Below, in pieces: positions 1 through 47,082 of a DNA stretch of 47,082 bases; within the stretch, counting starts at the first letter, position 1, and each line of letters begins with the position of its first letter. The position numbers were made by a program, and so were the translations under genes. The notes below the pieces were generated by a model. That model saw only the letters and a program-made list of their open reading frames with translations. It had not been told where the DNA came from and did not search any database. Source of the DNA: a virus; IMG/VR virus record IMGVR_UViG_3300046055_000016, positions 1 through 47,082 of that record; one strand, written 5' to 3'.

Positions 1-55
1 CCGGCGCGTCGGGCCGACAGCAACGTGCCCGCCACGGCGCCGCCCACGCCGCCGG
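1..55. repeat. Left copy of a perfect 55-nt inverted terminal repeat (exact reverse complement of 47028..47082)
   Basis: Direct comparison: bases 1-55 equal the reverse complement of 47028-47082. The match breaks at base 56 versus 47027. Confidence 0.95.
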
Positions 56-3000
56 GGCGCGCAGCCAGAGCCTGGCCGATCTCACCAAGCAAGTCCGTCG
101 CCCTCGAAGCGTGCCTGAAGGCGAGTTCTCTCCGACCGCACAGCGCACGCGCGAGCAGCTCAACAGGTTCGTGGATAACACGCCCATGGGCCGCAAGCTG
201 GCCCAATCGCGCTTCTCCCAGGCCGGTCGCGGCGTGCGGCGCACCATGAGCCGGACAAGGCAGGCCATGGCCAAGCACCGAGCCAATCTGAACGCCCGTT
301 TCGACATGGGAAAGGCCACTCAGCGCATCGCCCGTGGCATCCAGCAGCGCTACTCCCAGCTCGTCGATGAGGGCGTGAATGTGCCCAGGCGCTCGATGGA
401 TACCAAGAAGAGCACCCAGACCCAGCTCGAGCAAGACCCAGCCCAGATGGGCCGGGTCATGGACGAGATCGAGCAGGCCAACCAGCGTCGCCGCGCTCGC
501 GGCGAGGACCCAATCGACATTCCCGGCACGCGCGACTTGGACTGGTCGTTGACCCGGGTGGCCCAGGCCGAGCGGGCCCAGGGTTTGCCCGAAGGCTCGC
601 TGCAGCGCTTGGTCACGCGCAAGGTCCAACTGGATGACCTGCTCGAGTCACAGGACGAGGCACAGCGCCTAGCCCGCGAGGCGGGGCAGGCCCAGGGCAT
701 GAGCCCCGATGAGATTGACGCGATGCTGCGCCAAAACATGTCATCGGAGTTGATGCAGCCACAAGAGGGCAACGTGGCCTGGTCACAGCTCGACGAAAGC
801 ACCAAGGACGTGGTCAACCGGGCGGCGCGCACCTGGCGAAGCTGGCAGCGCGAGCACGAGGCCCAGCTCATCCAAGAGGGCCGGATCTCAACCAACCAGG
901 GCGCAGTGCGCATGACCCAACGTCGGCCGACTCAGCGCGTGGCTCGCAACCCCCAAAGCGGGGACCTGGACTTCAACACAGACCCTGACGCGGTCATGCG
1001 CGGTGATCAGCAAGCACAAAACCTGACCGTGGATGAGGTGCCCCAATACCTGGCCGATCAGCACCGTCGGGTGCAAAAGCTCGAGCAAGATCCAAGCGCG
1101 ACACCTGATCAGGTGCAAAAGGCCAGGGCCGATCTTGATAAGGCCGAGAAGCGGTGGGAGAAGGAAGAGCCCACCAACGATATCTATGAGCCTATGGGCC
1201 CCGATGAGCAACCGCCAACAGAACGAGTCAGCCCGGAGGCTGGCACCCAAAAGAAGCTGCGACGCAAGCAACGCCTCATCGACAAGGCCGAGCGCGATGT
1301 CAATCGCCAGACTCAGCTCGTGCGCGATAAGTTCGCAGCTCATCGCGCCGAGGCCCTGGATCGCTACAACGAGCTACACACCGAGATGCGCATGCGCGAG
1401 AAGGAGGCGCTAAACGCCGATCCCGAAACGACCCAGGGCCAACAGGCATGGGACACCTACGCGCGCGCCTACGAGCAGCTCAACGCCTTTGAGAACGAGC
1501 TGGTGCTGTCAGGCATCGGCGGGCGCCCCAAGCCCATGCGCGATCTGGCGGGCCAGATCGAGGGCAAGCTCTCGGATCTGTTGTACTACGCGCGCAACAG
1601 CGACGAGCTAGCCCCCGACGAGGCGGCCTTGGCGCGGTTCAACGAAGCCGTGGGTGAGCTAGAGCAGGTCCAGTCGCTCATGCCCGAGGTGTCGCCGATC
1701 TTGGCTATGATCGGCCGCGAGGGCCTGTCGGGGGTGTCGCCTGAGCTGCGCGCGCTACACCGCGCCGCTCGGGCCAATCCTCGCCTGGCCGATACGCCGG
1801 AGTACCAGCAAGCTCTGGCGTGGGCCAGTAACCGAACCAGTCGGGCCGGCAACGCCCAGGTCCAGGGCTCGCCGCGCCACCAGTGGGCGGCCAATCGCGG
1901 CCAGTCGTCGGTGCGTCGCGGCAGGCAGGCCCTTGGCAGCCAGGGCGGCGACTACTTCGACCAGCAGATTAGAGAGCTTCAAGATCTCGCGCGGCGATAC
2001 CAGGACGAGTCGCGCGACTTCGAGCAGCACCTGGCCCAGACCCAGAGCCAGGCACGCGCTCACCTGGAGGACCTGGCCAAGAAGCAACAGAAGCTCCAGG
2101 CTGCCCGCACGCGCATGAAGAACTTCCAGGACGACGTCAACCAGCGCTTAGAGACCGCGCCGCGCCATTATCGCGAGGCGTTGCGCTTTGCCCGTGAGGA
2201 GGCCCCCGAGCTAGACCGCATGCTGCGCGAGGACCTGGAGGTGCCTCATCACCTGGTCGATGAGCTAAACCTGACGGGGCTGCCCACCATCCTGGAGGAG
2301 CTAGCCGATGCGGGCGTCAACGTCTCCTATGTCAGCACCAAGGCTGCCGAGTCGGGTGACTTCATGGCCCGGCCCTCGGGGGCGCTGAGCGCAACGGCAC
2401 AGCGGCGTTTCCGCCGGGCGCACGCCAGTGGCGACATCAATGCTGAGGACCAGCCCTCGATCATCATCCCCAAAGAGCAGATGGACATCGTCACGAACAA
2501 GCTGCGCGATGACGCGGTGAGCTACATCCACCAGAAGTTCGGCCGCACGCCGCGCCAGGCCCTAGAGGAAGCGGGCTACTCGCGCGGCAAGGTCGATGAG
2601 ATCATGGAGGAGGCAGAAGGCAAGACCACCTACGACGAGGCCGGCAACGTCATCTCACGGACGAGGCCACAACCCCATGTGCTGTCTCAGAAGATGGCTG
2701 ATATCGGCTTTGCCCAAGCTGACGACCCCAGGTTCGCAAAGAACTTACAGCGCAGTGATGAGGCCCCTCGCTCTGACATCTGGCTCAAGGAGAGTTTGGC
2801 TGATATTGCCCACGATGCCTTGACCCCAGGGAAGTTCGAGAAGGCCATGAGCGCGGTCTACGACCCTGTTATGGGAGCGTGGAAAGCGCAGGTGCTCGCT
2901 TTTCGTCCCGCGTGGCAGGTCTTCAACTTCTTGGGCAACAACATCATGCCCATCATCGGTGGCGGGGCCAAGGCGTCGCAGCTTTATCGTTACCTGCCCA

Positions 3001-4193
3001 TGGCAGCTCGCGCTCGCATGCGCTGGGGCCGTGGTGAGCCTACTGACGTGCCCGGGCTAAGCCGCTCGCGAAGCGGTGAGCTATTCGACACCTCGACCAG
3101 CATGGGCGAGTATCAACGAGACATCTCTCAGACCGCGACGCTGGGTCGCAATGTTGGTCAAGCCGCAAGCGAGCGCTTCTCTCAGATCCCGGTAGTGGAT
3201 GAGTTCATGCGCACGCCCCCGGGCCGGTTCGTGCGTGGCGCGACTTCAAGGGTTGGTGGATGGGCCAAGCAGGCCGTTGAGGGGGCTTTTCGTTTCAATA
3301 GCTTTTTTGATCACACCTATCGCGCCTCGGTGTATCTGTCCCAGCTCGAGGAGGGCGCTAACCCAAACCAGGCCATTCGCGCGGCCAAGCAGACCCTGGG
3401 CGACTACACCTCGATGAGCCCAGTCGAGCGCCAGGTGGTGCGTCGCTCATTTCCTTTCTATGCCTGGACGCGCCACATCACCCAGCTCACGGCCAAACAG
3501 CTAAAGCCCAGCAACATCGACCGCTTTGCCATGCAGGCCATGATGATCGAGATCTGGGGCGAGCCAAACGAGCAAGAGGAGATGCTGCCCCACTATCGCC
3601 GAGGCGACATCCAGATCAGTGAAGGCGGCGAGGATGGTGACCCGTCGTTCATCTCCGTTGGCGGGGCCAACCCCTTCATGGACGTGACCCGCCCGTTCGT
3701 CTCTGGTGGACGGCCCTCGCTACGTAGCACAGCCAGCCTTATGAGCCCTCTTGCTCAAATGGGCCTAAGCAACATGACCGGGATTAGGCCACTGACCCAG
3801 CGTCCCTACTCGCGGCCCTATGAGCGCCTTGATCCACAAGGCAGGCCCATCCCGACAGCGCCCTCCATTCCCGATCAGCTCGTCGACCTCTCACCGCAGC
3901 TAAGCCTTGGGCGATCAATCTATCGTCGCGCTTCAGGCGAGACCCTGGCGCGCTATGGCAACGACCAGCCGGTGCTCGCCGAAGGTGTCGAGGAGCCCTC
4001 GCTGCTGGAGAAGGCCGGCCGCCAGCTATTCGGCATTACCTCGGGACAAGAGGACGTTGCCCAGCGCGCCAAGCGCCGCCAACAGCGCTTCGAGCGCGCG
4101 GCCAACCAGCGCTTTGGCTATCAGGAAAAGCTCAAGAGATACCAGCAAGAGGGCTCTGACTCACCCCTGCGTGATCTGCCCCTGATCCCCTAG
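1..4193 (+). CDS. Large virion-associated (internal/ejection-type) protein, C-terminal part; 5' end open at the contig edge
   Basis: The frame of ORF 111..4193 is open from base 3 with GC3-rich codons. No SD-preceded start is seen at 111 or 186. It is 1360+ aa and the last gene of the rightward virion operon. The C-terminal region looks conserved (FRPAWQVFNFLGNN, FPFYAWTRH) but I could not assign a family. Function is inferred only from size and position. Confidence 0.6.
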   Translation, partial: GASGRQQRARHGAAHAAGARSQSLADLTKQVRRPRSVPEGEFSPTAQRTREQLNRFVDNTPMGRKLAQSRFSQAGRGVRRTMSRTRQAMAKHRANLNARFDMGKATQRIARGIQQRYSQLVDEGVNVPRRSMDTKKSTQTQLEQDPAQMGRVMDEIEQANQRRRARGEDPIDIPGTRDLDWSLTRVAQAERAQGLPEGSLQRLVTRKVQLDDLLESQDEAQRLAREAGQAQGMSPDEIDAMLRQNMSSELMQPQEGNVAWSQLDESTKDVVNRAARTWRSWQREHEAQLIQEGRISTNQGAVRMTQRRPTQRVARNPQSGDLDFNTDPDAVMRGDQQAQNLTVDEVPQYLADQHRRVQKLEQDPSATPDQVQKARADLDKAEKRWEKEEPTNDIYEPMGPDEQPPTERVSPEAGTQKKLRRKQRLIDKAERDVNRQTQLVRDKFAAHRAEALDRYNELHTEMRMREKEALNADPETTQGQQAWDTYARAYEQLNAFENELVLSGIGGRPKPMRDLAGQIEGKLSDLLYYARNSDELAPDEAALARFNEAVGELEQVQSLMPEVSPILAMIGREGLSGVSPELRALHRAARANPRLADTPEYQQALAWASNRTSRAGNAQVQGSPRHQWAANRGQSSVRRGRQALGSQGGDYFDQQIRELQDLARRYQDESRDFEQHLAQTQSQARAHLEDLAKKQQKLQAARTRMKNFQDDVNQRLETAPRHYREALRFAREEAPELDRMLREDLEVPHHLVDELNLTGLPTILEELADAGVNVSYVSTKAAESGDFMARPSGALSATAQRRFRRAHASGDINAEDQPSIIIPKEQMDIVTNKLRDDAVSYIHQKFGRTPRQALEEAGYSRGKVDEIMEEAEGKTTYDEAGNVISRTRPQPHVLSQKMADIGFAQADDPRFAKNLQRSDEAPRSDIWLKESLADIAHDALTPGKFEKAMSAVYDPVMGAWKAQVLAFRPAWQVFNFLGNNIMPIIGGGAKASQLYRYLPMAARARMRWGRGEPTDVPGLSRSRSGELFDTSTSMGEYQRDISQTATLGRNVGQAASERFSQIPVVDEFMRTPPGRFVRGATSRVGGWAKQAVEGAFRFNSFFDHTYRASVYLSQLEEGANPNQAIRAAKQTLGDYTSMSPVERQVVRRSFPFYAWTRHITQLTAKQLKPSNIDRFAMQAMMIEIWGEPNEQEEMLPHYRRGDIQISEGGEDGDPSFISVGGANPFMDVTRPFVSGGRPSLRSTASLMSPLAQMGLSNMTGIRPLTQRPYSRPYERLDPQGRPIPTAPSIPDQLVDLSPQLSLGRSIYRRASGETLARYGNDQPVLAEGVEEPSLLEKAGRQLFGITSGQEDVAQRAKRRQQRFERAANQRFGYQEKLKRYQQEGSDSPLRDLPLIP

Positions 4194-4469
4194 CACGGCT
4201 TCATGTGCTTCGGCGATTGAGGACACGACCGCGGCCAGCCCACCGGCAGCGGTGATCCGATCAATGGCGTGTTGCTGGCGTGGTGTGACGGGATGAGCCG
4301 AGTTGGGGTGTTTGACCTCTAAGGCGATGAACTGGCCTCGCCACACGCCGATCAAGTCAGGCACCCCGGGCGATTGCATGGGCCCGCCGTGGACCTTGAT
4401 CAGCCACATGTCGGGTCTGGCCTGTAGCAGCGACTTTTTGATGTGGGTGGTCAGCTGCGACTCGTTCAT
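4161..4469 (-). CDS. VRR-NUC domain nuclease
   Basis: The motif GVPDLIGVWRGQFIALEVKHPNS...TPRQQHAIDRITAAGG matches the VRR-NUC PD-(D/E)XK pattern (PD...ExK...Q). It is the last gene of the leftward arm and overlaps the convergent giant gene by 33 nt. Confidence 0.8.
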   Translation of the reverse strand: MNESQLTTHIKKSLLQARPDMWLIKVHGGPMQSPGVPDLIGVWRGQFIALEVKHPNSAHPVTPRQQHAIDRITAAGGLAAVVSSIAEAHEAVLGDQGQITQG

Positions 4470-4488
4470 GCTGTGCCTTGAAAGAACG

Positions 4489-4523
4489 AGACCCCCGCCG
4501 GGGATGGCTCAGCGGGGGTCTCG
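4489..4523 (-). terminator. GC-rich hairpin (11-bp perfect stem GAGACCCCCGC/GCGGGGGTCTC, 13-nt loop), followed on the minus strand by GTTCTTTC
   Basis: Seen directly. It lies between the SSB-like gene stop (4595) and the VRR-NUC start (4469). The U-tract is weak, so it may be an attenuator or processing site rather than a full terminator. Confidence 0.4.
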
Positions 4524-4594
4524 TGATCGAACGTGCGATCGTGTGCCCACACACAAGGGGCTAAGCCCAGGCTAGCCCCACCCAACGTGGTGTG

Positions 4595-5542
4595 CTACTC
4601 GATGTCCTCTAAGTCCAGGTCATCCAGCTCTTGCTCGATCGTGGCCTGCTGGGGCTCGCCGGCTGGCTCGGGAGTCTGCTGGGTGTCCTGTTGGGGGTGG
4701 GTCACGTCCAGGATCTCGGCGATGTAGGTGGGCTTCTTCTTGCCCTTCTCGCGGGGCACGTCGTATTCCTTGGCCCAGGCCAGGACCTCGCTTCGGTCGA
4801 TGTTTTGCAGGTGAGCGTAGAACTCCTGACGCGTGACGTTGGTCGGATCGGTCTCCTCTTGTGGCTCTAGGTCCTCGCCTTCCTCCTCGTGGACGAACGC
4901 CGCGTCACCTTCACTTGCGTCGGGCTCATCAAGCTCCTCGCTGCCGCCCGATGGGGGCTGCTGCTCGTCAGGCTCCTCGTCAGGCTCCTCGAGGTCGTCC
5001 TCGTCGCCATCGGCCACGCCCTGTTGAGTCTCGCCTTCCTCGTCCTCGGCGAGGTCGTCGTCGTAGGCCGCCTCAGTGTCCTCGGTAAATATCTCGGTCT
5101 CGCCAGCGCCTGACTTGTCGCTGCGCAGGTGGGCGTCGATGATCACCGCGTTGGGCTTGAGGAAGTCGATGACCTCGCTTTTGATCCGGTTGTTGTAGGG
5201 CTCGCCGTCGCCCACACGGGCGCCGACCTCTTTGCCCACCAGGGTCTCCAGGCGGATCTTGATCTTACCCTCGGGGATCTTGTGGCCCATGGCCTCCAGC
5301 ATGTTGCGAAAGGACCATAGGTTTTGCTCCAGCAGCATCTGGCGGTAGGTCACCTGCGAGCCGGTCATCGAGCCATGATTGACCACCAAGGTGAACACGA
5401 TCATGGGGTTGCCCGAGGTCTTGGCCTTTTGCTGTTTGGCGTCCTCAACTTTGAAGATGTACTCGCCCTCGGGCAGGCGAGCGTCACGCTGTGACGTGTT
5501 TGAGAAGTCAAGCTCGATCGTGCTGTCGCCTTTCTTGACCAT
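4595..5542 (-). CDS. SSB-like protein (resembles the DUF669 phage family) with a long acidic C-terminal tail
   Basis: The N-terminal ~130 aa (LPEGEYIFKVEDAK...GNPMIVFTLVV...) resembles DUF669-type phage ssDNA-binding proteins. The D/E-rich tail ends in DLDLEDIE. SD is GAAGGAGGA. It lies between the ATPase and nuclease genes of a typical recombination/replication module. Confidence 0.6.
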   Translation of the reverse strand: MVKKGDSTIELDFSNTSQRDARLPEGEYIFKVEDAKQQKAKTSGNPMIVFTLVVNHGSMTGSQVTYRQMLLEQNLWSFRNMLEAMGHKIPEGKIKIRLETLVGKEVGARVGDGEPYNNRIKSEVIDFLKPNAVIIDAHLRSDKSGAGETEIFTEDTEAAYDDDLAEDEEGETQQGVADGDEDDLEEPDEEPDEQQPPSGGSEELDEPDASEGDAAFVHEEEGEDLEPQEETDPTNVTRQEFYAHLQNIDRSEVLAWAKEYDVPREKGKKKPTYIAEILDVTHPQQDTQQTPEPAGEPQQATIEQELDDLDLEDIE

Positions 5543-5599
5543 GCTGTTCCTCCTTCAGTGTGTGCGAGCGTGCGCTTATGTGTGTGTGAGGGGTGCGGG

Positions 5600-6388
5600 C
5601 TAGCTCAAAGGGATACCCAAGCGCTTGGCCAGCTTGGGCACTGTTGGCCGGCTCTTGCGGCCTAGCACGTAGGGCAGTTTCTTGGACGAGTCAACGTCCT
5701 CGCGCACCTTGGTGCGGATCATGTCGTGTGGGCCAAAGCGGACACAGAAGTTCCACTTCTCCTCGGTCAGGCTCTCACTCTCTCCTTCCTCGACGAAGCA
5801 ATACCCGATGTAGTCCGGGCTCGCCTCGACGACCGCTCGGCTGCCTTTGGACACATCGGGGGAAACTTCAGTCTCCCCGGTGTCCTCGTCCTCGACCGTC
5901 TTGGACTGGGAAGTCATGATGATGTGTATGGGGTTGTCACGCTCGCTATCGGCCAGGTTGTACCAAAACACGATCTGATCGGTCATGAACGACAGGACCT
6001 TGCCCCAGCCCTGCATGTCCAGGCCCTTGGGGTTTTGGGTGACTTCCTGAACACTGTCCTCACTGATCCCCAGCAAGTAGCGCACATACATTTTCTGTAG
6101 CGCTGAGATCGACTCGAGCATGACCGCCTGACAATCCACTTGACCGGTCTGGGTGTCCCAGAACAGTTGGCTGATCTCGGTCACGCTCTGAGGGCGCTCG
6201 ACCATGATGTTGTCAGCATACGATGTGTTCTTGATCGACTTGATCCCCTTCTCACCGGGCAAGTCGATGTAGAGCGTTTTACACGATTGCGCGATCGTTG
6301 AGCCAAACGAAGTTTTGCCGACACCGGATCTTCCATGTAATAACATCTTCAATGCATCATCGTTCATTTTTGTCAATGGTGTTGCCAT
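5600..6388 (-). CDS. RecA-fold AAA ATPase (Sak4/AAA_24-like recombination ATPase)
   Basis: Walker A is HGRSGVGKTSFG and a Walker B-like segment is IHIIMTSQ. Its size and its position next to the DUF669-like and Cas4-like genes fit this call. Confidence 0.7.
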   Translation of the reverse strand: MATPLTKMNDDALKMLLHGRSGVGKTSFGSTIAQSCKTLYIDLPGEKGIKSIKNTSYADNIMVERPQSVTEISQLFWDTQTGQVDCQAVMLESISALQKMYVRYLLGISEDSVQEVTQNPKGLDMQGWGKVLSFMTDQIVFWYNLADSERDNPIHIIMTSQSKTVEDEDTGETEVSPDVSKGSRAVVEASPDYIGYCFVEEGESESLTEEKWNFCVRFGPHDMIRTKVREDVDSSKKLPYVLGRKSRPTVPKLAKRLGIPLS

Positions 6389-7533
6389 GCTTGAGCCCCG
6401 TTTCCGTTTTGCGTGTGTGTGGGTTGGTGAAAATCGCGCTGGCGCAGGCTATGGGTGTCGTGGCCCCACAGCTCGGCCATGCACAGTTCGGTGTAGGGGC
6501 AGTCCCATTCGCAGCTTTGCTTGACGGTGCGGACCTGGCCCACATGCGGGCGCTGGTGGACCTGTTTCATCTCGCTTGCCGTCTGGACTGCCTCGGCCAG
6601 GATCTGCTCGGTAACCCTCTTGTTGCGTGGAGCCGGTGTGCGCTCCAGGAAGGGATTGTGATGTTTTAGCTCGGCTAACTTGTGTTTGTGCTCGTCGGTG
6701 ATCTCGATGCCGTACTCTTTCAAGGCCTCGAGATAGGTCAGCGCGTCAGTGTCGATAGCTCGTTTTGATAGTGAGCCGTCTTTGTTCTGAGCCGGCTTGG
6801 TGGGTGGCTTGGTCAATAAGTAATCGAACTCGATGTAGTCAATCGAGATATCGTGCTCGTCCAGGGTTGGCTGCAGGCCCCACGGATACAGGTGCAGTTG
6901 GGACTCCATGAGCTTCCAACTGGCCTTGGGCGCGGACTTGGACGACTTCCAATCCCTCAGCACAACCAAGCCTTGAGAGTCCCTGGCCAGGAGATCGACC
7001 TGGCCAGCGAAGGTATGGCCCAACTTATGGGTGCGTTGCCAGGGGAACTCGACCAGCAGCGGCGCTTCAGCCTCCAGGGTCTTGCGGTAGTGATAGAAGT
7101 ATCCTCGCAGGATCTTCTCCACCGCCTGGGGCAGGGTGTGGCCGTGCTCGACGTATCCCTGCTGCTCCTCGGGGAACAGCCTCATCCAGGCGTGTTCCAC
7201 CAATAGCTGGAGCATGCCCTGCCAGCTCAAGGCGTAAGACTGCTCTTTTCGGTTGGGTGTATGGGGCACGACCAGGCAAGCCTGATCGTGGTCGATGGCC
7301 ACTGGGCCCACATCGTCGATGTCGATGGTCTCAGGACCCTCGAGCAGGCTGTTCTTGGCTATCCCATCGGCGATGTGAGCCGCAGCCAGGCAGTAGTGGA
7401 TCCACAGCCCCCGTGCAAGGGGCAGCGTGGGCTGCCTGGGGGTTAGCTCCTCGACGTAGGCATAGCGGTACTGGCGCAGGCACCTGCGCGCGCTGTTGAG
7501 ATGGCTGTGATGAATGGGCAGCGACTCAGCCAT
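6373..7533 (-). CDS. PD-(D/E)XK exonuclease, Cas4/RecB-like, with a 4-Cys cluster
   Basis: The nuclease core is GQVDLLARD...VVLRDWKSSKS. There is an N-terminal Cys (RRCLRQYRY) and a C-terminal C-x3-C-x5-C (CEWDCPYTELC). The start was moved to the ATG at 7533, which overlaps the upstream stop. Confidence 0.8.
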   Translation of the reverse strand: MAESLPIHHSHLNSARRCLRQYRYAYVEELTPRQPTLPLARGLWIHYCLAAAHIADGIAKNSLLEGPETIDIDDVGPVAIDHDQACLVVPHTPNRKEQSYALSWQGMLQLLVEHAWMRLFPEEQQGYVEHGHTLPQAVEKILRGYFYHYRKTLEAEAPLLVEFPWQRTHKLGHTFAGQVDLLARDSQGLVVLRDWKSSKSAPKASWKLMESQLHLYPWGLQPTLDEHDISIDYIEFDYLLTKPPTKPAQNKDGSLSKRAIDTDALTYLEALKEYGIEITDEHKHKLAELKHHNPFLERTPAPRNKRVTEQILAEAVQTASEMKQVHQRPHVGQVRTVKQSCEWDCPYTELCMAELWGHDTHSLRQRDFHQPTHTQNGNGAQAWQHH

Positions 7534-7780
7534 CGTCGGCTTCCTCGCTGGCCCCACCACTGCCCAACTGACCGGTCTGGACAATGTCGCCAACCCTGAT
7601 CACGCACTCCATGACGAACGCGGAGCGGTTGATCGTGGCCATGTCGGGCTTGCGGGGCCCGCCGGCGTGGACTGTCGTGGGCGGATCCCCGTCAGGGAGC
7701 GTGGCCATGTAGGCGTGTGGCCACCACCGCCACAACATGCGCCATGCCAGCTCACAGGCCGCCATCTTGAGTCGGTGCAC
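7526..7780 (-). CDS. Hypothetical small protein
   Basis: GC3-rich frame. A GTG start lies 5 nt after AAGGAGA, with an alternative ATG at 7765. The stop overlaps the nuclease start. Confidence 0.55.
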   Translation of the reverse strand: MHRLKMAACELAWRMLWRWWPHAYMATLPDGDPPTTVHAGGPRKPDMATINRSAFVMECVIRVGDIVQTGQLGSGGASEEADDG

Positions 7781-7816
7781 CCTTGTCTCCTTTTGTGTGT
7801 GGACACGTAGCACAGG

Positions 7817-8092
7817 CTACTCGTCCTCGCCCTGCTCACCCTGGGCACCGCCAGCGCCGCCCTGAGTAACACCTTGGGAGGCTGGCTGCTTGGCCACCTT
7901 GCGCACGCCCTTGGGCTTTGCGCTTACGGGCTGTTTGATCGAGGTCTCAAGGCCCTTGAACGGCCCTGACGTGAAGCGGATGCGCACTCGGTGGGTGACC
8001 GAGTTTTGGCGGCGATCGACCTTCTCCACGATCGACAGCACCTCGACCTGAGACGAGAAGGTCTCGCCGACTTGTGGGCTCTCTGCCATCAT
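7817..8092 (-). CDS. Hypothetical protein with a basic, Gly-rich C-terminus
   Basis: ATGA overlap with the polymerase stop; GC3-rich; 91 aa. Confidence 0.6.
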   Translation of the reverse strand: MMAESPQVGETFSSQVEVLSIVEKVDRRQNSVTHRVRIRFTSGPFKGLETSIKQPVSAKPKGVRKVAKQPASQGVTQGGAGGAQGEQGEDE

Positions 8093-10563
8093 GTTCCCTT
8101 TCTGTGGACTTCGACTTCTCTGGCTTTAGGATCTGCCCAAAACCTGCCTATAGTATACTCTATCTTTAGGGGTACTGTCAACTCCACACCGAACTTTGGC
8201 TTTAGGTCAGGATACAGAAGCGCGTCTGAGACGATCTCCAAAGACTCCTTGAGGTGGGCCTTGGACACCTCCAGCAGCACCGAGTCGTGCACGGTGCCCA
8301 CCACTCGGGCTTTTTGGGGGTCCAGGGCCTTGTGGGCGGCGATCATGCCCAGCAGGGTCAAGTCACTGGCCAGGCTCTGGACGGGGGCGTTGATGGCCAT
8401 GCGCTGCGCCTCGCCGACCTTGGCGGGGTTGCCCGAGTCGATGTCCGGTAGGCGGCGCTTGCGCCCCAGCAGGCTGCGCACCTGCCCCCGGCGAGCGATC
8501 GAGCGTTGGTGCTCGTGCCACAGGCCGATCTCTGGCCACTGCTCGAAGAAGGCCGAGCGTAGCTCGCCCGCCTGTTGGGGGTCGAAGTCGAGCTGATAGT
8601 CGCGCCAGGCTTGGGCTGAGAAGGTCGCTGCGGTCATCGAATATAAGAAACCAAAGTTTACAGATTTTGCTTTGAATCTCAAGTCTTTCCAGATTGGCCG
8701 AAGTTCTTGTACAGCCGATGGTCCGAGGCGTGACAGGAGCGGCATAGCGTCACTAAGTTCGATGGTTGGTTGTTGGTTCGGTCGTGATCCTTGTGATGAA
8801 CACACAAGTTCTTGGTATTCCCGCAATGCTCGCAGGAATCTTTTTTGTGTCGTCGATACTGAGGAGGGGATATTCCACCTTTCCAATGTGGATTGGAAGC
8901 CCCCTTCTGGACTCCACCCCTCCCTGCTCCTGGATTCTTTATCCTGCCTGATCTCACTGCACGCTCGTATGATCTCTTCCTCGCTAACTCCCTCTGGCGC
9001 ACCTTCGCACAGCTCTCGCAAAACTTTTGCGCCGGTCCTGTTGGGAGGTAGACCTGATTGCACGAGAAGCATGTGCGCGGTGCGAATCGTTTCATCCGTA
9101 TCAACCTTCATCGCCATCTCAAAGTGCAGGTCTCTACCTTCCAGATACGCCTGCAGCATCCTCGGCTCGCACCTGCCCGTGGTAGCTCGGCTGGCTAGCT
9201 CGGCGGCTACACGCAGCTCGATCTGGCTGTGATCGACCTCGACGAACCAATGCCCTTTGGGTGCGGTGATCGCCGAACGCAGGCTCTTGGGAGTCTGTTG
9301 GATGTTGGGCTCTTGTGAGGAGGTGCGCCCGCTTACCACGTGGGCCGGCTTGTAGCTGGGAAAAAGCCGTGCGTTGACCGCACGGTTTTGCCAGTCGAAC
9401 AGAAAATCCAGCTTCTTGCGATGGTCGCGATAGGCCAAAAGGGTCTGGGCGAAGGGATAGCCCATCTGGGCAAGCCGGCTCAACACGGCCGCGTCCCAGC
9501 AGGGCGAGCCCTTGGGCGTGGTCTCGATGACCGGCGCAAGAGCGCCCATGAAGGCCGCAAAGAACTTGCTGGTGGGGCTCCACGAGATCGGGTAGCGTTT
9601 GTCCTTTTTCTTTTTACACGTCTTGGGGATGGCCGTGCGCTCACAGATGACGCACAGGGGAGGATTGGCCGGCTTGACGGTGTCGGTCTCTTTGGTCTCT
9701 GCGTGGGTCCACTCCACGCCACACACCGGGCACTTCCAGGCTGCGCACTGCTCGGTATGGACGTGGGCTTGATCCTCGCCGTACTCCTCCAACAGATGCG
9801 ACGGGATCCATTGGTACAGCTCACGCTCGGTCCTGATTAGCTCACTCTCGCTTGCGATTGTCAAAGACTGAACCTGCTCCAGGTCCAGGCCCAATCCTGT
9901 GTGCTCCACATGGATGAAGGCCCTGATCGCCGGCATGCCGATGTAGTGCCACACGCGGGCCACGGCCTCATCCTCTTTGAGCTGCTGGCGGTGAAGCTCG
10001 TGGAGCTGATAGCAGTAGTCGGTGTCCTGGGCGTTGTAATGAGCCAGTTGCTGCCAGGGAGCATCTTCGGGGGTGGATAGGTCGATGCCCCACGGGGCGA
10101 TGCCCAGCTCTTGATCAACGACCGACTTCAGGTCCTTGGGGCGGTTCTCATCCAGCAGGTGGGTGCTCATCATCGTGTCCCACCACGCACACGGCGCGAT
10201 GTTGATGCCACCCAATACTTGTATCCAGCGCGCCTCGTACTGGATGTTGTGGGCGATGAGCTTGCCCCCGAGCGGATCGTCGTCTTTGGCCATGGCTGCC
10301 TGGACCAGCCGACGCAGGACATCGCGCCAGTGCGGCCACGGGGCAGCGGGATGAGAAAGCGGCACCACGTAGCCCATGCCTGGCGTGGTCGTAAACGAGA
10401 TCGACACGATCCGCGCGCCGGCTGCCCTCGGGTTGAGATTGCTTGTGTTGTCGGTCTGGGTCTCGATATCCAGGCACACCTTTTGGGTGGCATTGAGCAG
10501 CGTGATCAACTGCTCAAGCTCGCCTTGATTGCCGATGTGCTCAGCGACCACCGGAAACGTCAT
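8089..10563 (-). CDS. Family A DNA polymerase with 3'-5' exonuclease domain, carrying a ~140-aa insertion between motifs A and B
   Basis: Exo motifs: CLDIETQ, HNIQYEARW, YNAQDTDY. Pol motif A: VDHSQIELRV. Motif B: RFKAKSVNFGFLYS. Motif C region: VGTVHDSVLLEV. The reading frame is continuous over 824 aa according to the ORF track. Confidence 0.9.
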   Translation of the reverse strand: MTFPVVAEHIGNQGELEQLITLLNATQKVCLDIETQTDNTSNLNPRAAGARIVSISFTTTPGMGYVVPLSHPAAPWPHWRDVLRRLVQAAMAKDDDPLGGKLIAHNIQYEARWIQVLGGINIAPCAWWDTMMSTHLLDENRPKDLKSVVDQELGIAPWGIDLSTPEDAPWQQLAHYNAQDTDYCYQLHELHRQQLKEDEAVARVWHYIGMPAIRAFIHVEHTGLGLDLEQVQSLTIASESELIRTERELYQWIPSHLLEEYGEDQAHVHTEQCAAWKCPVCGVEWTHAETKETDTVKPANPPLCVICERTAIPKTCKKKKDKRYPISWSPTSKFFAAFMGALAPVIETTPKGSPCWDAAVLSRLAQMGYPFAQTLLAYRDHRKKLDFLFDWQNRAVNARLFPSYKPAHVVSGRTSSQEPNIQQTPKSLRSAITAPKGHWFVEVDHSQIELRVAAELASRATTGRCEPRMLQAYLEGRDLHFEMAMKVDTDETIRTAHMLLVQSGLPPNRTGAKVLRELCEGAPEGVSEEEIIRACSEIRQDKESRSREGWSPEGGFQSTLERWNIPSSVSTTQKRFLRALREYQELVCSSQGSRPNQQPTIELSDAMPLLSRLGPSAVQELRPIWKDLRFKAKSVNFGFLYSMTAATFSAQAWRDYQLDFDPQQAGELRSAFFEQWPEIGLWHEHQRSIARRGQVRSLLGRKRRLPDIDSGNPAKVGEAQRMAINAPVQSLASDLTLLGMIAAHKALDPQKARVVGTVHDSVLLEVSKAHLKESLEIVSDALLYPDLKPKFGVELTVPLKIEYTIGRFWADPKAREVEVHRKGT
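8637..9110 (-). mobile_element. AT-richer insertion tract containing the HNH gene and a recoded polymerase motif B
   Basis: The sequence is visibly less GC-rich than the flanks. Motif B codons use A/T third positions (aga ttc aaa gca aaa tct gta aac ttt ggt ttc tta tat), unlike the rest of the gene. The borders are approximate. Confidence 0.6.
8679..9104 (-). CDS. HNH endonuclease (probable homing endonuclease), encoded in the +1 frame inside the polymerase ORF
   Basis: N-terminal zinc ribbon CFSC...CESC. HNH core is CEHCGNTKNLCVHHKDHDRTNNQPSNLVTLCRSCHASDH. The ATG is at 9095 (TTG at 9104). The stop codon overlaps the R codon of polymerase motif B. Confidence 0.85.
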   Translation of the reverse strand: MIRMKRFAPRTCFSCNQVYLPTGPAQKFCESCAKVRQRELARKRSYERAVRSGRIKNPGAGRGGVQKGASNPHWKGGISPPQYRRHKKDSCEHCGNTKNLCVHHKDHDRTNNQPSNLVTLCRSCHASDHRLYKNFGQSGKT

Positions 10564-12080
10564 TGCCCATCCAGGGTCAGCGCGCGCCGATTTTGTAACA
10601 GCGCGTTCTCCAGGGCGATCTTGTCGCGGTGGGCCGACAACAGCATGGTGTCGACCGAGTTGGGCACCACCAGGTGGTGAAACGTCACCGGCCTCGTCTG
10701 GCCCTGGCGGTGCAGGCGATCCTTGGCCTGATCGTAGTCGTCGCGGCGCTCCGACAGTGAGTAGAACACCGCGTGGCTGCTGGCCACTAGCTCATTGACG
10801 GCTAGGCTCATGGTGCGCTGTTGGGCCACCATGGCCGCCGCGCCCTCGGTAGCGGCAAAGCCCTGACGGGCGCTTAGCCTGGCCTTGTGAGCCGTTTGAC
10901 CCTCGACGCGAAACGTCGGGATCGAGCCAAAACGTCGAGCGAGCATGTCACAGATGCGTTGAATATCGGGGCGAAAGTGGGCGTAGATGACCACCTTCTC
11001 CTGGGCGTCGAACAGGTCCTTGAGCAGATCGGCCAACACGTCGAGCTTGCTGGTGCCAAGCTCTTCGGTCTGCGGTTTGTAATAATCGTCCTCATAGCCA
11101 AGAAAGCCGCCGGTGACTTGTCGTAGCCGCAACACCTTGGTTAGCACGATGGGGGCAATGGCCGTCTGTCCCGAGGGCAACTCGGCCATCAAGTGTTGGC
11201 CCAGCTCGCGATACACCTTGGCCTCGGTTTTGCCGAGATCGACCGGAACGGTGCGGTCGGTCGTTGCGGGCAGGTCCAGGCACTGTTCCTTGGTGGCAAT
11301 GAACGCATCTTGCTTGATCTTTTCGCGCATCTGATCCTGGCGCACAAAGCGCGTGGGTTGCCTGCCCTCGAAGCCACCCCACACGGCATAGCGTCGGCAG
11401 AAGTCGGCCCAGCGCTTGTCGAAGCGATCGGGATTGAGAAACTTCCATTGAGAGTAAATGTCCAATGGATTTTTGGGTGATACGGTACCGGTCAGGATCT
11501 GGCGCTTGGGCACCATCTCGCCAACCCGACGCAATCCCACGGCCCGATTGGCCGTGTGGGACTTCAGGCGGTGTACCTCGTCGACCGTAACTCCGTCGGG
11601 CTGCCATAAACCGATTGCCTCGACGATGCCATCTTGCATGGTTTTGGTGGCCGTGCCCCTCATACGCGCCTTGGACGCAAAGGCGTCGTGGTTGATTAGC
11701 ACCACCCGCAGCTTGCCATGGCCGGGTTGTTTGGCCAGGGCCTCGATGCGCGCGATCTTGGTGGCAATGGAGTAGCGCCCATCGAGCTGGATCAGCTCCA
11801 GCGGGACGCTATCGGGCAAGTGCAAGGAGAACTCTTGGGGCCAGGTATCCAACGCATTTAGCGGTACGGTGACCATCCAGTCGACTTGCCCCCGCTTTGT
11901 CCACAGCAGGCCCATGTAATCAATAATCGGCTTGCTCTTACCAACTCCGGGGTCGCAAAGTAGCCCGCACACGCCCTTGCGCTCGATAATGGCCCGCAGG
12001 GCCTGTGCTTGGTGGGTCATGGGCGTCGTGGCGAACTGATAGCCCCCTAGCCTCGCCCCGTTATGTGTGTGAGTACTCAT
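10560..12080 (-). CDS. SNF2-family DEAD/DEAH-box helicase
   Basis: Motif I is DPGVGKSKP, motif II is DEVHRLKS, and motif VI is QAKDRLHRQGQTRPV. The start was set to the ATG at 12080 (MSTHTHNG), just downstream of the primase stop. Confidence 0.9.
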   Translation of the reverse strand: MSTHTHNGARLGGYQFATTPMTHQAQALRAIIERKGVCGLLCDPGVGKSKPIIDYMGLLWTKRGQVDWMVTVPLNALDTWPQEFSLHLPDSVPLELIQLDGRYSIATKIARIEALAKQPGHGKLRVVLINHDAFASKARMRGTATKTMQDGIVEAIGLWQPDGVTVDEVHRLKSHTANRAVGLRRVGEMVPKRQILTGTVSPKNPLDIYSQWKFLNPDRFDKRWADFCRRYAVWGGFEGRQPTRFVRQDQMREKIKQDAFIATKEQCLDLPATTDRTVPVDLGKTEAKVYRELGQHLMAELPSGQTAIAPIVLTKVLRLRQVTGGFLGYEDDYYKPQTEELGTSKLDVLADLLKDLFDAQEKVVIYAHFRPDIQRICDMLARRFGSIPTFRVEGQTAHKARLSARQGFAATEGAAAMVAQQRTMSLAVNELVASSHAVFYSLSERRDDYDQAKDRLHRQGQTRPVTFHHLVVPNSVDTMLLSAHRDKIALENALLQNRRALTLDGQ

Positions 12081-12102
12081 CGCATGCCCTGTGCGTGTGG
12101 AG

Positions 12103-13953
12103 CTAAGAGAAGTCGACTTCGATGACAACGCCGGTATCCTCAGCCCACCAGTACTTGGTGGCATTATCACTCTCAGATTGGGTGTAGAAAGTAACTGGAG
12201 ACTCGACATCTTTCGCTAACTCATCAAGTTCTTGTCTAACTATGTCGTTTTTTCCTTTGACAAGCTCGACTATCTCAGAAGTTGACAAAGCATTATCAGG
12301 ATCTCCCGTTTTCTCTAGCAACATATTCGTTACGCTGGTGCGGATGCGCTCTCGTGCACTGGTAGCTTGTGCTGAGTTGTCAATGCGACGCACGCGCGTT
12401 GATCCATCGCTTATTCCACCGACGGTGTAGACCACGCGCCTGGGCAAGCGCCCCAAGCGGTCCTTGTTGATCTTTAGGGCAATGCGGCCTTGCTTGGGGG
12501 GATCTAGGGCAAAGTCTGACTCCACCGTGACCATCCAAGCCACATCGGTCTTTGCCTTCTTGGCCCCAGCCCCACGGGCGTAGGTCCCTCGATCGTCTTT
12601 GGACTTGGTGACATGGTCGATGATGACCACCGTTGCCCCGTGTTTCGTTATCGGTATAATGAACGAATGATACCAAGACGTAATGTCTGAGTTGGAGTCT
12701 TCCTGAAGTTCTGCTTGGTCCAGCATGTCACTGCATGAGTCCATAACTACAATATCAGGGCTTATGCTCTGGAGATCATAAACCAACCGCTCTTCATCAT
12801 TTTGACTTATAGCTAAACCAGGAGACTCATAATACCAGAACTTATCATCAAGGGTGTCAGGGTCGGCGCCCATGCGTGAAAGGCGGTCTGCGGTTGTTGA
12901 CAATCCTGTTTCCTCGTCGATCCACATTACGGTATAGCCTTGATGGACCAACGAGGACATAATTGATAACAGCAATAGGCTCTTGCCCGACTCGGGTGGG
13001 CCCTGCCACCAATGGACCATGCCGGCATACAACACTCCCGACACGATCTGTTCGGGGTCGTTGACACCCTCGCGTATCGCTTGACCCACGAGACGGCGGT
13101 TTGGGATGCCTCGGCCCTTTTCCTCCTCGGCCTCGACCTGTAGCCAGGCAATGGCTGTATCGACGACCCCCTTGCCCAATAGCTTGGTCAAGGTGGGCCA
13201 CCCTTGAGTCTCACCGTCTTGGTCAAGGCGCCGCTGGGTCGTCTCGGCGTCCTGTTTGCGCTGAGGCCACTCCTCATCGCCACTGACTTGGGCCACAGCG
13301 GCTACGAACGCCTTGGTGGGCCCAATCTCCCAGCCACCCCGTAGCAAGCCGCCACACAGGGCCACAGCGGCGTCATGACGGCTCCCTTCCCCCGGCCAGT
13401 GACGCGCGAGCAGCGTGGCAGCGGCCAAGTGGGCCACACACTCGCTTAGCTCATCGCCGCTGGGATCACCCGGGTCCTGAGAGGTCCATACCCCGTCTCG
13501 GCGTACCTCGAGCCAGCCCATGACCTCGTTGGACGGGTGGGTCGACGGCGGCACGATCGTCTGAGACCCGGTCGAGCGCAGCTCGACCAGAGAGGCGCGG
13601 TCGGTCGGGTCGACGTACTTGGCTGTGGCCGGGCAGTTGCTGGTGGGCACCTGATACCACCAGTGGCTGCACAGGGCGCTGTGACGCCCATGGATCATGC
13701 GTGTCTCTGGCAACAGTGTGCTTGCCAGCTCGATCGCCTCGTGGGTGTCTAAGTCCACGTCGATGAGGCCGTAGCTGGGCTGGCCCAGCAGCAGGCCGAG
13801 GTTGCCCTCATCGGGGAAATAATGGTCGATGTCGTCGTGGTCGTAGCGCGCTTGAGGCCACCCCGGGAAGGTCGGCGCCTTGTTGCCCCACGCGATAGGC
13901 ACAGGGGCGTAGCCGCACCGCAGGGCGTAGCGAGCTGTGTCGATCACTCCCAT
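12103..13953 (-). CDS. Bifunctional primase-polymerase (prim-pol) / RepA-DnaB-like helicase
   Basis: The N-terminal prim-pol has GLIDVDLD and STGSQTIVPPSTHPS. The central P-loop is GPPESGKSLLLL, with Walker B IVVMDSCSD. SD is AAAGGAGA. Confidence 0.85.
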   Translation of the reverse strand: MGVIDTARYALRCGYAPVPIAWGNKAPTFPGWPQARYDHDDIDHYFPDEGNLGLLLGQPSYGLIDVDLDTHEAIELASTLLPETRMIHGRHSALCSHWWYQVPTSNCPATAKYVDPTDRASLVELRSTGSQTIVPPSTHPSNEVMGWLEVRRDGVWTSQDPGDPSGDELSECVAHLAAATLLARHWPGEGSRHDAAVALCGGLLRGGWEIGPTKAFVAAVAQVSGDEEWPQRKQDAETTQRRLDQDGETQGWPTLTKLLGKGVVDTAIAWLQVEAEEEKGRGIPNRRLVGQAIREGVNDPEQIVSGVLYAGMVHWWQGPPESGKSLLLLSIMSSLVHQGYTVMWIDEETGLSTTADRLSRMGADPDTLDDKFWYYESPGLAISQNDEERLVYDLQSISPDIVVMDSCSDMLDQAELQEDSNSDITSWYHSFIIPITKHGATVVIIDHVTKSKDDRGTYARGAGAKKAKTDVAWMVTVESDFALDPPKQGRIALKINKDRLGRLPRRVVYTVGGISDGSTRVRRIDNSAQATSARERIRTSVTNMLLEKTGDPDNALSTSEIVELVKGKNDIVRQELDELAKDVESPVTFYTQSESDNATKYWWAEDTGVVIEVDFS

Positions 13954-14119
13954 TGGGTCTCCTTTCTCGTCGAGGGGCGCCGCAGCCTACCGCACATAAG
14001 ACGGGCTTGTCTCGCGCGCGTGTGGGTATGGAAGCCGTCCCCCTCTCCCCACGCCCGCCAAGGGCGGGGGCGTGGGGAGATGGGGACAACAAGGGCTGTA
14101 ACCCCCGAATGTTGGGGTG

Positions 14120-14150
14120 TATATAGGGACAAGGCGTGCAAATCAGACAA
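14120..14150 (-). promoter_or_regulatory. Possible sigma70-like promoter for the primase operon (TTGTCT-N19-TATATA on the minus strand)
   Basis: Hexamers seen by eye. The 19-nt spacer is suboptimal. Confidence 0.25.
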
Positions 14151-14184
14151 TCGTGATGGAAGTGACACTCCCCAGCCACCTAGA

Positions 14185-14210
14185 CCCCAGAACGACCGAT
14201 TACGGACACC
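14185..14210 (-). promoter_or_regulatory. Conserved early intergenic motif, copy (minus strand GGTGTCCGTAATCGGTCGTTCTGGGG)
   Basis: One of five copies of rGTGyCCGTAATC-N5-6-GTTyTGGGG. It lies immediately after the stop of 14217..14858. Confidence 0.6.
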
Positions 14211-14216
14211 TGCTCG

Positions 14217-14858
14217 TTAGGCATCCGAGTCCTTGTCCTTGCGCCGGTGGTCGCGCGGGATGGTCTTGGGCGCGGGCTTGGTGACCAGCCGGCGGTCGGG
14301 GGGCTCGATCTTGGGGCCCTGATAGATGCGGGATAGGGACTCATCCCGCAGGCGCTCCATCTCGCCGGACTCGACCATTGCGATGATCTCGGGGATCTGT
14401 GGGTCACTGGCCCCCGACCACGAGTACTGCCACTGGCCGGGCTCTCTGGGGAAGTGGGTCTGCAACAGCTTGTACAGCGTCGACACGCGGATCTCGCGGC
14501 CAAGCTGCTCCTGCAGGTGGACCACCAGATCGCGCAGGTCCCAGAAGCTCGGGCCTTCCTCGAGGTCAGCCAGATCAATGGCCTGATCGTCGGGATCGAC
14601 CGATTGCGGGTCGATGCCGTCTCGCGGGTCGAAGCCGTCCTCGCCCCAGACCTCGTAGGCCGCGATCTGACGCTCTCGGGAGAGAGCGGGGCGCATCTCT
14701 GGCTCCCACTCACCGAGGAGATAGTCGTTGATGGCCGAGTTCAGGACATGCTGTGCTGACTCTTTGCGAACAGCGCACTTTCTCTGAAACAGGTATTTCT
14801 GCTGCTCGGTTAGCCTTACAAGCGCCGTTCTCGGCCGGGGCGGTCGCTTACCAGCCAT
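14217..14858 (-). CDS. Putative DNA-binding regulator with an N-terminal ribbon-helix-helix-like domain
   Basis: The N-terminus RTALVRLTEQQKYLFQRKCAVRKESAQHVLNSAINDYL fits a strand-helix-helix pattern. The ATG at 14858 is preceded by AGGAGG. A GAACGTTTGTT box lies about 20 nt upstream of the SD. Confidence 0.5.
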   Translation of the reverse strand: MAGKRPPRPRTALVRLTEQQKYLFQRKCAVRKESAQHVLNSAINDYLLGEWEPEMRPALSRERQIAAYEVWGEDGFDPRDGIDPQSVDPDDQAIDLADLEEGPSFWDLRDLVVHLQEQLGREIRVSTLYKLLQTHFPREPGQWQYSWSGASDPQIPEIIAMVESGEMERLRDESLSRIYQGPKIEPPDRRLVTKPAPKTIPRDHRRKDKDSDA

Positions 14859-14887
14859 GACCAAAACCTCCTAACTTGCCCTGATTG

Positions 14888-14899
14888 GAACGTTTGTTT
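14888..14899 (+). promoter_or_regulatory. GAACGTTTGTT box, copy 1
   Basis: Exact 12-mer GAACGTTTGTTT, shared with 15048..15059. Related copies are at 22011..22024 and 22050..22065. Confidence 0.5.
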
Positions 14900-14933
14900 A
14901 CGCTCGTCTGTTCCCACTACCGGGATCGTAGGT

Positions 14934-15040
14934 CCGGGGTGCCCCTCGCCTCGCTCGCAGTCTGTCTGGTTCCCCCCGTGTCCCCCCCCCCCTTTAGGGG
15001 GGGGCACAGGGGAACCGGGGCTGCGAGGCGGGCACCCCGG
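14934..15040. repeat. Long imperfect palindrome (~107 nt) centred on C11-TTTA-G8
   Basis: The left arm CCGGGGTGCCCCTCGCCTCGC...GGTTCCCCCCGTGTCCCCCCCCCCC pairs with the right arm GGGGGGGGCACAGGGGAACC...CTGCGAGGCGGGCACCCCGG. Confidence 0.85.
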
Positions 15041-15047
15041 GTTTATC

Positions 15048-15059
15048 GAACGTTTGTTT
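15048..15059 (+). promoter_or_regulatory. GAACGTTTGTT box, copy 2
   Basis: Exact 12-mer repeat of 14888..14899, on the other side of the long palindrome. Confidence 0.5.
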
Positions 15060-15185
15060 CGGAAGCGCTGAGTTGCCGTTTGTGGGCCTAGGTATCCTGG
15101 GGCGGACGCTTTGGTCTCCAGCGGGGCTAGCTTGCTCCACAGCAGGCAACTCAGCTCCATGTGAAGGCGGCCTGTAGGCAAAGCG

Positions 15186-15488
15186 TTAGCAGCACTCAAC
15201 GTGATAGCCGGCCACGTCGGCCTCCAGCAGGTCGGTGTCATCCAGCAACCCGTCGCAGGCTGGGCACTGATCGGGCACCTCGCTACTGCGCTTCGAGTCG
15301 GGGGCGGCGATCGCACAAACGGCAGAGTCCTGCCCTCGGAAAACCACGCGGTCGACCATGGCCGAGTACTTCATTCCGTCGGTATCGACGACATCGAGCA
15401 TGTCGCCAGCTTGGGCCGACGCGCTCTTGGCGGTGGCCCCCCAACTTCCATCGTTGAGCTTTTTGGGTGTGGCGCGAATGATCTTCAC
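15186..15488 (-). CDS. Hypothetical protein
   Basis: GTG start preceded by AAAGGGGA; GC3-rich; 100 aa; Cys-containing C-terminus (CPACDG...HVECC). Confidence 0.6.
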   Translation of the reverse strand: MKIIRATPKKLNDGSWGATAKSASAQAGDMLDVVDTDGMKYSAMVDRVVFRGQDSAVCAIAAPDSKRSSEVPDQCPACDGLLDDTDLLEADVAGYHVECC

Positions 15489-15500
15489 GATGTCCCCTTT

Positions 15501-15527
15501 CCCTAAAACCTCGGATTACGGGCACTA
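15501..15527 (-). promoter_or_regulatory. Conserved early intergenic motif, copy (minus strand TAGTGCCCGTAATCCGAGGTTTTAGGG)
   Basis: One of five copies. It lies between the stop at 15529 and the SD of 15186..15488. Confidence 0.6.
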
Positions 15528-15528
15528 G

Positions 15529-15882
15529 CTAGTTGGCTCCCTCTGGGGTATAGGTGAATGGATAAACGACCAACAGACACGTTGCCGTCTGAAACTCCAT
15601 GAACAACGGCTGCATCTCAATGTACATCCTGGACAAGTTGGCATGACCCAAGCCCAGCAAAATCATAGGTGCCCCCTCTTGGTGACACCATACCCCGACT
15701 GATACACGTCCGATGATTACCAGTTCCAGGAAGTCGCCGGTGTAGGCCCCGGCTGTGGAGTCCACCAGCCACTGGCGCAAGACTCTCTCGATGAGACCGC
15801 TGCACTCGTCGGCGGTGTCGGGCCGCTCGATCCAGGCCGTAAGGCCATATCGCAGATGCTCTCCCACCTCATGGCAGTCCAT
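15529..15882 (-). CDS. Hypothetical protein
   Basis: 117-aa ORF with GC3 bias and tight packing in the early operon. Confidence 0.55.
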   Translation of the reverse strand: MDCHEVGEHLRYGLTAWIERPDTADECSGLIERVLRQWLVDSTAGAYTGDFLELVIIGRVSVGVWCHQEGAPMILLGLGHANLSRMYIEMQPLFMEFQTATCLLVVYPFTYTPEGAN

Positions 15883-15920
15883 GCCCTACCCCACTTTCGG
15901 TCGATGATGCTGCTGTTGGC

Positions 15921-16700
15921 TCATAGCCCGGGGCCTGCCACATCGAGCTCGTATGCGCAACGAGGACAGTAATACACCTTCCAATCAGGGTCGTAGTGGA
16001 TCACACCACCAAGATCGTCGGGTAGCTCTTTCTCTTCCCTTTCTTCTAACGACAAGACATTGGTAAACGGATCATCGCCATGAGGGTTGGGATGCCACCC
16101 ATCGCTCGTTACGATGTACTCCTCCCATTGATCGCCTGTGAACTCCCAGACGTGGGAGCTTTGACGCTCTGCGGGGAGATCGTCTAAGCAGTGAACGATC
16201 ACTCTACGAAAAGAGAAAAAATCCTCAAGTTGGCTCACTCGAAAGGCGAACGGCGTGCTGGGCGTCAAACCAAGCTCGTCACACGTCTGCACGACGGCGA
16301 TCTGGTCGCCGACCTCGCCCTCGTCGAACACCCACCATCGAAAGTCATGGTCCAACGAGTGCGCATCGCTCAGGGTGTGTGAGGCAACGGCTTTGCCTAG
16401 CCCTCGCGCCCGGCCCCATCGATGCACAATCTCGTTGAGAGGGCTGCCACTGTCATAAAAACGGAACTGGTATAGATCCCTGGTCTCAACCCGATCGTAT
16501 TCCAAGCGATCCTTGAGAAAATGGAACGTCGACAGGACCGGCCAGCACTCGTCGCGACTGCCGCTGAGCCAGCCGTAAGGCTCGGCGGCGAGCTGACGCC
16601 GCTTCCCTGTCTTTGGCTTGCCCTTGTCGGCTGCGTAGTACAGGCCCATTGACTCACACAGCATGTGATCGAGCACTCGCATCGTCTGCGTGGGCATCAT
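15921..16700 (-). CDS. Hypothetical protein (259 aa) with a C-terminal CPRC motif
   Basis: ORF with GC3 bias; ATGA overlap with the upstream gene. Confidence 0.6.
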   Translation of the reverse strand: MMPTQTMRVLDHMLCESMGLYYAADKGKPKTGKRRQLAAEPYGWLSGSRDECWPVLSTFHFLKDRLEYDRVETRDLYQFRFYDSGSPLNEIVHRWGRARGLGKAVASHTLSDAHSLDHDFRWWVFDEGEVGDQIAVVQTCDELGLTPSTPFAFRVSQLEDFFSFRRVIVHCLDDLPAERQSSHVWEFTGDQWEEYIVTSDGWHPNPHGDDPFTNVLSLEEREEKELPDDLGGVIHYDPDWKVYYCPRCAYELDVAGPGL

Positions 16701-17002
16701 CGCACGTTCCTTTCATAGGCTGCGGCATCCTCGCGTTTGAGGGTGCAACGCTTGCAGCGATCATTCTCAGTGCTGGGGAATGTGACGCGCCTGCAGTGGT
16801 CACACCACTGTCGGTACTTGAGCTTTCTGTAACCCTCGAAGACGAGAACTGCTGGGATGACGATCATCATCACATAGCTACCTATAACAACAGTGAGGTA
16901 CGGGCCATAGGTGACAAGCAACACCCATGCGATGAGCCCAAGGATCACACAGAGCAGCATCCCAAGGGTGCCTGCGATGTTCTTGAGTGTTTCCATTGCC
17001 AT
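16697..17002 (-). CDS. Small membrane protein with a C-terminal zinc ribbon
   Basis: Three hydrophobic segments (LGMLLCVILGLIAWVLLV, LTVVIGSYVMMIVIPAVLVF), then CDHC...CKRC. SD is GGCAGGGGA. Confidence 0.6.
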   Translation of the reverse strand: MAMETLKNIAGTLGMLLCVILGLIAWVLLVTYGPYLTVVIGSYVMMIVIPAVLVFEGYRKLKYRQWCDHCRRVTFPSTENDRCKRCTLKREDAAAYERNVR

Positions 17003-17028
17003 CCCCTGCCTTATGTGTGCTGTGCGTT

Positions 17029-17763
17029 CTACAGCGAGTCGCCATACAAGTCGCGTGGGGTCACAATGATGGGATCCCCGTCGCGCGGGTCGATGTCCCA
17101 GGCGTCGAACTCGCCGTCCTCGTAGTGCACGCCAGGGTCGAGCGGGTGCGCGAGATCCAGGTCCTCGACGGAATAGCCCTGGTCGATTAGCTCTAACGTC
17201 AAGCGCAGATCATCGCGCAGGCGTTGCCTGATCTCCTCGGCTGCGCATCGTTGCTCATCCTCAACCTGAGCGACTAACTCAACAAGGGCCCGCTTGACGA
17301 CGCGCTCGGCGATCAGCTCGACATCGTCGTTTAGCTCTTTGGTGATGTCCAAGCCGTCGATGTAGGCTTGCCGATAAGCCGAGTTGGCAGGATCCGGCAA
17401 CAACCCCTCAACCGCGTCGTAGCTCAGATCCACGATGTGCTCGGTCGGCGGCATGAGCGTTCCACAAAAACACTGAAAGCGGTAATGCCCACCGATACAG
17501 CGTGGTTGGCTCGGATCCTCGAAGTGGGTGTGCAGGCCAATGGCGCCAGCGGCGATGTCCTGGCCACAGCCGTCACAGCGACGCTCCCACCGATGTGCAA
17601 CAGCGAGGTGGCAGCCCTTGGGGCAGACCCTGGCGGTCGTTGGTGGCACCCGAACCGATTGACTCTTTCGCTTGATCGTGACGGGCTCTTGCAGGGCGTT
17701 GTAGTCCCTGGCAACGTCACGCACGGCCGTAACGAGCATGTCGTGGATCCTTGCCTTATCCAT
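17029..17763 (-). CDS. Hypothetical Cys-rich protein
   Basis: Start set to the ATG at 17763 (MDKARIHD), preceded by GGAAGGGAGA. Several Cys/His clusters (CPKGCH, CDGCG, CFCG). Confidence 0.55.
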   Translation of the reverse strand: MDKARIHDMLVTAVRDVARDYNALQEPVTIKRKSQSVRVPPTTARVCPKGCHLAVAHRWERRCDGCGQDIAAGAIGLHTHFEDPSQPRCIGGHYRFQCFCGTLMPPTEHIVDLSYDAVEGLLPDPANSAYRQAYIDGLDITKELNDDVELIAERVVKRALVELVAQVEDEQRCAAEEIRQRLRDDLRLTLELIDQGYSVEDLDLAHPLDPGVHYEDGEFDAWDIDPRDGDPIIVTPRDLYGDSL

Positions 17764-17792
17764 AGCGTCTCCCTTCCTGTCCCTTGTGTGTG

Positions 17793-18080
17793 CTAGCCGG
17801 TTGGTTCCACGGTGGCAACGCCACCAAAGTCGGTTTCTTGCCAGCCATAGTCGTTGGGGCGACCACTGGTCACGACGCGCCATCCCATGTAACTCAATAC
17901 CCAATCGAGATCAATAGGGTTGTCCTCGTCTTGGGGTAGGTCGGCATGATCAACGACCCCGTCCTCTTCCACCCATGCCTGGCCATCGGGATCCCATACG
18001 TTTTTGACAACGAGGACTTCAGGGTCACCGTAATAGCCATCGGTCACGGCGTAAGCGGCGTAAGTCACTCGCTCGGTCAT
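17793..18080 (-). CDS. Small acidic protein, paralog family member 1
   Basis: Aligns by eye with 18096..18371 (MTE.V.Y...AV...PE..VV...WD...W...G.V...ED..N..D..VL...GW..V...FG.V..VEPTG). Confidence 0.65.
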   Translation of the reverse strand: MTERVTYAAYAVTDGYYGDPEVLVVKNVWDPDGQAWVEEDGVVDHADLPQDEDNPIDLDWVLSYMGWRVVTSGRPNDYGWQETDFGGVATVEPTG

Positions 18081-18095
18081 GATGTCCCCTTTGCG

Positions 18096-18371
18096 TTACG
18101 AGCCGGTCGGCTCCACAACGGTGACGGCGCCAAAGTTGGTATCCTCCCAAACCTCACCAACAATGTGCCATCCCCTCTCGTCCAAGACCCCCTCGACGTC
18201 GACGAGATTGCCGCTGTCCTCGTAGGGCCACTCGGCTCGGGCCACGACATCGCCGGTGTACTCCCATATCTCGTCGGATGCGTCCCACTTGGCGGCAACG
18301 ACGACGATCTCGGGTCCGCCGTCTTCGTCGGCGGCGACGGCATTGACGATGTAGCGCACCAACTCGGTCAC
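18096..18371 (-). CDS. Small acidic protein, paralog family member 2
   Basis: GTG start after AAAGGGGA; tandem paralog of 17793..18080. Confidence 0.65.
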   Translation of the reverse strand: MTELVRYIVNAVAADEDGGPEIVVVAAKWDASDEIWEYTGDVVARAEWPYEDSGNLVDVEGVLDERGWHIVGEVWEDTNFGAVTVVEPTGS

Positions 18372-18436
18372 GATATCCCCTTTCTCACGTTTCCCTTTCT
18401 AGGCTCTATTTTATCATGCCAAAGTCAGGTTGTCAA

Positions 18437-18634
18437 TCATGCGACTATCTCTATCTCGACTTTGACATGATGCTCGTGCTGGAGGTAGGCCTGTGCCAGG
18501 CGCTGTTGGGCATGGTCCACGCACACAGGACCGATGCGCACCGTTGAGTTATGGCTAGTGACGACGACCTCATGGGTGGCCAGCTCCAGGCAGTTGCCTT
18601 GCGGGCAAACTTCAGTCTCGTTCTCTGTCACCAC
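18437..18634 (-). CDS. Hypothetical small Cys-containing protein
   Basis: GTG start at 18634 after AAGGGGG; overlaps the stop of the upstream gene; GC3-rich. Confidence 0.45.
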   Translation of the reverse strand: MVTENETEVCPQGNCLELATHEVVVTSHNSTVRIGPVCVDHAQQRLAQAYLQHEHHVKVEIEIVA

Positions 18635-18924
18635 AGCACCCCCTTGGGATCCGGGTAGGGCAGCACGGTTAGCTCCTTTGGACTGGGCAGTCGCAAGACA
18701 AGCTCGAGGCAGGCGTCCAAGCCGTTGGGCGCGCGAACAGTGGTGACGACGTAGCCCGCCCGGCGTAAGCACGCGGCTGCCGGCTGGATAGGAAACCCGT
18801 CGTCGTCACAAGGCCAATCCAGCGATAGGTGTGTCTGGCCAAAGTGGCGCGCGAGCTTTCGCACGATAAGGATGCGGGGCCCGTCTGCGTGATGCCGAAC
18901 GGGCTTGGCGACATACTCCTCCAC
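18628..18924 (-). CDS. Hypothetical protein
   Basis: GTG start after AGAAAGGA; 98 aa. Confidence 0.5.
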   Translation of the reverse strand: MEEYVAKPVRHHADGPRILIVRKLARHFGQTHLSLDWPCDDDGFPIQPAAACLRRAGYVVTTVRAPNGLDACLELVLRLPSPKELTVLPYPDPKGVLW

Positions 18925-19010
18925 GGTCTATCCTTTCTGTTGGGGAGTAGGGAGTCGGTCGGTTGCCACCCCAGGGGGCAGGGGTGGCAGCCAACCCAAA
19001 ACGAGCGAGC

Positions 19011-19319
19011 TTACATGAGTGCGGGCACATCGACGACGGCTTCCCACCCACCCGCGAAAGGAACCCAAGCGTGTGGGCCACATGACTCATAACCCAAACC
19101 GAGTCGGTTGATATATCCTTCAGCGTCGGTGTGCTCGGCGTTCCATACACACCAGTTCTCAATACCCCAACTGACCCACTTGGTTCGCTGCGGGTCGAAC
19201 TCTTCGAGGTAAACGCGGATCATGGGGCTATCGACGTACTCTGTCTCGGCACGGGCAACGGTGCGATGACGCCACGGGATAATAAGATCGCCGGAAGGCT
19301 GCAGTGAGTGCCATGCCAT
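19011..19319 (-). CDS. Hypothetical Trp-rich protein
   Basis: ATG at 19319, preceded by CGCACACGCAAAAGAAAGGGGA. Confidence 0.55.
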   Translation of the reverse strand: MAWHSLQPSGDLIIPWRHRTVARAETEYVDSPMIRVYLEEFDPQRTKWVSWGIENWCVWNAEHTDAEGYINRLGLGYESCGPHAWVPFAGGWEAVVDVPALM

Positions 19320-19347
19320 GTCGTCCCCTTTCTTTTGCGTGTGCGAG

Positions 19348-19632
19348 CTAGAACAACGCCAAGGGCTTGACGCTTGCCACATAGCCGCAGGCAACGTGGA
19401 CCCAATCGCTTTCGCGTTGCCATCCCATATTCTCTAGGATCGCATCGGCAGGCTCGAAGACCCTTATGCCAGTAACAGCGTCAACGGTGGAAAGCCAATC
19501 GGCGCTACTCAAGACACCCCCCTCTTCCCATTCGCCATCGTCGTGTTGATATGTCTCAACGACGATGACCTCCGCTTGATCGAAAACATCATCCTCGCCC
19601 TTGGTTGCTTGAGCGTAATGACGCGTGATCAT
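19348..19632 (-). CDS. Small acidic protein, probable distant member of the 17793/18096 family
   Basis: ATG at 19632 after GAAAGGGGG. Shares the pattern AEVIVVE...DDGEWEEGGVL...ILENMGW. Confidence 0.55.
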   Translation of the reverse strand: MITRHYAQATKGEDDVFDQAEVIVVETYQHDDGEWEEGGVLSSADWLSTVDAVTGIRVFEPADAILENMGWQRESDWVHVACGYVASVKPLALF

Positions 19633-19736
19633 CCCACCCCCTTTCGCGTGTGTGGAGTCGTCCCCTGTGTGTCCTTGTGCTTTTTGGGAGGGTCCCCCGC
19701 CCCAAGGGGACATAGAGGCGGGGGACGGCAGTAGGT

Positions 19737-20033
19737 CTAGTCGATTAGCTCAACGCTAGGGAGTCGATAGACGGTGGCCGAGACAGTGACGCCGTGGCCA
19801 ACAGGCTCCCATTCATAGCCTTTGGGTCGACGGAAGCCGTGTCTGAGCAATACCCAATCGCGGTAGTCGGCTAAGCCAGACTGGTCATAGGTCCACGGCA
19901 GCCAATCCACGTATTCGTCATACTCCCATTCCGCTCTGACCCCTGATCGAGCCTCACGAATGATGGCAACGCCGGGACCCTCGGGCCGTGTGTTGGGGCT
20001 ATAGGCGCGAGCCCTTAGGCGCCACTCGGTCAT
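19737..20033 (-). CDS. Small protein, possible distant member of the same family
   Basis: ATG at 20033 after AGAAAGGGGA. Pattern GPGVAIIREA...AEWEYDEYVDW...WVLLRHGF. Confidence 0.5.
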   Translation of the reverse strand: MTEWRLRARAYSPNTRPEGPGVAIIREARSGVRAEWEYDEYVDWLPWTYDQSGLADYRDWVLLRHGFRRPKGYEWEPVGHGVTVSATVYRLPSVELID

Positions 20034-20065
20034 GCCGTCCCCTTTCTGCGTCGATGAGTGCCCTC

Positions 20066-20278
20066 TCAACGGCTTTGGTCGGCCAGGGGTATCCCCAACG
20101 TCGCCAGTGCTTGAGCTTTGGCGTGTGCGGCGATACAGCGCTGTCTGTGAGCTTGCGTGTAGCTCAGGTTGGGTACCACGACCGGCTCACCCAAGGCACG
20201 CTCTATCCGCTGATAGGTGCGTGCGTCCCCGAGGAGAACAGCCCCTGCGGCTGCGTCTCTGAGCTTGCCTACGTCCAT
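20066..20278 (-). CDS. Hypothetical small helical protein
   Basis: The ATG at 20278 lies about 20 nt downstream of a conserved-motif copy; 70 aa. Confidence 0.5.
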   Translation of the reverse strand: MDVGKLRDAAAGAVLLGDARTYQRIERALGEPVVVPNLSYTQAHRQRCIAAHAKAQALATLGIPLADQSR

Positions 20279-20284
20279 ACCAAT

Positions 20285-20312
20285 CCCCCAGAACCTGCGA
20301 TTACGGACACTG
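20285..20312 (-). promoter_or_regulatory. Conserved early intergenic motif, copy (minus strand CAGTGTCCGTAATCGCAGGTTCTGGGGG)
   Basis: One of five copies. It lies between the stop at 20319 and the ATG at 20278. Confidence 0.6.
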
Positions 20313-20318
20313 TTTCCG

Positions 20319-20588
20319 CTATTCGCCGTCGTTGATCCTTTCGTCTAGGTCATCGTCGTTGAGCACGTTGATTGCGTAGAACAACGCATCCTTGCGTGCA
20401 GCTGCACGCTCACTTTGCACCCGAGCCTCGAAGTAGCGCTTTTGGTCGTTATCGGTTTTGTGTGGCGGCCGGTAATCCCATACCTGTCGCGTTGCCGGTT
20501 CGTAATCCTCCCCGTGGGTGCGCTGCAGCTCGCGCCAGAGCACGTCACTTGCAAGGTCAATCTGTTCCCCATCGGTCCTATAGCGCAT
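20319..20588 (-). CDS. Hypothetical small protein
   Basis: 89-aa ORF with its ATG at 20588 after GAAAGGCGG. Confidence 0.55.
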   Translation of the reverse strand: MRYRTDGEQIDLASDVLWRELQRTHGEDYEPATRQVWDYRPPHKTDNDQKRYFEARVQSERAAARKDALFYAINVLNDDDLDERINDGE

Positions 20589-20606
20589 GATGCCGCCTTT
20601 CGCGTA

Positions 20607-20632
20607 CCCCGAATGACCGATTACGGATCATC
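20607..20632 (-). promoter_or_regulatory. Conserved early intergenic motif, copy (minus strand GATGATCCGTAATCGGTCATTCGGGG)
   Basis: The most divergent of the five copies. It lies between the stop at 20643 and the ATG at 20588. Confidence 0.5.
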
Positions 20633-20642
20633 CGACCGTGGG

Positions 20643-20837
20643 TTAGTCGAACTCTTGGGCCAGCGCGGTCAGCGCCTCCACGCGGCCGAGCGCTTGTGAG
20701 ACGCGCCAGCCTTGCGTTTCGAGATCCTGGCCGCTGGCGCCTTCCCCCCGCAACTGGCGCAAGAACGACAGCTCCACGCTTGCGTCCACGCGCGCTTGGT
20801 CCAGGTGATCCTGCACAGCGTGCTCATGCATGGCCAT
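20643..20837 (-). CDS. Hypothetical small helical protein
   Basis: 64-aa ORF with its ATG at 20837 after AAAAGGGGA. Confidence 0.5.
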   Translation of the reverse strand: MAMHEHAVQDHLDQARVDASVELSFLRQLRGEGASGQDLETQGWRVSQALGRVEALTALAQEFD

Positions 20838-20868
20838 CCCCTTTTGCGTCCCCTTGTGTGTGTGTGAA

Positions 20869-20903
20869 GTGCCCGTAACCCAAAACTTGCGATTACGGAC
20901 ACC
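20869..20903 (-). promoter_or_regulatory. Conserved early intergenic motif, copy with an inverted half-site (GGTGTCCGTAATC-N10-GGTTACGGGCAC)
   Basis: The motif at 20878..20903 is followed on the minus strand by an inverted copy of its 5' half (plus-strand GTGCCCGTAACC at 20869..20880). Confidence 0.6.
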
Positions 20904-20914
20904 GGCTTTGTGGC

Positions 20915-21110
20915 CTAGCTCAGCTCTGCCATCCGCATGGCCCGAGGCAACAGCACCTGATAGGCGACTGCCGCATCGTTGCGCTCACGCTCAAGGCGGT
21001 CACGCGTGGCCTCGTCCTCTGTATGACGCAGAAGCTCATCCTTGGCTTGAAGCCAACGCCTGCCATTGGTCTAGCTCATCGTCGATCGCGTCCACTGTGT
21101 CCCAATCCAC
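20915..21110 (-). pseudogene. Small helical-protein gene interrupted by a 1-nt frame shift
   Basis: GTG at 21110 follows GAAAGGGGG. The frame stops at 21036 after 24 aa. A second frame then continues to the TAG at 20915 and reads ...WLQAKDELLRHTEDEATRDRLERERNDAAVAYQVLLPRAMRMAELS. The total span of 196 nt is 65 codons plus 1 nt. Confidence 0.5.
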
Positions 21111-21199
21111 TGCCACCCCCTTTCACTGCGTCCCCTTATCTGCGCCGGCTAGGCGCAGAGCGCGACACAAGCGGTGCTTGCGCAACGCTTAGCGGCGAG

Positions 21200-21433
21200 C
21201 TAGTCGACAAGACCGCAGTCCCTGGCCAGCTCAGCCAGCACTAGCCAGCGCTGCCATGCGACCTGGTAGGCAGCTTTGCGCGCGGCGTAGTCGTCATCGT
21301 CACCATCACCATCACCGTCACCGTGGGTCGCGAGATAGCGGTCCTGGGCGTGCTGTAGCCACACGCGCTCACTGTCCAGGCGCGCGGCAATGACATCGGC
21401 GCAGCTCTGTCCGGCTGCTGCGACGGCGCTCAT
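21200..21433 (-). CDS. Hypothetical small protein with a (GD)n/D-rich tract
   Basis: ATG at 21433 after GAAAGGAGG; contains GDGDGDGDDDD; 77 aa. Confidence 0.55.
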   Translation of the reverse strand: MSAVAAAGQSCADVIAARLDSERVWLQHAQDRYLATHGDGDGDGDDDDYAARKAAYQVAWQRWLVLAELARDCGLVD

Positions 21434-21451
21434 GGTGCCTCCTTTCGTGAC

Positions 21452-21527
21452 GCACTCGCGCGTTTCGCGAGTGCGGTTGGGTGTGCGCCCCGTCTGAGCG
21501 CAGGGAAGCACACCCGAGCGGGTGTGC
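21452..21527 (-). promoter_or_regulatory. Two hairpins with a possible alternative pairing between the first and second early genes
   Basis: First hairpin: GCACTCGCG-CGTTT-CGCGAGTGC at 21452..21474. Second: GCACACCC-GAGC-GGGTGTGC at 21508..21527. A third GGGTGTGC at 21479..21486 can also pair with 21508..21515. Confidence 0.4.
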
Positions 21528-21545
21528 AACCCAACGACCAGCGAG

Positions 21546-21773
21546 CTAGCGCAGTCCGATGCGCTTGGCTTGGGCAAGGACTTGTGTGTAGCGCTGGCAG
21601 GTCTCGTTGTACCTGCGCTGCACCCCGGCGCGCGTCTGCGGATCGAGCGGTTCACCCAACAAGTCGTGCTGTCCACGGATCATGTCGGATAGCTGGGCCA
21701 ACTCCCCCATGATCTCGTTGTCTAACCGACGCATCTTGTAGTCCCCTTTCCTGGCATCCCCTTGCCTTACCAT
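21546..21773 (-). CDS. First early gene, hypothetical small protein
   Basis: The ATG at 21773 coincides with the predicted transcription start, which suggests a leaderless mRNA. An in-frame alternative ATG at 21734 is preceded by GGAAAGGGGA. Confidence 0.55.
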   Translation of the reverse strand: MVRQGDARKGDYKMRRLDNEIMGELAQLSDMIRGQHDLLGEPLDPQTRAGVQRRYNETCQRYTQVLAQAKRIGLR

Positions 21774-21779
21774 ATCTAC

Positions 21780-21808
21780 AACGTAGCATCATGCCAAGGC
21801 GTTGTCAA
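21780..21808 (-). promoter_or_regulatory. Leftward early promoter, sigma70-type: TTGACA-N17-TACGTT with a TGn extended -10
   Basis: The minus strand reads TTGACAacgccttggcatgaTGcTACGTTgtagatATG. The -35 is perfect, the spacer is 17 nt and the -10 is TAnnnT. It faces the leftward gene array. Confidence 0.65.
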
Positions 21809-21843
21809 CCGCTGATCCTAATCTCTTATATTCGCCCGTCCCA

Positions 21844-21863
21844 ACGCGCGCGTACGCGCGTGT
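21844..21863. repeat. 20-nt alternating purine-pyrimidine tract containing the perfect palindrome CGCGCGTACGCGCG
   Basis: Seen directly, about 40 nt upstream of the -35 of the leftward promoter. Confidence 0.8.
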
Positions 21864-22010
21864 TCGTGGCAGTGCGCAAGCCACCGTGTGCTCAAGGGGA
21901 CATAACCGCGCAGGCAGGCCGAGTAGATATACCGAGCGGTATAAGAACTAGGTTTCTACGTGATGGGGGGTGAGAACCCTTTCCCCTATCTCTCCCTCCC
22001 CTCTCCCTAG

Positions 22011-22065
22011 GAACAAACGTTCGACCAACACGCTTTGACTAGTCTGTTTTCGATCGTTTGTTCGA
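22011..22065. promoter_or_regulatory. Inverted pair of GAACAAACG(T/A)TCGA boxes separated by 25 nt
   Basis: GAACAAACGTTCGA at 22011..22024 and TCGATCGTTTGTTCGA at 22050..22065. They share the core of the boxes at 14888 and 15048. Confidence 0.55.
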
Positions 22066-22077
22066 TATAGCTCAACA

Positions 22078-22168
22078 TAACTCGTAAACCTAAGCGAGTT
22101 ATAACTTGTAAACCACTCAAGGCTCCTCCCCCTCACTAGTCATTATGTAAACCCTCCCCCGCACTAGT
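22078..22168. repeat. AT-richer block with GTAAACC x3, CTCCCCC-(T/G)CACTAGT x2 and the hairpin ATAACTCG-N10-CGAGTTAT
   Basis: Seen directly. The layout is iteron-like and this is the least GC-rich non-coding stretch of the window. I consider it a candidate origin or control region. Confidence 0.4.
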
Positions 22169-22179
22169 TCGCGAGACCT

Positions 22180-22205
22180 CCCCCCACCCCACGAGTCCCC
22201 CACCC
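22180..22205 (-). other. G-quadruplex-type motif on the minus strand (GGGTGGGGGACTCGTGGGGTGGGGGG)
   Basis: Four G-tracts of 3 or more with loops of 1, 6 and 1 nt. Such motifs are not rare in GC-rich DNA. Confidence 0.4.
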
Positions 22206-22420
22206 ACGCGCGCACCAAAGGGACCGCGAGGCGGGTAGGTCGGTATTGTCTTATGCCCACCCTCTCGATCGCACCATCTCCCCACCCTTCCCATCCCGCA
22301 CTCTGCGGTACTCCCACTGCCACGACGACAACAACGATGGCGACAGGCGTTGGAAGGGAGAGCTACCCCTCGGGTTGGCACGAGGCCGATTGCCACCACC
22401 CCCGGGGACCCACAGGCCGT

Positions 22421-22448
22421 CGTTGCAGCAACGTTGCAGCAACGTTGC
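22421..22448. promoter_or_regulatory. Tandem 11-nt repeat CGTTGCAGCAA x2.7, giving two 10-bp palindromes GCAACGTTGC one helical turn apart
   Basis: Seen directly. This is an operator-like arrangement with an AACGTT core, as in the GAACGTTTGTT boxes. Confidence 0.5.
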
Positions 22449-22500
22449 GGCCCATCGGGCAGTGCTGTTAGCTGTTGCCGCATCGCGAGTGAGAGCCCCA

Positions 22501-22658
22501 CCACTCGGGTTAGCTAGGGCGAGACGCCGCTAGTGCCACTCGGAAGCCCCCTCGGGGACTCCTTGGGGGGCCACTCGGAGGCGTCTCGAGGCTCCTCGCA
22601 GGCCCCTCGAGCTACCACCCGCACTCGCCGGGCTCGCTCGAGGCCACTCGGGTTAGCT
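22501..22658 (+). repeat. CCACTCGG repeat set: exact 15-mer CCACTCGGGTTAGCT at 22501 and 22644, and CCACTCGGA at 22536 and 22571
   Basis: Seen directly, upstream of the putative rightward promoter. CTCGAG occurs three times in the same stretch. Confidence 0.6.
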
Positions 22659-22672
22659 CCAGCTCCTCGCTC

Positions 22673-22700
22673 TTGTGCCCGCCCGCCCATCGGGTACGCT
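22673..22700 (+). promoter_or_regulatory. Candidate rightward promoter TTGTGC-N16-TACGCT, ending 6 nt before the ATG at 22707
   Basis: Hexamers seen by eye. The geometry matches the leftward promoter (TACGyT-N6-ATG). The downstream gene has no SD. Confidence 0.4.
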
Positions 22701-22706
22701 GCCAGT

Positions 22707-23609
22707 ATGGTTACCGCAATCACTGTGACGGGCACCTGGACCCGCCCCGACGGGAGTCAAGCCCCGGCCTCGGGTGGGGTCACCTTCCAGCTCGCCCACC
22801 CCATTACCGATCCCGGTGGCAACGTCATCGTGGCCGCCCAGACCGTCTCGGCCGACCTGGATGCGAATGGCTCCATCTCGGTGGACTTGGCCGCCACCGA
22901 CGAGCCCGGCACTTCCCCGAGAGGCAACACCTATTACGTCATCGAGTCGATCGAGGGCCAGCCTCGGCGGACGTACTCGATCGAGGTCCCCCACGATGCG
23001 ACCAACGGCCGGGTTGATCTGGCCGACGTGGCCCCGGCCTACGAGCGCGACTTAGCCACAGCCGGTGGCGGGGTGCCCGATCCCCACGACCTGTTGAGTC
23101 AGTCGCATAGCAACCTCAATGTCTATCGCCGCGACGACACACCGATCGTGCTGGGCACGGCTGACATGGCGGTTGTGAGGGGATCTCCGTCGGTGAGGCA
23201 AGTCAGTGGCCGCTGGACCGCCTATTCCTTCAACGATACCAACGCAGCCAGGATCGCCGGCGTTGCCGTCGTGCCCTATCAGTGGGACGCGGTCGACATC
23301 GGCTTATGGTATACCACCCAGAGCGGTAACTCGGGCGACGTCGTGATCCGCGACCGGCGGCTAAGCCCCCAAGAGGGTGACGACCTGTCCCAGGAAAGCT
23401 CGGCGGACACAGTGCTGTCGGTCTCAGTTGCCAGCGAGCACCTGGCCACGGCCACGCTTACCACCGACGCGCCCGTCTCCGATACCGACTCGCACCCTGT
23501 GGGGCCGGGCCCACTCCTTCTCTCTTTCGAGCGCCGCCCTGGTGAGGCGTCAGACACCCTCAATGGGGATTTTTTGTTCTTGGCCTACGTGTTGAGCAAA
23601 GCCGGCTAA
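22707..23609 (+). CDS. Tail fibre / minor tail-like protein (first gene of the rightward operon)
   Basis: Starts MVTAITVTGTWTRPDGSQAPASGGVTFQL, a beta-rich N-terminus typical of phage fibre and minor-tail proteins. GC3 rises after 22707. The upstream part of ORF 22533.. is built from DNA repeats. Confidence 0.5.
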   Translation: MVTAITVTGTWTRPDGSQAPASGGVTFQLAHPITDPGGNVIVAAQTVSADLDANGSISVDLAATDEPGTSPRGNTYYVIESIEGQPRRTYSIEVPHDATNGRVDLADVAPAYERDLATAGGGVPDPHDLLSQSHSNLNVYRRDDTPIVLGTADMAVVRGSPSVRQVSGRWTAYSFNDTNAARIAGVAVVPYQWDAVDIGLWYTTQSGNSGDVVIRDRRLSPQEGDDLSQESSADTVLSVSVASEHLATATLTTDAPVSDTDSHPVGPGPLLLSFERRPGEASDTLNGDFLFLAYVLSKAG

Positions 23610-23899
23610 TGACCTCTCCTTCGACCCCTTGCCAGCGCTATCAGTCCGGCGAGTTCGCCCACGTCGTGTTTTGCCGATCCGCCCAGCCCGGTGAGGCCGT
23701 GGTGACCGTCTCGCGCGCTGTCGGCTCTTCGACCGCTGCCAGCCTCGTGCGGCTGTGTGAGGCCGTGCTCAACGCCAACTCGCTGCAAGCCCAATACGAG
23801 CTTGACGATCTGTTCGGCTTTGTCGGCGATGGCGACAACATCAACGAGTTCGACGACACCGACCCCTCTTCTGACGACGAGCCCAACGCCTTGAGTTAG
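23609..23899 (+). CDS. Hypothetical protein
   Basis: TAATG overlap with the upstream gene; 96 aa; acidic C-terminus. Confidence 0.5.
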   Translation: MTSPSTPCQRYQSGEFAHVVFCRSAQPGEAVVTVSRAVGSSTAASLVRLCEAVLNANSLQAQYELDDLFGFVGDGDNINEFDDTDPSSDDEPNALS

Positions 23900-23920
23900 C
23901 CCTCGTAAGGAGCCATTGCC

Positions 23921-24307
23921 ATGCCCATCTATCCCTACCACTCGGATATCGACAACCCAAGCTCTTCCTCGCCGTCGCCGGAGTCCGACGGTTTTGCCCC
24001 CTATGACATTGATCGTTTCTGGCCCGATCTTACGCCCACCCAGAGAGGGCATATCGTCAACACGGCAACAGCCGGCCAATCCGCTTCTCATCCGGCGATG
24101 CCCGCCAACCCCCCCTCGACCACGCCCGACGAGAAGGCCCGCACCTTACAGGGCTCGTTCCTATCGGCCGTGCGGCAGTCGTTCGCCCCATCGGTGCATC
24201 GCCAACGGCTGGGATCGGCCTCTCCCGCCCCCTCAACCGTCTCCCGCAACACTGTCCCTGATACCCCCCTCCATCGCTGGGGCGGCAACGATGAGGTGTT
24301 CAGCTGA
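23921..24307 (+). CDS. Hypothetical Pro/Ser-rich protein
   Basis: ATG after AAGGAG; 128 aa. Confidence 0.5.
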   Translation: MPIYPYHSDIDNPSSSSPSPESDGFAPYDIDRFWPDLTPTQRGHIVNTATAGQSASHPAMPANPPSTTPDEKARTLQGSFLSAVRQSFAPSVHRQRLGSASPAPSTVSRNTVPDTPLHRWGGNDEVFS

Positions 24308-24309
24308 CG

Positions 24310-24495
24310 ATGGACGAACACACGTTCGATTACGTCTACGATCTGATCAATCAGGTGCTGGCAGCCCAGGCCGTCAACAAGGGCTGGGAGTGGACAACCA
24401 GCCAGATGAGACAGGCCGCGAGAGCTGCGGCTGAGGTCATGGCCGAGGGGGTTGACCATCCTTATGAGGTGAAGGGAGACAGCCATGGATCATGA
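24310..24495 (+). CDS. Hypothetical small protein
   Basis: 61-aa ORF, tightly packed between its neighbours. Confidence 0.45.
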   Translation: MDEHTFDYVYDLINQVLAAQAVNKGWEWTTSQMRQAARAAAEVMAEGVDHPYEVKGDSHGS

Positions 24496-24961
24496 GCAGC
24501 TCAAGGGCTTGCTGCTCTCGGTGTTGCAAACGTGCGACGAGGTCTTCGCCCGTCAGGCGTTGCTTGCCCTGGGGCATGGCCGTTGCTCGGGTACCGAGCA
24601 CCCCCATCCGCAAGCGCAGGTCACATCCCAGCAGCACGACCCCGACGGGACGACGACGGTCGAGGAAGCGTTGCGGCGTGCCAAAGATGCCGAGAACAAC
24701 GCCACTCAATACAGACGGCGCGCTGAGCAAGCCGAGCATGACGTGACGTGGTACAGGCACCGTTTGGACGAGTGTGAGCACCGGGAGTGGACAGCCAGCA
24801 ACGCTGAGGCCGACTGCAAGGGGCACAAGGAACGCGCCGATGCCTACGCTGCCTGGCTAGCGCGGCATCACTCACACCTGAAAGAGACTGCCGACGCTGT
24901 ATGGACCCTGCTGTTTCAGTACGACGAGGGGGATCGGGTCATCCCCAAGACCGACACGTGA
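24485..24961 (+). CDS. Hypothetical coiled-coil protein
   Basis: ATG after GGGAGA; heptad-like charged sequence; 158 aa. Confidence 0.5.
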   Translation: MDHEQLKGLLLSVLQTCDEVFARQALLALGHGRCSGTEHPHPQAQVTSQQHDPDGTTTVEEALRRAKDAENNATQYRRRAEQAEHDVTWYRHRLDECEHREWTASNAEADCKGHKERADAYAAWLARHHSHLKETADAVWTLLFQYDEGDRVIPKTDT

Positions 24962-24973
24962 AAGGAGGCATCC

Positions 24974-25390
24974 ATGAGCTACGACAACTTGGACCTTGAC
25001 GCGTACGACCGCTTCTTGCTCCATGCTTTGAGGCAAGCCGGCTCGACGACTCAGCAGCGGGCTCGACAGATGCTGAGCGGGTCAAGCAACGTCTCCGAAG
25101 GTGCAATGCAGCGTCTTGAGGCCCTTGCGCGTGAGGCTCAGCACGAGCAGCAACGCGCCGATAGCGCTCAGGACAGCCTCGAGCAGTACCGCCAGCTCTC
25201 GGTCGATGCTGAACAGCGCGCCCAGAAACATGCCAACCGCGCCGATAGGTATGCCTCCCACCTTCGCGGTCTGTACCAGCAGCTGTCCAGCCAGCCGCGT
25301 CACATGCTCTCGCTTCAGACCCTGAGGGTGATGGCCGACGAGATCCACGAGTTGCTAGCCGATTACGACGACGAGCCTGAGCCGATCTGA
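24974..25390 (+). CDS. Hypothetical coiled-coil protein
   Basis: ATG after AAAGGAGG; 138 aa; similar in composition to 24485..24961. Confidence 0.55.
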   Translation: MSYDNLDLDAYDRFLLHALRQAGSTTQQRARQMLSGSSNVSEGAMQRLEALAREAQHEQQRADSAQDSLEQYRQLSVDAEQRAQKHANRADRYASHLRGLYQQLSSQPRHMLSLQTLRVMADEIHELLADYDDEPEPI

Positions 25391-25430
25391 CCAAACCAAA
25401 AGCCGAAAGAGATAAGGCAAGGACCCAGCT

Positions 25431-25868
25431 ATGGCCGATGCCACGTATAACGAGGGCTTGCAGGACAAGCACTACCAGGACTGGTCGTCTGCTGCCATCG
25501 AGGTGCTGTTGCTGGACAACGCCGACAGCCCCACGTTCGACGCGACGCATACCTATGTCGCCGACGTGCTGGCCGCAACGGGCAACACTGAAGTCTCTGG
25601 CACGGGCTACAGCCGCAAGTCCGTGCCCAGCAGAACCGTAACCAGAGACGACGCCAACAACCGGGCCGAGCTGGACCACGGCGACATTACCTACTCGGGG
25701 GCCGACTTCGGCGAGATCGGCGCGGCCGTGTACTACCGCTTGGTCACCGACGACACCGACAGCCCCGTCTGGTTCTACAAAGACTCAGGTTTACCGGCCC
25801 AGACCAACGGGGCCGACTTCACGCTCTCGACGGGCTCAGCCGGCCTGGTCCACGACCGGGATCAGTAG
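25431..25868 (+). CDS. Hypothetical virion-module protein
   Basis: 145-aa, beta-rich, GC3-rich ORF located directly upstream of the LamG fibre gene. Confidence 0.5.
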   Translation: MADATYNEGLQDKHYQDWSSAAIEVLLLDNADSPTFDATHTYVADVLAATGNTEVSGTGYSRKSVPSRTVTRDDANNRAELDHGDITYSGADFGEIGAAVYYRLVTDDTDSPVWFYKDSGLPAQTNGADFTLSTGSAGLVHDRDQ

Positions 25869-25904
25869 CCCTACTTCACCCAGCGAGTGAAGTGAGCTGT
25901 TGCT

Positions 25905-28064
25905 ATGAGCTATCGCGATGTGGTCCTGGCCGACAACCCGGCCGCCTACTGGCGCTTGGGCGAGTCGTCGGGCTCGACCGCCTACGACGAGACCAGCAAT
26001 GGCTACGACGCGACCTATCGGGGTGACCCCACACTCGGGGTAAGCGGGGCGGCCAAGCTATCTGATACAGCTATCGACTGTGATGGCTCGGGTGATTATG
26101 TCGACGCGGGTGACATAATCGACCCGATGGCAGGTTCGTGCTCGTTCGAGCTGTGGGTCAATATGGACCAGCTCGAGACCGAGCGCGGGTTGATGTTAAA
26201 AGACGACGGCAGCGACGGGTGGGGGGTCCAGCTCGGCGACGGCACGGCCGATGGCAACCTGCGCTTCTTCCAGCGTGGGGCCTCGACGGTGATCCTTGCT
26301 ACGACAACAGATCCCGTCGCAACGGGTCAATGGCACCACATCGTTGCGGTCTACGATAGCTCGACTGGTGATCGCCAGATTTATGTGGATGCAGCGCTCG
26401 AGGCCAGCGACACCATCGCCACGGGCGGCTTTGCCTCAGCCTCGGCCAAGCTGGCCATCGCGGCTCGCCGCGATGGCGGCGATGCGGTTGATGGCCAAGT
26501 TGACGAGGTAGCCGTCTATACCGCCGCCTTGTCGGCGAGCCAGATCCAGCAGCATTACGACGAGGCGCGAAAGGTCGAACTCGACGCCCATGTGTCGGTG
26601 TTGGAGCACAAGCGGCTATTTCCCGGCACCTTTGAGGCCCACACGGTCGAGTCGGTTCATTCTCCCCTGGGCATCAAAATCGGCCTTCCCGCTCATACCT
26701 CGATCCTGGCTCACCAAGACCAGTCGGACTCCGACACCGGCACGGACAACTCGAAAGAAGGGCAAGCAAAGGCCCTAAAGTCCACCCTCGGGTATGGCTG
26801 GGGGGTGCCCGATCCCAAGGCTTCAGCCAACGAGAAGATCGAGACACCTAGGGAGAGTTGGCCAACAGAGCGCACCTCGGAGGCCAAGCGCCTCATGCAG
26901 GATCAGGGGGTCGACTCATCTACGTCTGAGGGCGTGGGCGAGGCCATGCGCAAGCTGGGAGAAGACATCTCCCACGACGTGCGCACGAACTTACAACGCT
27001 ACGAGTGGCACGCCAACACCCATACCCATCGAGAGGTGTTCGGGCTCGCCCAAGCGCTGTTCGTTGTCACGGGGTATGGTGAGCCCTCGTTGGTTCGTCT
27101 TCGCGCCGACACGGGCGCCATGGAGTGGGGCATCGACTCGGATACCGCTTATGGCTATCACTACATTGATGTTGATACCAAAAACGAGCGCATCTTTCCC
27201 ATGACTGACCAAGAGGAGACGATGGATGCGTATAACTTTCAAGGTAGGCGGATATGGCGAGTGAGGCCTTTTCGCGATCTTCCCGATGTGGCTTTCAAGC
27301 CGGATATTTTGGCATTGTCTTGGGATCGAGAGAAGGTCTATACGTATTACCAAAAAGGAGAGAGGTTCGAGGAGCCCTACGAGGCGGTGTTCATTGAGCT
27401 AGACGCCGCGGATGGCACAAGGAGGGTCCTTTCCGTTTCACACCCGACTGAGTCCTCTAATACAACGATATTCGATGTCACTGAGGATTATATCTACCAT
27501 GTGACGCCAAAGGACACTGGAGGGTTCAATAACTATCCCCATGTGCGCAAAATGAGCAGGGCGGATGGGTCCCTTGTATGGGAAACAAAAATAGAGCAGG
27601 CTGAGCCCTACCTCCATCTATGTATCACAGAGCGGATGGTGTGGGTACAGATCCACCTAACAATATACATGCTAAAGGAGGATACGGGCGAAGTGTTGGA
27701 CTCTCATACCCTTCCAGAGGAAGAGGATAGCTCCCCTGTTCGCCTATGGAAGGATCATGACAAGAAAGATAGCGTATTCTCTGTTGTATACACAGATGAT
27801 TATGGTGGGCCCTATCGCTCCAGCCTTCATTATGCGACGGCACAAGCCCGTAGCATGAGGGTCGATGAGAATATATGGATAAAGGACGGATACCCACTAT
27901 ACGACCATGTTGTGCGAGATGGGGAGGGGAACTTTTTCTTTGGAGCCACGTTCGGAGGCTATGGCATCTTGAAGCTGGACTCCGACTTGAACAGGCAGTG
28001 GCAGGAGGACAATCTCTACCACCGCATGGTTATGACTGATCAGGGCTACTCGGCACGATGGTAA
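25905..28064 (+). CDS. LamG (concanavalin A-like lectin) domain protein with a C-terminal beta-propeller-like region; probable receptor-binding fibre or spike
   Basis: The N-terminal ~230 aa have a LamG signature (AYWRLGE...FELWV...WHHIVAVYD...IYVDA...VDEVAVYTAALSASQIQQHY). The C-terminal third has repeated W/Y-rich beta segments and markedly AT-richer codons. Confidence 0.75.
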   Translation: MSYRDVVLADNPAAYWRLGESSGSTAYDETSNGYDATYRGDPTLGVSGAAKLSDTAIDCDGSGDYVDAGDIIDPMAGSCSFELWVNMDQLETERGLMLKDDGSDGWGVQLGDGTADGNLRFFQRGASTVILATTTDPVATGQWHHIVAVYDSSTGDRQIYVDAALEASDTIATGGFASASAKLAIAARRDGGDAVDGQVDEVAVYTAALSASQIQQHYDEARKVELDAHVSVLEHKRLFPGTFEAHTVESVHSPLGIKIGLPAHTSILAHQDQSDSDTGTDNSKEGQAKALKSTLGYGWGVPDPKASANEKIETPRESWPTERTSEAKRLMQDQGVDSSTSEGVGEAMRKLGEDISHDVRTNLQRYEWHANTHTHREVFGLAQALFVVTGYGEPSLVRLRADTGAMEWGIDSDTAYGYHYIDVDTKNERIFPMTDQEETMDAYNFQGRRIWRVRPFRDLPDVAFKPDILALSWDREKVYTYYQKGERFEEPYEAVFIELDAADGTRRVLSVSHPTESSNTTIFDVTEDYIYHVTPKDTGGFNNYPHVRKMSRADGSLVWETKIEQAEPYLHLCITERMVWVQIHLTIYMLKEDTGEVLDSHTLPEEEDSSPVRLWKDHDKKDSVFSVVYTDDYGGPYRSSLHYATAQARSMRVDENIWIKDGYPLYDHVVRDGEGNFFFGATFGGYGILKLDSDLNRQWQEDNLYHRMVMTDQGYSARW

Positions 28065-28151
28065 ACCCTCTGCCTTTCTCTCGTTTGCCTCGCCCCACCC
28101 CTTGCCCTAGATTGTGACGCATACTGACGCAGCCTCCGGTAAGGATCCCCC

Positions 28152-28529
28152 ATGCAGCCCACCTACGTGCCCGATAATGAGCGTCTGCCCGACGCGCGTG
28201 TAGAGATCATCGGCCCACCAGAGGGCATGGAGCAGGCAGTCGATCAGGTGCCGGCTATGGTCGACGAGGTCGAGCTAGCCGGCTGCCCGGCCTATCGCTT
28301 CTCCATTCGCTTTGCCCCCTCGGCCATGGACCGCGAGCTGATCCGCCAGGGCCACCCCGTGTGGGTCCAGCTCGTCAGCGGCATCGTCCCCTTTGGGGTC
28401 AAGGTCGGCTCGTCGCAGACCAACAACGGCTACGGGCCCCACCTGGACCAACCCCCGCCCAACGGCAGCGCAAGCGATGGCGACGGCGACGGCGACGACG
28501 GCTATGGCGACAGCGGTGGTATCCCATGA
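28152..28529 (+). CDS. Hypothetical protein with a C-terminal GDGDGDD tract
   Basis: 125-aa ORF; ATGA overlap with the downstream RHH gene. Confidence 0.5.
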   Translation: MQPTYVPDNERLPDARVEIIGPPEGMEQAVDQVPAMVDEVELAGCPAYRFSIRFAPSAMDRELIRQGHPVWVQLVSGIVPFGVKVGSSQTNNGYGPHLDQPPPNGSASDGDGDGDDGYGDSGGIP

Positions 28530-28678
28530 GCTATCCCGAGCGAGTCGACGTGTCCATGACGCCAGAGACCAAGCAAGAGCTAAACGAGCTAGCCAAGGCC
28601 AACCAGACCTCGCTGGCCCAGCAAGCCCGCGTGGCCATCCAGAGCTATCTGGCCTGGCTGAAGCAGCCACAGTCGTAG
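28526..28678 (+). CDS. Small ribbon-helix-helix (CopG/Arc-like) DNA-binding protein
   Basis: 50 aa. The sequence MSYPERVDVSMTPETKQELNELAKANQTSLAQQARVAIQSYLAWL fits strand-helix-helix. The ATG is at 28526, in frame within ORF 28361..28678. Confidence 0.6.
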   Translation: MSYPERVDVSMTPETKQELNELAKANQTSLAQQARVAIQSYLAWLKQPQS

Positions 28679-28714
28679 CCGTTACCCTGGAGCGAGCCGT
28701 TCCTTGGAGACGCT

Positions 28715-29062
28715 ATGACGACCTCGGAATACCCGGGCTATACCAACCCTACCGGCACCGCGCCCAGCTCGATCTTCGACGAAGTCAACGCGGCCTACCG
28801 CCAAGTCGATGTTGACCGCTTGTCACCCATTGAGGAGATGGGCCAAGCCACTTTCAGCGGCGATGGCACGGCCACGACCTTCTCGATCAATCACACCCTG
28901 GGCGTGGCACCCTCTCGGGCTTTCATCCAGGCCCATAGCGGGGACGCCAGCGGCGACTCGTGGGTGTCCAACATGACCGCCTCGGTCATCGAGATCACCT
29001 TCGCCGCGGCCCCGGCCAGCGGCACCGACAACATCGTGCTGGGCTACTACGCCCGCGCCTAA
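28715..29062 (+). CDS. Hypothetical beta-rich protein
   Basis: ATG after GGAGA. Contains FSGDGTATTFSINHTLG, a motif seen in small phage tail-associated beta-sandwich proteins. Confidence 0.5.
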   Translation: MTTSEYPGYTNPTGTAPSSIFDEVNAAYRQVDVDRLSPIEEMGQATFSGDGTATTFSINHTLGVAPSRAFIQAHSGDASGDSWVSNMTASVIEITFAAAPASGTDNIVLGYYARA

Positions 29063-29129
29063 GCCCCGCCGCGCCGACGCCTCTCCGACGGCTCTACGTG
29101 TGCGTGGTGCATGAGAGGCGGTGGGCCTA

Positions 29130-29174
29130 CCCCGCGCCGAGAGCTTTTCGTCTCCTTTCTCTCTCGGCGCGGGG
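29130..29174. other. Perfect 14-bp stem hairpin (CCCCGCGCCGAGAG / CTCTCGGCGCGGGG) with a 17-nt pyrimidine-rich loop
   Basis: Seen directly in the 160-nt gap between the fibre module and terS. No U-tract follows it. Confidence 0.7.
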
Positions 29175-29222
29175 CATGGCGGCGGCCAACCGCTGTGAGG
29201 GGGATTACACAGGAGAGGCACT

Positions 29223-30074
29223 ATGGGTGACCAGATCGTCGTTGACTTCTCCAAGGCGGTCCCGCCCGAACAACAGCCCGATCCGCGGGTAGAGCTTCCT
29301 TCCCAAGCAGATAGCTCCAACCCAGCCAGAGATAGCTCTCCCCACTCGGTTGAGAGCGCTCAAGCAAGCGAGATCCAACAGCCCCTGGACCGTCCCGTCG
29401 CCGATGACGAGATTGAGGGCATCAAGGCCGCATTCGTGCGAACGGGGGGCAACCTGGCCCAGGTGGCCCGCGAGTTCTCCACCTCACCCGCCCGGGTCAA
29501 GTCGCTGGCCTTGAAGAATGGCTGGACGCTGTATGGGCGGGCCAAGTCGTCCCACGAGAAGGCTTCTACATCCCGACTTCAAGCCTTATCGCAAAGCCTG
29601 GAGGCAAAGCTCTACGAGCTATTGGCCTCGCTGGAGGTAGAGACCAAGGAATACCACGACGTGACCAAGGACGGGCTCAACAGCCAGTACGTGGCCAACC
29701 TGGCCTCGCGCAACAGCGCCTTCAAGGACGTCTTCGACCGCTACATGCGCGTCCAGGCCCTGCTCGAGCCCGAGACTTTTGGCGAGGACAAAAACAGCGC
29801 GGCTCGTCTGGCTCAGCAGAAAGCCTCCAGCTCCGATGGCCTTGGCGGCGTGGAGGGGGTCAATCGCCAGATCACCGCGCTGATCGCCGGGGTGGTCGTC
29901 ACTCAAGATCCAGTGTCCAAGCCACCCGACATGGAGGCGGCCCAGGTCATCGAGGCCACCCCGCCAGCAGACCCCGCTTCTCATAGCGGAGGTGACCCCG
30001 CCCCTTCCCCCGGCGAGGACGATATAGACCCCGACAGCAATACGGTTGATGACGCAAGCGACCTCCTGGAATGA
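29223..30074 (+). CDS. terS: Putative terminase small subunit
   Basis: HTH-like segment GGNLAQVAREFSTSPARVKSLALKNGW followed by coiled coil. ATGA overlap with terL. SD is AGGAGAGG. Confidence 0.6.
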   Translation: MGDQIVVDFSKAVPPEQQPDPRVELPSQADSSNPARDSSPHSVESAQASEIQQPLDRPVADDEIEGIKAAFVRTGGNLAQVAREFSTSPARVKSLALKNGWTLYGRAKSSHEKASTSRLQALSQSLEAKLYELLASLEVETKEYHDVTKDGLNSQYVANLASRNSAFKDVFDRYMRVQALLEPETFGEDKNSAARLAQQKASSSDGLGGVEGVNRQITALIAGVVVTQDPVSKPPDMEAAQVIEATPPADPASHSGGDPAPSPGEDDIDPDSNTVDDASDLLE

Positions 30075-30985
30075 AGACCGACGACTTGCCGGCCGCGCTG
30101 CGAGAGCTGTCCCAGGACGACCTGGTGGCCTTGAAGGAGCTAGTCGACAAGAAGGCGTGGCTGCGGGCCACGACCATCGCCGACTTCACTAGCAAGGAGC
30201 AACAGGCCATTGCCGATGCCAAGCGCCAGACGGGTGATGTGGCCCAGCGCCGGGTAAGGGATCGCTTCTATCAGCGCAAGCATTGGGACAGCCTGCGCTG
30301 GTTCCTCTTCGGCGGGCTCGTCGACATCACGGGGCTACCGATTGATCCGCAGCGGGCCTATGACCCCGATGACAACCCGTGGGTCAAGGTGAGAGTGGGA
30401 GGATGGGCTCAGACGCTGGATGAGCACGACGAGGCTAACCCCTACAAGACGCTGCCCGACAAGGACTACCTGCGCCTGCTTAGCTACGCCTGGGTCTTTC
30501 AGCCGCTGTTGCTGGTGCCCAAGAGCCGCCAGGTCATGGTCACCTGGCTGTTTTGCTGCATCGCCACCCACAACCTCCTTGTGCGCCCGGCACAGCGCAT
30601 GGCGGTGATCTCCAAGAAGTTTGAGGACGCCGACTCGCTGATCGACCGCATGGAGACGATCTACAACCGGCTGCCCCACAGCCGCTTTTCCGTGCCAGCC
30701 GCGTTCGATAAACACCGAAAAAGTGGTGAAGTGAGTTGCCCTCAGATGGAGTCTATTGTTCAGGCAATGGGCGAAGAAGCAAAAGGTCTAAGACAATATA
30801 CCTTCAGTTGGGTTTTTTCAGATGAAGTTTCTTTCCAAGATCAGGCAGATGATATTTTCAGGGCTGCGATGCCCACCGTCAAGGGAGGGGGGCGCTTCAC
30901 CGGGGTCAGCACGCCCAATGGTGAGGAGGTCTTTCACGCCACCCTGAGCGAGAATGGCCGCATCCCCGTGCCTGCTGGAGCCTGA
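30071..30985 (+). CDS. terL: Terminase large subunit, N-terminal ATPase core (separate ORF)
   Basis: Walker A-like VPKSRQVMVT, Walker B WVFSDEVSF, coupling motif VSTPNG. The stop at 30983-30985 comes 22 codons after STPNG. Confidence 0.75.
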   Translation: MKTDDLPAALRELSQDDLVALKELVDKKAWLRATTIADFTSKEQQAIADAKRQTGDVAQRRVRDRFYQRKHWDSLRWFLFGGLVDITGLPIDPQRAYDPDDNPWVKVRVGGWAQTLDEHDEANPYKTLPDKDYLRLLSYAWVFQPLLLVPKSRQVMVTWLFCCIATHNLLVRPAQRMAVISKKFEDADSLIDRMETIYNRLPHSRFSVPAAFDKHRKSGEVSCPQMESIVQAMGEEAKGLRQYTFSWVFSDEVSFQDQADDIFRAAMPTVKGGGRFTGVSTPNGEEVFHATLSENGRIPVPAGA

Positions 30986-30996
30986 GGAGCTTTCCT

Positions 30997-31167
30997 ATGC
31001 CGGTGCACGCAGGCAAGGACAGCCAAGGCCACTACTATCAGTACGGGAACCAGGCCAAGTACCACTACACCGCTGGCGACGAACAGAGCCGCAAGCGAGC
31101 CAAGCGCAAGGCCTACATGCAACAGGCCGCCATCGAGGCCAACCCCAACAGCAGCAGCAGCGAGTAA
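30997..31167 (+). CDS. 56-aa basic protein encoded between the two terL ORFs
   Basis: Too short for the ORF track. The ATG lies 8 nt after GAGGAG. It translates to MPVHAGKDSQGHYYQYGNQAKYHYTAGDEQSRKRAKRKAYMQQAAIEANPNSSSSE. Its third codon positions are almost all G/C, unlike the other two frames here. Confidence 0.55.
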   Translation: MPVHAGKDSQGHYYQYGNQAKYHYTAGDEQSRKRAKRKAYMQQAAIEANPNSSSSE

Positions 31168-31169
31168 CC

Positions 31170-32276
31170 ATGCCCGAGGCGCACGCGGACGGCAGCGACG
31201 CGGGGGAGTTCACGTTCAAGCTGCCACGCACGCGCATCCCCGAGCCGATCATGCCCGGCATCCGGGGCTGGAAGACCAGCGATGGCTATCTCGTGTTGCG
31301 CCTGCACTACACCGCCGACCCCGACCGCTCAACACAAGAGTGGCGTGATCACTACGTCATGGGTTACCGAGGGGGCTTTCAAGGCCGCGACTGGCAACGC
31401 GAGATGGAGATCGACTTCACCGCCTTCTCCGGTGAGGCCGTCTATTCCCAGTTCGACCCCAACAACAGCGTGCGACCCACGCGCTACAACCCCCGGGTGC
31501 CGCTGTGGCGTGGCTGGGACTTCGGCTATCGCCACCCGGCCGTGGTGTGGGCCCAACTGTGGCCCGACGACACGCTGGTCTGCTTGCACGAGCTGTATCC
31601 CACCATCGACCGCGACCAGCTCGCTGGCTTGTCCACCCACCAGTTGGCCAAGAAGGTCATTGATCAGACCCAGCGCCTGTTTCCCCAAGCCCTTGAGCAA
31701 GACAGCGCAGGGATCGCCGACTTCTGCGATCCGGCGGGCAATCAGCGCAAGGAGAACAGCGAGTTCTCCTCTATCGAAGTTTTGAACCAGTTTGGCATCG
31801 ACCCCGAGTGGTCGGTCGTGGGCCGCAAGAACCGCATCAACTACCTGCGCGAGTACGTCGAGCGCGAGGGCAAGTTCCGCGTCAACCCCCACTGCACGCT
31901 GCTGATCAAGGCGTTGTCCTCGGCCTACCGATACCCCGAGGCCGATGCGGGCACCGGTGATCGCGAGATGCCCGATCTGGGCAAGAAGGTCCAAGAGGAG
32001 CCGTATGTCCACCTCATGGATGCCTTGGAGTACATCGCTGCCTGCAACCTCGACATCGGCATCACATCAAACCTCGCGGACTTGGAAGATGACGAGAGTG
32101 AGTCCCACATCTCCGAGCTGGCAAAGATTTATCTGCAGGCCAACGACCAGGACGTACGCCAGGCTCCCACCGTCGACGACTCAAGCCCTGAGCTAACCGA
32201 GGAGCTTACCCCGGCTGACTTAGTCGGAGAAGAGACAGACGAGGACTCACTCGATGATATGTGGCTGTTATCCTAA
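31170..32276 (+). CDS. terL: Terminase large subunit, lid subdomain plus nuclease domain (separate ORF)
   Basis: LRLHYTADP...WQREMEIDF...VY fits a lid subdomain. RGWDFGYRHPAVVWAQL...CLHELY resembles the first RNase H-like nuclease motif. The ATG at 31170 lies 2 nt after the stop of the micro-ORF. Confidence 0.7.
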   Translation: MPEAHADGSDAGEFTFKLPRTRIPEPIMPGIRGWKTSDGYLVLRLHYTADPDRSTQEWRDHYVMGYRGGFQGRDWQREMEIDFTAFSGEAVYSQFDPNNSVRPTRYNPRVPLWRGWDFGYRHPAVVWAQLWPDDTLVCLHELYPTIDRDQLAGLSTHQLAKKVIDQTQRLFPQALEQDSAGIADFCDPAGNQRKENSEFSSIEVLNQFGIDPEWSVVGRKNRINYLREYVEREGKFRVNPHCTLLIKALSSAYRYPEADAGTGDREMPDLGKKVQEEPYVHLMDALEYIAACNLDIGITSNLADLEDDESESHISELAKIYLQANDQDVRQAPTVDDSSPELTEELTPADLVGEETDEDSLDDMWLLS

Positions 32277-32293
32277 ATCGCGGAGGTCACAAC

Positions 32294-33229
32294 ATGGCCA
32301 ATGTCCAGATCCTGCCCAAGCCAAAAACGTCGCCCATGACGTGTGTCGTCTCCGGCGACGGTCGGGGGCCGGTGCTCGACCTTGGCCGTGACATCAACGG
32401 CTATGGACGTTTGTACGTCAAGATCGACGCCATCGCCAAGCCGCTGCGTCAACAGGGCTGGGTCGACCCGGACCAGGCCGCCAAGCTGCGCGATCAGGCA
32501 GCCCAAGAGGAAGCTCGTGCGAACCACTTGCAGGACCAGGCCGACAAGTACCAAGAGCTGGTCATGCGCCTGGCCGATGCGGCCGCCGAGATCATGCCCT
32601 CACCCGAGGCCGAGGTGATCACCGAGACCAGAGAGACCGTACGCGATCCCACGCGCGACGAGATCGAGCAGTGGCTCATCGAGCACCCCAACCACCCCCT
32701 GCTCAGACACCACCAGCCCCCCGAGCCAGGCAGCGCAGCCGAGCACGAGCAGCTTTACGGCGCGCCGCACCAGCGCCGCAAGGCCAAGCACTACGCCGAC
32801 GTGGCCCGCAAGCGCGCCGAACAGACCCAGCAACAGCAAAGCACCGCGCCCACCACCCAGCAGGACCACGGCCAGCCATCCACGCCCATGACCACTCAGC
32901 TCCAGGGCCAAGAGGTCGACATCGACGCCCTGCTGGCTGAGAAGGTGGCCGACATCATCGCCTTCTGTGAGGGCCACTCCGAGGAGTTTCGCACCCAGGT
33001 GGTCAATCGCGAGCTAGAGTTGGCCGATCGCGGCTATGGGCGTGCGCGCAAGGGGCTGATCACCGGCCTTGGCTTTGAGTTCGTCGAGGGAGCCCGGGAC
33101 CAGGACTACGACCAGCCCATCGACCCCCGGGGTGAGGGCAAGGACGCCAGCGCCGATGAGGACTCCACTGAGCCGGTCGACGAGGACGAGCTGATCGTCG
33201 ATGACGACGAGCAAGGAGAGACGCCGTGA
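32294..33229 (+). CDS. Hypothetical protein
   Basis: ATG at 32294 after GGAGG; 311 aa; charged, low-complexity C-terminal half. Confidence 0.55.
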   Translation: MANVQILPKPKTSPMTCVVSGDGRGPVLDLGRDINGYGRLYVKIDAIAKPLRQQGWVDPDQAAKLRDQAAQEEARANHLQDQADKYQELVMRLADAAAEIMPSPEAEVITETRETVRDPTRDEIEQWLIEHPNHPLLRHHQPPEPGSAAEHEQLYGAPHQRRKAKHYADVARKRAEQTQQQQSTAPTTQQDHGQPSTPMTTQLQGQEVDIDALLAEKVADIIAFCEGHSEEFRTQVVNRELELADRGYGRARKGLITGLGFEFVEGARDQDYDQPIDPRGEGKDASADEDSTEPVDEDELIVDDDEQGETP

Positions 33230-33645
33230 CGACCGTGGTGATCTTGGCCTTCGTCCTCGCGCTGGTCATGTTGTTGACTGTCGCAGCGACCGTCTTCGCC
33301 CTCTCGCGGTTTTGGCGCGCAGAGATTGCTGATCTGCGCAGCGAGTACTCCCAACTTCTGACTCAGCGTGAGCACTACATCGCCGAGCTGCACAACCGCC
33401 TAGCGGCCAACTCCTGGCAGGAGTTCACCGCATTGCAGCAAAACACGCCCAATGCCACCGACAAGACCGTTGCGGGAGAGCGCGCCACCCAATCGGGTGA
33501 GGGCAAGCTCCTGGGTTCTTCCGAGCCGGCCGAGCCAGCCGCGTTCGATGACGTGGGCTGGGGCGAGACGGTCGATGACTCGATCGAGGCCCAATGGCTG
33601 GCCCGCGGGGTCGACATGGAGGGCCCAACGGTGGGAGGAGCCTAG
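33226..33645 (+). CDS. Hypothetical protein with an N-terminal transmembrane helix
   Basis: GTG start after AAGGAGA, overlapping the upstream stop. N-terminus is TTVVILAFVLALVMLLTVAATVFAL. Confidence 0.5.
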   Translation: MTTVVILAFVLALVMLLTVAATVFALSRFWRAEIADLRSEYSQLLTQREHYIAELHNRLAANSWQEFTALQQNTPNATDKTVAGERATQSGEGKLLGSSEPAEPAAFDDVGWGETVDDSIEAQWLARGVDMEGPTVGGA

Positions 33646-36132
33646 ATGAGTTCCCAGCCGCCAATCGCGGGAACGAGCATGACCGATGCCTTGCGGTCGG
33701 GCTACGCAAACGAGCAAGGCCAGCCCGGGGCGAAGGGTCAGCGCTACAAGCCCTTTGAGCAGATGAGCGATCAAGAGCTGATCTCACTCAACGACGAGTG
33801 GTTCTCGCGGGTTACACGCAACCGCCAGCACGTAGAGCGCTGGGCGCTACTGGCCACGGCCTTCTATCTGGACCAGCAGTACGTAGACTTTTATCAAGTG
33901 CCCAATGCGGGCACGATGCTGACGCAGTTGCCGGCCAAGAAGGGCCGGGTGCGCACCGTCGACAATCTCATCGAGCCGGCCGTTCGCTCCGAGCTTGCCC
34001 GTTTGCTGCGCAACCGCCCCTATGGCGTGGTCGTGCCCGACGGGCTGGACGGCCAGGACTACGAGGCCGCTCGGGCGGGTCAGCGCATCATCGAGCACGT
34101 CACCAGAGAGCAGAGCCTGGAGGAGTACTTCGAGGAGGCCGCGCTGTGGGCCCTGTTCGGTGGCACGTCGGTCATTGACACCCAGTGGGACCCCGAGGCC
34201 GGTCCAGGGAAACAAGGCGAGGGCGATATCGCCGGCATGGACCCCGGTGAGGTCATCGACCCGCTGGAAGGCCTAGACCCCTCGCAATCGCCAGATGCTT
34301 TGGCTGGGCGAAGGGGCGGCGATCCCAACATGGCCCCGCAGGACTTGGCATCACAGCTACAAGCCGGCGGGCAGATGCCTGGCGGCCAGATGCCGGGTCA
34401 GGGCCCAATGGATGGCCCCATGGGCGGCCCCATGGGCGGCCCATCCGGCGGTGGCCGCTATGGGACTCAACGCATGGGCGACTTCGAGTTCCGCACGCTG
34501 TCGTGCTTCGAGCTGGGCGTGCCCCACATCCGCAAGGCCGACATCGAGGATCAGCCTTATGTGATGATCACCAAGGCCTACGAGCTTGACGAGATCTACG
34601 AGCGCTGGGGCATAGAGGTCGAGGCCGACACCCAGGGGCGCTACGGCATGCTCGATGAGCGCATGACCCAAGTGCTGCAAGGCGGCATGAGCCCCACCCA
34701 CATGCCCAGCTCGTCCAGCGCGCCCAAGGTGCCCACCGCGATCGTCAAAGAGACCTGGATCAAGCCCAGCCGGAGGGCTCCTGATGGGCTGATTTTGATC
34801 ACCGCTGGGGGCCAGATCCTGGACAAGCGTCCGTGGCCGCAGTACCTGCAGCGCCAGTATCCCTTTGCCAAGATCGACTACACCAAGGTACCGGGCAGCT
34901 TTTGGAGCAAGGGGATGGTCCAGGCGCTCATCCCCTTGCAGCGCCGCCACAACCGCGCCGCCTCGGGCATGGTCGAGCAGGTCAACCTGCACTCCTCGGT
35001 GGGCGTGGCCCTGCCCCGGGGCACCCAGGTCAAGGGCGCGCTGGGCGGCAAGTCGACGATCTATGAGATGCCGCCGGGCTCGACCCAGCCGGCCCACAAC
35101 GTACAGGTGCCCGAGGCCGGCGAGTTGATCCTGCGTGAGATCGAGCTAACCCGTAAGTCGGTAGCCGATATTACGTTCCTCCACGAAATAAGCCGTGGCA
35201 CCACCCCTCCGAATGTCAGATCGGGAACTGCCATCAACTCGTTGAAGGAGATGGACGACTCGGCATCCTCCATTCCTATTCGCTCCATTGAGCGTGCGGT
35301 GCAAAAGCAGGGCAACATCATTCTGAGCATGGCGCGGCAGCTGTGGAGCGATCAGCGCGTGGTCACGGTGCTGGGCGAGGAGGGCGACATCGAGGCCCGC
35401 GCCTTCATCCGGGGCGATCAGATCGGGGGCAACTTCTGGGTCCAGCCCGGCTCGGGCTGGCCCTTCTCCAAGGCCGAGAAGGAGGCCGAGGTTTACCGGG
35501 CCCTGGAGTACGGCCTGATTGACCAGTCTGAGGCCAGCCGCGTGCTGGAGATGGGCGGGCTGCGCAAGGTCTTCAACGAGCGCCAGATTGATCTGCGCCA
35601 CGCCCGTCGGGAGAACCAGCTCTTTGAGGAGCTAACCGTGGCCAATCCCGATACCGGCGAGATCGACCTGGAGCACTTCCAAGCCCAGGTCGAGGCACTA
35701 CGCCCGGCCGACTGGCACGAGCACCTGGTGCACTTACAGGTCCACAACCGCATGCGCAAGATGGCCGAGTTCGAGCAGTGGCCCACCTATCGCCAGTACG
35801 CCTTCACCGCCCACATCACGGCCCACCAGGCTGCCTTGCAGGCCCAGATGGTCTCCCAGCAGCCCCAGGCCTCGCCGGGCCAGGCCACCCAATCCATGGG
35901 CCAGATATGGGAGCAACAGATGCAAAACACGATGGGTCTGGCCCAACAACAAGCCCAGCAACCGCCTGGTGGCCAACAGCAACCCGCTGGTCCTGGCGGT
36001 GGTGGCCAAGCTCCGGGCAGTGGTGGCCAAGGAGAACGAGAAGGCCAGAGCGTGCAGGGGCCAAGCCCACGCGGTGAGGGCGCCCCGGGCCGCCAGCCCG
36101 AGGATCAGCCCGATCGACAACAGGGCGAGTAG
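33646..36132 (+). CDS. Portal protein
   Basis: 828 aa, downstream of terL and upstream of scaffold and capsid. SD is GGAGGAG. Contains a G/P/M/Q low-complexity insert and a Q/G-rich C-terminal tail. Confidence 0.7.
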   Translation: MSSQPPIAGTSMTDALRSGYANEQGQPGAKGQRYKPFEQMSDQELISLNDEWFSRVTRNRQHVERWALLATAFYLDQQYVDFYQVPNAGTMLTQLPAKKGRVRTVDNLIEPAVRSELARLLRNRPYGVVVPDGLDGQDYEAARAGQRIIEHVTREQSLEEYFEEAALWALFGGTSVIDTQWDPEAGPGKQGEGDIAGMDPGEVIDPLEGLDPSQSPDALAGRRGGDPNMAPQDLASQLQAGGQMPGGQMPGQGPMDGPMGGPMGGPSGGGRYGTQRMGDFEFRTLSCFELGVPHIRKADIEDQPYVMITKAYELDEIYERWGIEVEADTQGRYGMLDERMTQVLQGGMSPTHMPSSSSAPKVPTAIVKETWIKPSRRAPDGLILITAGGQILDKRPWPQYLQRQYPFAKIDYTKVPGSFWSKGMVQALIPLQRRHNRAASGMVEQVNLHSSVGVALPRGTQVKGALGGKSTIYEMPPGSTQPAHNVQVPEAGELILREIELTRKSVADITFLHEISRGTTPPNVRSGTAINSLKEMDDSASSIPIRSIERAVQKQGNIILSMARQLWSDQRVVTVLGEEGDIEARAFIRGDQIGGNFWVQPGSGWPFSKAEKEAEVYRALEYGLIDQSEASRVLEMGGLRKVFNERQIDLRHARRENQLFEELTVANPDTGEIDLEHFQAQVEALRPADWHEHLVHLQVHNRMRKMAEFEQWPTYRQYAFTAHITAHQAALQAQMVSQQPQASPGQATQSMGQIWEQQMQNTMGLAQQQAQQPPGGQQQPAGPGGGGQAPGSGGQGEREGQSVQGPSPRGEGAPGRQPEDQPDRQQGE

Positions 36133-36135
36133 TCA

Positions 36136-36354
36136 TTGCCCTCGTTGGCCAATACCGCAGCCAGAGCCGGCGCTCGAGCTGGCTGGACGGCGCTGCACAC
36201 CTTCCTCGGGGCCATCGGGGCCCAAGCCTTGTTCTCCCTGGACGCCTCGGCGTTGTTGGCCGCAGTCGCGGCGGCCATCGGCGCTGCCTTGAACGTCCTG
36301 CGTGACGTGGCCGCCTCGCGAGTCAGAAAGCTCAAACAGAACAGGAGCGCGTGA
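36136..36354 (+). CDS. Small hydrophobic protein, candidate holin
   Basis: TTG start. GC3-rich. Hydrophobic segments WTALHTFLGAIGAQALF and LLAAVAAAIGAAL with a basic C-terminus. It lies directly upstream of the amidase. Confidence 0.4.
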   Translation: MPSLANTAARAGARAGWTALHTFLGAIGAQALFSLDASALLAAVAAAIGAALNVLRDVAASRVRKLKQNRSA

Positions 36355-37199
36355 TGGCCAGCTATCAACTGCGCCAAGACATTGAGGCTTCAATCCCAGG
36401 TGAGTTTATCTCACGCGATGCCGCTGGCCTGCCACCCGATCCTGGTGGGGCGCCGCGAGGGCCCGATGACATCGAGGCCATGACGCTGCACATCACCACT
36501 GGTGACAACCTCGGGCGCAAGAACACCGGTGAGTGGTGGCGCAATATCTATCAGTTCCATACTGGCAGCCAGGGCTGGGCCGACATTGGCTATGCCATGG
36601 GGGTCGATCGCTACGGCAATGTCCTGGAAGGGCGCGGGTTAGAGCGCCAGCTCGCCCACGCCAAGGGTTACAACCGGGTGTGGCTGGGCGTGGCCTATCT
36701 CGGCGCGGTGGCCAATGAGTTCACCAACAAGGCCCAGGCGGCCATCCTGGGCTTGCGCAACGTGCTGCTGGATCAGGGCATCGCCGTCGAGGCGGTAAAC
36801 GGCCATCGCGACGTGTCGCCCAAGGCGTGCCCGGGCGATCCGGTCTATGAGTGGATCCAACAGGGCCTGCCCTTGCCTCGGTCGCTGCCTGATCTCAAAG
36901 CCCGCGAGACTGATCAGACAAGCGATAATCACTACGTGGTGGCCGTGATCGCCGAGAACGAGATCGACGAGGGCATGGCCCGGGTGCTGGGCAAGGCCTA
37001 CAACTGGAAGTTCATCCACGCCAAGGACTTGGGCCGGGCCAGCATCGGCACAGCCGTGCGTGTGGGCGCCATCCGGGATCTGGACATGGATGTGTGGGAT
37101 GAGACCCACGACGTGGGCGGGCCCACCCGCGCTCACACCGCCGAGGCCGTGGCCCAGCGCATCCGCACCCGCAACGGAGACAGCCGCAGCGTCACTTGA
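36351..37199 (+). CDS. N-acetylmuramoyl-L-alanine amidase (PGRP/Amidase_2 fold) endolysin
   Basis: Motifs LHITTGD, WADIGYAMGVDRYGNVLEGRG and NGHRDVSPKACPGDPVY. SD is AGGAG. Confidence 0.9.
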   Translation: MMASYQLRQDIEASIPGEFISRDAAGLPPDPGGAPRGPDDIEAMTLHITTGDNLGRKNTGEWWRNIYQFHTGSQGWADIGYAMGVDRYGNVLEGRGLERQLAHAKGYNRVWLGVAYLGAVANEFTNKAQAAILGLRNVLLDQGIAVEAVNGHRDVSPKACPGDPVYEWIQQGLPLPRSLPDLKARETDQTSDNHYVVAVIAENEIDEGMARVLGKAYNWKFIHAKDLGRASIGTAVRVGAIRDLDMDVWDETHDVGGPTRAHTAEAVAQRIRTRNGDSRSVT

Positions 37200-37438
37200 C
37201 CCGAGGTAATCTCGCTGGTGTAACTCAAGGTCGCAGCGGAGGGTACGCTGTGGCACAGGACCAGCGTGAGCAGGACGAGGTCAACGACTTGCGGTGGCGC
37301 GTGTTCCACTTGGAGCAGTGGAAGGAGCGCATGGACTATCGGGCCACGCGGATCTTGATCATCGGCATCGGAGCCGGGTTCGCGTTCGTGGGAACGATCG
37401 TCTCTGGGCTGTTGTTGGGGGGCTTGGGGATCTCATGA
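37196..37438 (+). CDS. Small protein with a C-terminal transmembrane helix (lysis-associated candidate)
   Basis: RILIIGIGAGFAFVGTIVSGLLLGGLGI. Overlaps both neighbouring genes. Confidence 0.45.
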   Translation: MTRGNLAGVTQGRSGGYAVAQDQREQDEVNDLRWRVFHLEQWKERMDYRATRILIIGIGAGFAFVGTIVSGLLLGGLGIS

Positions 37439-37773
37439 CCGAAAAGTGGGACACTGAGACATCCAATAAGATCGAGAAGTGGATGGCCTACATCGGCGTT
37501 CCCGTGCTCATCGCCTTGACCGTTGGCCTCATCGTCGTGTCGGTCAACATCCGCTCGACCGTGCTCTCTGAGGCCGAGCAGCGCGCCAACAAGGCCGCCA
37601 GCCAACAGGCCGAGTTGATCCATGAGCTACAGCGCATCCACGACCAGCTCGAGACTTCAGAAGATGTGCCCTCACGCAGTGAGAGCTATCGCCGCATCCA
37701 ACGCATTGAGGATGACCTAGATCGTCTTATCGAGAGGGCCGAAAGTGGTTCTCTCGACAACTCACCTCCGTGA
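37435..37773 (+). CDS. Type II membrane protein with a coiled coil (lysis-associated candidate)
   Basis: The ATG at 37435 overlaps the upstream TGA. TM segment is WMAYIGVPVLIALTVGLIVVSV, followed by a helical region. Confidence 0.45.
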   Translation: MTEKWDTETSNKIEKWMAYIGVPVLIALTVGLIVVSVNIRSTVLSEAEQRANKAASQQAELIHELQRIHDQLETSEDVPSRSESYRRIQRIEDDLDRLIERAESGSLDNSPP

Positions 37774-37855
37774 GTTACACTCATGACAGCACGCGGCCAG
37801 GGTGAGGCAACAGCCCCTCGGGCTAGGGCCTCACACAGCCATGAAAGATCGAGGT

Positions 37856-38974
37856 ATGCCAGATCCAGACCCTTTGACATCCGGTCAGGGCGAGATCCGA
37901 CCCTTTGGGCCCGCGTGGGCCGTTGAGATCGACGGCAAAACCTTTCCCATCCCCGCCGGTGGGTCAGACACGACCACGGCCGGTCAGGAGTCATCAGGGC
38001 AAGGTGAGCCCGTCGATCCGGCCGACCTTGCAACCGCTGCAGAGGACGACGGTCAGGGTCAGGGCGCACAGCCGGATGACGACGGCGGTGGACAACAGTC
38101 CAGTGGGGGCCAGGAGTTCATCGAGCCGTACTTGGAAGGGCTGGACCCGCGGATCCGCCCTCAGGTTGAAGAGCGCCTGGAGCAGTTCCGCGCCGACCAG
38201 GACGCACAGGTCCAAAAGAAGATCGAGAACGTCAACAGTGAGCTGCGCGGTTTCAAGGAGTACGCCAGCTCACCCGAGGAGCTAGAGGTCCCGATCGCCT
38301 TCTACCAGTCGATCGTCAACGACCCGTTGAACACGATCGAGTGGTTGTTCGATCGTTTCGACCAGGAGCTGGGACGCGATTTGCGAAGCGAGGTTCAACA
38401 GATGGTGATGCCCAATGGCGGACAGACTTCGCAGGATGGCAACCAGCCCCAGCCCGCCACGAGCGACGGTCAGCAGCAGGGTCAGCAGCCCCAGGGTCAG
38501 CCCCAACAGGACGGCCAGCAGCCCGACCCTGCCAACCAGCCCATGACCAAAGCTGACGTTGAGGCCTACTTCGAGCAAAAGCGCCAAGAGGAGCAACAGG
38601 CTGCCCAACAGCGCCAGCAAGAAGAGCAGCAGCGTCAGCAGGTCCAAGGCTGGGTCGACGAGGCCGCCAAGCGCTATTCACTGCCGCTTGAGCAAGACGA
38701 TCCCTTGCGCGAGACGATCGTGGCCGAGGCGGGCAAGCTCTTCGAGCAGGGACAGGTCACCGACGGCAAACAGGCCGTGGAGATGGCCACCGAGTCGTTG
38801 ATGACCAAGCTACGAAACAAGGTCGGCGGCCAACAGTCTCCTCCGCAGCAACTGACAACCCCCAAGATCGCCAATGGTGGCCAAGCACCGGGTCAGCAAA
38901 AGCCGGACCTGAGCGATCCCAAGGCGCGTCAGAGCTACATGGAGGCGCTGTTGACCGGCGGTGGCAGCCAGTAG
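37856..38974 (+). CDS. Putative scaffolding protein
   Basis: Q/E-rich helical low-complexity protein immediately upstream of the major capsid gene. ATG at 37856 after GAGG; upstream in-frame starts are possible. Confidence 0.5.
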   Translation: MPDPDPLTSGQGEIRPFGPAWAVEIDGKTFPIPAGGSDTTTAGQESSGQGEPVDPADLATAAEDDGQGQGAQPDDDGGGQQSSGGQEFIEPYLEGLDPRIRPQVEERLEQFRADQDAQVQKKIENVNSELRGFKEYASSPEELEVPIAFYQSIVNDPLNTIEWLFDRFDQELGRDLRSEVQQMVMPNGGQTSQDGNQPQPATSDGQQQGQQPQGQPQQDGQQPDPANQPMTKADVEAYFEQKRQEEQQAAQQRQQEEQQRQQVQGWVDEAAKRYSLPLEQDDPLRETIVAEAGKLFEQGQVTDGKQAVEMATESLMTKLRNKVGGQQSPPQQLTTPKIANGGQAPGQQKPDLSDPKARQSYMEALLTGGGSQ

Positions 38975-39039
38975 CCCCTGTGGCCCCCATCCTTTCCTCA
39001 TACTGCGAGGAAAGGTCTACGCGACAAAAGGAAAGCGCA

Positions 39040-40248
39040 ATGGCTGATCTCAACAGCGTCTCGCCGATGCTCAAGGAGGTATGGCCCGAGTCCTTCGAGA
39101 CGGCGTTCTCCAGCGAGATCGTCGCCCTGTCTCGCATCGAGCGCACCAGTGACGGCGTGCGCCAGGACGTGTCGGGCCGCTACACCGTCATCCCGCTGAA
39201 GGTCCGCCGCAACCAAGGCATTGGCTCGCGGCCTGAGCGTGGGGTGCTGCCCCTGCCGGGCAAGCAGGGCTATGTGGGCACCCGGGTCAAGCTGCAACAC
39301 CAGTACGTGGTCGGAGAGATCACGAGTCAAGCGCTGCTGCTGGCCGATCGCGAGCCGCGCTCGTTCATCAACACCCTGGACCAAGAGCTGTCGGGCATGC
39401 GCGACGACGCCATGAAGGACTACGCGCGCATGGTCTATGGCTTTCCCAACGGGCAGTTGGCCACGGTGCAGTCGGTCACAGGCGATGTGATCACCGTGGA
39501 CCGCATCCAGTACTTCGAGCTGGAGATGCGCTTGGACTCAGTCGACGAGGCCGGACCATCCGTCAACGCCGAGGGCATCGAGGTCACCGACATCAACACC
39601 AGCGCCAACGAGGTCACCGTCGATGACGCCACCGGCGTTGCGGCCGGCGACGTGCTGGTACGCACCGGCAACTACAACCAGGAGCTGACGGGCCTGCGCA
39701 CCCTGATCGACGACACCGAGCCCGTCCAGAACCTGGACCCGGCCAATGAGCCCAAGTGGGCGTCTCAGATCGTGGACAACGGCCCGGGCTCCTATTCGGA
39801 GCTAGAGGTCGTCACCGCCAACGACAAGGTGCGGCGCAACTCAGGGCAACAGGTCAGCGTGATGTTTACCGGCTTTGGGGTGCGTCGGGCCATCTTCAAC
39901 GACATGAAGTCCCAGCGGGAGTTCGTCAACACCATGGAGTTCGGCCAGGGCTTCTCGGCGCTGCCGTTCAACATCGGCGCCCAGACGATCCCCATCGTGG
40001 AGGACCCCGACTATCCCGAGGACCTGGATGCCGACACCGGCTCGATCCTTGGCATCGATGAGGGCAAGGTCAGCATCTGGCGCGAGGAGTCGGGCTGGCA
40101 CTTCGCCGAGGAGTCCGGGACCATGTTCATCCCGGCCCAAGACCGCTCGGATAGCTGGGAGTTTCGCATGCGCCACTTCTCCCAGCTGGGCATCACCCAG
40201 CGCAACAGCCACTTCCTCATCCGCAACGTCAACACCGTCAGCGCCTAG
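39040..40248 (+). CDS. Major capsid protein
   Basis: 402 aa, ATG at 39040 after AAAGGAAAG, located after the scaffold. Its size and sequence character are typical of HK97-fold capsid proteins. No search was run. Confidence 0.7.
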   Translation: MADLNSVSPMLKEVWPESFETAFSSEIVALSRIERTSDGVRQDVSGRYTVIPLKVRRNQGIGSRPERGVLPLPGKQGYVGTRVKLQHQYVVGEITSQALLLADREPRSFINTLDQELSGMRDDAMKDYARMVYGFPNGQLATVQSVTGDVITVDRIQYFELEMRLDSVDEAGPSVNAEGIEVTDINTSANEVTVDDATGVAAGDVLVRTGNYNQELTGLRTLIDDTEPVQNLDPANEPKWASQIVDNGPGSYSELEVVTANDKVRRNSGQQVSVMFTGFGVRRAIFNDMKSQREFVNTMEFGQGFSALPFNIGAQTIPIVEDPDYPEDLDADTGSILGIDEGKVSIWREESGWHFAEESGTMFIPAQDRSDSWEFRMRHFSQLGITQRNSHFLIRNVNTVSA

Positions 40249-40285
40249 CTCTCAATCCTTGAGAGTTCGTTGAGAGTGGTTGACG

Positions 40286-40813
40286 ATGAGCGTGGAGGCT
40301 GTTCGCCCACGTGGGGGCTCAGGCGAGCCCGCTGCACAGAGCTTGCTGTTGCCGGGAGACTGGAACCCGCTGCAACAAGGAAGACCGGGCGGGCTCGTCG
40401 AGCCCGTGGGCACCCATTGGGTCGAGCGCGATGTGCTGGGGGTTGCGCAGGAGGTCGCACAGCGGTGGCCGAACTTGCGTGTGGCCTCGTGTTCGTGCAA
40501 TCGCTGTCACGAGCAGGGGCACTACCCCCATGTCGTCGTCGAGCTGTGTCGTGACGGAAAGCAGCGCCCGGTCTTTGGCTTCTCGCATTTCGGGCGCCAC
40601 ATCATCGAGCGCCTTGAGGCCATCCACGTAGCCAATGAGCCCGACAAGCGGGCCGAGAAAGCCAACGAGCAGGCTAAGCGGGCCGCTCGCAAGCAGACCG
40701 ACGACAAGCGCCGGGCCGACCTGGAGGTCATCGAGGCGGCCCTGCGCTCGCCCAAGATCGACTGGAAAGGCCCGGCCGGTTTGCGGGCCGATGCGCATGC
40801 AAGGATCACCTAA
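40286..40813 (+). CDS. Hypothetical protein with a Cys/His cluster and a basic helical C-terminus
   Basis: CSCNRCHEQGHYPH, followed by a K/R/E-rich region. Confidence 0.5.
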   Translation: MSVEAVRPRGGSGEPAAQSLLLPGDWNPLQQGRPGGLVEPVGTHWVERDVLGVAQEVAQRWPNLRVASCSCNRCHEQGHYPHVVVELCRDGKQRPVFGFSHFGRHIIERLEAIHVANEPDKRAEKANEQAKRAARKQTDDKRRADLEVIEAALRSPKIDWKGPAGLRADAHARIT

Positions 40814-41487
40814 TGGCTGGCGGGTTGACCACCGACGAGGTCATCAAGCGCGCGCGGGGCCATTTCGGCGAGGAGACCCCGCTGACCGTGCAGGACACGG
40901 TCCTGCGTGAGTGGATCAACGACGCCATCAAGGATCTCTACGACCAGCTCCCGCCAACCGAGCTGCGTGGGTTCATCGCCAACGACACGCTCTCCATTGG
41001 CACTGACGGATCGGCTGATCTGCTGGATACTTGGGATCGCGTTCTTGAGATCCGCGACTCGGCGGGGGTGCCGCTGCACCTGGTCTCACCAGAGGTCGTG
41101 CGCGCGATTGACCTGGGCACGTTCTTCATGCCGGCCCAGACGGTCTATGCCCTTACCCGCAAGACGGTGCTGGTGCGCCCCTCCTCGGTGTCGACCATCT
41201 ACATCGACCACCAAGAGCCTCCCGCGTTGATCACCGCGGCCCAGACCGGTGACAACATCGAGACCCTGACCGGCCTCCATGCTCGCTGGCACAACGCGCT
41301 GGTCATTCGCATGGCTCAGTACATGTATGGCCAGGAAGAGGACTGGTCCAGCGCCCAGGCGTTCCAACAGACCTGGAACAGCCTCGTCCAATCGGCGTGG
41401 GACCAGTCGGGCTATCGAACCCCGGCCGAGGCCAGAGCGGGCGTGCCGCGCCACGACGGGATGGTGACCCAAGCCGGCTCGGAGTAG
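40813..41487 (+). CDS. Putative head-tail adaptor or connector protein
   Basis: 224 aa. Position after the capsid gene is the only evidence. Confidence 0.35.
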   Translation: MAGGLTTDEVIKRARGHFGEETPLTVQDTVLREWINDAIKDLYDQLPPTELRGFIANDTLSIGTDGSADLLDTWDRVLEIRDSAGVPLHLVSPEVVRAIDLGTFFMPAQTVYALTRKTVLVRPSSVSTIYIDHQEPPALITAAQTGDNIETLTGLHARWHNALVIRMAQYMYGQEEDWSSAQAFQQTWNSLVQSAWDQSGYRTPAEARAGVPRHDGMVTQAGSE

Positions 41488-41489
41488 CC

Positions 41490-42170
41490 ATGCAACTGGC
41501 CGAGATCGTGGCCCAGGCGATTGCTCAGGCGGTGGGGCCCTCTCAGCCCGAGCGGGCCGTGGATGTCAGCTACGAGTTCATCAAAGCGATGGTCAACAAG
41601 GGCTATCGCGAGATCGAGCGGGCCGCGACCTGGCGCTTCTCGGAAAGCGAATACGAGGCCAATGCGGTCGTGGGCCAGCGTGAGTTCTCGCTGCCCGACG
41701 ATGTCAATCTCATCCTGGGCGTGCGCAACGTCACGCTGCGGGCCAACCTGGACTACATCGACGAGCGCCAGGGTCAACCCGATTGGGGTACGCCCGGCAA
41801 CCCCTTGACGGGACGGGTCGAGGCCTACTCGTACTGGCGGGGCCAACTGCGGCTGTGGCCGGTGCCCAACAAGGCCGACCTTTTGCGGGTGCAGTACTAC
41901 AAGGTCTGGCCGCAGTTGGCCGCCGACGACGACGAGCCGATCTTTCCCGAGACGTGGCACTCGCTGCTGGTGGACTACGCCACCTCGGCGCTGATCCTGC
42001 GCATGCCGGCGGTCAACGGGCGCTATCTCTCCGAGAGCGAGGCGCGCCCGTTTACCGAGAGCTTCTGGCGCGACCTGGAGCGCATGAAGGCAAGCCGCCT
42101 GACGCAGACGATCGGCGACGAGGTCGTGTCCCACGACTTCGAGGCGTTGCTGGCCGAAGGGCACTGGTAA
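41490..42170 (+). CDS. Putative head-tail adaptor or tail-proximal structural protein
   Basis: ATG at 41490; 226 aa; called from position and general sequence character only. Confidence 0.35.
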   Translation: MQLAEIVAQAIAQAVGPSQPERAVDVSYEFIKAMVNKGYREIERAATWRFSESEYEANAVVGQREFSLPDDVNLILGVRNVTLRANLDYIDERQGQPDWGTPGNPLTGRVEAYSYWRGQLRLWPVPNKADLLRVQYYKVWPQLAADDDEPIFPETWHSLLVDYATSALILRMPAVNGRYLSESEARPFTESFWRDLERMKASRLTQTIGDEVVSHDFEALLAEGHW

Positions 42171-43723
42171 TGCCCGCTCAAGTCCAGCTCGTCTCGGAGT
42201 TTCAAGGGCTGTGGGCCGGCCGGCGCCGGCCACTGCACACCGACCGGCGCCCACTGAACACGCCCAGAGACATCACCAACATGCTGCCCGATGACAACAA
42301 CCACCTGTGGATGCCCCCCGCCCCCGATGGGGTGGAGGCAAACATCGGAGTTGGCCACATCTCACAGATCGTATGGTCGGTCATCGGCGGCTTTTTCGCC
42401 CAGCAGGGCAACAAGCTCTACGCCTCAGACCGCGATCCCAGCGAGGCCGACAACTTCACCTGGCACGAGATCATCTCGGATCTGTACTCCGATGAGACCG
42501 TGTGGGTGACTTCCTTTGGCTACGCCGAGCCCAATGTCACGCCCAGGGTCTATGTGGGAAACACCAGCCACACCTGGCGCATCGAGGCGACCGGGGCCAA
42601 CACCTGGGACGTGACCGATCTGACCTCGCAACTGGATGGCTTCCATGGCTGGGCCAGCTTCCAACACCTGGGCCGGCGCTGGGTGGCCCGCGATAGCCAG
42701 TTGATCTACTTCTCGGGGATCAATCAGCCAGAGAGCTTTACCGAGGAGGAGTTCATCAACGTCGGGGGTGGGAGCATCGGGAGTGATGCCTCCACCTTCC
42801 CAGGGGAGGTCACTGGCTTCTTTCTGTGGGAGACCAACCTCGGGATCATGTGTGCCGGCTCGATGTGGGTCCTCTCTGGGACCACGCTGGATACTTTCCA
42901 CCTGCGCCGTCTGCCGCATCAGATCGGCAGCCAGGGGCGCACGACGGCCCACTACAGCGACATTGGCCAGGGCATGGCCTTCCTTGGCGGTGAGCGCGAC
43001 GGGGCCATGGGCGTCTACGTCTTTCGCGGCTCGCGCCCACAAAAGATCAGCCAGCCCATCGACGAGTTCTTCCAGTCGTGGCAACTGGAGTACGACACGG
43101 TGCCGGCCGATCCCGAGCCCTATATCCGGGTTCGCGAGGCCCTGGGCCAGTACGCCATCGCAGCTCGATACCGCAACTACTACATCCTGTCGTTCTCACC
43201 GGCCGACGATCAGCGCCAGGTCTACATCCTCAACATCGACACCCAGAAGTGGACGACGTTCACCGGTTGGGGCAGCGAAGGCCCAGCGGTGGCGGTAGTC
43301 CACGACTACTACCACCCGCAGCGCCTACTCATTGGCACCGACGACGGCGACATTCACGAGGCCACCACGGCCTTTCCCCGCCGCCCGGGAGAAACGGCCT
43401 CGTTCGTGCTGGGCTGGTCCGATCAGGACCGCCCGTTGAGCTTACAGCGCTTCCTTGGCGTCAAGATCCATGGCTGGCACGTAGGCTCGGGCACGCCGAA
43501 GATCACCGTGGGCGCTGAGACCGACAACGCCGGCACAGCCTCGCGGGGCCCCTTCGATCTGCCCACGCAAGTCTTCGACGGGTTCGTCGTGCCCATCAAC
43601 GTGCGTGGGGCGGCCATCGAGCTGACCGTCACCATCACCCCGACGGCCGACGACGACGAGGTGTTGATCGAGGGGCTAGAGTTGATCACTTCCCGAAAAG
43701 GCGAGAAAATGAGTCGACAATAA
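42170..43723 (+). CDS. Putative tail (nozzle/tubular-type) structural protein
   Basis: TAATG overlap with the upstream gene; 517 aa; beta-rich; called from position. Confidence 0.35.
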   Translation: MPAQVQLVSEFQGLWAGRRRPLHTDRRPLNTPRDITNMLPDDNNHLWMPPAPDGVEANIGVGHISQIVWSVIGGFFAQQGNKLYASDRDPSEADNFTWHEIISDLYSDETVWVTSFGYAEPNVTPRVYVGNTSHTWRIEATGANTWDVTDLTSQLDGFHGWASFQHLGRRWVARDSQLIYFSGINQPESFTEEEFINVGGGSIGSDASTFPGEVTGFFLWETNLGIMCAGSMWVLSGTTLDTFHLRRLPHQIGSQGRTTAHYSDIGQGMAFLGGERDGAMGVYVFRGSRPQKISQPIDEFFQSWQLEYDTVPADPEPYIRVREALGQYAIAARYRNYYILSFSPADDQRQVYILNIDTQKWTTFTGWGSEGPAVAVVHDYYHPQRLLIGTDDGDIHEATTAFPRRPGETASFVLGWSDQDRPLSLQRFLGVKIHGWHVGSGTPKITVGAETDNAGTASRGPFDLPTQVFDGFVVPINVRGAAIELTVTITPTADDDEVLIEGLELITSRKGEKMSRQ

Positions 43724-43732
43724 GGGATAACC

Positions 43733-44050
43733 ATGGTTGCCGAAAAGTCCATCATCAACGCCGAGTCGGACTACTACCGCTACGGCCACACCTTTACCCC
43801 GCTGGGCTATGAGCAGTTCACCACCCTGGGTGCCCCAGTGACGTTGAACCCGCCAGAGGGGGCGCGCTTTGCCCTTATCCAGGCGGTCAACTCCAACGTG
43901 AGATGGCGTGATGACGGCACCAGCCCCACCGCCACCACCGGCATGCGCATCATCGTCGATGAGCAGATGACCTATCGTGGTCACTTGCACGTGATCGAGC
44001 TGGTCGAAGAAACAACCGGCGGCGAGATCAACGTCACCTACTACGGCTAG
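43733..44050 (+). CDS. Hypothetical small structural-module protein
   Basis: 105-aa ORF with GC3 bias. Confidence 0.5.
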   Translation: MVAEKSIINAESDYYRYGHTFTPLGYEQFTTLGAPVTLNPPEGARFALIQAVNSNVRWRDDGTSPTATTGMRIIVDEQMTYRGHLHVIELVEETTGGEINVTYYG

Positions 44051-44058
44051 GAACGGCT

Positions 44059-44553
44059 ATGCCACAGGTCGGCGAGCAAGAACGCGAACGAAAAAGCCGT
44101 CAAGGGGGTAGTGGCGGCGGCCAACAGGGCGCGGGTCGCCCCCAAGCCCCCTTCTTCGACCCGATGCTGTCCTACAACCAGCGTCGGCGCCAGTATAACC
44201 TGTCAACCGGTCGGGCCGATCGTCAGCTCCAGAGCGAGCGCATGATCCAAGACGCAAAGCTCATGCGCCCCTACATGGAGCGCCGCTTCGGCCAACAGCT
44301 CGAGGCAACAGCCGGGTCACTGGCCAACCGGGGGCTGACCGGCTCGGGGCTCATGGGCAAGAAGCTGGGCCAGGTGGCCCAGGATCAGGCGCGCCAGCGC
44401 GGCCAGTTCGAGCGCGAGCTGGCCCAGGGCCTGTCGGATCTGGGGCGCCAGGACGCCAGGCAAACCGCCGAGAGCGTCATGAGTGGCGCCGAGGACGTGC
44501 GCAGAGGCGCCGGGCGGGCAACTAAGCGCGCCGTCAACGCCTTGCCCTTCTAA
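44059..44553 (+). CDS. Hypothetical basic protein (internal virion protein candidate)
   Basis: 164 aa; R/Q/G-rich. Confidence 0.45.
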   Translation: MPQVGEQERERKSRQGGSGGGQQGAGRPQAPFFDPMLSYNQRRRQYNLSTGRADRQLQSERMIQDAKLMRPYMERRFGQQLEATAGSLANRGLTGSGLMGKKLGQVAQDQARQRGQFERELAQGLSDLGRQDARQTAESVMSGAEDVRRGAGRATKRAVNALPF

Positions 44554-44563
44554 GGGGGACTCA

Positions 44564-46072
44564 ATGGCTCGCAACCCCAACCGCGAGGTTCGCAAGAACC
44601 TGGTCCCGAGCGCAGAGCAGATGAGGGCCAGGGGTGGCTTTCTCATCGAGGACGAGGCTGGGCGACGGGCTCGCTTGAACGCCCAACCCAACACCCCACA
44701 GGGAGGGGGCTATCCCTACGCCGGCCAGCCCTTGCCAACTCAGCCCGGGGGCACCGCCGGGGTGCCAGTCTCGCCCACCCCTTCCGGTGGTGTGGATGCT
44801 GGCGGTGGCCAGCCGGATAACACCCGTCGGGCCCCGCCAACGCAGCCCAACTATGGCCTAGGCGAGCCCATGACCTCCACCACGGGCTATGGCGCCCCGC
44901 CGACCCAGCCCAACTACGGCATCGAGGGTGATCCGTCAGCAGTGGGCGATGAGGACCCCACGATGATGGACATGCTCCAATCCATGCTCGAGGAGCAACA
45001 GGCCCAGCAGGAAGAGATCAAGCGCCAGATCGGCGCCTCCTACGACAAGCAGAAGGAAGCGATCCTGGGCCAAAAGCCCATCATGAAGGAGGCCGCTCAG
45101 CGCACTCAGGGCAATATCGGCGACTTCTACGGCTATGCCGCCGAGCAGGCAAAGGCCGGTCGTGCACCCATCCAGCAGGCATACGTAGGTGCTCAAGCAA
45201 CAGCCGAGGAGGCCTACGGAGAAGCAAGAGAGCAAGTCGCTGGCACACCAGAGCAGTACGCCGAGCTGGCAAAGCAGGCCGGTGGTGCCGGTGCCGGTGA
45301 GGGCGTGGCCGAGCGGGTCGCCCAGGCAGCCGGGCCCTTCGATGCCGCCCTGGCCTCGGGGCAGGCATCGGTCAAGGGCAACCTGGCCCAAAGCCAGGCA
45401 GCCGGGGAGAGCTATCTGGGCCAGTTGGCTGCAGCCGCCCCCTCGGAGGCCGCCCAGCAGCAGGCCCAAGTGTCGACTGCGCTCAACCAGCAGTTGCAGG
45501 ACCTACAGCTCAAGGCTGCTCAACTGGAAGGTGAGAAGCAGCGCGCCATGCTCCAAGCCAGCAACGACGCCAGTGGCGATGTGTTCGACCGCATGATGAA
45601 GATGCAGCGCTTGGAGATGGCAAAGGAGAAGCACGAAAAGGAGATGGCCGAGGCCGAAAGGGGCGAGCAAGACCCCATGGCCGGCATGGACCTGCGCGAG
45701 CGCCTGAAAACTCGCAGGCTGCAACAGGAGATGACCGATCCCAGACAACAGGACAACCCCCAAGAGGCCCTGGACATGTTCCTCAACCAGCAGTTCGGTG
45801 ATCAGCCAAGCACCCAACAGATTTATGAGCAGCTTGCGGGGCTGGCCAACCAGCGCATCCAAGAACCGGATGCCTCACACGCTGGAGTCATCCAAGACCT
45901 AGTCAGTCAGCTCCAGGCTCCCGACCAGCGACAGGCCGTTGGCACTGAAGCCGATCCGCGCATGGGTCTGGCCAAGGAGCTGGGCTTGGACAGCCCCGCT
46001 CGGATCTATCGCCTCGATCCGGCCAAGGCGCGTCGAGCGATGCGCTTGCTCACGGGGGTCTACACCGAGTAG
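44564..46072 (+). CDS. Hypothetical coiled-coil protein (internal virion protein candidate)
   Basis: ATG at 44564 after AGGGGGA; 502 aa; P/G-rich N-terminus and a long Q/A/E-rich helical region. Confidence 0.5.
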   Translation: MARNPNREVRKNLVPSAEQMRARGGFLIEDEAGRRARLNAQPNTPQGGGYPYAGQPLPTQPGGTAGVPVSPTPSGGVDAGGGQPDNTRRAPPTQPNYGLGEPMTSTTGYGAPPTQPNYGIEGDPSAVGDEDPTMMDMLQSMLEEQQAQQEEIKRQIGASYDKQKEAILGQKPIMKEAAQRTQGNIGDFYGYAAEQAKAGRAPIQQAYVGAQATAEEAYGEAREQVAGTPEQYAELAKQAGGAGAGEGVAERVAQAAGPFDAALASGQASVKGNLAQSQAAGESYLGQLAAAAPSEAAQQQAQVSTALNQQLQDLQLKAAQLEGEKQRAMLQASNDASGDVFDRMMKMQRLEMAKEKHEKEMAEAERGEQDPMAGMDLRERLKTRRLQQEMTDPRQQDNPQEALDMFLNQQFGDQPSTQQIYEQLAGLANQRIQEPDASHAGVIQDLVSQLQAPDQRQAVGTEADPRMGLAKELGLDSPARIYRLDPAKARRAMRLLTGVYTE

Positions 46073-46081
46073 GGGGCGGCG

Positions 46082-47082
46082 ATGGCCCATATCACCGATA
46101 AGGGTGGCGACAGCAACGGCATCACGATGGGCCAGCGTCGCCAGCTCGACCCTTCCAAGCCGGCGGATCCCAGCGAGGGTGTGTCGGGCTTTCTGGGCAA
46201 CCTGGCAAGCGATGCCAGTGGGGTGCTGTCCAAGCTGCCCCGGGCGGCCTATGAGGTTGGCTCGGCCGTGGGCGGCGACATCGCCCAGATTGATACCAAC
46301 ATCTTCGAGGAGATCGAAGGCGGCGACGCCGACTGGCAGTTGGACACGTGGAACAAGCTCGCCGAGCCCATCCTGACCGAGTCGGTGCCCAAAACCGCCA
46401 ACGTGCTCTCTGGCGGTCAGATCGACTTCTGGCAAGAGATCGCCGAAGGTGGCGGCCTTGGCGAGGCCATGACAGCCCAAAAAGAGTTCCAAGAAGAAAC
46501 GCTGCGCAACTTCTACGAACGCCCCGCCAGTTTCACACTTGAGCACCTGGGCAACGTCTCGTTGGTCAGCAGCGGTGCCGGCGCAGCCCTCGGTAAGGCC
46601 GCTGCTGGCGCCAGCGCTCGCGCTGGTGGCCCAGCAGCACGCACGGGCGGCATCACCGGCGCCAAAAAGGCCGCACGCGTCCAACGCAAGGCTGACTTGA
46701 AAGAAGGCAAGGCGCCCACGACCTCGCCTCGGCGCGCCCGCCAAGAGGTCTTGCGCGAAATCGAGCAGCAAGGCGGCCGGGCTGGCTCACTGGCCAAGGC
46801 CAGCCGGTTGAGCAGCCGCACCATTGGGCGTCCCTACTCTGCGGCCGCGCGCAAGGCCGTGGGCACCAAGATCCCCGGCCTGGGTGGGCGCTATACCGAC
46901 GTTGACACCGAGACGGGAGAGCCAACAAGACCTCGGGGTCCGCTTGGCTCACGTGGTGGGGGGACCGGCCCAACGGGAACTGGTGCGGGCGTAGCCGCAG
47001 CCGGCTCGTTAGCTGACATGACGCTGACCGGCGGCGTGGGCGGCGCCGTGGCGGGCACGTTGCTGTCGGCCCGACGCGCCGG
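46082..47082 (+). CDS. N-terminal part of a large Gly/Ala-rich virion protein; open at the contig end
   Basis: The ATG at 46082 lies 9 nt after the upstream TAG. No stop occurs before the end of the window (333 codons plus 2 nt). The ORF is absent from the track, presumably because it lacks a stop. Confidence 0.6.
   Translation, partial: MAHITDKGGDSNGITMGQRRQLDPSKPADPSEGVSGFLGNLASDASGVLSKLPRAAYEVGSAVGGDIAQIDTNIFEEIEGGDADWQLDTWNKLAEPILTESVPKTANVLSGGQIDFWQEIAEGGGLGEAMTAQKEFQEETLRNFYERPASFTLEHLGNVSLVSSGAGAALGKAAAGASARAGGPAARTGGITGAKKAARVQRKADLKEGKAPTTSPRRARQEVLREIEQQGGRAGSLAKASRLSSRTIGRPYSAAARKAVGTKIPGLGGRYTDVDTETGEPTRPRGPLGSRGGGTGPTGTGAGVAAAGSLADMTLTGGVGGAVAGTLLSARRA
47028..47082. repeat. Right copy of the perfect 55-nt inverted terminal repeat
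   Basis: Exact reverse complement of bases 1-55. Confidence 0.95.

Follow-up and report, generated by a model that had tools for sequence, protein, structure and literature searches.

A predicted HNH homing endonuclease gene in an alternative frame of a phage family A DNA polymerase gene, probably maintained without splicing

How a homing endonuclease gene can reside in an essential gene while the gene remains a single open reading frame (ORF) is the question raised by the polymerase locus described here. To our knowledge, such genes have been thought to persist in essential genes only by means of self-splicing introns, inteins, or gene splitting. The original prediction for this DNA, a stretch of 47,082 nucleotides from a single metagenome contig (the whole of which is called the window below), proposed a dual-coding arrangement, in which the polymerase is translated straight through an HNH gene lying in another frame. 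The analysis reported here points to the same arrangement, and the element is probably a mobile HNH homing-endonuclease cassette that sits inside an essential polymerase gene without splicing.

The host gene (8089..10563, minus strand) encodes a family A (Pol I-type) DNA polymerase of 824 amino acids in one ORF spanning the insert. The ORF matches Pfam DNA_pol_A (E=1.9e-55) and the 3'-5' exonuclease domain DNA_pol_A_exo1 (E=3e-6), motifs A, B, and C and the Pol I fold that define family A membership are all present, and the catalytic residues D444, R629, K633, H759, and D760 fall in invariant columns of a 116-sequence alignment. The AF2 model has a mean pLDDT of 87, and its polymerase core compares with Klenow and Bst Pol I at a target-normalised TM-score of 0.81-0.85. 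Motif A (DHSQIELR, residues 444-451; 9211..9234, minus strand) was located from the translation and aligned with Klenow DYSQIELR, and motif B, or the O helix (RFKAKSVNFGFLY, residues 629-641; 8641..8679, minus strand), from the translation and alignment; both lie where the original prediction had placed them. The prediction also regarded this polymerase as the only replicative one, and this is borne out as far as Pfam reaches: no second DNA polymerase gene was detected by Pfam among the 19 other largest ORFs of the window (all at least 262 aa), ten of which have no Pfam match of any kind. Searches of 50,697 phage genomes by blastn and tblastn, using the region and the polymerase, found no close relative, the best matches having 32-35% protein identity.

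Roughly 140 extra codons had been noticed between motifs A and B. Alignment with three insert-free relatives at 93%, 93%, and 79% protein identity (695, 565 [partial], and 696 aa, respectively) sets the borders of the insert at 8680 and 9102 (8680..9102, minus strand), giving 141 codons, residues 488-628 in the polymerase frame. A native loop of 12 residues, TGKxPxxVSxxE, is replaced by these 141 residues, for a net gain of 129 amino acids. Because polymerases this similar carry the native loop and lack the insert, the insert appears to have been gained recently. It lies directly before the O helix and takes the place of about six Klenow residues between AAE741 and ETVTSEQR754. GC content over about 8600-9150 drops to 0.45-0.58, compared to 0.62 for the window, which agrees with the AT-richer tract of the original prediction. 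Within 8600-9200, the third sense frame contains nine stop codons and the polymerase frame contains none, as had been claimed for its whole passage across the HNH gene. No Pfam domain was found in the polymerase-frame insert peptide, and pLDDT in the AF2 model is 39-66 in the insert, compared to more than 90 in the flanks. With the insert placed in the loop before the O helix and the core still modelled with a pLDDT above 90, it is plausible that the polymerase tolerates it; judged from sequence and model, the insert would act as a passenger, or "shadow," peptide in a surface loop of the fingers.

The second gene of the locus (8679..9095, minus strand), identified as an ORF with profile matches, encodes a predicted HNH homing endonuclease of 138 amino acids, in the +1 frame relative to the polymerase. 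The terminal TGA (8681-8679) straddles the polymerase codons for Leu628 and Arg629, and the original prediction had likewise described a complete HNH ORF in this frame whose TGA overlaps the Arg codon of motif B. Counted from the first TTG, the ORF covers 8679..9104; the likely start is the ATG at 9095-9093, and an HNH-frame stop lies upstream at 9110-9108. A Shine-Dalgarno-like GAAGG (9105..9109, minus strand) is found 9 nt upstream of this ATG, within the polymerase codons Met-Lys-Val, and most of the other lineages described below carry a purine-rich Shine-Dalgarno-like run (e.g., GGAGG, AGGAG, or GGAAGG) 4-10 nt upstream of the ATG. A short peptide in the polymerase frame, PEGVSEEE, which MAFFT paired with PENVSGTE of the relatives, was considered as a remnant of the native loop and rejected, as it falls inside HNH codons about 33-41 and the polymerase-frame reading at this place in other lineages is unlike the native loop.

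The HNH protein combines a zinc ribbon, CxxC...CxxC, at its N terminus with a CxxC-HH-N-N-CxxCH-H core at its C terminus. The window protein alone matches Pfam HNH_3 at E=4e-5 and 23.6 bits, just under the 24.8-bit gathering cut-off; among nine family members, HNH_3 is matched by eight (best 1.5e-7) and HNH by six (best 1e-7). Residues C9, C12, C26, C29, C88, C91, H101, N109, N113, C118, H122, and H126 are invariant, and C121 is Cys in eight of the nine aligned members and Tyr in the remaining one (L019). The family profile, compared with solved structures, matches McrA (6ghc) at E=0.009 and I-HmuI (1u3e) at E=0.29, and homologues in cultured phages (33-39% identity) are mostly annotated as HNH endonucleases. 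By its profile matches and its catalytic and zinc residues, the product is predicted to be an HNH (beta-beta-alpha-Me) endonuclease.

A tblastn-based search that used the HNH protein as query, and was blind to the state of the polymerase frame, yielded 15 loci, representing 11 non-redundant lineages, whose homologues are full-length and 42-59% identical. At all 15, a family A polymerase contains the HNH gene between its D[LI]H and motif B, always in the +1 frame, and the enclosing polymerase ORF is open over 695-957 codons. Among control HNH relatives, which are more distant and either free-standing or intron-borne, the corresponding frame is open in none of 78. When the polymerase-frame peptide was used as the query instead, 16 further polymerase clusters with a shadow peptide at the same site were found. 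The original prediction had called for comparing relatives with and without the insert, and this comparison came out in its favor, with the polymerase frame open in all of the 11 independently found lineages, although shared ancestry among the lineages means that their open frames are not fully independent events. By sequence, the layout is that of a conserved family and not a one-off. No cultured phage with the in-polymerase read-through layout was found among the tblastn homologues from the 50,697 phage genomes.

The two overlapping frames appear to be selected in different ways. Divergence in the HNH frame at codon positions 1, 2, and 3 is 0.36, 0.38, and 0.55, respectively. The HNH frame has an amino acid identity of 0.53, compared to 0.33 for the polymerase frame and 0.31 for the unused one. 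Purifying selection acts on the HNH frame, which is the frame selected for its sequence. For the polymerase frame, synonymous HNH codons were shuffled, with the protein and the codon usage kept, and stops were counted in the polymerase frame. The shuffles of the window gave a mean of 5.86 stops, close to the six or so that had been expected by chance, and none of 5000 was free of stops (P<2e-4). Across the lineages, the shuffles predict 1.7-9.7 stops each, none is observed, and P<=0.03 in 10 of the 11. Since the frame is open in 11 of 11 lineages, compared to 0 of 78 controls, and the shuffle results agree, the open polymerase frame is under selection, as would be expected if the polymerase is translated through the out-of-frame HNH gene.

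These data also bear on whether the arrangement could be an artefact, that is, an assembly or indel error, or a pseudogene polymerase in which GC-rich DNA has left the frame open by chance. The locus does come from one metagenomic contig, and an antisense ORF across the same region (8672-9232, plus strand, 186 aa, without a Pfam match) is open in the window as well; it is closed in the homologous inserts examined (L005, L006, and L007) and is therefore open by chance in the window. However, the same frame relation recurs in 11 lineages assembled independently from different samples, the complete lack of stop-free shuffles does not fit a chance opening, the catalytic residues of the polymerase are all intact, and Pfam detects no other DNA polymerase among the 19 other largest ORFs scanned. 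An artefact or a dead gene is therefore extremely unlikely.

A frame that is kept open could alternatively encode something useful to the polymerase. The shadow peptide would then be a functional new subdomain of the fingers, kept for the benefit of the enzyme. The polymerase frame is indeed maintained in all lineages, including two (L013 and L169) in which it is open despite a premature stop in the HNH frame; a Trp four residues ahead of the Arg of motif B (W-x-x-x-R) is seen repeatedly, also where the HNH ORF ends before this point; and the O helix of the AF2 model is longer at its upstream end and takes in the last residues of the insert (helix 614-640). Yet identity in the polymerase frame is about that of the unused frame and far below that of the HNH frame, so that a functional domain in the peptide is unsupported. 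In addition, the pLDDT of 39-66 and the lack of a domain match argue against a folded unit, and close relatives function without the insert. We regard such co-option as improbable and favor a mobile cassette whose shadow peptide is selected for being free of stops.

Splicing of the RNA would spare the polymerase from any such peptide. The original prediction had set aside a group I intron on the ground that almost no non-ORF sequence is left for one, and the evidence agrees: in the window, the HNH ORF covers the insert except for about 8 nt before it and 0 nt after it. Rfam Intron_gpI has no match at 8000-9800 of the window at E<=10, and Rfam has none at E<=0.1 in nine homologous family loci. 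The same model matched both positive controls (L096 and L170), the introns of two cultured phages whose more distant HNH homologues are 35-36% identical to that of the window, with E=3.8e-6 for Acinetobacter phage vB_Ab_1137_KEN_01 and E=0.0095 for E. coli phage 4HA13. In both phages a stop in the polymerase frame follows directly on the 5' splice site, and the ORF is flanked by about 80-140 nt. Phage 4HA13, in which an annotated HNH overlaps the polymerase, was examined as a candidate for the same layout and rejected, since its intron is of the classical kind, with both a stop and a change of frame.

That distant homologues (35-36%) ride true group I introns in motif B of phage polymerases nevertheless lends some weight to cryptic splicing, in which an unrecognised or highly reduced self-splicing element, with its catalytic RNA overlapping the HNH ORF, would yield a mature mRNA without the insert. 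A ribozyme of an unknown or very degenerate type that overlaps the ORF could also escape the Rfam and MFE tests. However, the negative Rfam scans stand beside two detected control introns, the space outside the ORF is about 8 nt, and the insert has no unusual RNA stability, its fold energy being no better than that of shuffles (z=0.20). Moreover, a spliced intron has no reason to purge stops, yet 11 of 11 lineages do so, and true introns have a stop directly after the 5' splice site. Cryptic splicing is accordingly doubtful at best, about as doubtful as co-option, and read-through of the cassette is preferred. The presence of true group I introns with HNH homologues in the same region does suggest that the read-through form could descend from an intron.

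Removal at the protein level can be considered in the same manner. No Hint/intein Pfam match was found in the polymerase frame, and the junctions of the window insert (V|D and L|R) lack a Cys, Ser, or Thr nucleophile and vary among lineages, consistent with the earlier view that the element is not an intein. An open frame would fit any post-translational mechanism, and out-of-frame homing endonucleases are known in true inteins (bioRxiv 10.64898/2026.09.14.751524, 10.1101/2025.01.02.630785), so that the shadow peptide might be lost through a non-canonical intein-like reaction or cut by a protease, giving a near-native or a two-chain polymerase. Against this stand the missing Hint domain, the variable junctions, where the insert is followed by the Arg of motif B, and the fact that 141 poorly conserved residues cannot encode a splicing fold; such removal is very unlikely. 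The polymerase is not split either, as the original prediction had held: there is no stop and restart, and the gene is a single ORF of 824 codons, as it is a single ORF in all 11 lineages.

Several observations suggest that the cassette is mobile. Next to the insert, over some 60-90 nt to each side, the DNA is about 30% diverged from close relatives, compared to about 10% elsewhere. In the upstream flank (9103..9193, minus strand), 8-9 mismatches per 30 nt are found at 9134-9193 over a background of about 2-4; in the downstream flank (8621..8679, minus strand), which overlaps motif B, 8-10 mismatches per 30 nt are found at 8621-8680 and 0-5 beyond. Both flanks resemble co-conversion tracts. 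The codons of motif B are unlike those of close relatives, with more A/T at third positions. Co-conversion had been proposed together with an immunity recoding of motif B, and the flanks support the former; the recoded codons may be simply donor sequence. The identity of the HNH genes exceeds that of the host polymerases in all lineage pairs compared. In one pair (L005 and L007), identity between the polymerase genes is 73% outside the insert, reaches 98% within it, and is also raised for about 100 nt downstream, which points to recent homing.

The proposed mechanism would operate as follows. First, the cassette would occupy the fingers subdomain, in the surface loop just before the O helix. 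Second, the HNH protein would be translated separately, in the +1 frame, from the internal Shine-Dalgarno sequence and ATG, while ribosomes in the polymerase frame, to judge from the selection against stops, would pass through the insert. The mature polymerase would consequently carry about 140 extra frame-shadow residues at its fingertip, and the active enzyme would keep this peptide. Third, selection would purge stops from the polymerase frame without conserving the peptide sequence. Fourth, the endonuclease would presumably cut insert-free polymerase alleles near motif B during co-infection, and repair from the occupied allele would transfer the cassette and, with it, some 60-90 nt of donor sequence from its flanks. 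A point against this mechanism is that the O helix has to move with each nucleotide added, so that 140-165 residues inserted beside it might be expected to impair the enzyme.

The statement in the original prediction that no precedent was known does not hold. "Hidden" out-of-frame HNH genes of the ShiLan-domain type have been described in mycobacteriophage DNA methylases (Arsenault, Gosselin & Gogarten 2025, PMC11855218; background PMC9957025). Both elements are complete HNH ORFs in an alternative frame, inserted at a conserved site of a phage gene whose own frame is free of stops, with no intron or intein signature. In both, no known domain is recognised in the peptide read from the host frame, for which a loop-like or poorly ordered structure is predicted, and both are patchy among relatives, which implies homing, and known from computation alone. 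Compared to ShiLan, the polymerase element differs in several respects. First, its host is an essential replicative polymerase, with the site beside the catalytic O helix, and not a dispensable methylase. Second, its HNH has 138 residues, lies in the +1 frame, and has a clear Shine-Dalgarno sequence and ATG, whereas the ShiLan HNH has 195 residues, lies in the third frame, and uses a GTG start with no detectable ribosome-binding site (PMC11855218). Third, its stop avoidance has been quantified across 11 lineages that are also more deeply diverged, unlike that of ShiLan. No Mycobacterium phage is among the 32 tblastn hits of the HNH protein at E<=1e-8, and the ShiLan HNH as described (PMC11855218) is set apart from the window HNH by its size, frame, and domain order. 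A read-through out-of-frame HNH gene, reported once before in a methylase, is thus found here in an essential gene.

Intron-borne elements form a second group for comparison. I-PfoP3I is an HNH homing endonuclease in a group I intron of the family A polymerase gene of cyanophage Pf-WMP3 (PMC3428280), and introns in polymerase genes of T7-like phages have been described (Bonocora & Shub 2004, as cited in PMC11855218). The introns of phages KEN_01 and 4HA13 carry members of the same HNH family, 33-39% identical across more than 85% of the HNH length, in the motif B region of a phage DNA polymerase gene, the exons of the Acinetobacter phage being recognisably family A. Homing with co-conversion is the presumed mode of spread of both the intron-borne and the polymerase elements. 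However, the intron-borne genes have ribozyme flanks of about 80-140 nt that Rfam detects and are not overprinted on polymerase codons, whereas the window element overlaps polymerase codons completely, with no ribozyme found and no stop.

Free-standing homing endonucleases are also known to split essential phage genes, as with mobE in nrdA of phage Aeh1 and the split gene 43 of some T4-like phages. These genes and the "fractured genes" of PMC2677866 resemble the polymerase element in having a homing endonuclease gene in an essential gene without a conventional intron, but they consist of two ORFs, with or without split inteins, whereas the window polymerase is a single uninterrupted ORF. Finally, out-of-frame or antisense homing endonucleases occur in inteins of cyanobacterial dnaX (bioRxiv 10.64898/2026.09.14.751524) and of actinophage (bioRxiv 10.1101/2025.01.02.630785). 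There, too, an endonuclease is overprinted on a host frame that must stay open, and selection falls mainly on the endonuclease frame; the host frame in those cases is a self-splicing intein, whereas the polymerase element has no splicing domain.

These results suggest that homing endonuclease genes can dispense with splicing when a cassette is inserted in a surface loop that tolerates it and stops are then purged from the host frame by selection. On balance, we lean slightly toward a broader reading, in which read-through invasion is a general third way besides introns and inteins, replicative polymerases of many uncultured phages are active with a shadow peptide of 140-165 residues beside the O helix, and the element arose apart from ShiLan, from an otherwise intron-borne HNH lineage. 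If so, further elements of this type would go unnoticed in phage genomes, the inner ORF being suppressed by gene callers. Three consequences would follow from the polymerase family itself: the fingers of a family A polymerase would have room for a large unstructured insertion directly ahead of the O helix, which is of interest for polymerase engineering; long same-strand overlapping genes would arise repeatedly in phages and be missed by annotation pipelines; and the intron-borne relatives aimed at the same motif would provide a natural system for studying how a homing endonuclease switches its carrier. At the loci for which gene calls were obtained, these contain only the long polymerase ORF across the insert. 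A scan of GTDB genomes with the HNH profile returned only a free-standing copy in an archaeal metagenome-assembled genome (MAG) and a 5-kb contig binned with a Nocardioides MAG, and the latter carries the same element as two loci of the family (L014 and L018).

On the 47-kb phage contig that makes up the window, the recognizable genes are those for a P22-type portal, a Prim-Pol/helicase, an SNF2 helicase, a PD-(D/E)XK nuclease, AAA_24 and DUF669. Its family A DNA polymerase has 824 amino acids (8089-10563, minus strand; Pfam DNA_pol_A, 1.9e-55) and includes a 3'-5' exonuclease domain. Translation placed motif A (DHSQIELR) at 9211-9234 and motif B (RFKAKSVNFGFLY) at 8641-8679, both on the minus strand. 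Between the two motifs, in the +1 frame of the same strand, lies an ORF for an HNH protein of 138 amino acids, which runs from an ATG at 9095 to a TGA at 8681-8679 that straddles the polymerase codons for Leu628 and Arg629. In the HNH protein, a CxxC-HH-N-N-CxxCH-H core follows an N-terminal CxxC...CxxC ribbon. Across 8600-9200, the polymerase frame is free of stops, and its reading of the insert includes the peptide VLRELCEGAPEGVSEEEIIR. The original prediction of an HNH gene overprinted on an open polymerase frame was accurate.

The insert is missing from polymerases of close relatives. A protein search identified insert-free enzymes that are 93%, 93% and 79% identical to that of the window and have 695, 565 (partial) and 696 amino acids, respectively. 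Protein and DNA alignments showed that a native 12-residue loop, TGKxPxxVSxxE (TGKDPKQVSSLE), is replaced in the window by 141 codons (residues 488-628; 8680-9102, minus strand), a net gain of 129 amino acids. In L001 and L003, two phages whose insert-free polymerase is 93% identical, the site reads ...ATCACCGGCAAG...CGCTTCCATGCC.... When aligned to the Klenow fragment, the insert occupies the fingers loop that precedes the O helix, where it substitutes for about 6 residues flanked by AAE741 and ETVTSEQR754. In the flanks, about 60-90 nt on each side, about 30% of positions differ from close relatives versus about 10% elsewhere; the motif B codons fall within this diverged sequence, and GC across the insert tract drops to 0.45-0.58. 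These data support the co-conversion tract proposed originally, and the pattern fits the import of a cassette, along with donor sequence on both sides, from a putative lower-GC polymerase allele.

Homologous inserts at the same place, each with a +1-frame HNH ORF and an open polymerase frame, were first found in three distant polymerases (about 35% identity). Viral and metagenomic contigs were then searched with the HNH protein alignment, an approach independent of the state of the polymerase frame, and full-length homologues (42-59% identity) were identified at 15 loci representing 11 non-redundant lineages. All 15 loci share one arrangement: a family A polymerase frame stays open for 695-957 codons, and the HNH gene sits inside it in the +1 frame, with D[LI]H on one side and motif B on the other. 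In contrast, among more distant HNH relatives in the same result sets, free-standing or intron-borne, the frame was open across the gene in 0 of 78. With the polymerase-frame peptide as query, HMMER recovered 16 further clusters from 1.84 billion representative proteins, and all 15 of those retrieved are family A polymerases that carry the insert at this site. Among them, one also has an intein. The family members include no cultured phages.

Several of these polymerases have additional modules, and other mobile inserts occur in related enzymes. By Pfam, insert-bearing P0131 (1279 amino acids) is fused to a C-terminal D12-class methyltransferase and insert-bearing P0128 to an N-terminal uracil-DNA glycosylase (UDG); the N-terminal extensions of insert-bearing P0127 and P0132 resemble that of P0128, as judged by eye from the sequences. 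An intein-like insert was seen in the TGRLS/PNLQQ motif of P0129, together with the overprinted insert, and one with an HNH at the same motif of the related P0045. In the related P0041 and P0065, an HNH_3-type insertion lies in frame within the exonuclease domain.

The open polymerase frame is more than a chance outcome. When synonymous codons were shuffled 5000 times within the HNH gene of the window, with protein sequence and codon usage kept, a mean of 5.86 polymerase-frame stops was obtained, in line with the roughly six estimated originally against none present, and 0 of 5000 shuffles were stop-free. Per lineage, no stop was observed against an expectation of 1.7-9.7 (P<=0.03 in 10 of the 11 lineages, which share ancestry). 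Since HNH third codon positions differ between lineages at 55% of sites, the frame has stayed open through extensive sequence turnover. An antisense ORF of 186 amino acids (8672-9232, plus strand) is also open over the entire insert. It had zero Pfam matches and was rejected as a meaningful frame; because the equivalent frame is closed in the homologous inserts of L005, L006 and L007, it is open by chance.

At HNH codon positions 1, 2 and 3, the lineages diverge from one another by 0.36, 0.38 and 0.55, respectively. Their amino-acid identity averages 0.53 when the HNH frame is read, 0.33 for the polymerase frame and 0.31 for the third, unused frame. These values indicate that ordinary purifying selection acts on the endonuclease. 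The peptide of the polymerase frame is constrained to stay open, without detectable sequence conservation of its own. No Pfam domain was detected in this peptide. In an AlphaFold2 model built from a 116-sequence alignment, the polymerase core was modelled at pLDDT >90 and the insert at pLDDT 39-66 only; against Klenow and Bst Pol I, the core reached target-normalised TM-scores of 0.81-0.85. A second, clade-specific insertion in the polymerase (9604-9753, minus strand; residues about 271-320) has zinc-ribbon-like CxxC...CxxC spacing and was modelled less confidently (pLDDT 54-76); the relatives P0002-P0007 share it, and P0008 lacks it. In two loci, L013 (about 3337-3339) and L169 (encoding P0128), the HNH frame has a premature stop while the polymerase frame is open, and that of L169 also has no obvious start codon. 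These endonucleases may be in decay, at a late stage of the homing cycle.

Homologues of the HNH protein (35-36% identity) are carried by group I introns that interrupt motif B of the polymerase gene in two cultured phages, Acinetobacter phage vB_Ab_1137_KEN_01 (L170, 3389-4043) and E. coli phage 4HA13 (L096, 2920-3532), and the same endonuclease lineage thus targets the same region in two carrier architectures. Both introns, which served as positive controls, were detected by Rfam (E=3.8e-6 and 0.0095, respectively); in each, non-coding stretches of 80-140 nt adjoin the ORF, and a stop closes the polymerase frame right after the splice site. No group I intron was detected by Rfam in the window at E<=10 or in nine family loci at E<=0.1, almost no sequence lies outside the HNH ORF of the window insert, and the RNA fold of this insert was no better than that of shuffles (z=0.20). 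A group I intron was rejected on these grounds. An intein was rejected as well, as the polymerase-frame peptide has neither a Hint domain nor junction nucleophiles, and so was a split gene, as the polymerase has no stop and restart; all three had been dismissed in the original prediction. Splicing by an unrecognised mechanism is improbable and would leave the purge of polymerase-frame stops unexplained.

In the window, GAAGG lies 9 nt upstream of the HNH ATG, with an HNH-frame stop ahead of it, and similar SD-like stretches of purines (e.g., GGAGG, AGGAG or GGAAGG) precede an ATG in most other lineages. The simplest reading is that the HNH would be translated by independent internal initiation. 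All of the evidence is comparative, and translation of the polymerase through the insert, activity of the enlarged enzyme and HNH cleavage are predictions.

The polymerase genes of L005 and L007 share 73% DNA identity outside the insert but 98% across it, and identity is also higher for about 100 nt downstream. HNH identity exceeded host polymerase identity in all lineage pairs compared. Combined with the insert's presence/absence polymorphism and diverged flanks in the clade of the window, these patterns are the signature of active homing with co-conversion. The AAA_24 gene of the window (5600-6388, minus strand; 262 amino acids) has no intein; its counterpart in L001 (13797-15557) and L003 (3389-5149) encodes 586 amino acids with LAGLIDADG_3/Hom_end matches, which indicates an intein. 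Two different homing elements thus show reciprocal presence and absence in near-identical phages.

In the literature that was searched, no HNH overprinted on a DNA polymerase I gene is described. The architecture itself, for which the original prediction named no precedent, has one published example: the ShiLan domain, an out-of-frame HNH in mycobacteriophage DNA methylase genes, was described computationally in 2025 with an open host frame, no intron or intein signature and no polymerase example (PMC11855218). Out-of-frame endonucleases are also known within inteins, where the host frame is open because splicing requires it. Since the polymerase family shares with ShiLan an HNH in an alternative frame, an open host frame and the lack of an intron or intein signature, it belongs to this recently recognised kind and is not categorically new. 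Compared to ShiLan, it exhibits several distinct features. First, the host gene is essential. Second, the insertion site adjoins the catalytic O helix. Third, the frame offset differs and a clear ribosome-binding site is present. Fourth, the HNH belongs to a different lineage, the rest of which is carried by group I introns aimed at the same motif.

Low-GC islands were also seen in the window at 12001-12900 and 27101-27800 (GC 0.47-0.54 versus 0.62 overall), at the primase-helicase/SNF2 junction and in a lectin-domain tail gene. The last 55 nt (47028-47082) are the exact reverse complement of positions 1-55, which is probably an assembly artefact rather than a true inverted terminal repeat, because the length equals a common assembler k-mer.

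Follow-up and report, generated by a model that had tools for sequence, protein, structure and literature searches.

Whether a phage packaging motor needs its ATPase and its nuclease on one polypeptide is the question raised by a terminase locus in a viral genome record (IMG/VR IMGVR_UViG_3300046055_000016). The 47,082-nt stretch analyzed here, referred to as the window, is the whole of positions 1 to 47,082 of that record. In it, the terminase large subunit (TerL) is written as two open reading frames (ORFs) with a third, very small one between them. The preferred reading, with a probability of about 0.8, is a two-gene TerL composed of a core chain and a lid/nuclease chain, cut near residue 313 of T4 gp17, with a junction that accepts cargo genes and an AT-rich patch that is a gene-conversion tract. 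No description of a two-gene TerL was found in the literature searched.

Layout and domain content of the two terminase genes

ATPase and nuclease do not share a polypeptide in the window; they are encoded by two ORFs in different frames, with a gene between them. The two terminase genes (terL-N and terL-C) and the micro-ORF occupy three different reading frames. The features of the locus, all on the plus strand, are as follows.

30071..30985, plus strand: terL-N, the first terminase gene, 304 aa (PHROG phrog_2 and fold match)
30521..30544, plus strand: deviant Walker A, K151-S-R-Q-V-M-V-T158 (alignment to gp17)
30701..30865, plus strand: AT-rich synonymous patch within terL-N (GC3; intein site 30817|30818)
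30803..30826, plus strand: Walker B and catalytic glutamate, FSWVFS-D251-E252, residues 245-252 (alignment to gp17)
30908..30922, plus strand: motif III (coupling motif) STPNG, residues 280-284 (alignment to gp17 TTPNG)
30956..30982, plus strand: conserved C-terminal tail of terL-N, GRIPVPAGA (homologue consensus)
30959-30972, plus strand: 14-nt direct repeat, copy 1, inside the terL-N tail
30984..30989, plus strand: GAGGAG Shine-Dalgarno (SD) sequence of the micro-ORF, overlapping the terL-N TGA (read off the sequence)
30997..31167, plus strand: micro-ORF, 56 aa (own-frame dN/dS and conservation)
31170..32276, plus strand: terL-C, the second terminase gene, 368 aa (PHROG phrog_2 and phrog_10250, and fold match)
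31233..31246, plus strand: 14-nt direct repeat, copy 2, CGCATCCCCG(T/A)GCC, inside terL-C

The spacer between the terminase genes spans 30986..31169 (184 nt). The GAGGAG element stands 7 nt from the ATG of the micro-ORF, and the micro-ORF TAA lies 2 nt before the start of terL-C. The locus is flanked by a likely small-terminase gene and a portal gene, and the window is fully equipped with replication and structural genes; a search across it for a further terminase or second terL returned none. The original prediction, made from the letters alone, had placed a Walker A-like motif, a Walker B DE, and STPNG in the first ORF, and had the lid and nuclease restart at the ATG at 31170 in another frame. 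Both placements were verified (KSRQVMVT, FSWVFSDE, and STPNG; a 368-aa ORF ending at 32276), as was a 184-nt spacer harboring an SD-led, third-frame ORF of 56 codons with GC-rich third positions (GC3 0.86). One detail is corrected: the first ORF runs for 20 codons and a stop past STPNG, rather than stopping after 22 codons.

terL-N matches the phrog_2 profile (terminase large subunit) over positions 253-406 (E 2.4e-9) and terL-C over positions 421-587 (E 1.1e-9), such that the two genes cover consecutive stretches of one profile; terL-C also matches phrog_10250 (E 9.7e-10). Neither half reaches Pfam thresholds. The AlphaFold model of terL-N (pLDDT 87.8) finds its best PDB matches by Foldseek in the T4 gp17 ATPase (3cpe and 2o0j, E 5e-10 to 8e-10) and the P74-26 TerL ATPase; it also matches TerL of HK97, D6E, and Sf6, and PDB 8dgc is among the matches. 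The family profile of terL-N aligns with gp17 residues 152-300 (E 1.4e-11). terL-N is assigned by profile and model as an N-terminal helical region followed by the ASCE/RecA-like ATPase core (subdomain I).

The Walker A of terL-N aligns with gp17 SRQLGKT and has a valine at the position of the canonical GK(T/S) lysine. P150, K151, S152, R153, and Q154 are invariant across 30 homologues, and K151 presumably acts as the phosphate-binding lysine in the manner of lambda gpA (KSARVGYS). The Walker B aligns with gp17 MIYIDE, and its D251 and E252 are invariant among homologues, as is G284 of STPNG. The tail follows the consensus GRIPxPAG, with G303 invariant and I298 and P301 nearly so; in the isolated model, GRIPVPAGA is disordered (pLDDT 40-55). 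All of the homologues (about 77) are 284-334 aa long, dN/dS is 0.017-0.064, and GC3 of the gene overall is 0.75.

terL-C is composed of a beta-hairpin and lid/transmission region (residues about 20-90), an RNase H-like nuclease (about 100-295), and an acidic C-terminal tail. Its model has a pLDDT mostly above 85 in the nuclease and of 55-76 in the lid, where confidence is moderate. By Foldseek it matches D6E TerL (E 8e-9, 210-261 columns) as well as HK97 TerL and the RB49 gp17 nuclease. The D6E match extends over more columns than a nuclease by itself would account for, which supports the presence of the lid in terL-C; individual lid residues were mapped onto D6E by a weak sequence match (E about 1) backed by the Foldseek match. 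D117, D187, and D284 are invariant among homologues (about 75, nearly all 335-391 aa); dN/dS is 0.056-0.082 and GC3 is 0.82. The comparison of both halves with profiles and structures confirms their assignment to TerL domains.

In T4 gp17, subdomain II is made up of residues 1-58 and 314-353, and the hinge of residues 354-364 (PMC3074133). As the terL-N profile reaches gp17 residue 300 and 13 residues more follow, the break falls near residue 313. Alignment and models place it in a surface loop where ATPase subdomain I meets the transmission/lid subdomain II.

Conservation of the split and alternatives to two chains

Related loci were gathered from independent JGI, ENA, and Logan assemblies, giving 84 that are non-redundant. 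TerL is split at the same structural/profile position in 59 of them and fused in the other 25, which are more distant. Across the split loci, the N profile ends at about 280-294, the C profile starts at about 17-38, and the C-termini of the N-halves and N-termini of the C-halves are conserved in sequence. The split is kept in relatives from 99% down to about 30% identity. Of the outcomes named at the start as refuting the two-gene reading, those that could be checked by comparison did not appear: a continuous terL was sought among relatives at 47-99% identity and none was found, and the micro-ORF is conserved. Over this identity range, the N-half homologues all measure about 300-320 aa, and the C-half homologues measure about 340-390 aa. 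Judged by these comparisons, the split TerL is old, stable, and characteristic of a large radiation of uncultivated phages. In a crude neighbor-joining tree, a few fused genes are nested in the split clade, so the split may not have a single origin.

Frame changes are a common artifact of metagenomic contigs, and the break could on that account be a sequencing or assembly error or mark a decayed terL pseudogene in a defective element. This has almost no probability left. Identical architecture recurs in the independent assemblies, both halves are under purifying selection (dN/dS 0.017-0.082) with invariant catalytic residues, and the window has complete replication and structural genes and no other terL. 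Repair by a single indel is very unlikely given three frames and an intervening gene.

A fused TerL could also be produced by recoding, whether by frameshift, by long-range bypassing as in T4 gene 60, or by stop-codon readthrough. A precedent exists in phage Hau3, where recoding in the terminase gene crosses coding gaps of 10 nt (PMC10732093). In some relatives, among them L046, L075, and L087, the halves are in frame with each other and only a stop codon plus a few nucleotides lies between them, and such lineages may yield a low level of fused product by readthrough. However, the 184-nt gap in the window encodes a conserved protein, and the family holds no fixed frame relation on which recoding could act: relative to the N-half, the C-half lies in frame 0 in 18 lineages, +1 in 17, and +2 in 24. 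The distance from N stop to C start ranges from -26 to more than 2200 nt, with whole genes in the long gaps, and every C-half has a start codon of its own close to where the N-half stops (at -26 to +30 nt in 22 of 53, and as an exact ATGA stop/start overlap in six lineages). The spacer RNA has no exceptional structure, folding no better than shuffled sequence (z = +0.96). The nominal 5' extension of terL-C (30954..31169), originally described as poor in GC3, has a GC3 of 0.50 and shows no purifying selection. The initial judgment that a frameshift fusion is unlikely is upheld by these data, and recoding as a whole is very improbable.

Splicing would restore a single chain either through a self-splicing intron in the spacer or through trans-splicing by a split intein. 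Group I introns often interrupt terL in other phages, with splicing shown in Jug phages (PMC12880540), and inteins do occur within the two-gene TerL family. Nevertheless, an Rfam scan of 30600-31500 with all 4227 models, up to E 10, returned noise only, and the unexceptional fold given above agrees with it; the argument first made against a group I intron holds. The spacer is absent in many relatives and is coding sequence under selection here. A split intein requires about 130 residues, whereas the broken ends carry only about 20 residues more than fused homologues; the conserved motifs GRIPxPAG (N-half) and TRxPEP (C-half) lie at these ends. The ends ...PAGA and MPEAH... have neither the Cys/Ser start nor the His-Asn plus nucleophile end of an intein, and a true intein of the family, P0073, looks wholly unlike them. 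Splicing of either kind is even less probable than recoding.

In the two-chain reading, terL-N, the micro-ORF, and terL-C are probably expressed by coupled translation. For the window, this is suggested by the micro-ORF having its own SD and a stop 2 nt before the terL-C start. In lineages with the ATGA overlap, coupling would give roughly 1:1 output. Separate expression of the halves is supported by their own starts and stops, by the three relative frames, and by the lack of any splicing element. A working motor protomer presumably forms from the two chains by non-covalent assembly.

The junction, its cargo, and the origin of the split

The claim that the micro-ORF is genuinely coding is borne out by a dN/dS of 0.05-0.07 in its own frame against L009 and L010, with values above 1 in the other two frames. 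Its product is basic (pI 9.3). The gene is kept in the 79%-identical relative L002, and its SD is conserved in L008-L010 and L001. In a library of 1.84 billion representatives, the product has relatives in 172 cluster representatives (E <= 1e-3), which stand alone or form the N-terminal module of prohead proteases of XkdF / Mu-I type. Searches of Pfam, PHROG, and Rfam gave no match to the micro-ORF, and it has no nuclease domain. In other genomes, its relatives are not adjacent to the two-gene TerL family; one (L113) lies beside a lysozyme gene.

The junction in other lineages holds quite different genes. HNH/NUMOD3 endonuclease genes are found there in L021, L024, L031, and L071, and other cargo comprises a Cpn10 (GroES-like) gene (L076), an epimerase (L045), an APS kinase with a cytidylyltransferase (L041), and a CTP_transf_3 gene (L085); sugar-nucleotide enzymes are among this cargo. 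L002, L005, L016, L022, and L030 have small basic proteins there, which together with that of the window have pI values of 9.3-12. In the 67%-identical relative L005, an unrelated small protein takes the place of the micro-ORF. From this distribution, the terL junction is taken to be a preferred insertion site for foreign genes. Because the junction is a bare ATGA or holds other cargo in many relatives, the micro-ORF is best described as an optional passenger, its product being one of a widespread family of small phage proteins that has yet to be named. The original picture of a two-polypeptide TerL with a small gene at the break is upheld as to the two genes and the reality of the micro-ORF, but the micro-ORF is not intrinsic to the split.

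A functional third terminase component, such as a clamp-like adaptor or a DNA-binding accessory, is an improbable role for the micro-ORF product. Unrelated lineages do repeatedly have tiny, very basic proteins at the junction, the fusion of the module to prohead proteases links it to head assembly, and the gene is translationally sandwiched by the two terL halves. However, in many split lineages the halves have no gene between them, L005 has swapped the gene for an unrelated one, family members elsewhere sit in different contexts such as that of L113, and the junction also accepts clearly unrelated cargo.

Insertion of a mobile gene into a fused ancestor, in the style of "genes in pieces", is the most likely origin of the split. 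The 14-nt direct repeat is codon-aligned on R-I-P-x-P in both copies, and a comparable repeat appeared in 1 of 100 shuffles. At the DNA level, it is clear only in the close lineage of the window and is much weaker in L002. The duplicated codons may be the scar of the splitting insertion, and recombination between the copies would fuse the halves in frame.

A parallel is nrdA of Aeromonas phage Aeh1, where mobE, a free-standing homing endonuclease gene, splits the coding sequence (PMC3045599). The two cases have in common an essential enzyme in two ORFs, for TerL apparently with no RNA or protein splicing and with presumed reassembly, and endonuclease genes between the halves, here in the four lineages named above. 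The short tails at the new ends of TerL may likewise be specific to the split version. In contrast to Aeh1, the TerL split is ancient and extends over a large radiation instead of a single phage, most lineages have lost or never had an endonuclease, the junction serves as a general cargo site, and the insert in the window is no endonuclease.

As in Jug phages, Twort-like phages, and Microcystis phage Mic1, terL is a favored target of mobile elements. The introns and inteins of those genes give back a single polypeptide (PMC12880540; PMC7156551), whereas the break described here lacks a splicing element and the protein would stay in two pieces. Non-homologous sequence also breaks the terminase frame of Streptomyces phage Hau3 (PMC10732093). 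There, the gaps measure 10 nt, do not code, and are UUA-marked, and one protein results, while the gap here is a gene or absent and is variable in frame and length. Herpesvirus terminase pUL15 is encoded in two exons with other genes between them, which mRNA splicing joins into one chain. The ATPase and nuclease parts are thus apart in both genomes, but pUL15 is spliced and belongs to a eukaryotic virus.

T4 gp17, P74-26 and D6E TerL, and lambda gpA have the same ASCE core, lid, and RNase H-like nuclease in the same order, and the place of the gene between a likely small-terminase gene and the portal gene is a further point of agreement. The canonical TerL is one chain; here, two genes are cut between core (subdomain I) and lid (subdomain II), and the Walker A is deviant (KSRQxxVT, without the GK(T/S) lysine). 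In current models, the lid/transmission piece is thought to rotate and transmit force (PMC5727402; PMC3074133), such that a cut at this point puts the force-transmitting piece and the ATP-hydrolyzing core on separate polypeptides. Models of the packaging motor assume that force passes from the core through the lid/transmission piece and hinge to the nuclease in one chain. Retention of the cut over a large radiation suggests that the covalent link there is dispensable, and the family lends itself directly to work on inter-subdomain coupling, subunit stoichiometry, and assembly. The junction is also a clearly defined insertion hotspot for homing endonucleases, auxiliary metabolic genes, and tiny proteins. 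TerL is a standard marker for phage detection, completeness, and phylogeny. With halves of about 300-370 aa that fall below Pfam thresholds, these phages are easily mis-annotated or scored as terminase-less.

It is rather unlikely, though conceivable, that the split is adaptive and was selected rather than tolerated as a scar. One option would be tuning or gating of motor assembly, with the basic junction proteins as assembly or DNA-binding partners. The other would be escape from host sensors that recognize the intact TerL fold; Avs-type STAND NTPases bind TerL (e.g., PDB 8dgc). Were either true, the junction would act as a conserved, highly expressed "cargo slot" for new late genes.

The AT-rich patch and its intein site

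An AT-richer stretch around the Walker B was correctly noticed at the outset: G+C drops to 0.40-0.45 at about 30700-30850 from about 0.63 nearby, and the 55 codons of the patch have a GC3 of 0.33, compared with 0.84 in the remainder of terL-N. The patch is purely synonymous, the amino acids being those that relatives encode with GC-rich codons. It is unrelated to the split and encloses the homing site of an intein within the Walker B (30817|30818, between F249 and S250), a site that is empty in the window. P0073 (locus L001), whose exteins are 99% identical, carries a 255-codon LAGLIDADG intein at this site (WVF|C...HN|SDE, PF14528), and the intein flanks are AT-rich as in the window.

Most probably the patch records gene conversion, in which repair of a double-strand break at the LAGLIDADG homing site would have copied in sequence from a donor of lower G+C. 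In line with this, the patch is less diverged among close relatives than its flanks, and part of it is shared nearly identically with the 79%-identical L002. The intein itself has 54% G+C, above its flanks, which fits poorly with simple co-transfer of intein and flanks; a search for a low-GC donor of the patch found none.

Selection at the nucleotide level, for a packaging recognition site, a regulatory element inside the gene, or slower translation, is a less likely but appreciable alternative to conversion. The patch is less diverged than its surroundings in close relatives (0-2 differences per 45 nt in L008 and L009 versus 3-6 in flanking codons), and a promoter-like match lies on the minus strand at 30882-30854. 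A recent conversion spreading through the population predicts low divergence equally, and promoter-like matches are at chance level (1 found versus 0.6 expected). In relatives at 79% and 67% identity, GC-rich codons specify these residues and the patch is mostly missing, and in the 99%-identical relative a homing-endonuclease intein is inserted in its midst. Conversion at the homing site is the preferred explanation. Inteins belonging to a single family are found in both halves of the TerL family, at the Walker B in P0073 and P0089 and in the C-half in P0103.

The two terL reading frames and the position of the break

The terminase large subunit gene (terL) is divided between two open reading frames, ORF A (TerL-N) and ORF B (TerL-C), with a micro-ORF between them. 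The three occupy three different frames and are arranged as follows:

30071..30985, plus strand: ORF A (terL-N), 304 aa, with K151-SRQVMVT, FSWVFS-D251-E252, and S280-TPNG
30984-30989, plus strand: GAGGAG, overlapping the ORF A TGA and 7 nt before the micro-ORF ATG
30997..31167, plus strand: micro-ORF, 56 codons, inside the 184-nt spacer
31170..32276, plus strand: ORF B (terL-C), 368 aa, with its ATG start at 31170

The micro-ORF ends in TAA, followed by CC and the ORF B ATG. GC3 is 0.75, 0.86, and 0.82 for ORF A, the micro-ORF, and ORF B, respectively, and 0.50 in the nominal upstream extension of ORF B. The original prediction had described this arrangement from the nucleotides alone. Rechecking in the window sequence returned the same ORF, spacer, Shine-Dalgarno, and motif coordinates, save that ORF A stops 20 codons past STPNG rather than 22. 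The split is real, and its interpretation is supported.

Pfam returns nothing significant for either half or the micro-ORF, and PHROGs are needed to identify the halves. Because neither half reaches Pfam thresholds, TerL-based phage annotation and phylogeny are affected. Both halves match the PHROG family phrog_2 (terminase large subunit) in consecutive segments of its profile, ORF A over positions 253-406 (E 2.4e-9) and ORF B over 421-587 (E 1.1e-9). Searches of PDB sequences with single sequences give weak matches only. When 30 homologues of ORF A are combined into a profile, it aligns with residues 152-300 of gp17, the T4 large terminase (E 1.4e-11): PKSRQ..VT is placed against the gp17 Walker A SRQLGKT, WVFSDE against Walker B and the catalytic Glu, and STPNG against TTPNG. 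For ORF A, the AlphaFold model (pLDDT 87.8) has the T4 gp17 and P74-26 ATPase domains as its best PDB matches. The C-half family profile has no match among PDB sequences, and fold comparison is needed instead. The ORF B model harbors a confident RNase H-like domain (~residues 100-295) preceded by a less confident N-terminal part (~residues 20-95) of three strands and several helices, and its fold match to the D6E TerL is longer than a nuclease alone would give. By profile and structure comparison, both halves are parts of TerL; no other terminase candidate occurs among the large ORFs of the window.

Past the position that aligns with gp17 residue 300, ORF A has 13 more residues and therefore ends near gp17 residue 313. 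In gp17, ATPase subdomain II (“transmission” or lid) comprises residues 1-58 and 314-353, and the hinge residues 354-364 (PMC3074133). Thus, the break lies at the boundary of subdomains I and II, which leaves the lid, the hinge, and the nuclease, together with an acidic C-terminal tail, on ORF B. The labels “ATPase” and “lid/nuclease” first proposed for the two ORFs fit this position.

Directly upstream of terL-N is a 283-aa ORF (29223-30074), the stop of which overlaps the terL-N ATG (ATGA, 30071-30074). It has no significant Pfam or PHROG family (best match DUF1737, E 0.009) and, by position, is likely the small terminase. The 322-aa ORF downstream of terL-C (32261-33229) is also without a family match. 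In a relative, L012 (959-2791), the TerL C-half and the homologue of this ORF form one continuous reading frame (P0156, 556 aa), which suggests a functional link between the ORF product and the terminase. Elsewhere, the minus strand (4595-17904) encodes a family A DNA polymerase, helicase, primase, PD-(D/E)XK nuclease, and AAA_24 ATPase, and the plus strand (25905-46072) the terminase, a P22-type portal, and the major head protein. By this layout, the window is a predicted podovirus-like phage of ~47 kb. At the thresholds used, Pfam and PHROG gave nothing for the ORFs at 111-4193 (1360 aa), 41783-43723 (646 aa), or 44483-46072 (529 aa). A 98%-identical relative, L010, resides on a 46,150-bp IMG/VR contig; thus, the genome may be nearly complete in the window.

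Probable production as two polypeptides, and the split among relatives

To compare fused and split forms, 106 loci from Logan, ENA, JGI, IMG/VR, and GTDB genomes were scored with profiles of the two halves. Among the 84 non-redundant loci having both parts, terL is split in 59 and fused in 25. The ~77 homologues of ORF A (99-47% identity) have lengths of 284-334 aa, and nearly all of the ~75 homologues of ORF B have 335-391 aa. The long exceptions are two intein alleles (P0073 and P0103) and the P0156 fusion to the downstream gene. The break is at a constant place: the N ORF ends just past the helix after motif III, and the C ORF begins just before a conserved hairpin, G-[IL]-[KR]-x-W...HY[ST]ADP. 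Strong purifying selection acts on both halves (dN/dS versus L009, L010, and L002: ORF A, 0.017-0.064; ORF B, 0.056-0.082), and the catalytic residues are invariant in the homologues of both. The split is genuine, old, and widespread. In INPHARED, blastn gives no match and tblastn with either half only distant fused TerLs; a cultured or deposited phage of the split clade was not found there.

Fusion is mainly seen in the remotest relatives, which form a clade of MAG-borne apparent prophages. A crude neighbour-joining tree also places a few fused genes inside the split radiation, so that one origin, several origins, or re-fusions are all possible. Four fused TerLs from IMG/VR within the mostly split radiation (L052, L055, L058, and L081) have an insertion of 49-69 residues exactly where the others split. 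The break loop is evidently a general hotspot for insertions and breaks.

The same comparison bears on whether the halves are rejoined. Relative to the N ORF, the C ORF is in frame 0 in 18 lineages, +1 in 17, and +2 in 24. Of 53 lineages, 22 begin the C ORF at a separate start codon that lies between -26 and +30 nt from the N stop, six of them in an exact ATGA overlap; the remaining 31 have 94 to >2200 nt of foreign coding sequence between the halves. This pattern of frames and gaps excludes a conserved frameshift or bypass signal, in keeping with the earlier view that a frameshift fusion is unlikely. An intron at the break is excluded as well, since many relatives have no spacer to remove. 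Rfam returns no match for 30600-31500 even at E <= 10, and the doubt originally cast on a group I intron was thus justified. Folding of the spacer RNA is not more stable than that of shuffled sequence (z = +0.96). At the break, only ~20 residues are extra relative to fused homologues (P0088, for example), far too few for a split intein, and intein motifs are missing from the ends. A promoter and terminator scan was at chance level and uninformative. TerL is probably produced as two polypeptides, to which we assign a probability of roughly 80%. The parsimonious reading is that they would assemble non-covalently, with translational coupling possibly securing matched amounts of both.

Some actinobacteriophage annotations give the terminase one gene for an “ATPase domain” and another for a “nuclease domain”, so that the two-gene state itself may have precedent. 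Interrupted terL genes are well known, with inteins in Mic1 (PMC7156551) and actinobacteriophages (bioRxiv 10.1101/2025.01.02.630785) and translational bypassing in the Hau3 terminase (PMC10732093). These documented cases restore a single chain, whereas terL here remains two genes. In the open-access literature, we found neither a TerL permanently encoded by two genes and cut within the ATPase domain nor a report of a terL junction as a cargo site. The architecture is classified as “genes in pieces”. If the halves function and assemble as proposed, the split TerL would serve as a natural experiment on how core and lid are linked in packaging motors.

The junction and the origin of the split

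The micro-ORF is a real gene, as originally suspected. Its own-frame dN/dS is 0.07 versus L009 and 0.05 versus L010, in contrast to values >1 in the other two frames, and a 79%-identical relative, L002, retains a homologous 58-aa protein, MPVHGGRDSKGPFYQYGGQKKYHY...SRKRAKRKAHMQESAIE. The 3′ end is an AGC (Ser) repeat of variable length among relatives. In L008 (2740-2795), L009, and L010, ~19-22 nt including an AAGG Shine-Dalgarno-like element separate the micro-ORF stop from the terL-C ATG. The window (31146-31169) has lost this gap, leaving TAA-CC-ATG; therefore, the start of terL-C here is probably coupled to, and dependent on, termination of the micro-ORF.

The micro-ORF lies outside the split architecture proper. 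The junction is empty in many split lineages, and in a 67%-identical relative, L005, it holds two unrelated small ORFs encoding a 47-aa very basic protein (MPFKSEKQRRYMHANHP...) and a 36-aa hydrophobic peptide. Other occupants of the terL junction are as follows:

L021, L024, L031, L071: HNH/NUMOD3 endonucleases
L041: weak LAGLIDADG match, APS kinase, cytidylyltransferase
L045: NAD-dependent epimerase
L076: Cpn10
L085: CTP_transf_3

A word-indexed protein search with the micro-ORF finds two near-identical proteins only, and an exhaustive HMMER search is needed to see its family (172 cluster representatives at E <= 1e-3). The family motif is MPVhxGKDSKGxYYQWGxxxKYYY...SRxxAxxKAxxQxxAI; the module has no counterpart in Pfam or PHROG. 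Some members are stand-alone proteins with 50-70 aa; in others, the module is the N-terminal part of a larger protein, for instance a prohead protease of the XkdF or Mu-I type or a GNAT acetyltransferase. The two stand-alone members examined sit in other contexts, one near a lysozyme gene. At most, the product (pI 9.3) may be predicted to be a small basic protein linked to head assembly or to DNA. Repeated finds of tiny, strongly basic proteins at the junction, in several lineages, are a possible but weak hint of function.

The closest documented analogue of the split is nrdA of the Aeromonas phage Aeh1, which is cut in two by an inserted homing endonuclease gene, mobE, and the halves of which reassemble via tails that the insertion created (PMC3045599). 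Endonuclease genes are still present at the terL junction in several lineages. Conserved extra tails are also found in the window's subfamily: GRIPxPAG ends TerL-N and FKLPxTRxPEP begins TerL-C. In the window, R-I-P-x-P in both tails is encoded by a 14-nt direct repeat, codon-aligned in both ORFs:

30959-30972, plus strand: first copy, CGCATCCCCGTGCC
31233-31246, plus strand: second copy, CGCATCCCCGAGCC

A comparable repeat arises in 1 of 100 shuffles, and recombination between the copies would fuse the two halves in frame and leave a TerL loop of normal length. The repeat may have been duplicated when a mobile gene inserted. It is consistent with such an event but only suggestive, because at the DNA level it is weak in L002.

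The AT-rich patch and probable intein homing

A dip in G+C noted earlier in the Walker B region of ORF A is confirmed (0.40-0.45 at ~30700-30850 versus ~0.63) and is unrelated to the split 110-280 nt downstream. The patch is purely synonymous, with a GC3 of 0.33 over 55 codons (30701-30865) versus 0.84 elsewhere. No block of the family is more conserved than the one encoded here, MGEEAKGLRQYTFSWVFSDE..., for which L002 and L005 use GC-rich codons. Among close relatives, the patch diverges less than its flanks.

A LAGLIDADG intein (PF14528) of 255 codons occupies this region in P0073 (L001:300-1064), the exteins of which are 99% identical to the window. It is inserted exactly at WVF|C...HN|SDE, equivalent to window 30817|30818, and shares the window's AT-rich flanks. 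The best explanation is that the patch is a gene-conversion tract at the intein homing site: a double-strand break would have been repaired from a lower-GC donor, and the window allele would be the empty site. As a caveat to the conversion reading, the L001 intein has a G+C of 54%, higher than its flanks. Searches for a low-GC donor returned close relatives only in two IMG/VR pattern scans and two unrelated chance matches in one metagenome pattern scan.

The upstream third of the patch is nearly identical in L002. A stretch of ~40 nt (30710-30745, KHRKSGEVSCP) is near-identical to L002 ~6650-6690, while most synonymous sites elsewhere differ, a sign of mosaic gene conversion between lineages. 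Homologous inteins are found at the same Walker B site in the distant P0089 and at a second site in the C-half of P0103 (EMEVDF|S, lid region). One LAGLIDADG intein family thus occupies both TerL sites, and the window carries the empty allele at both.
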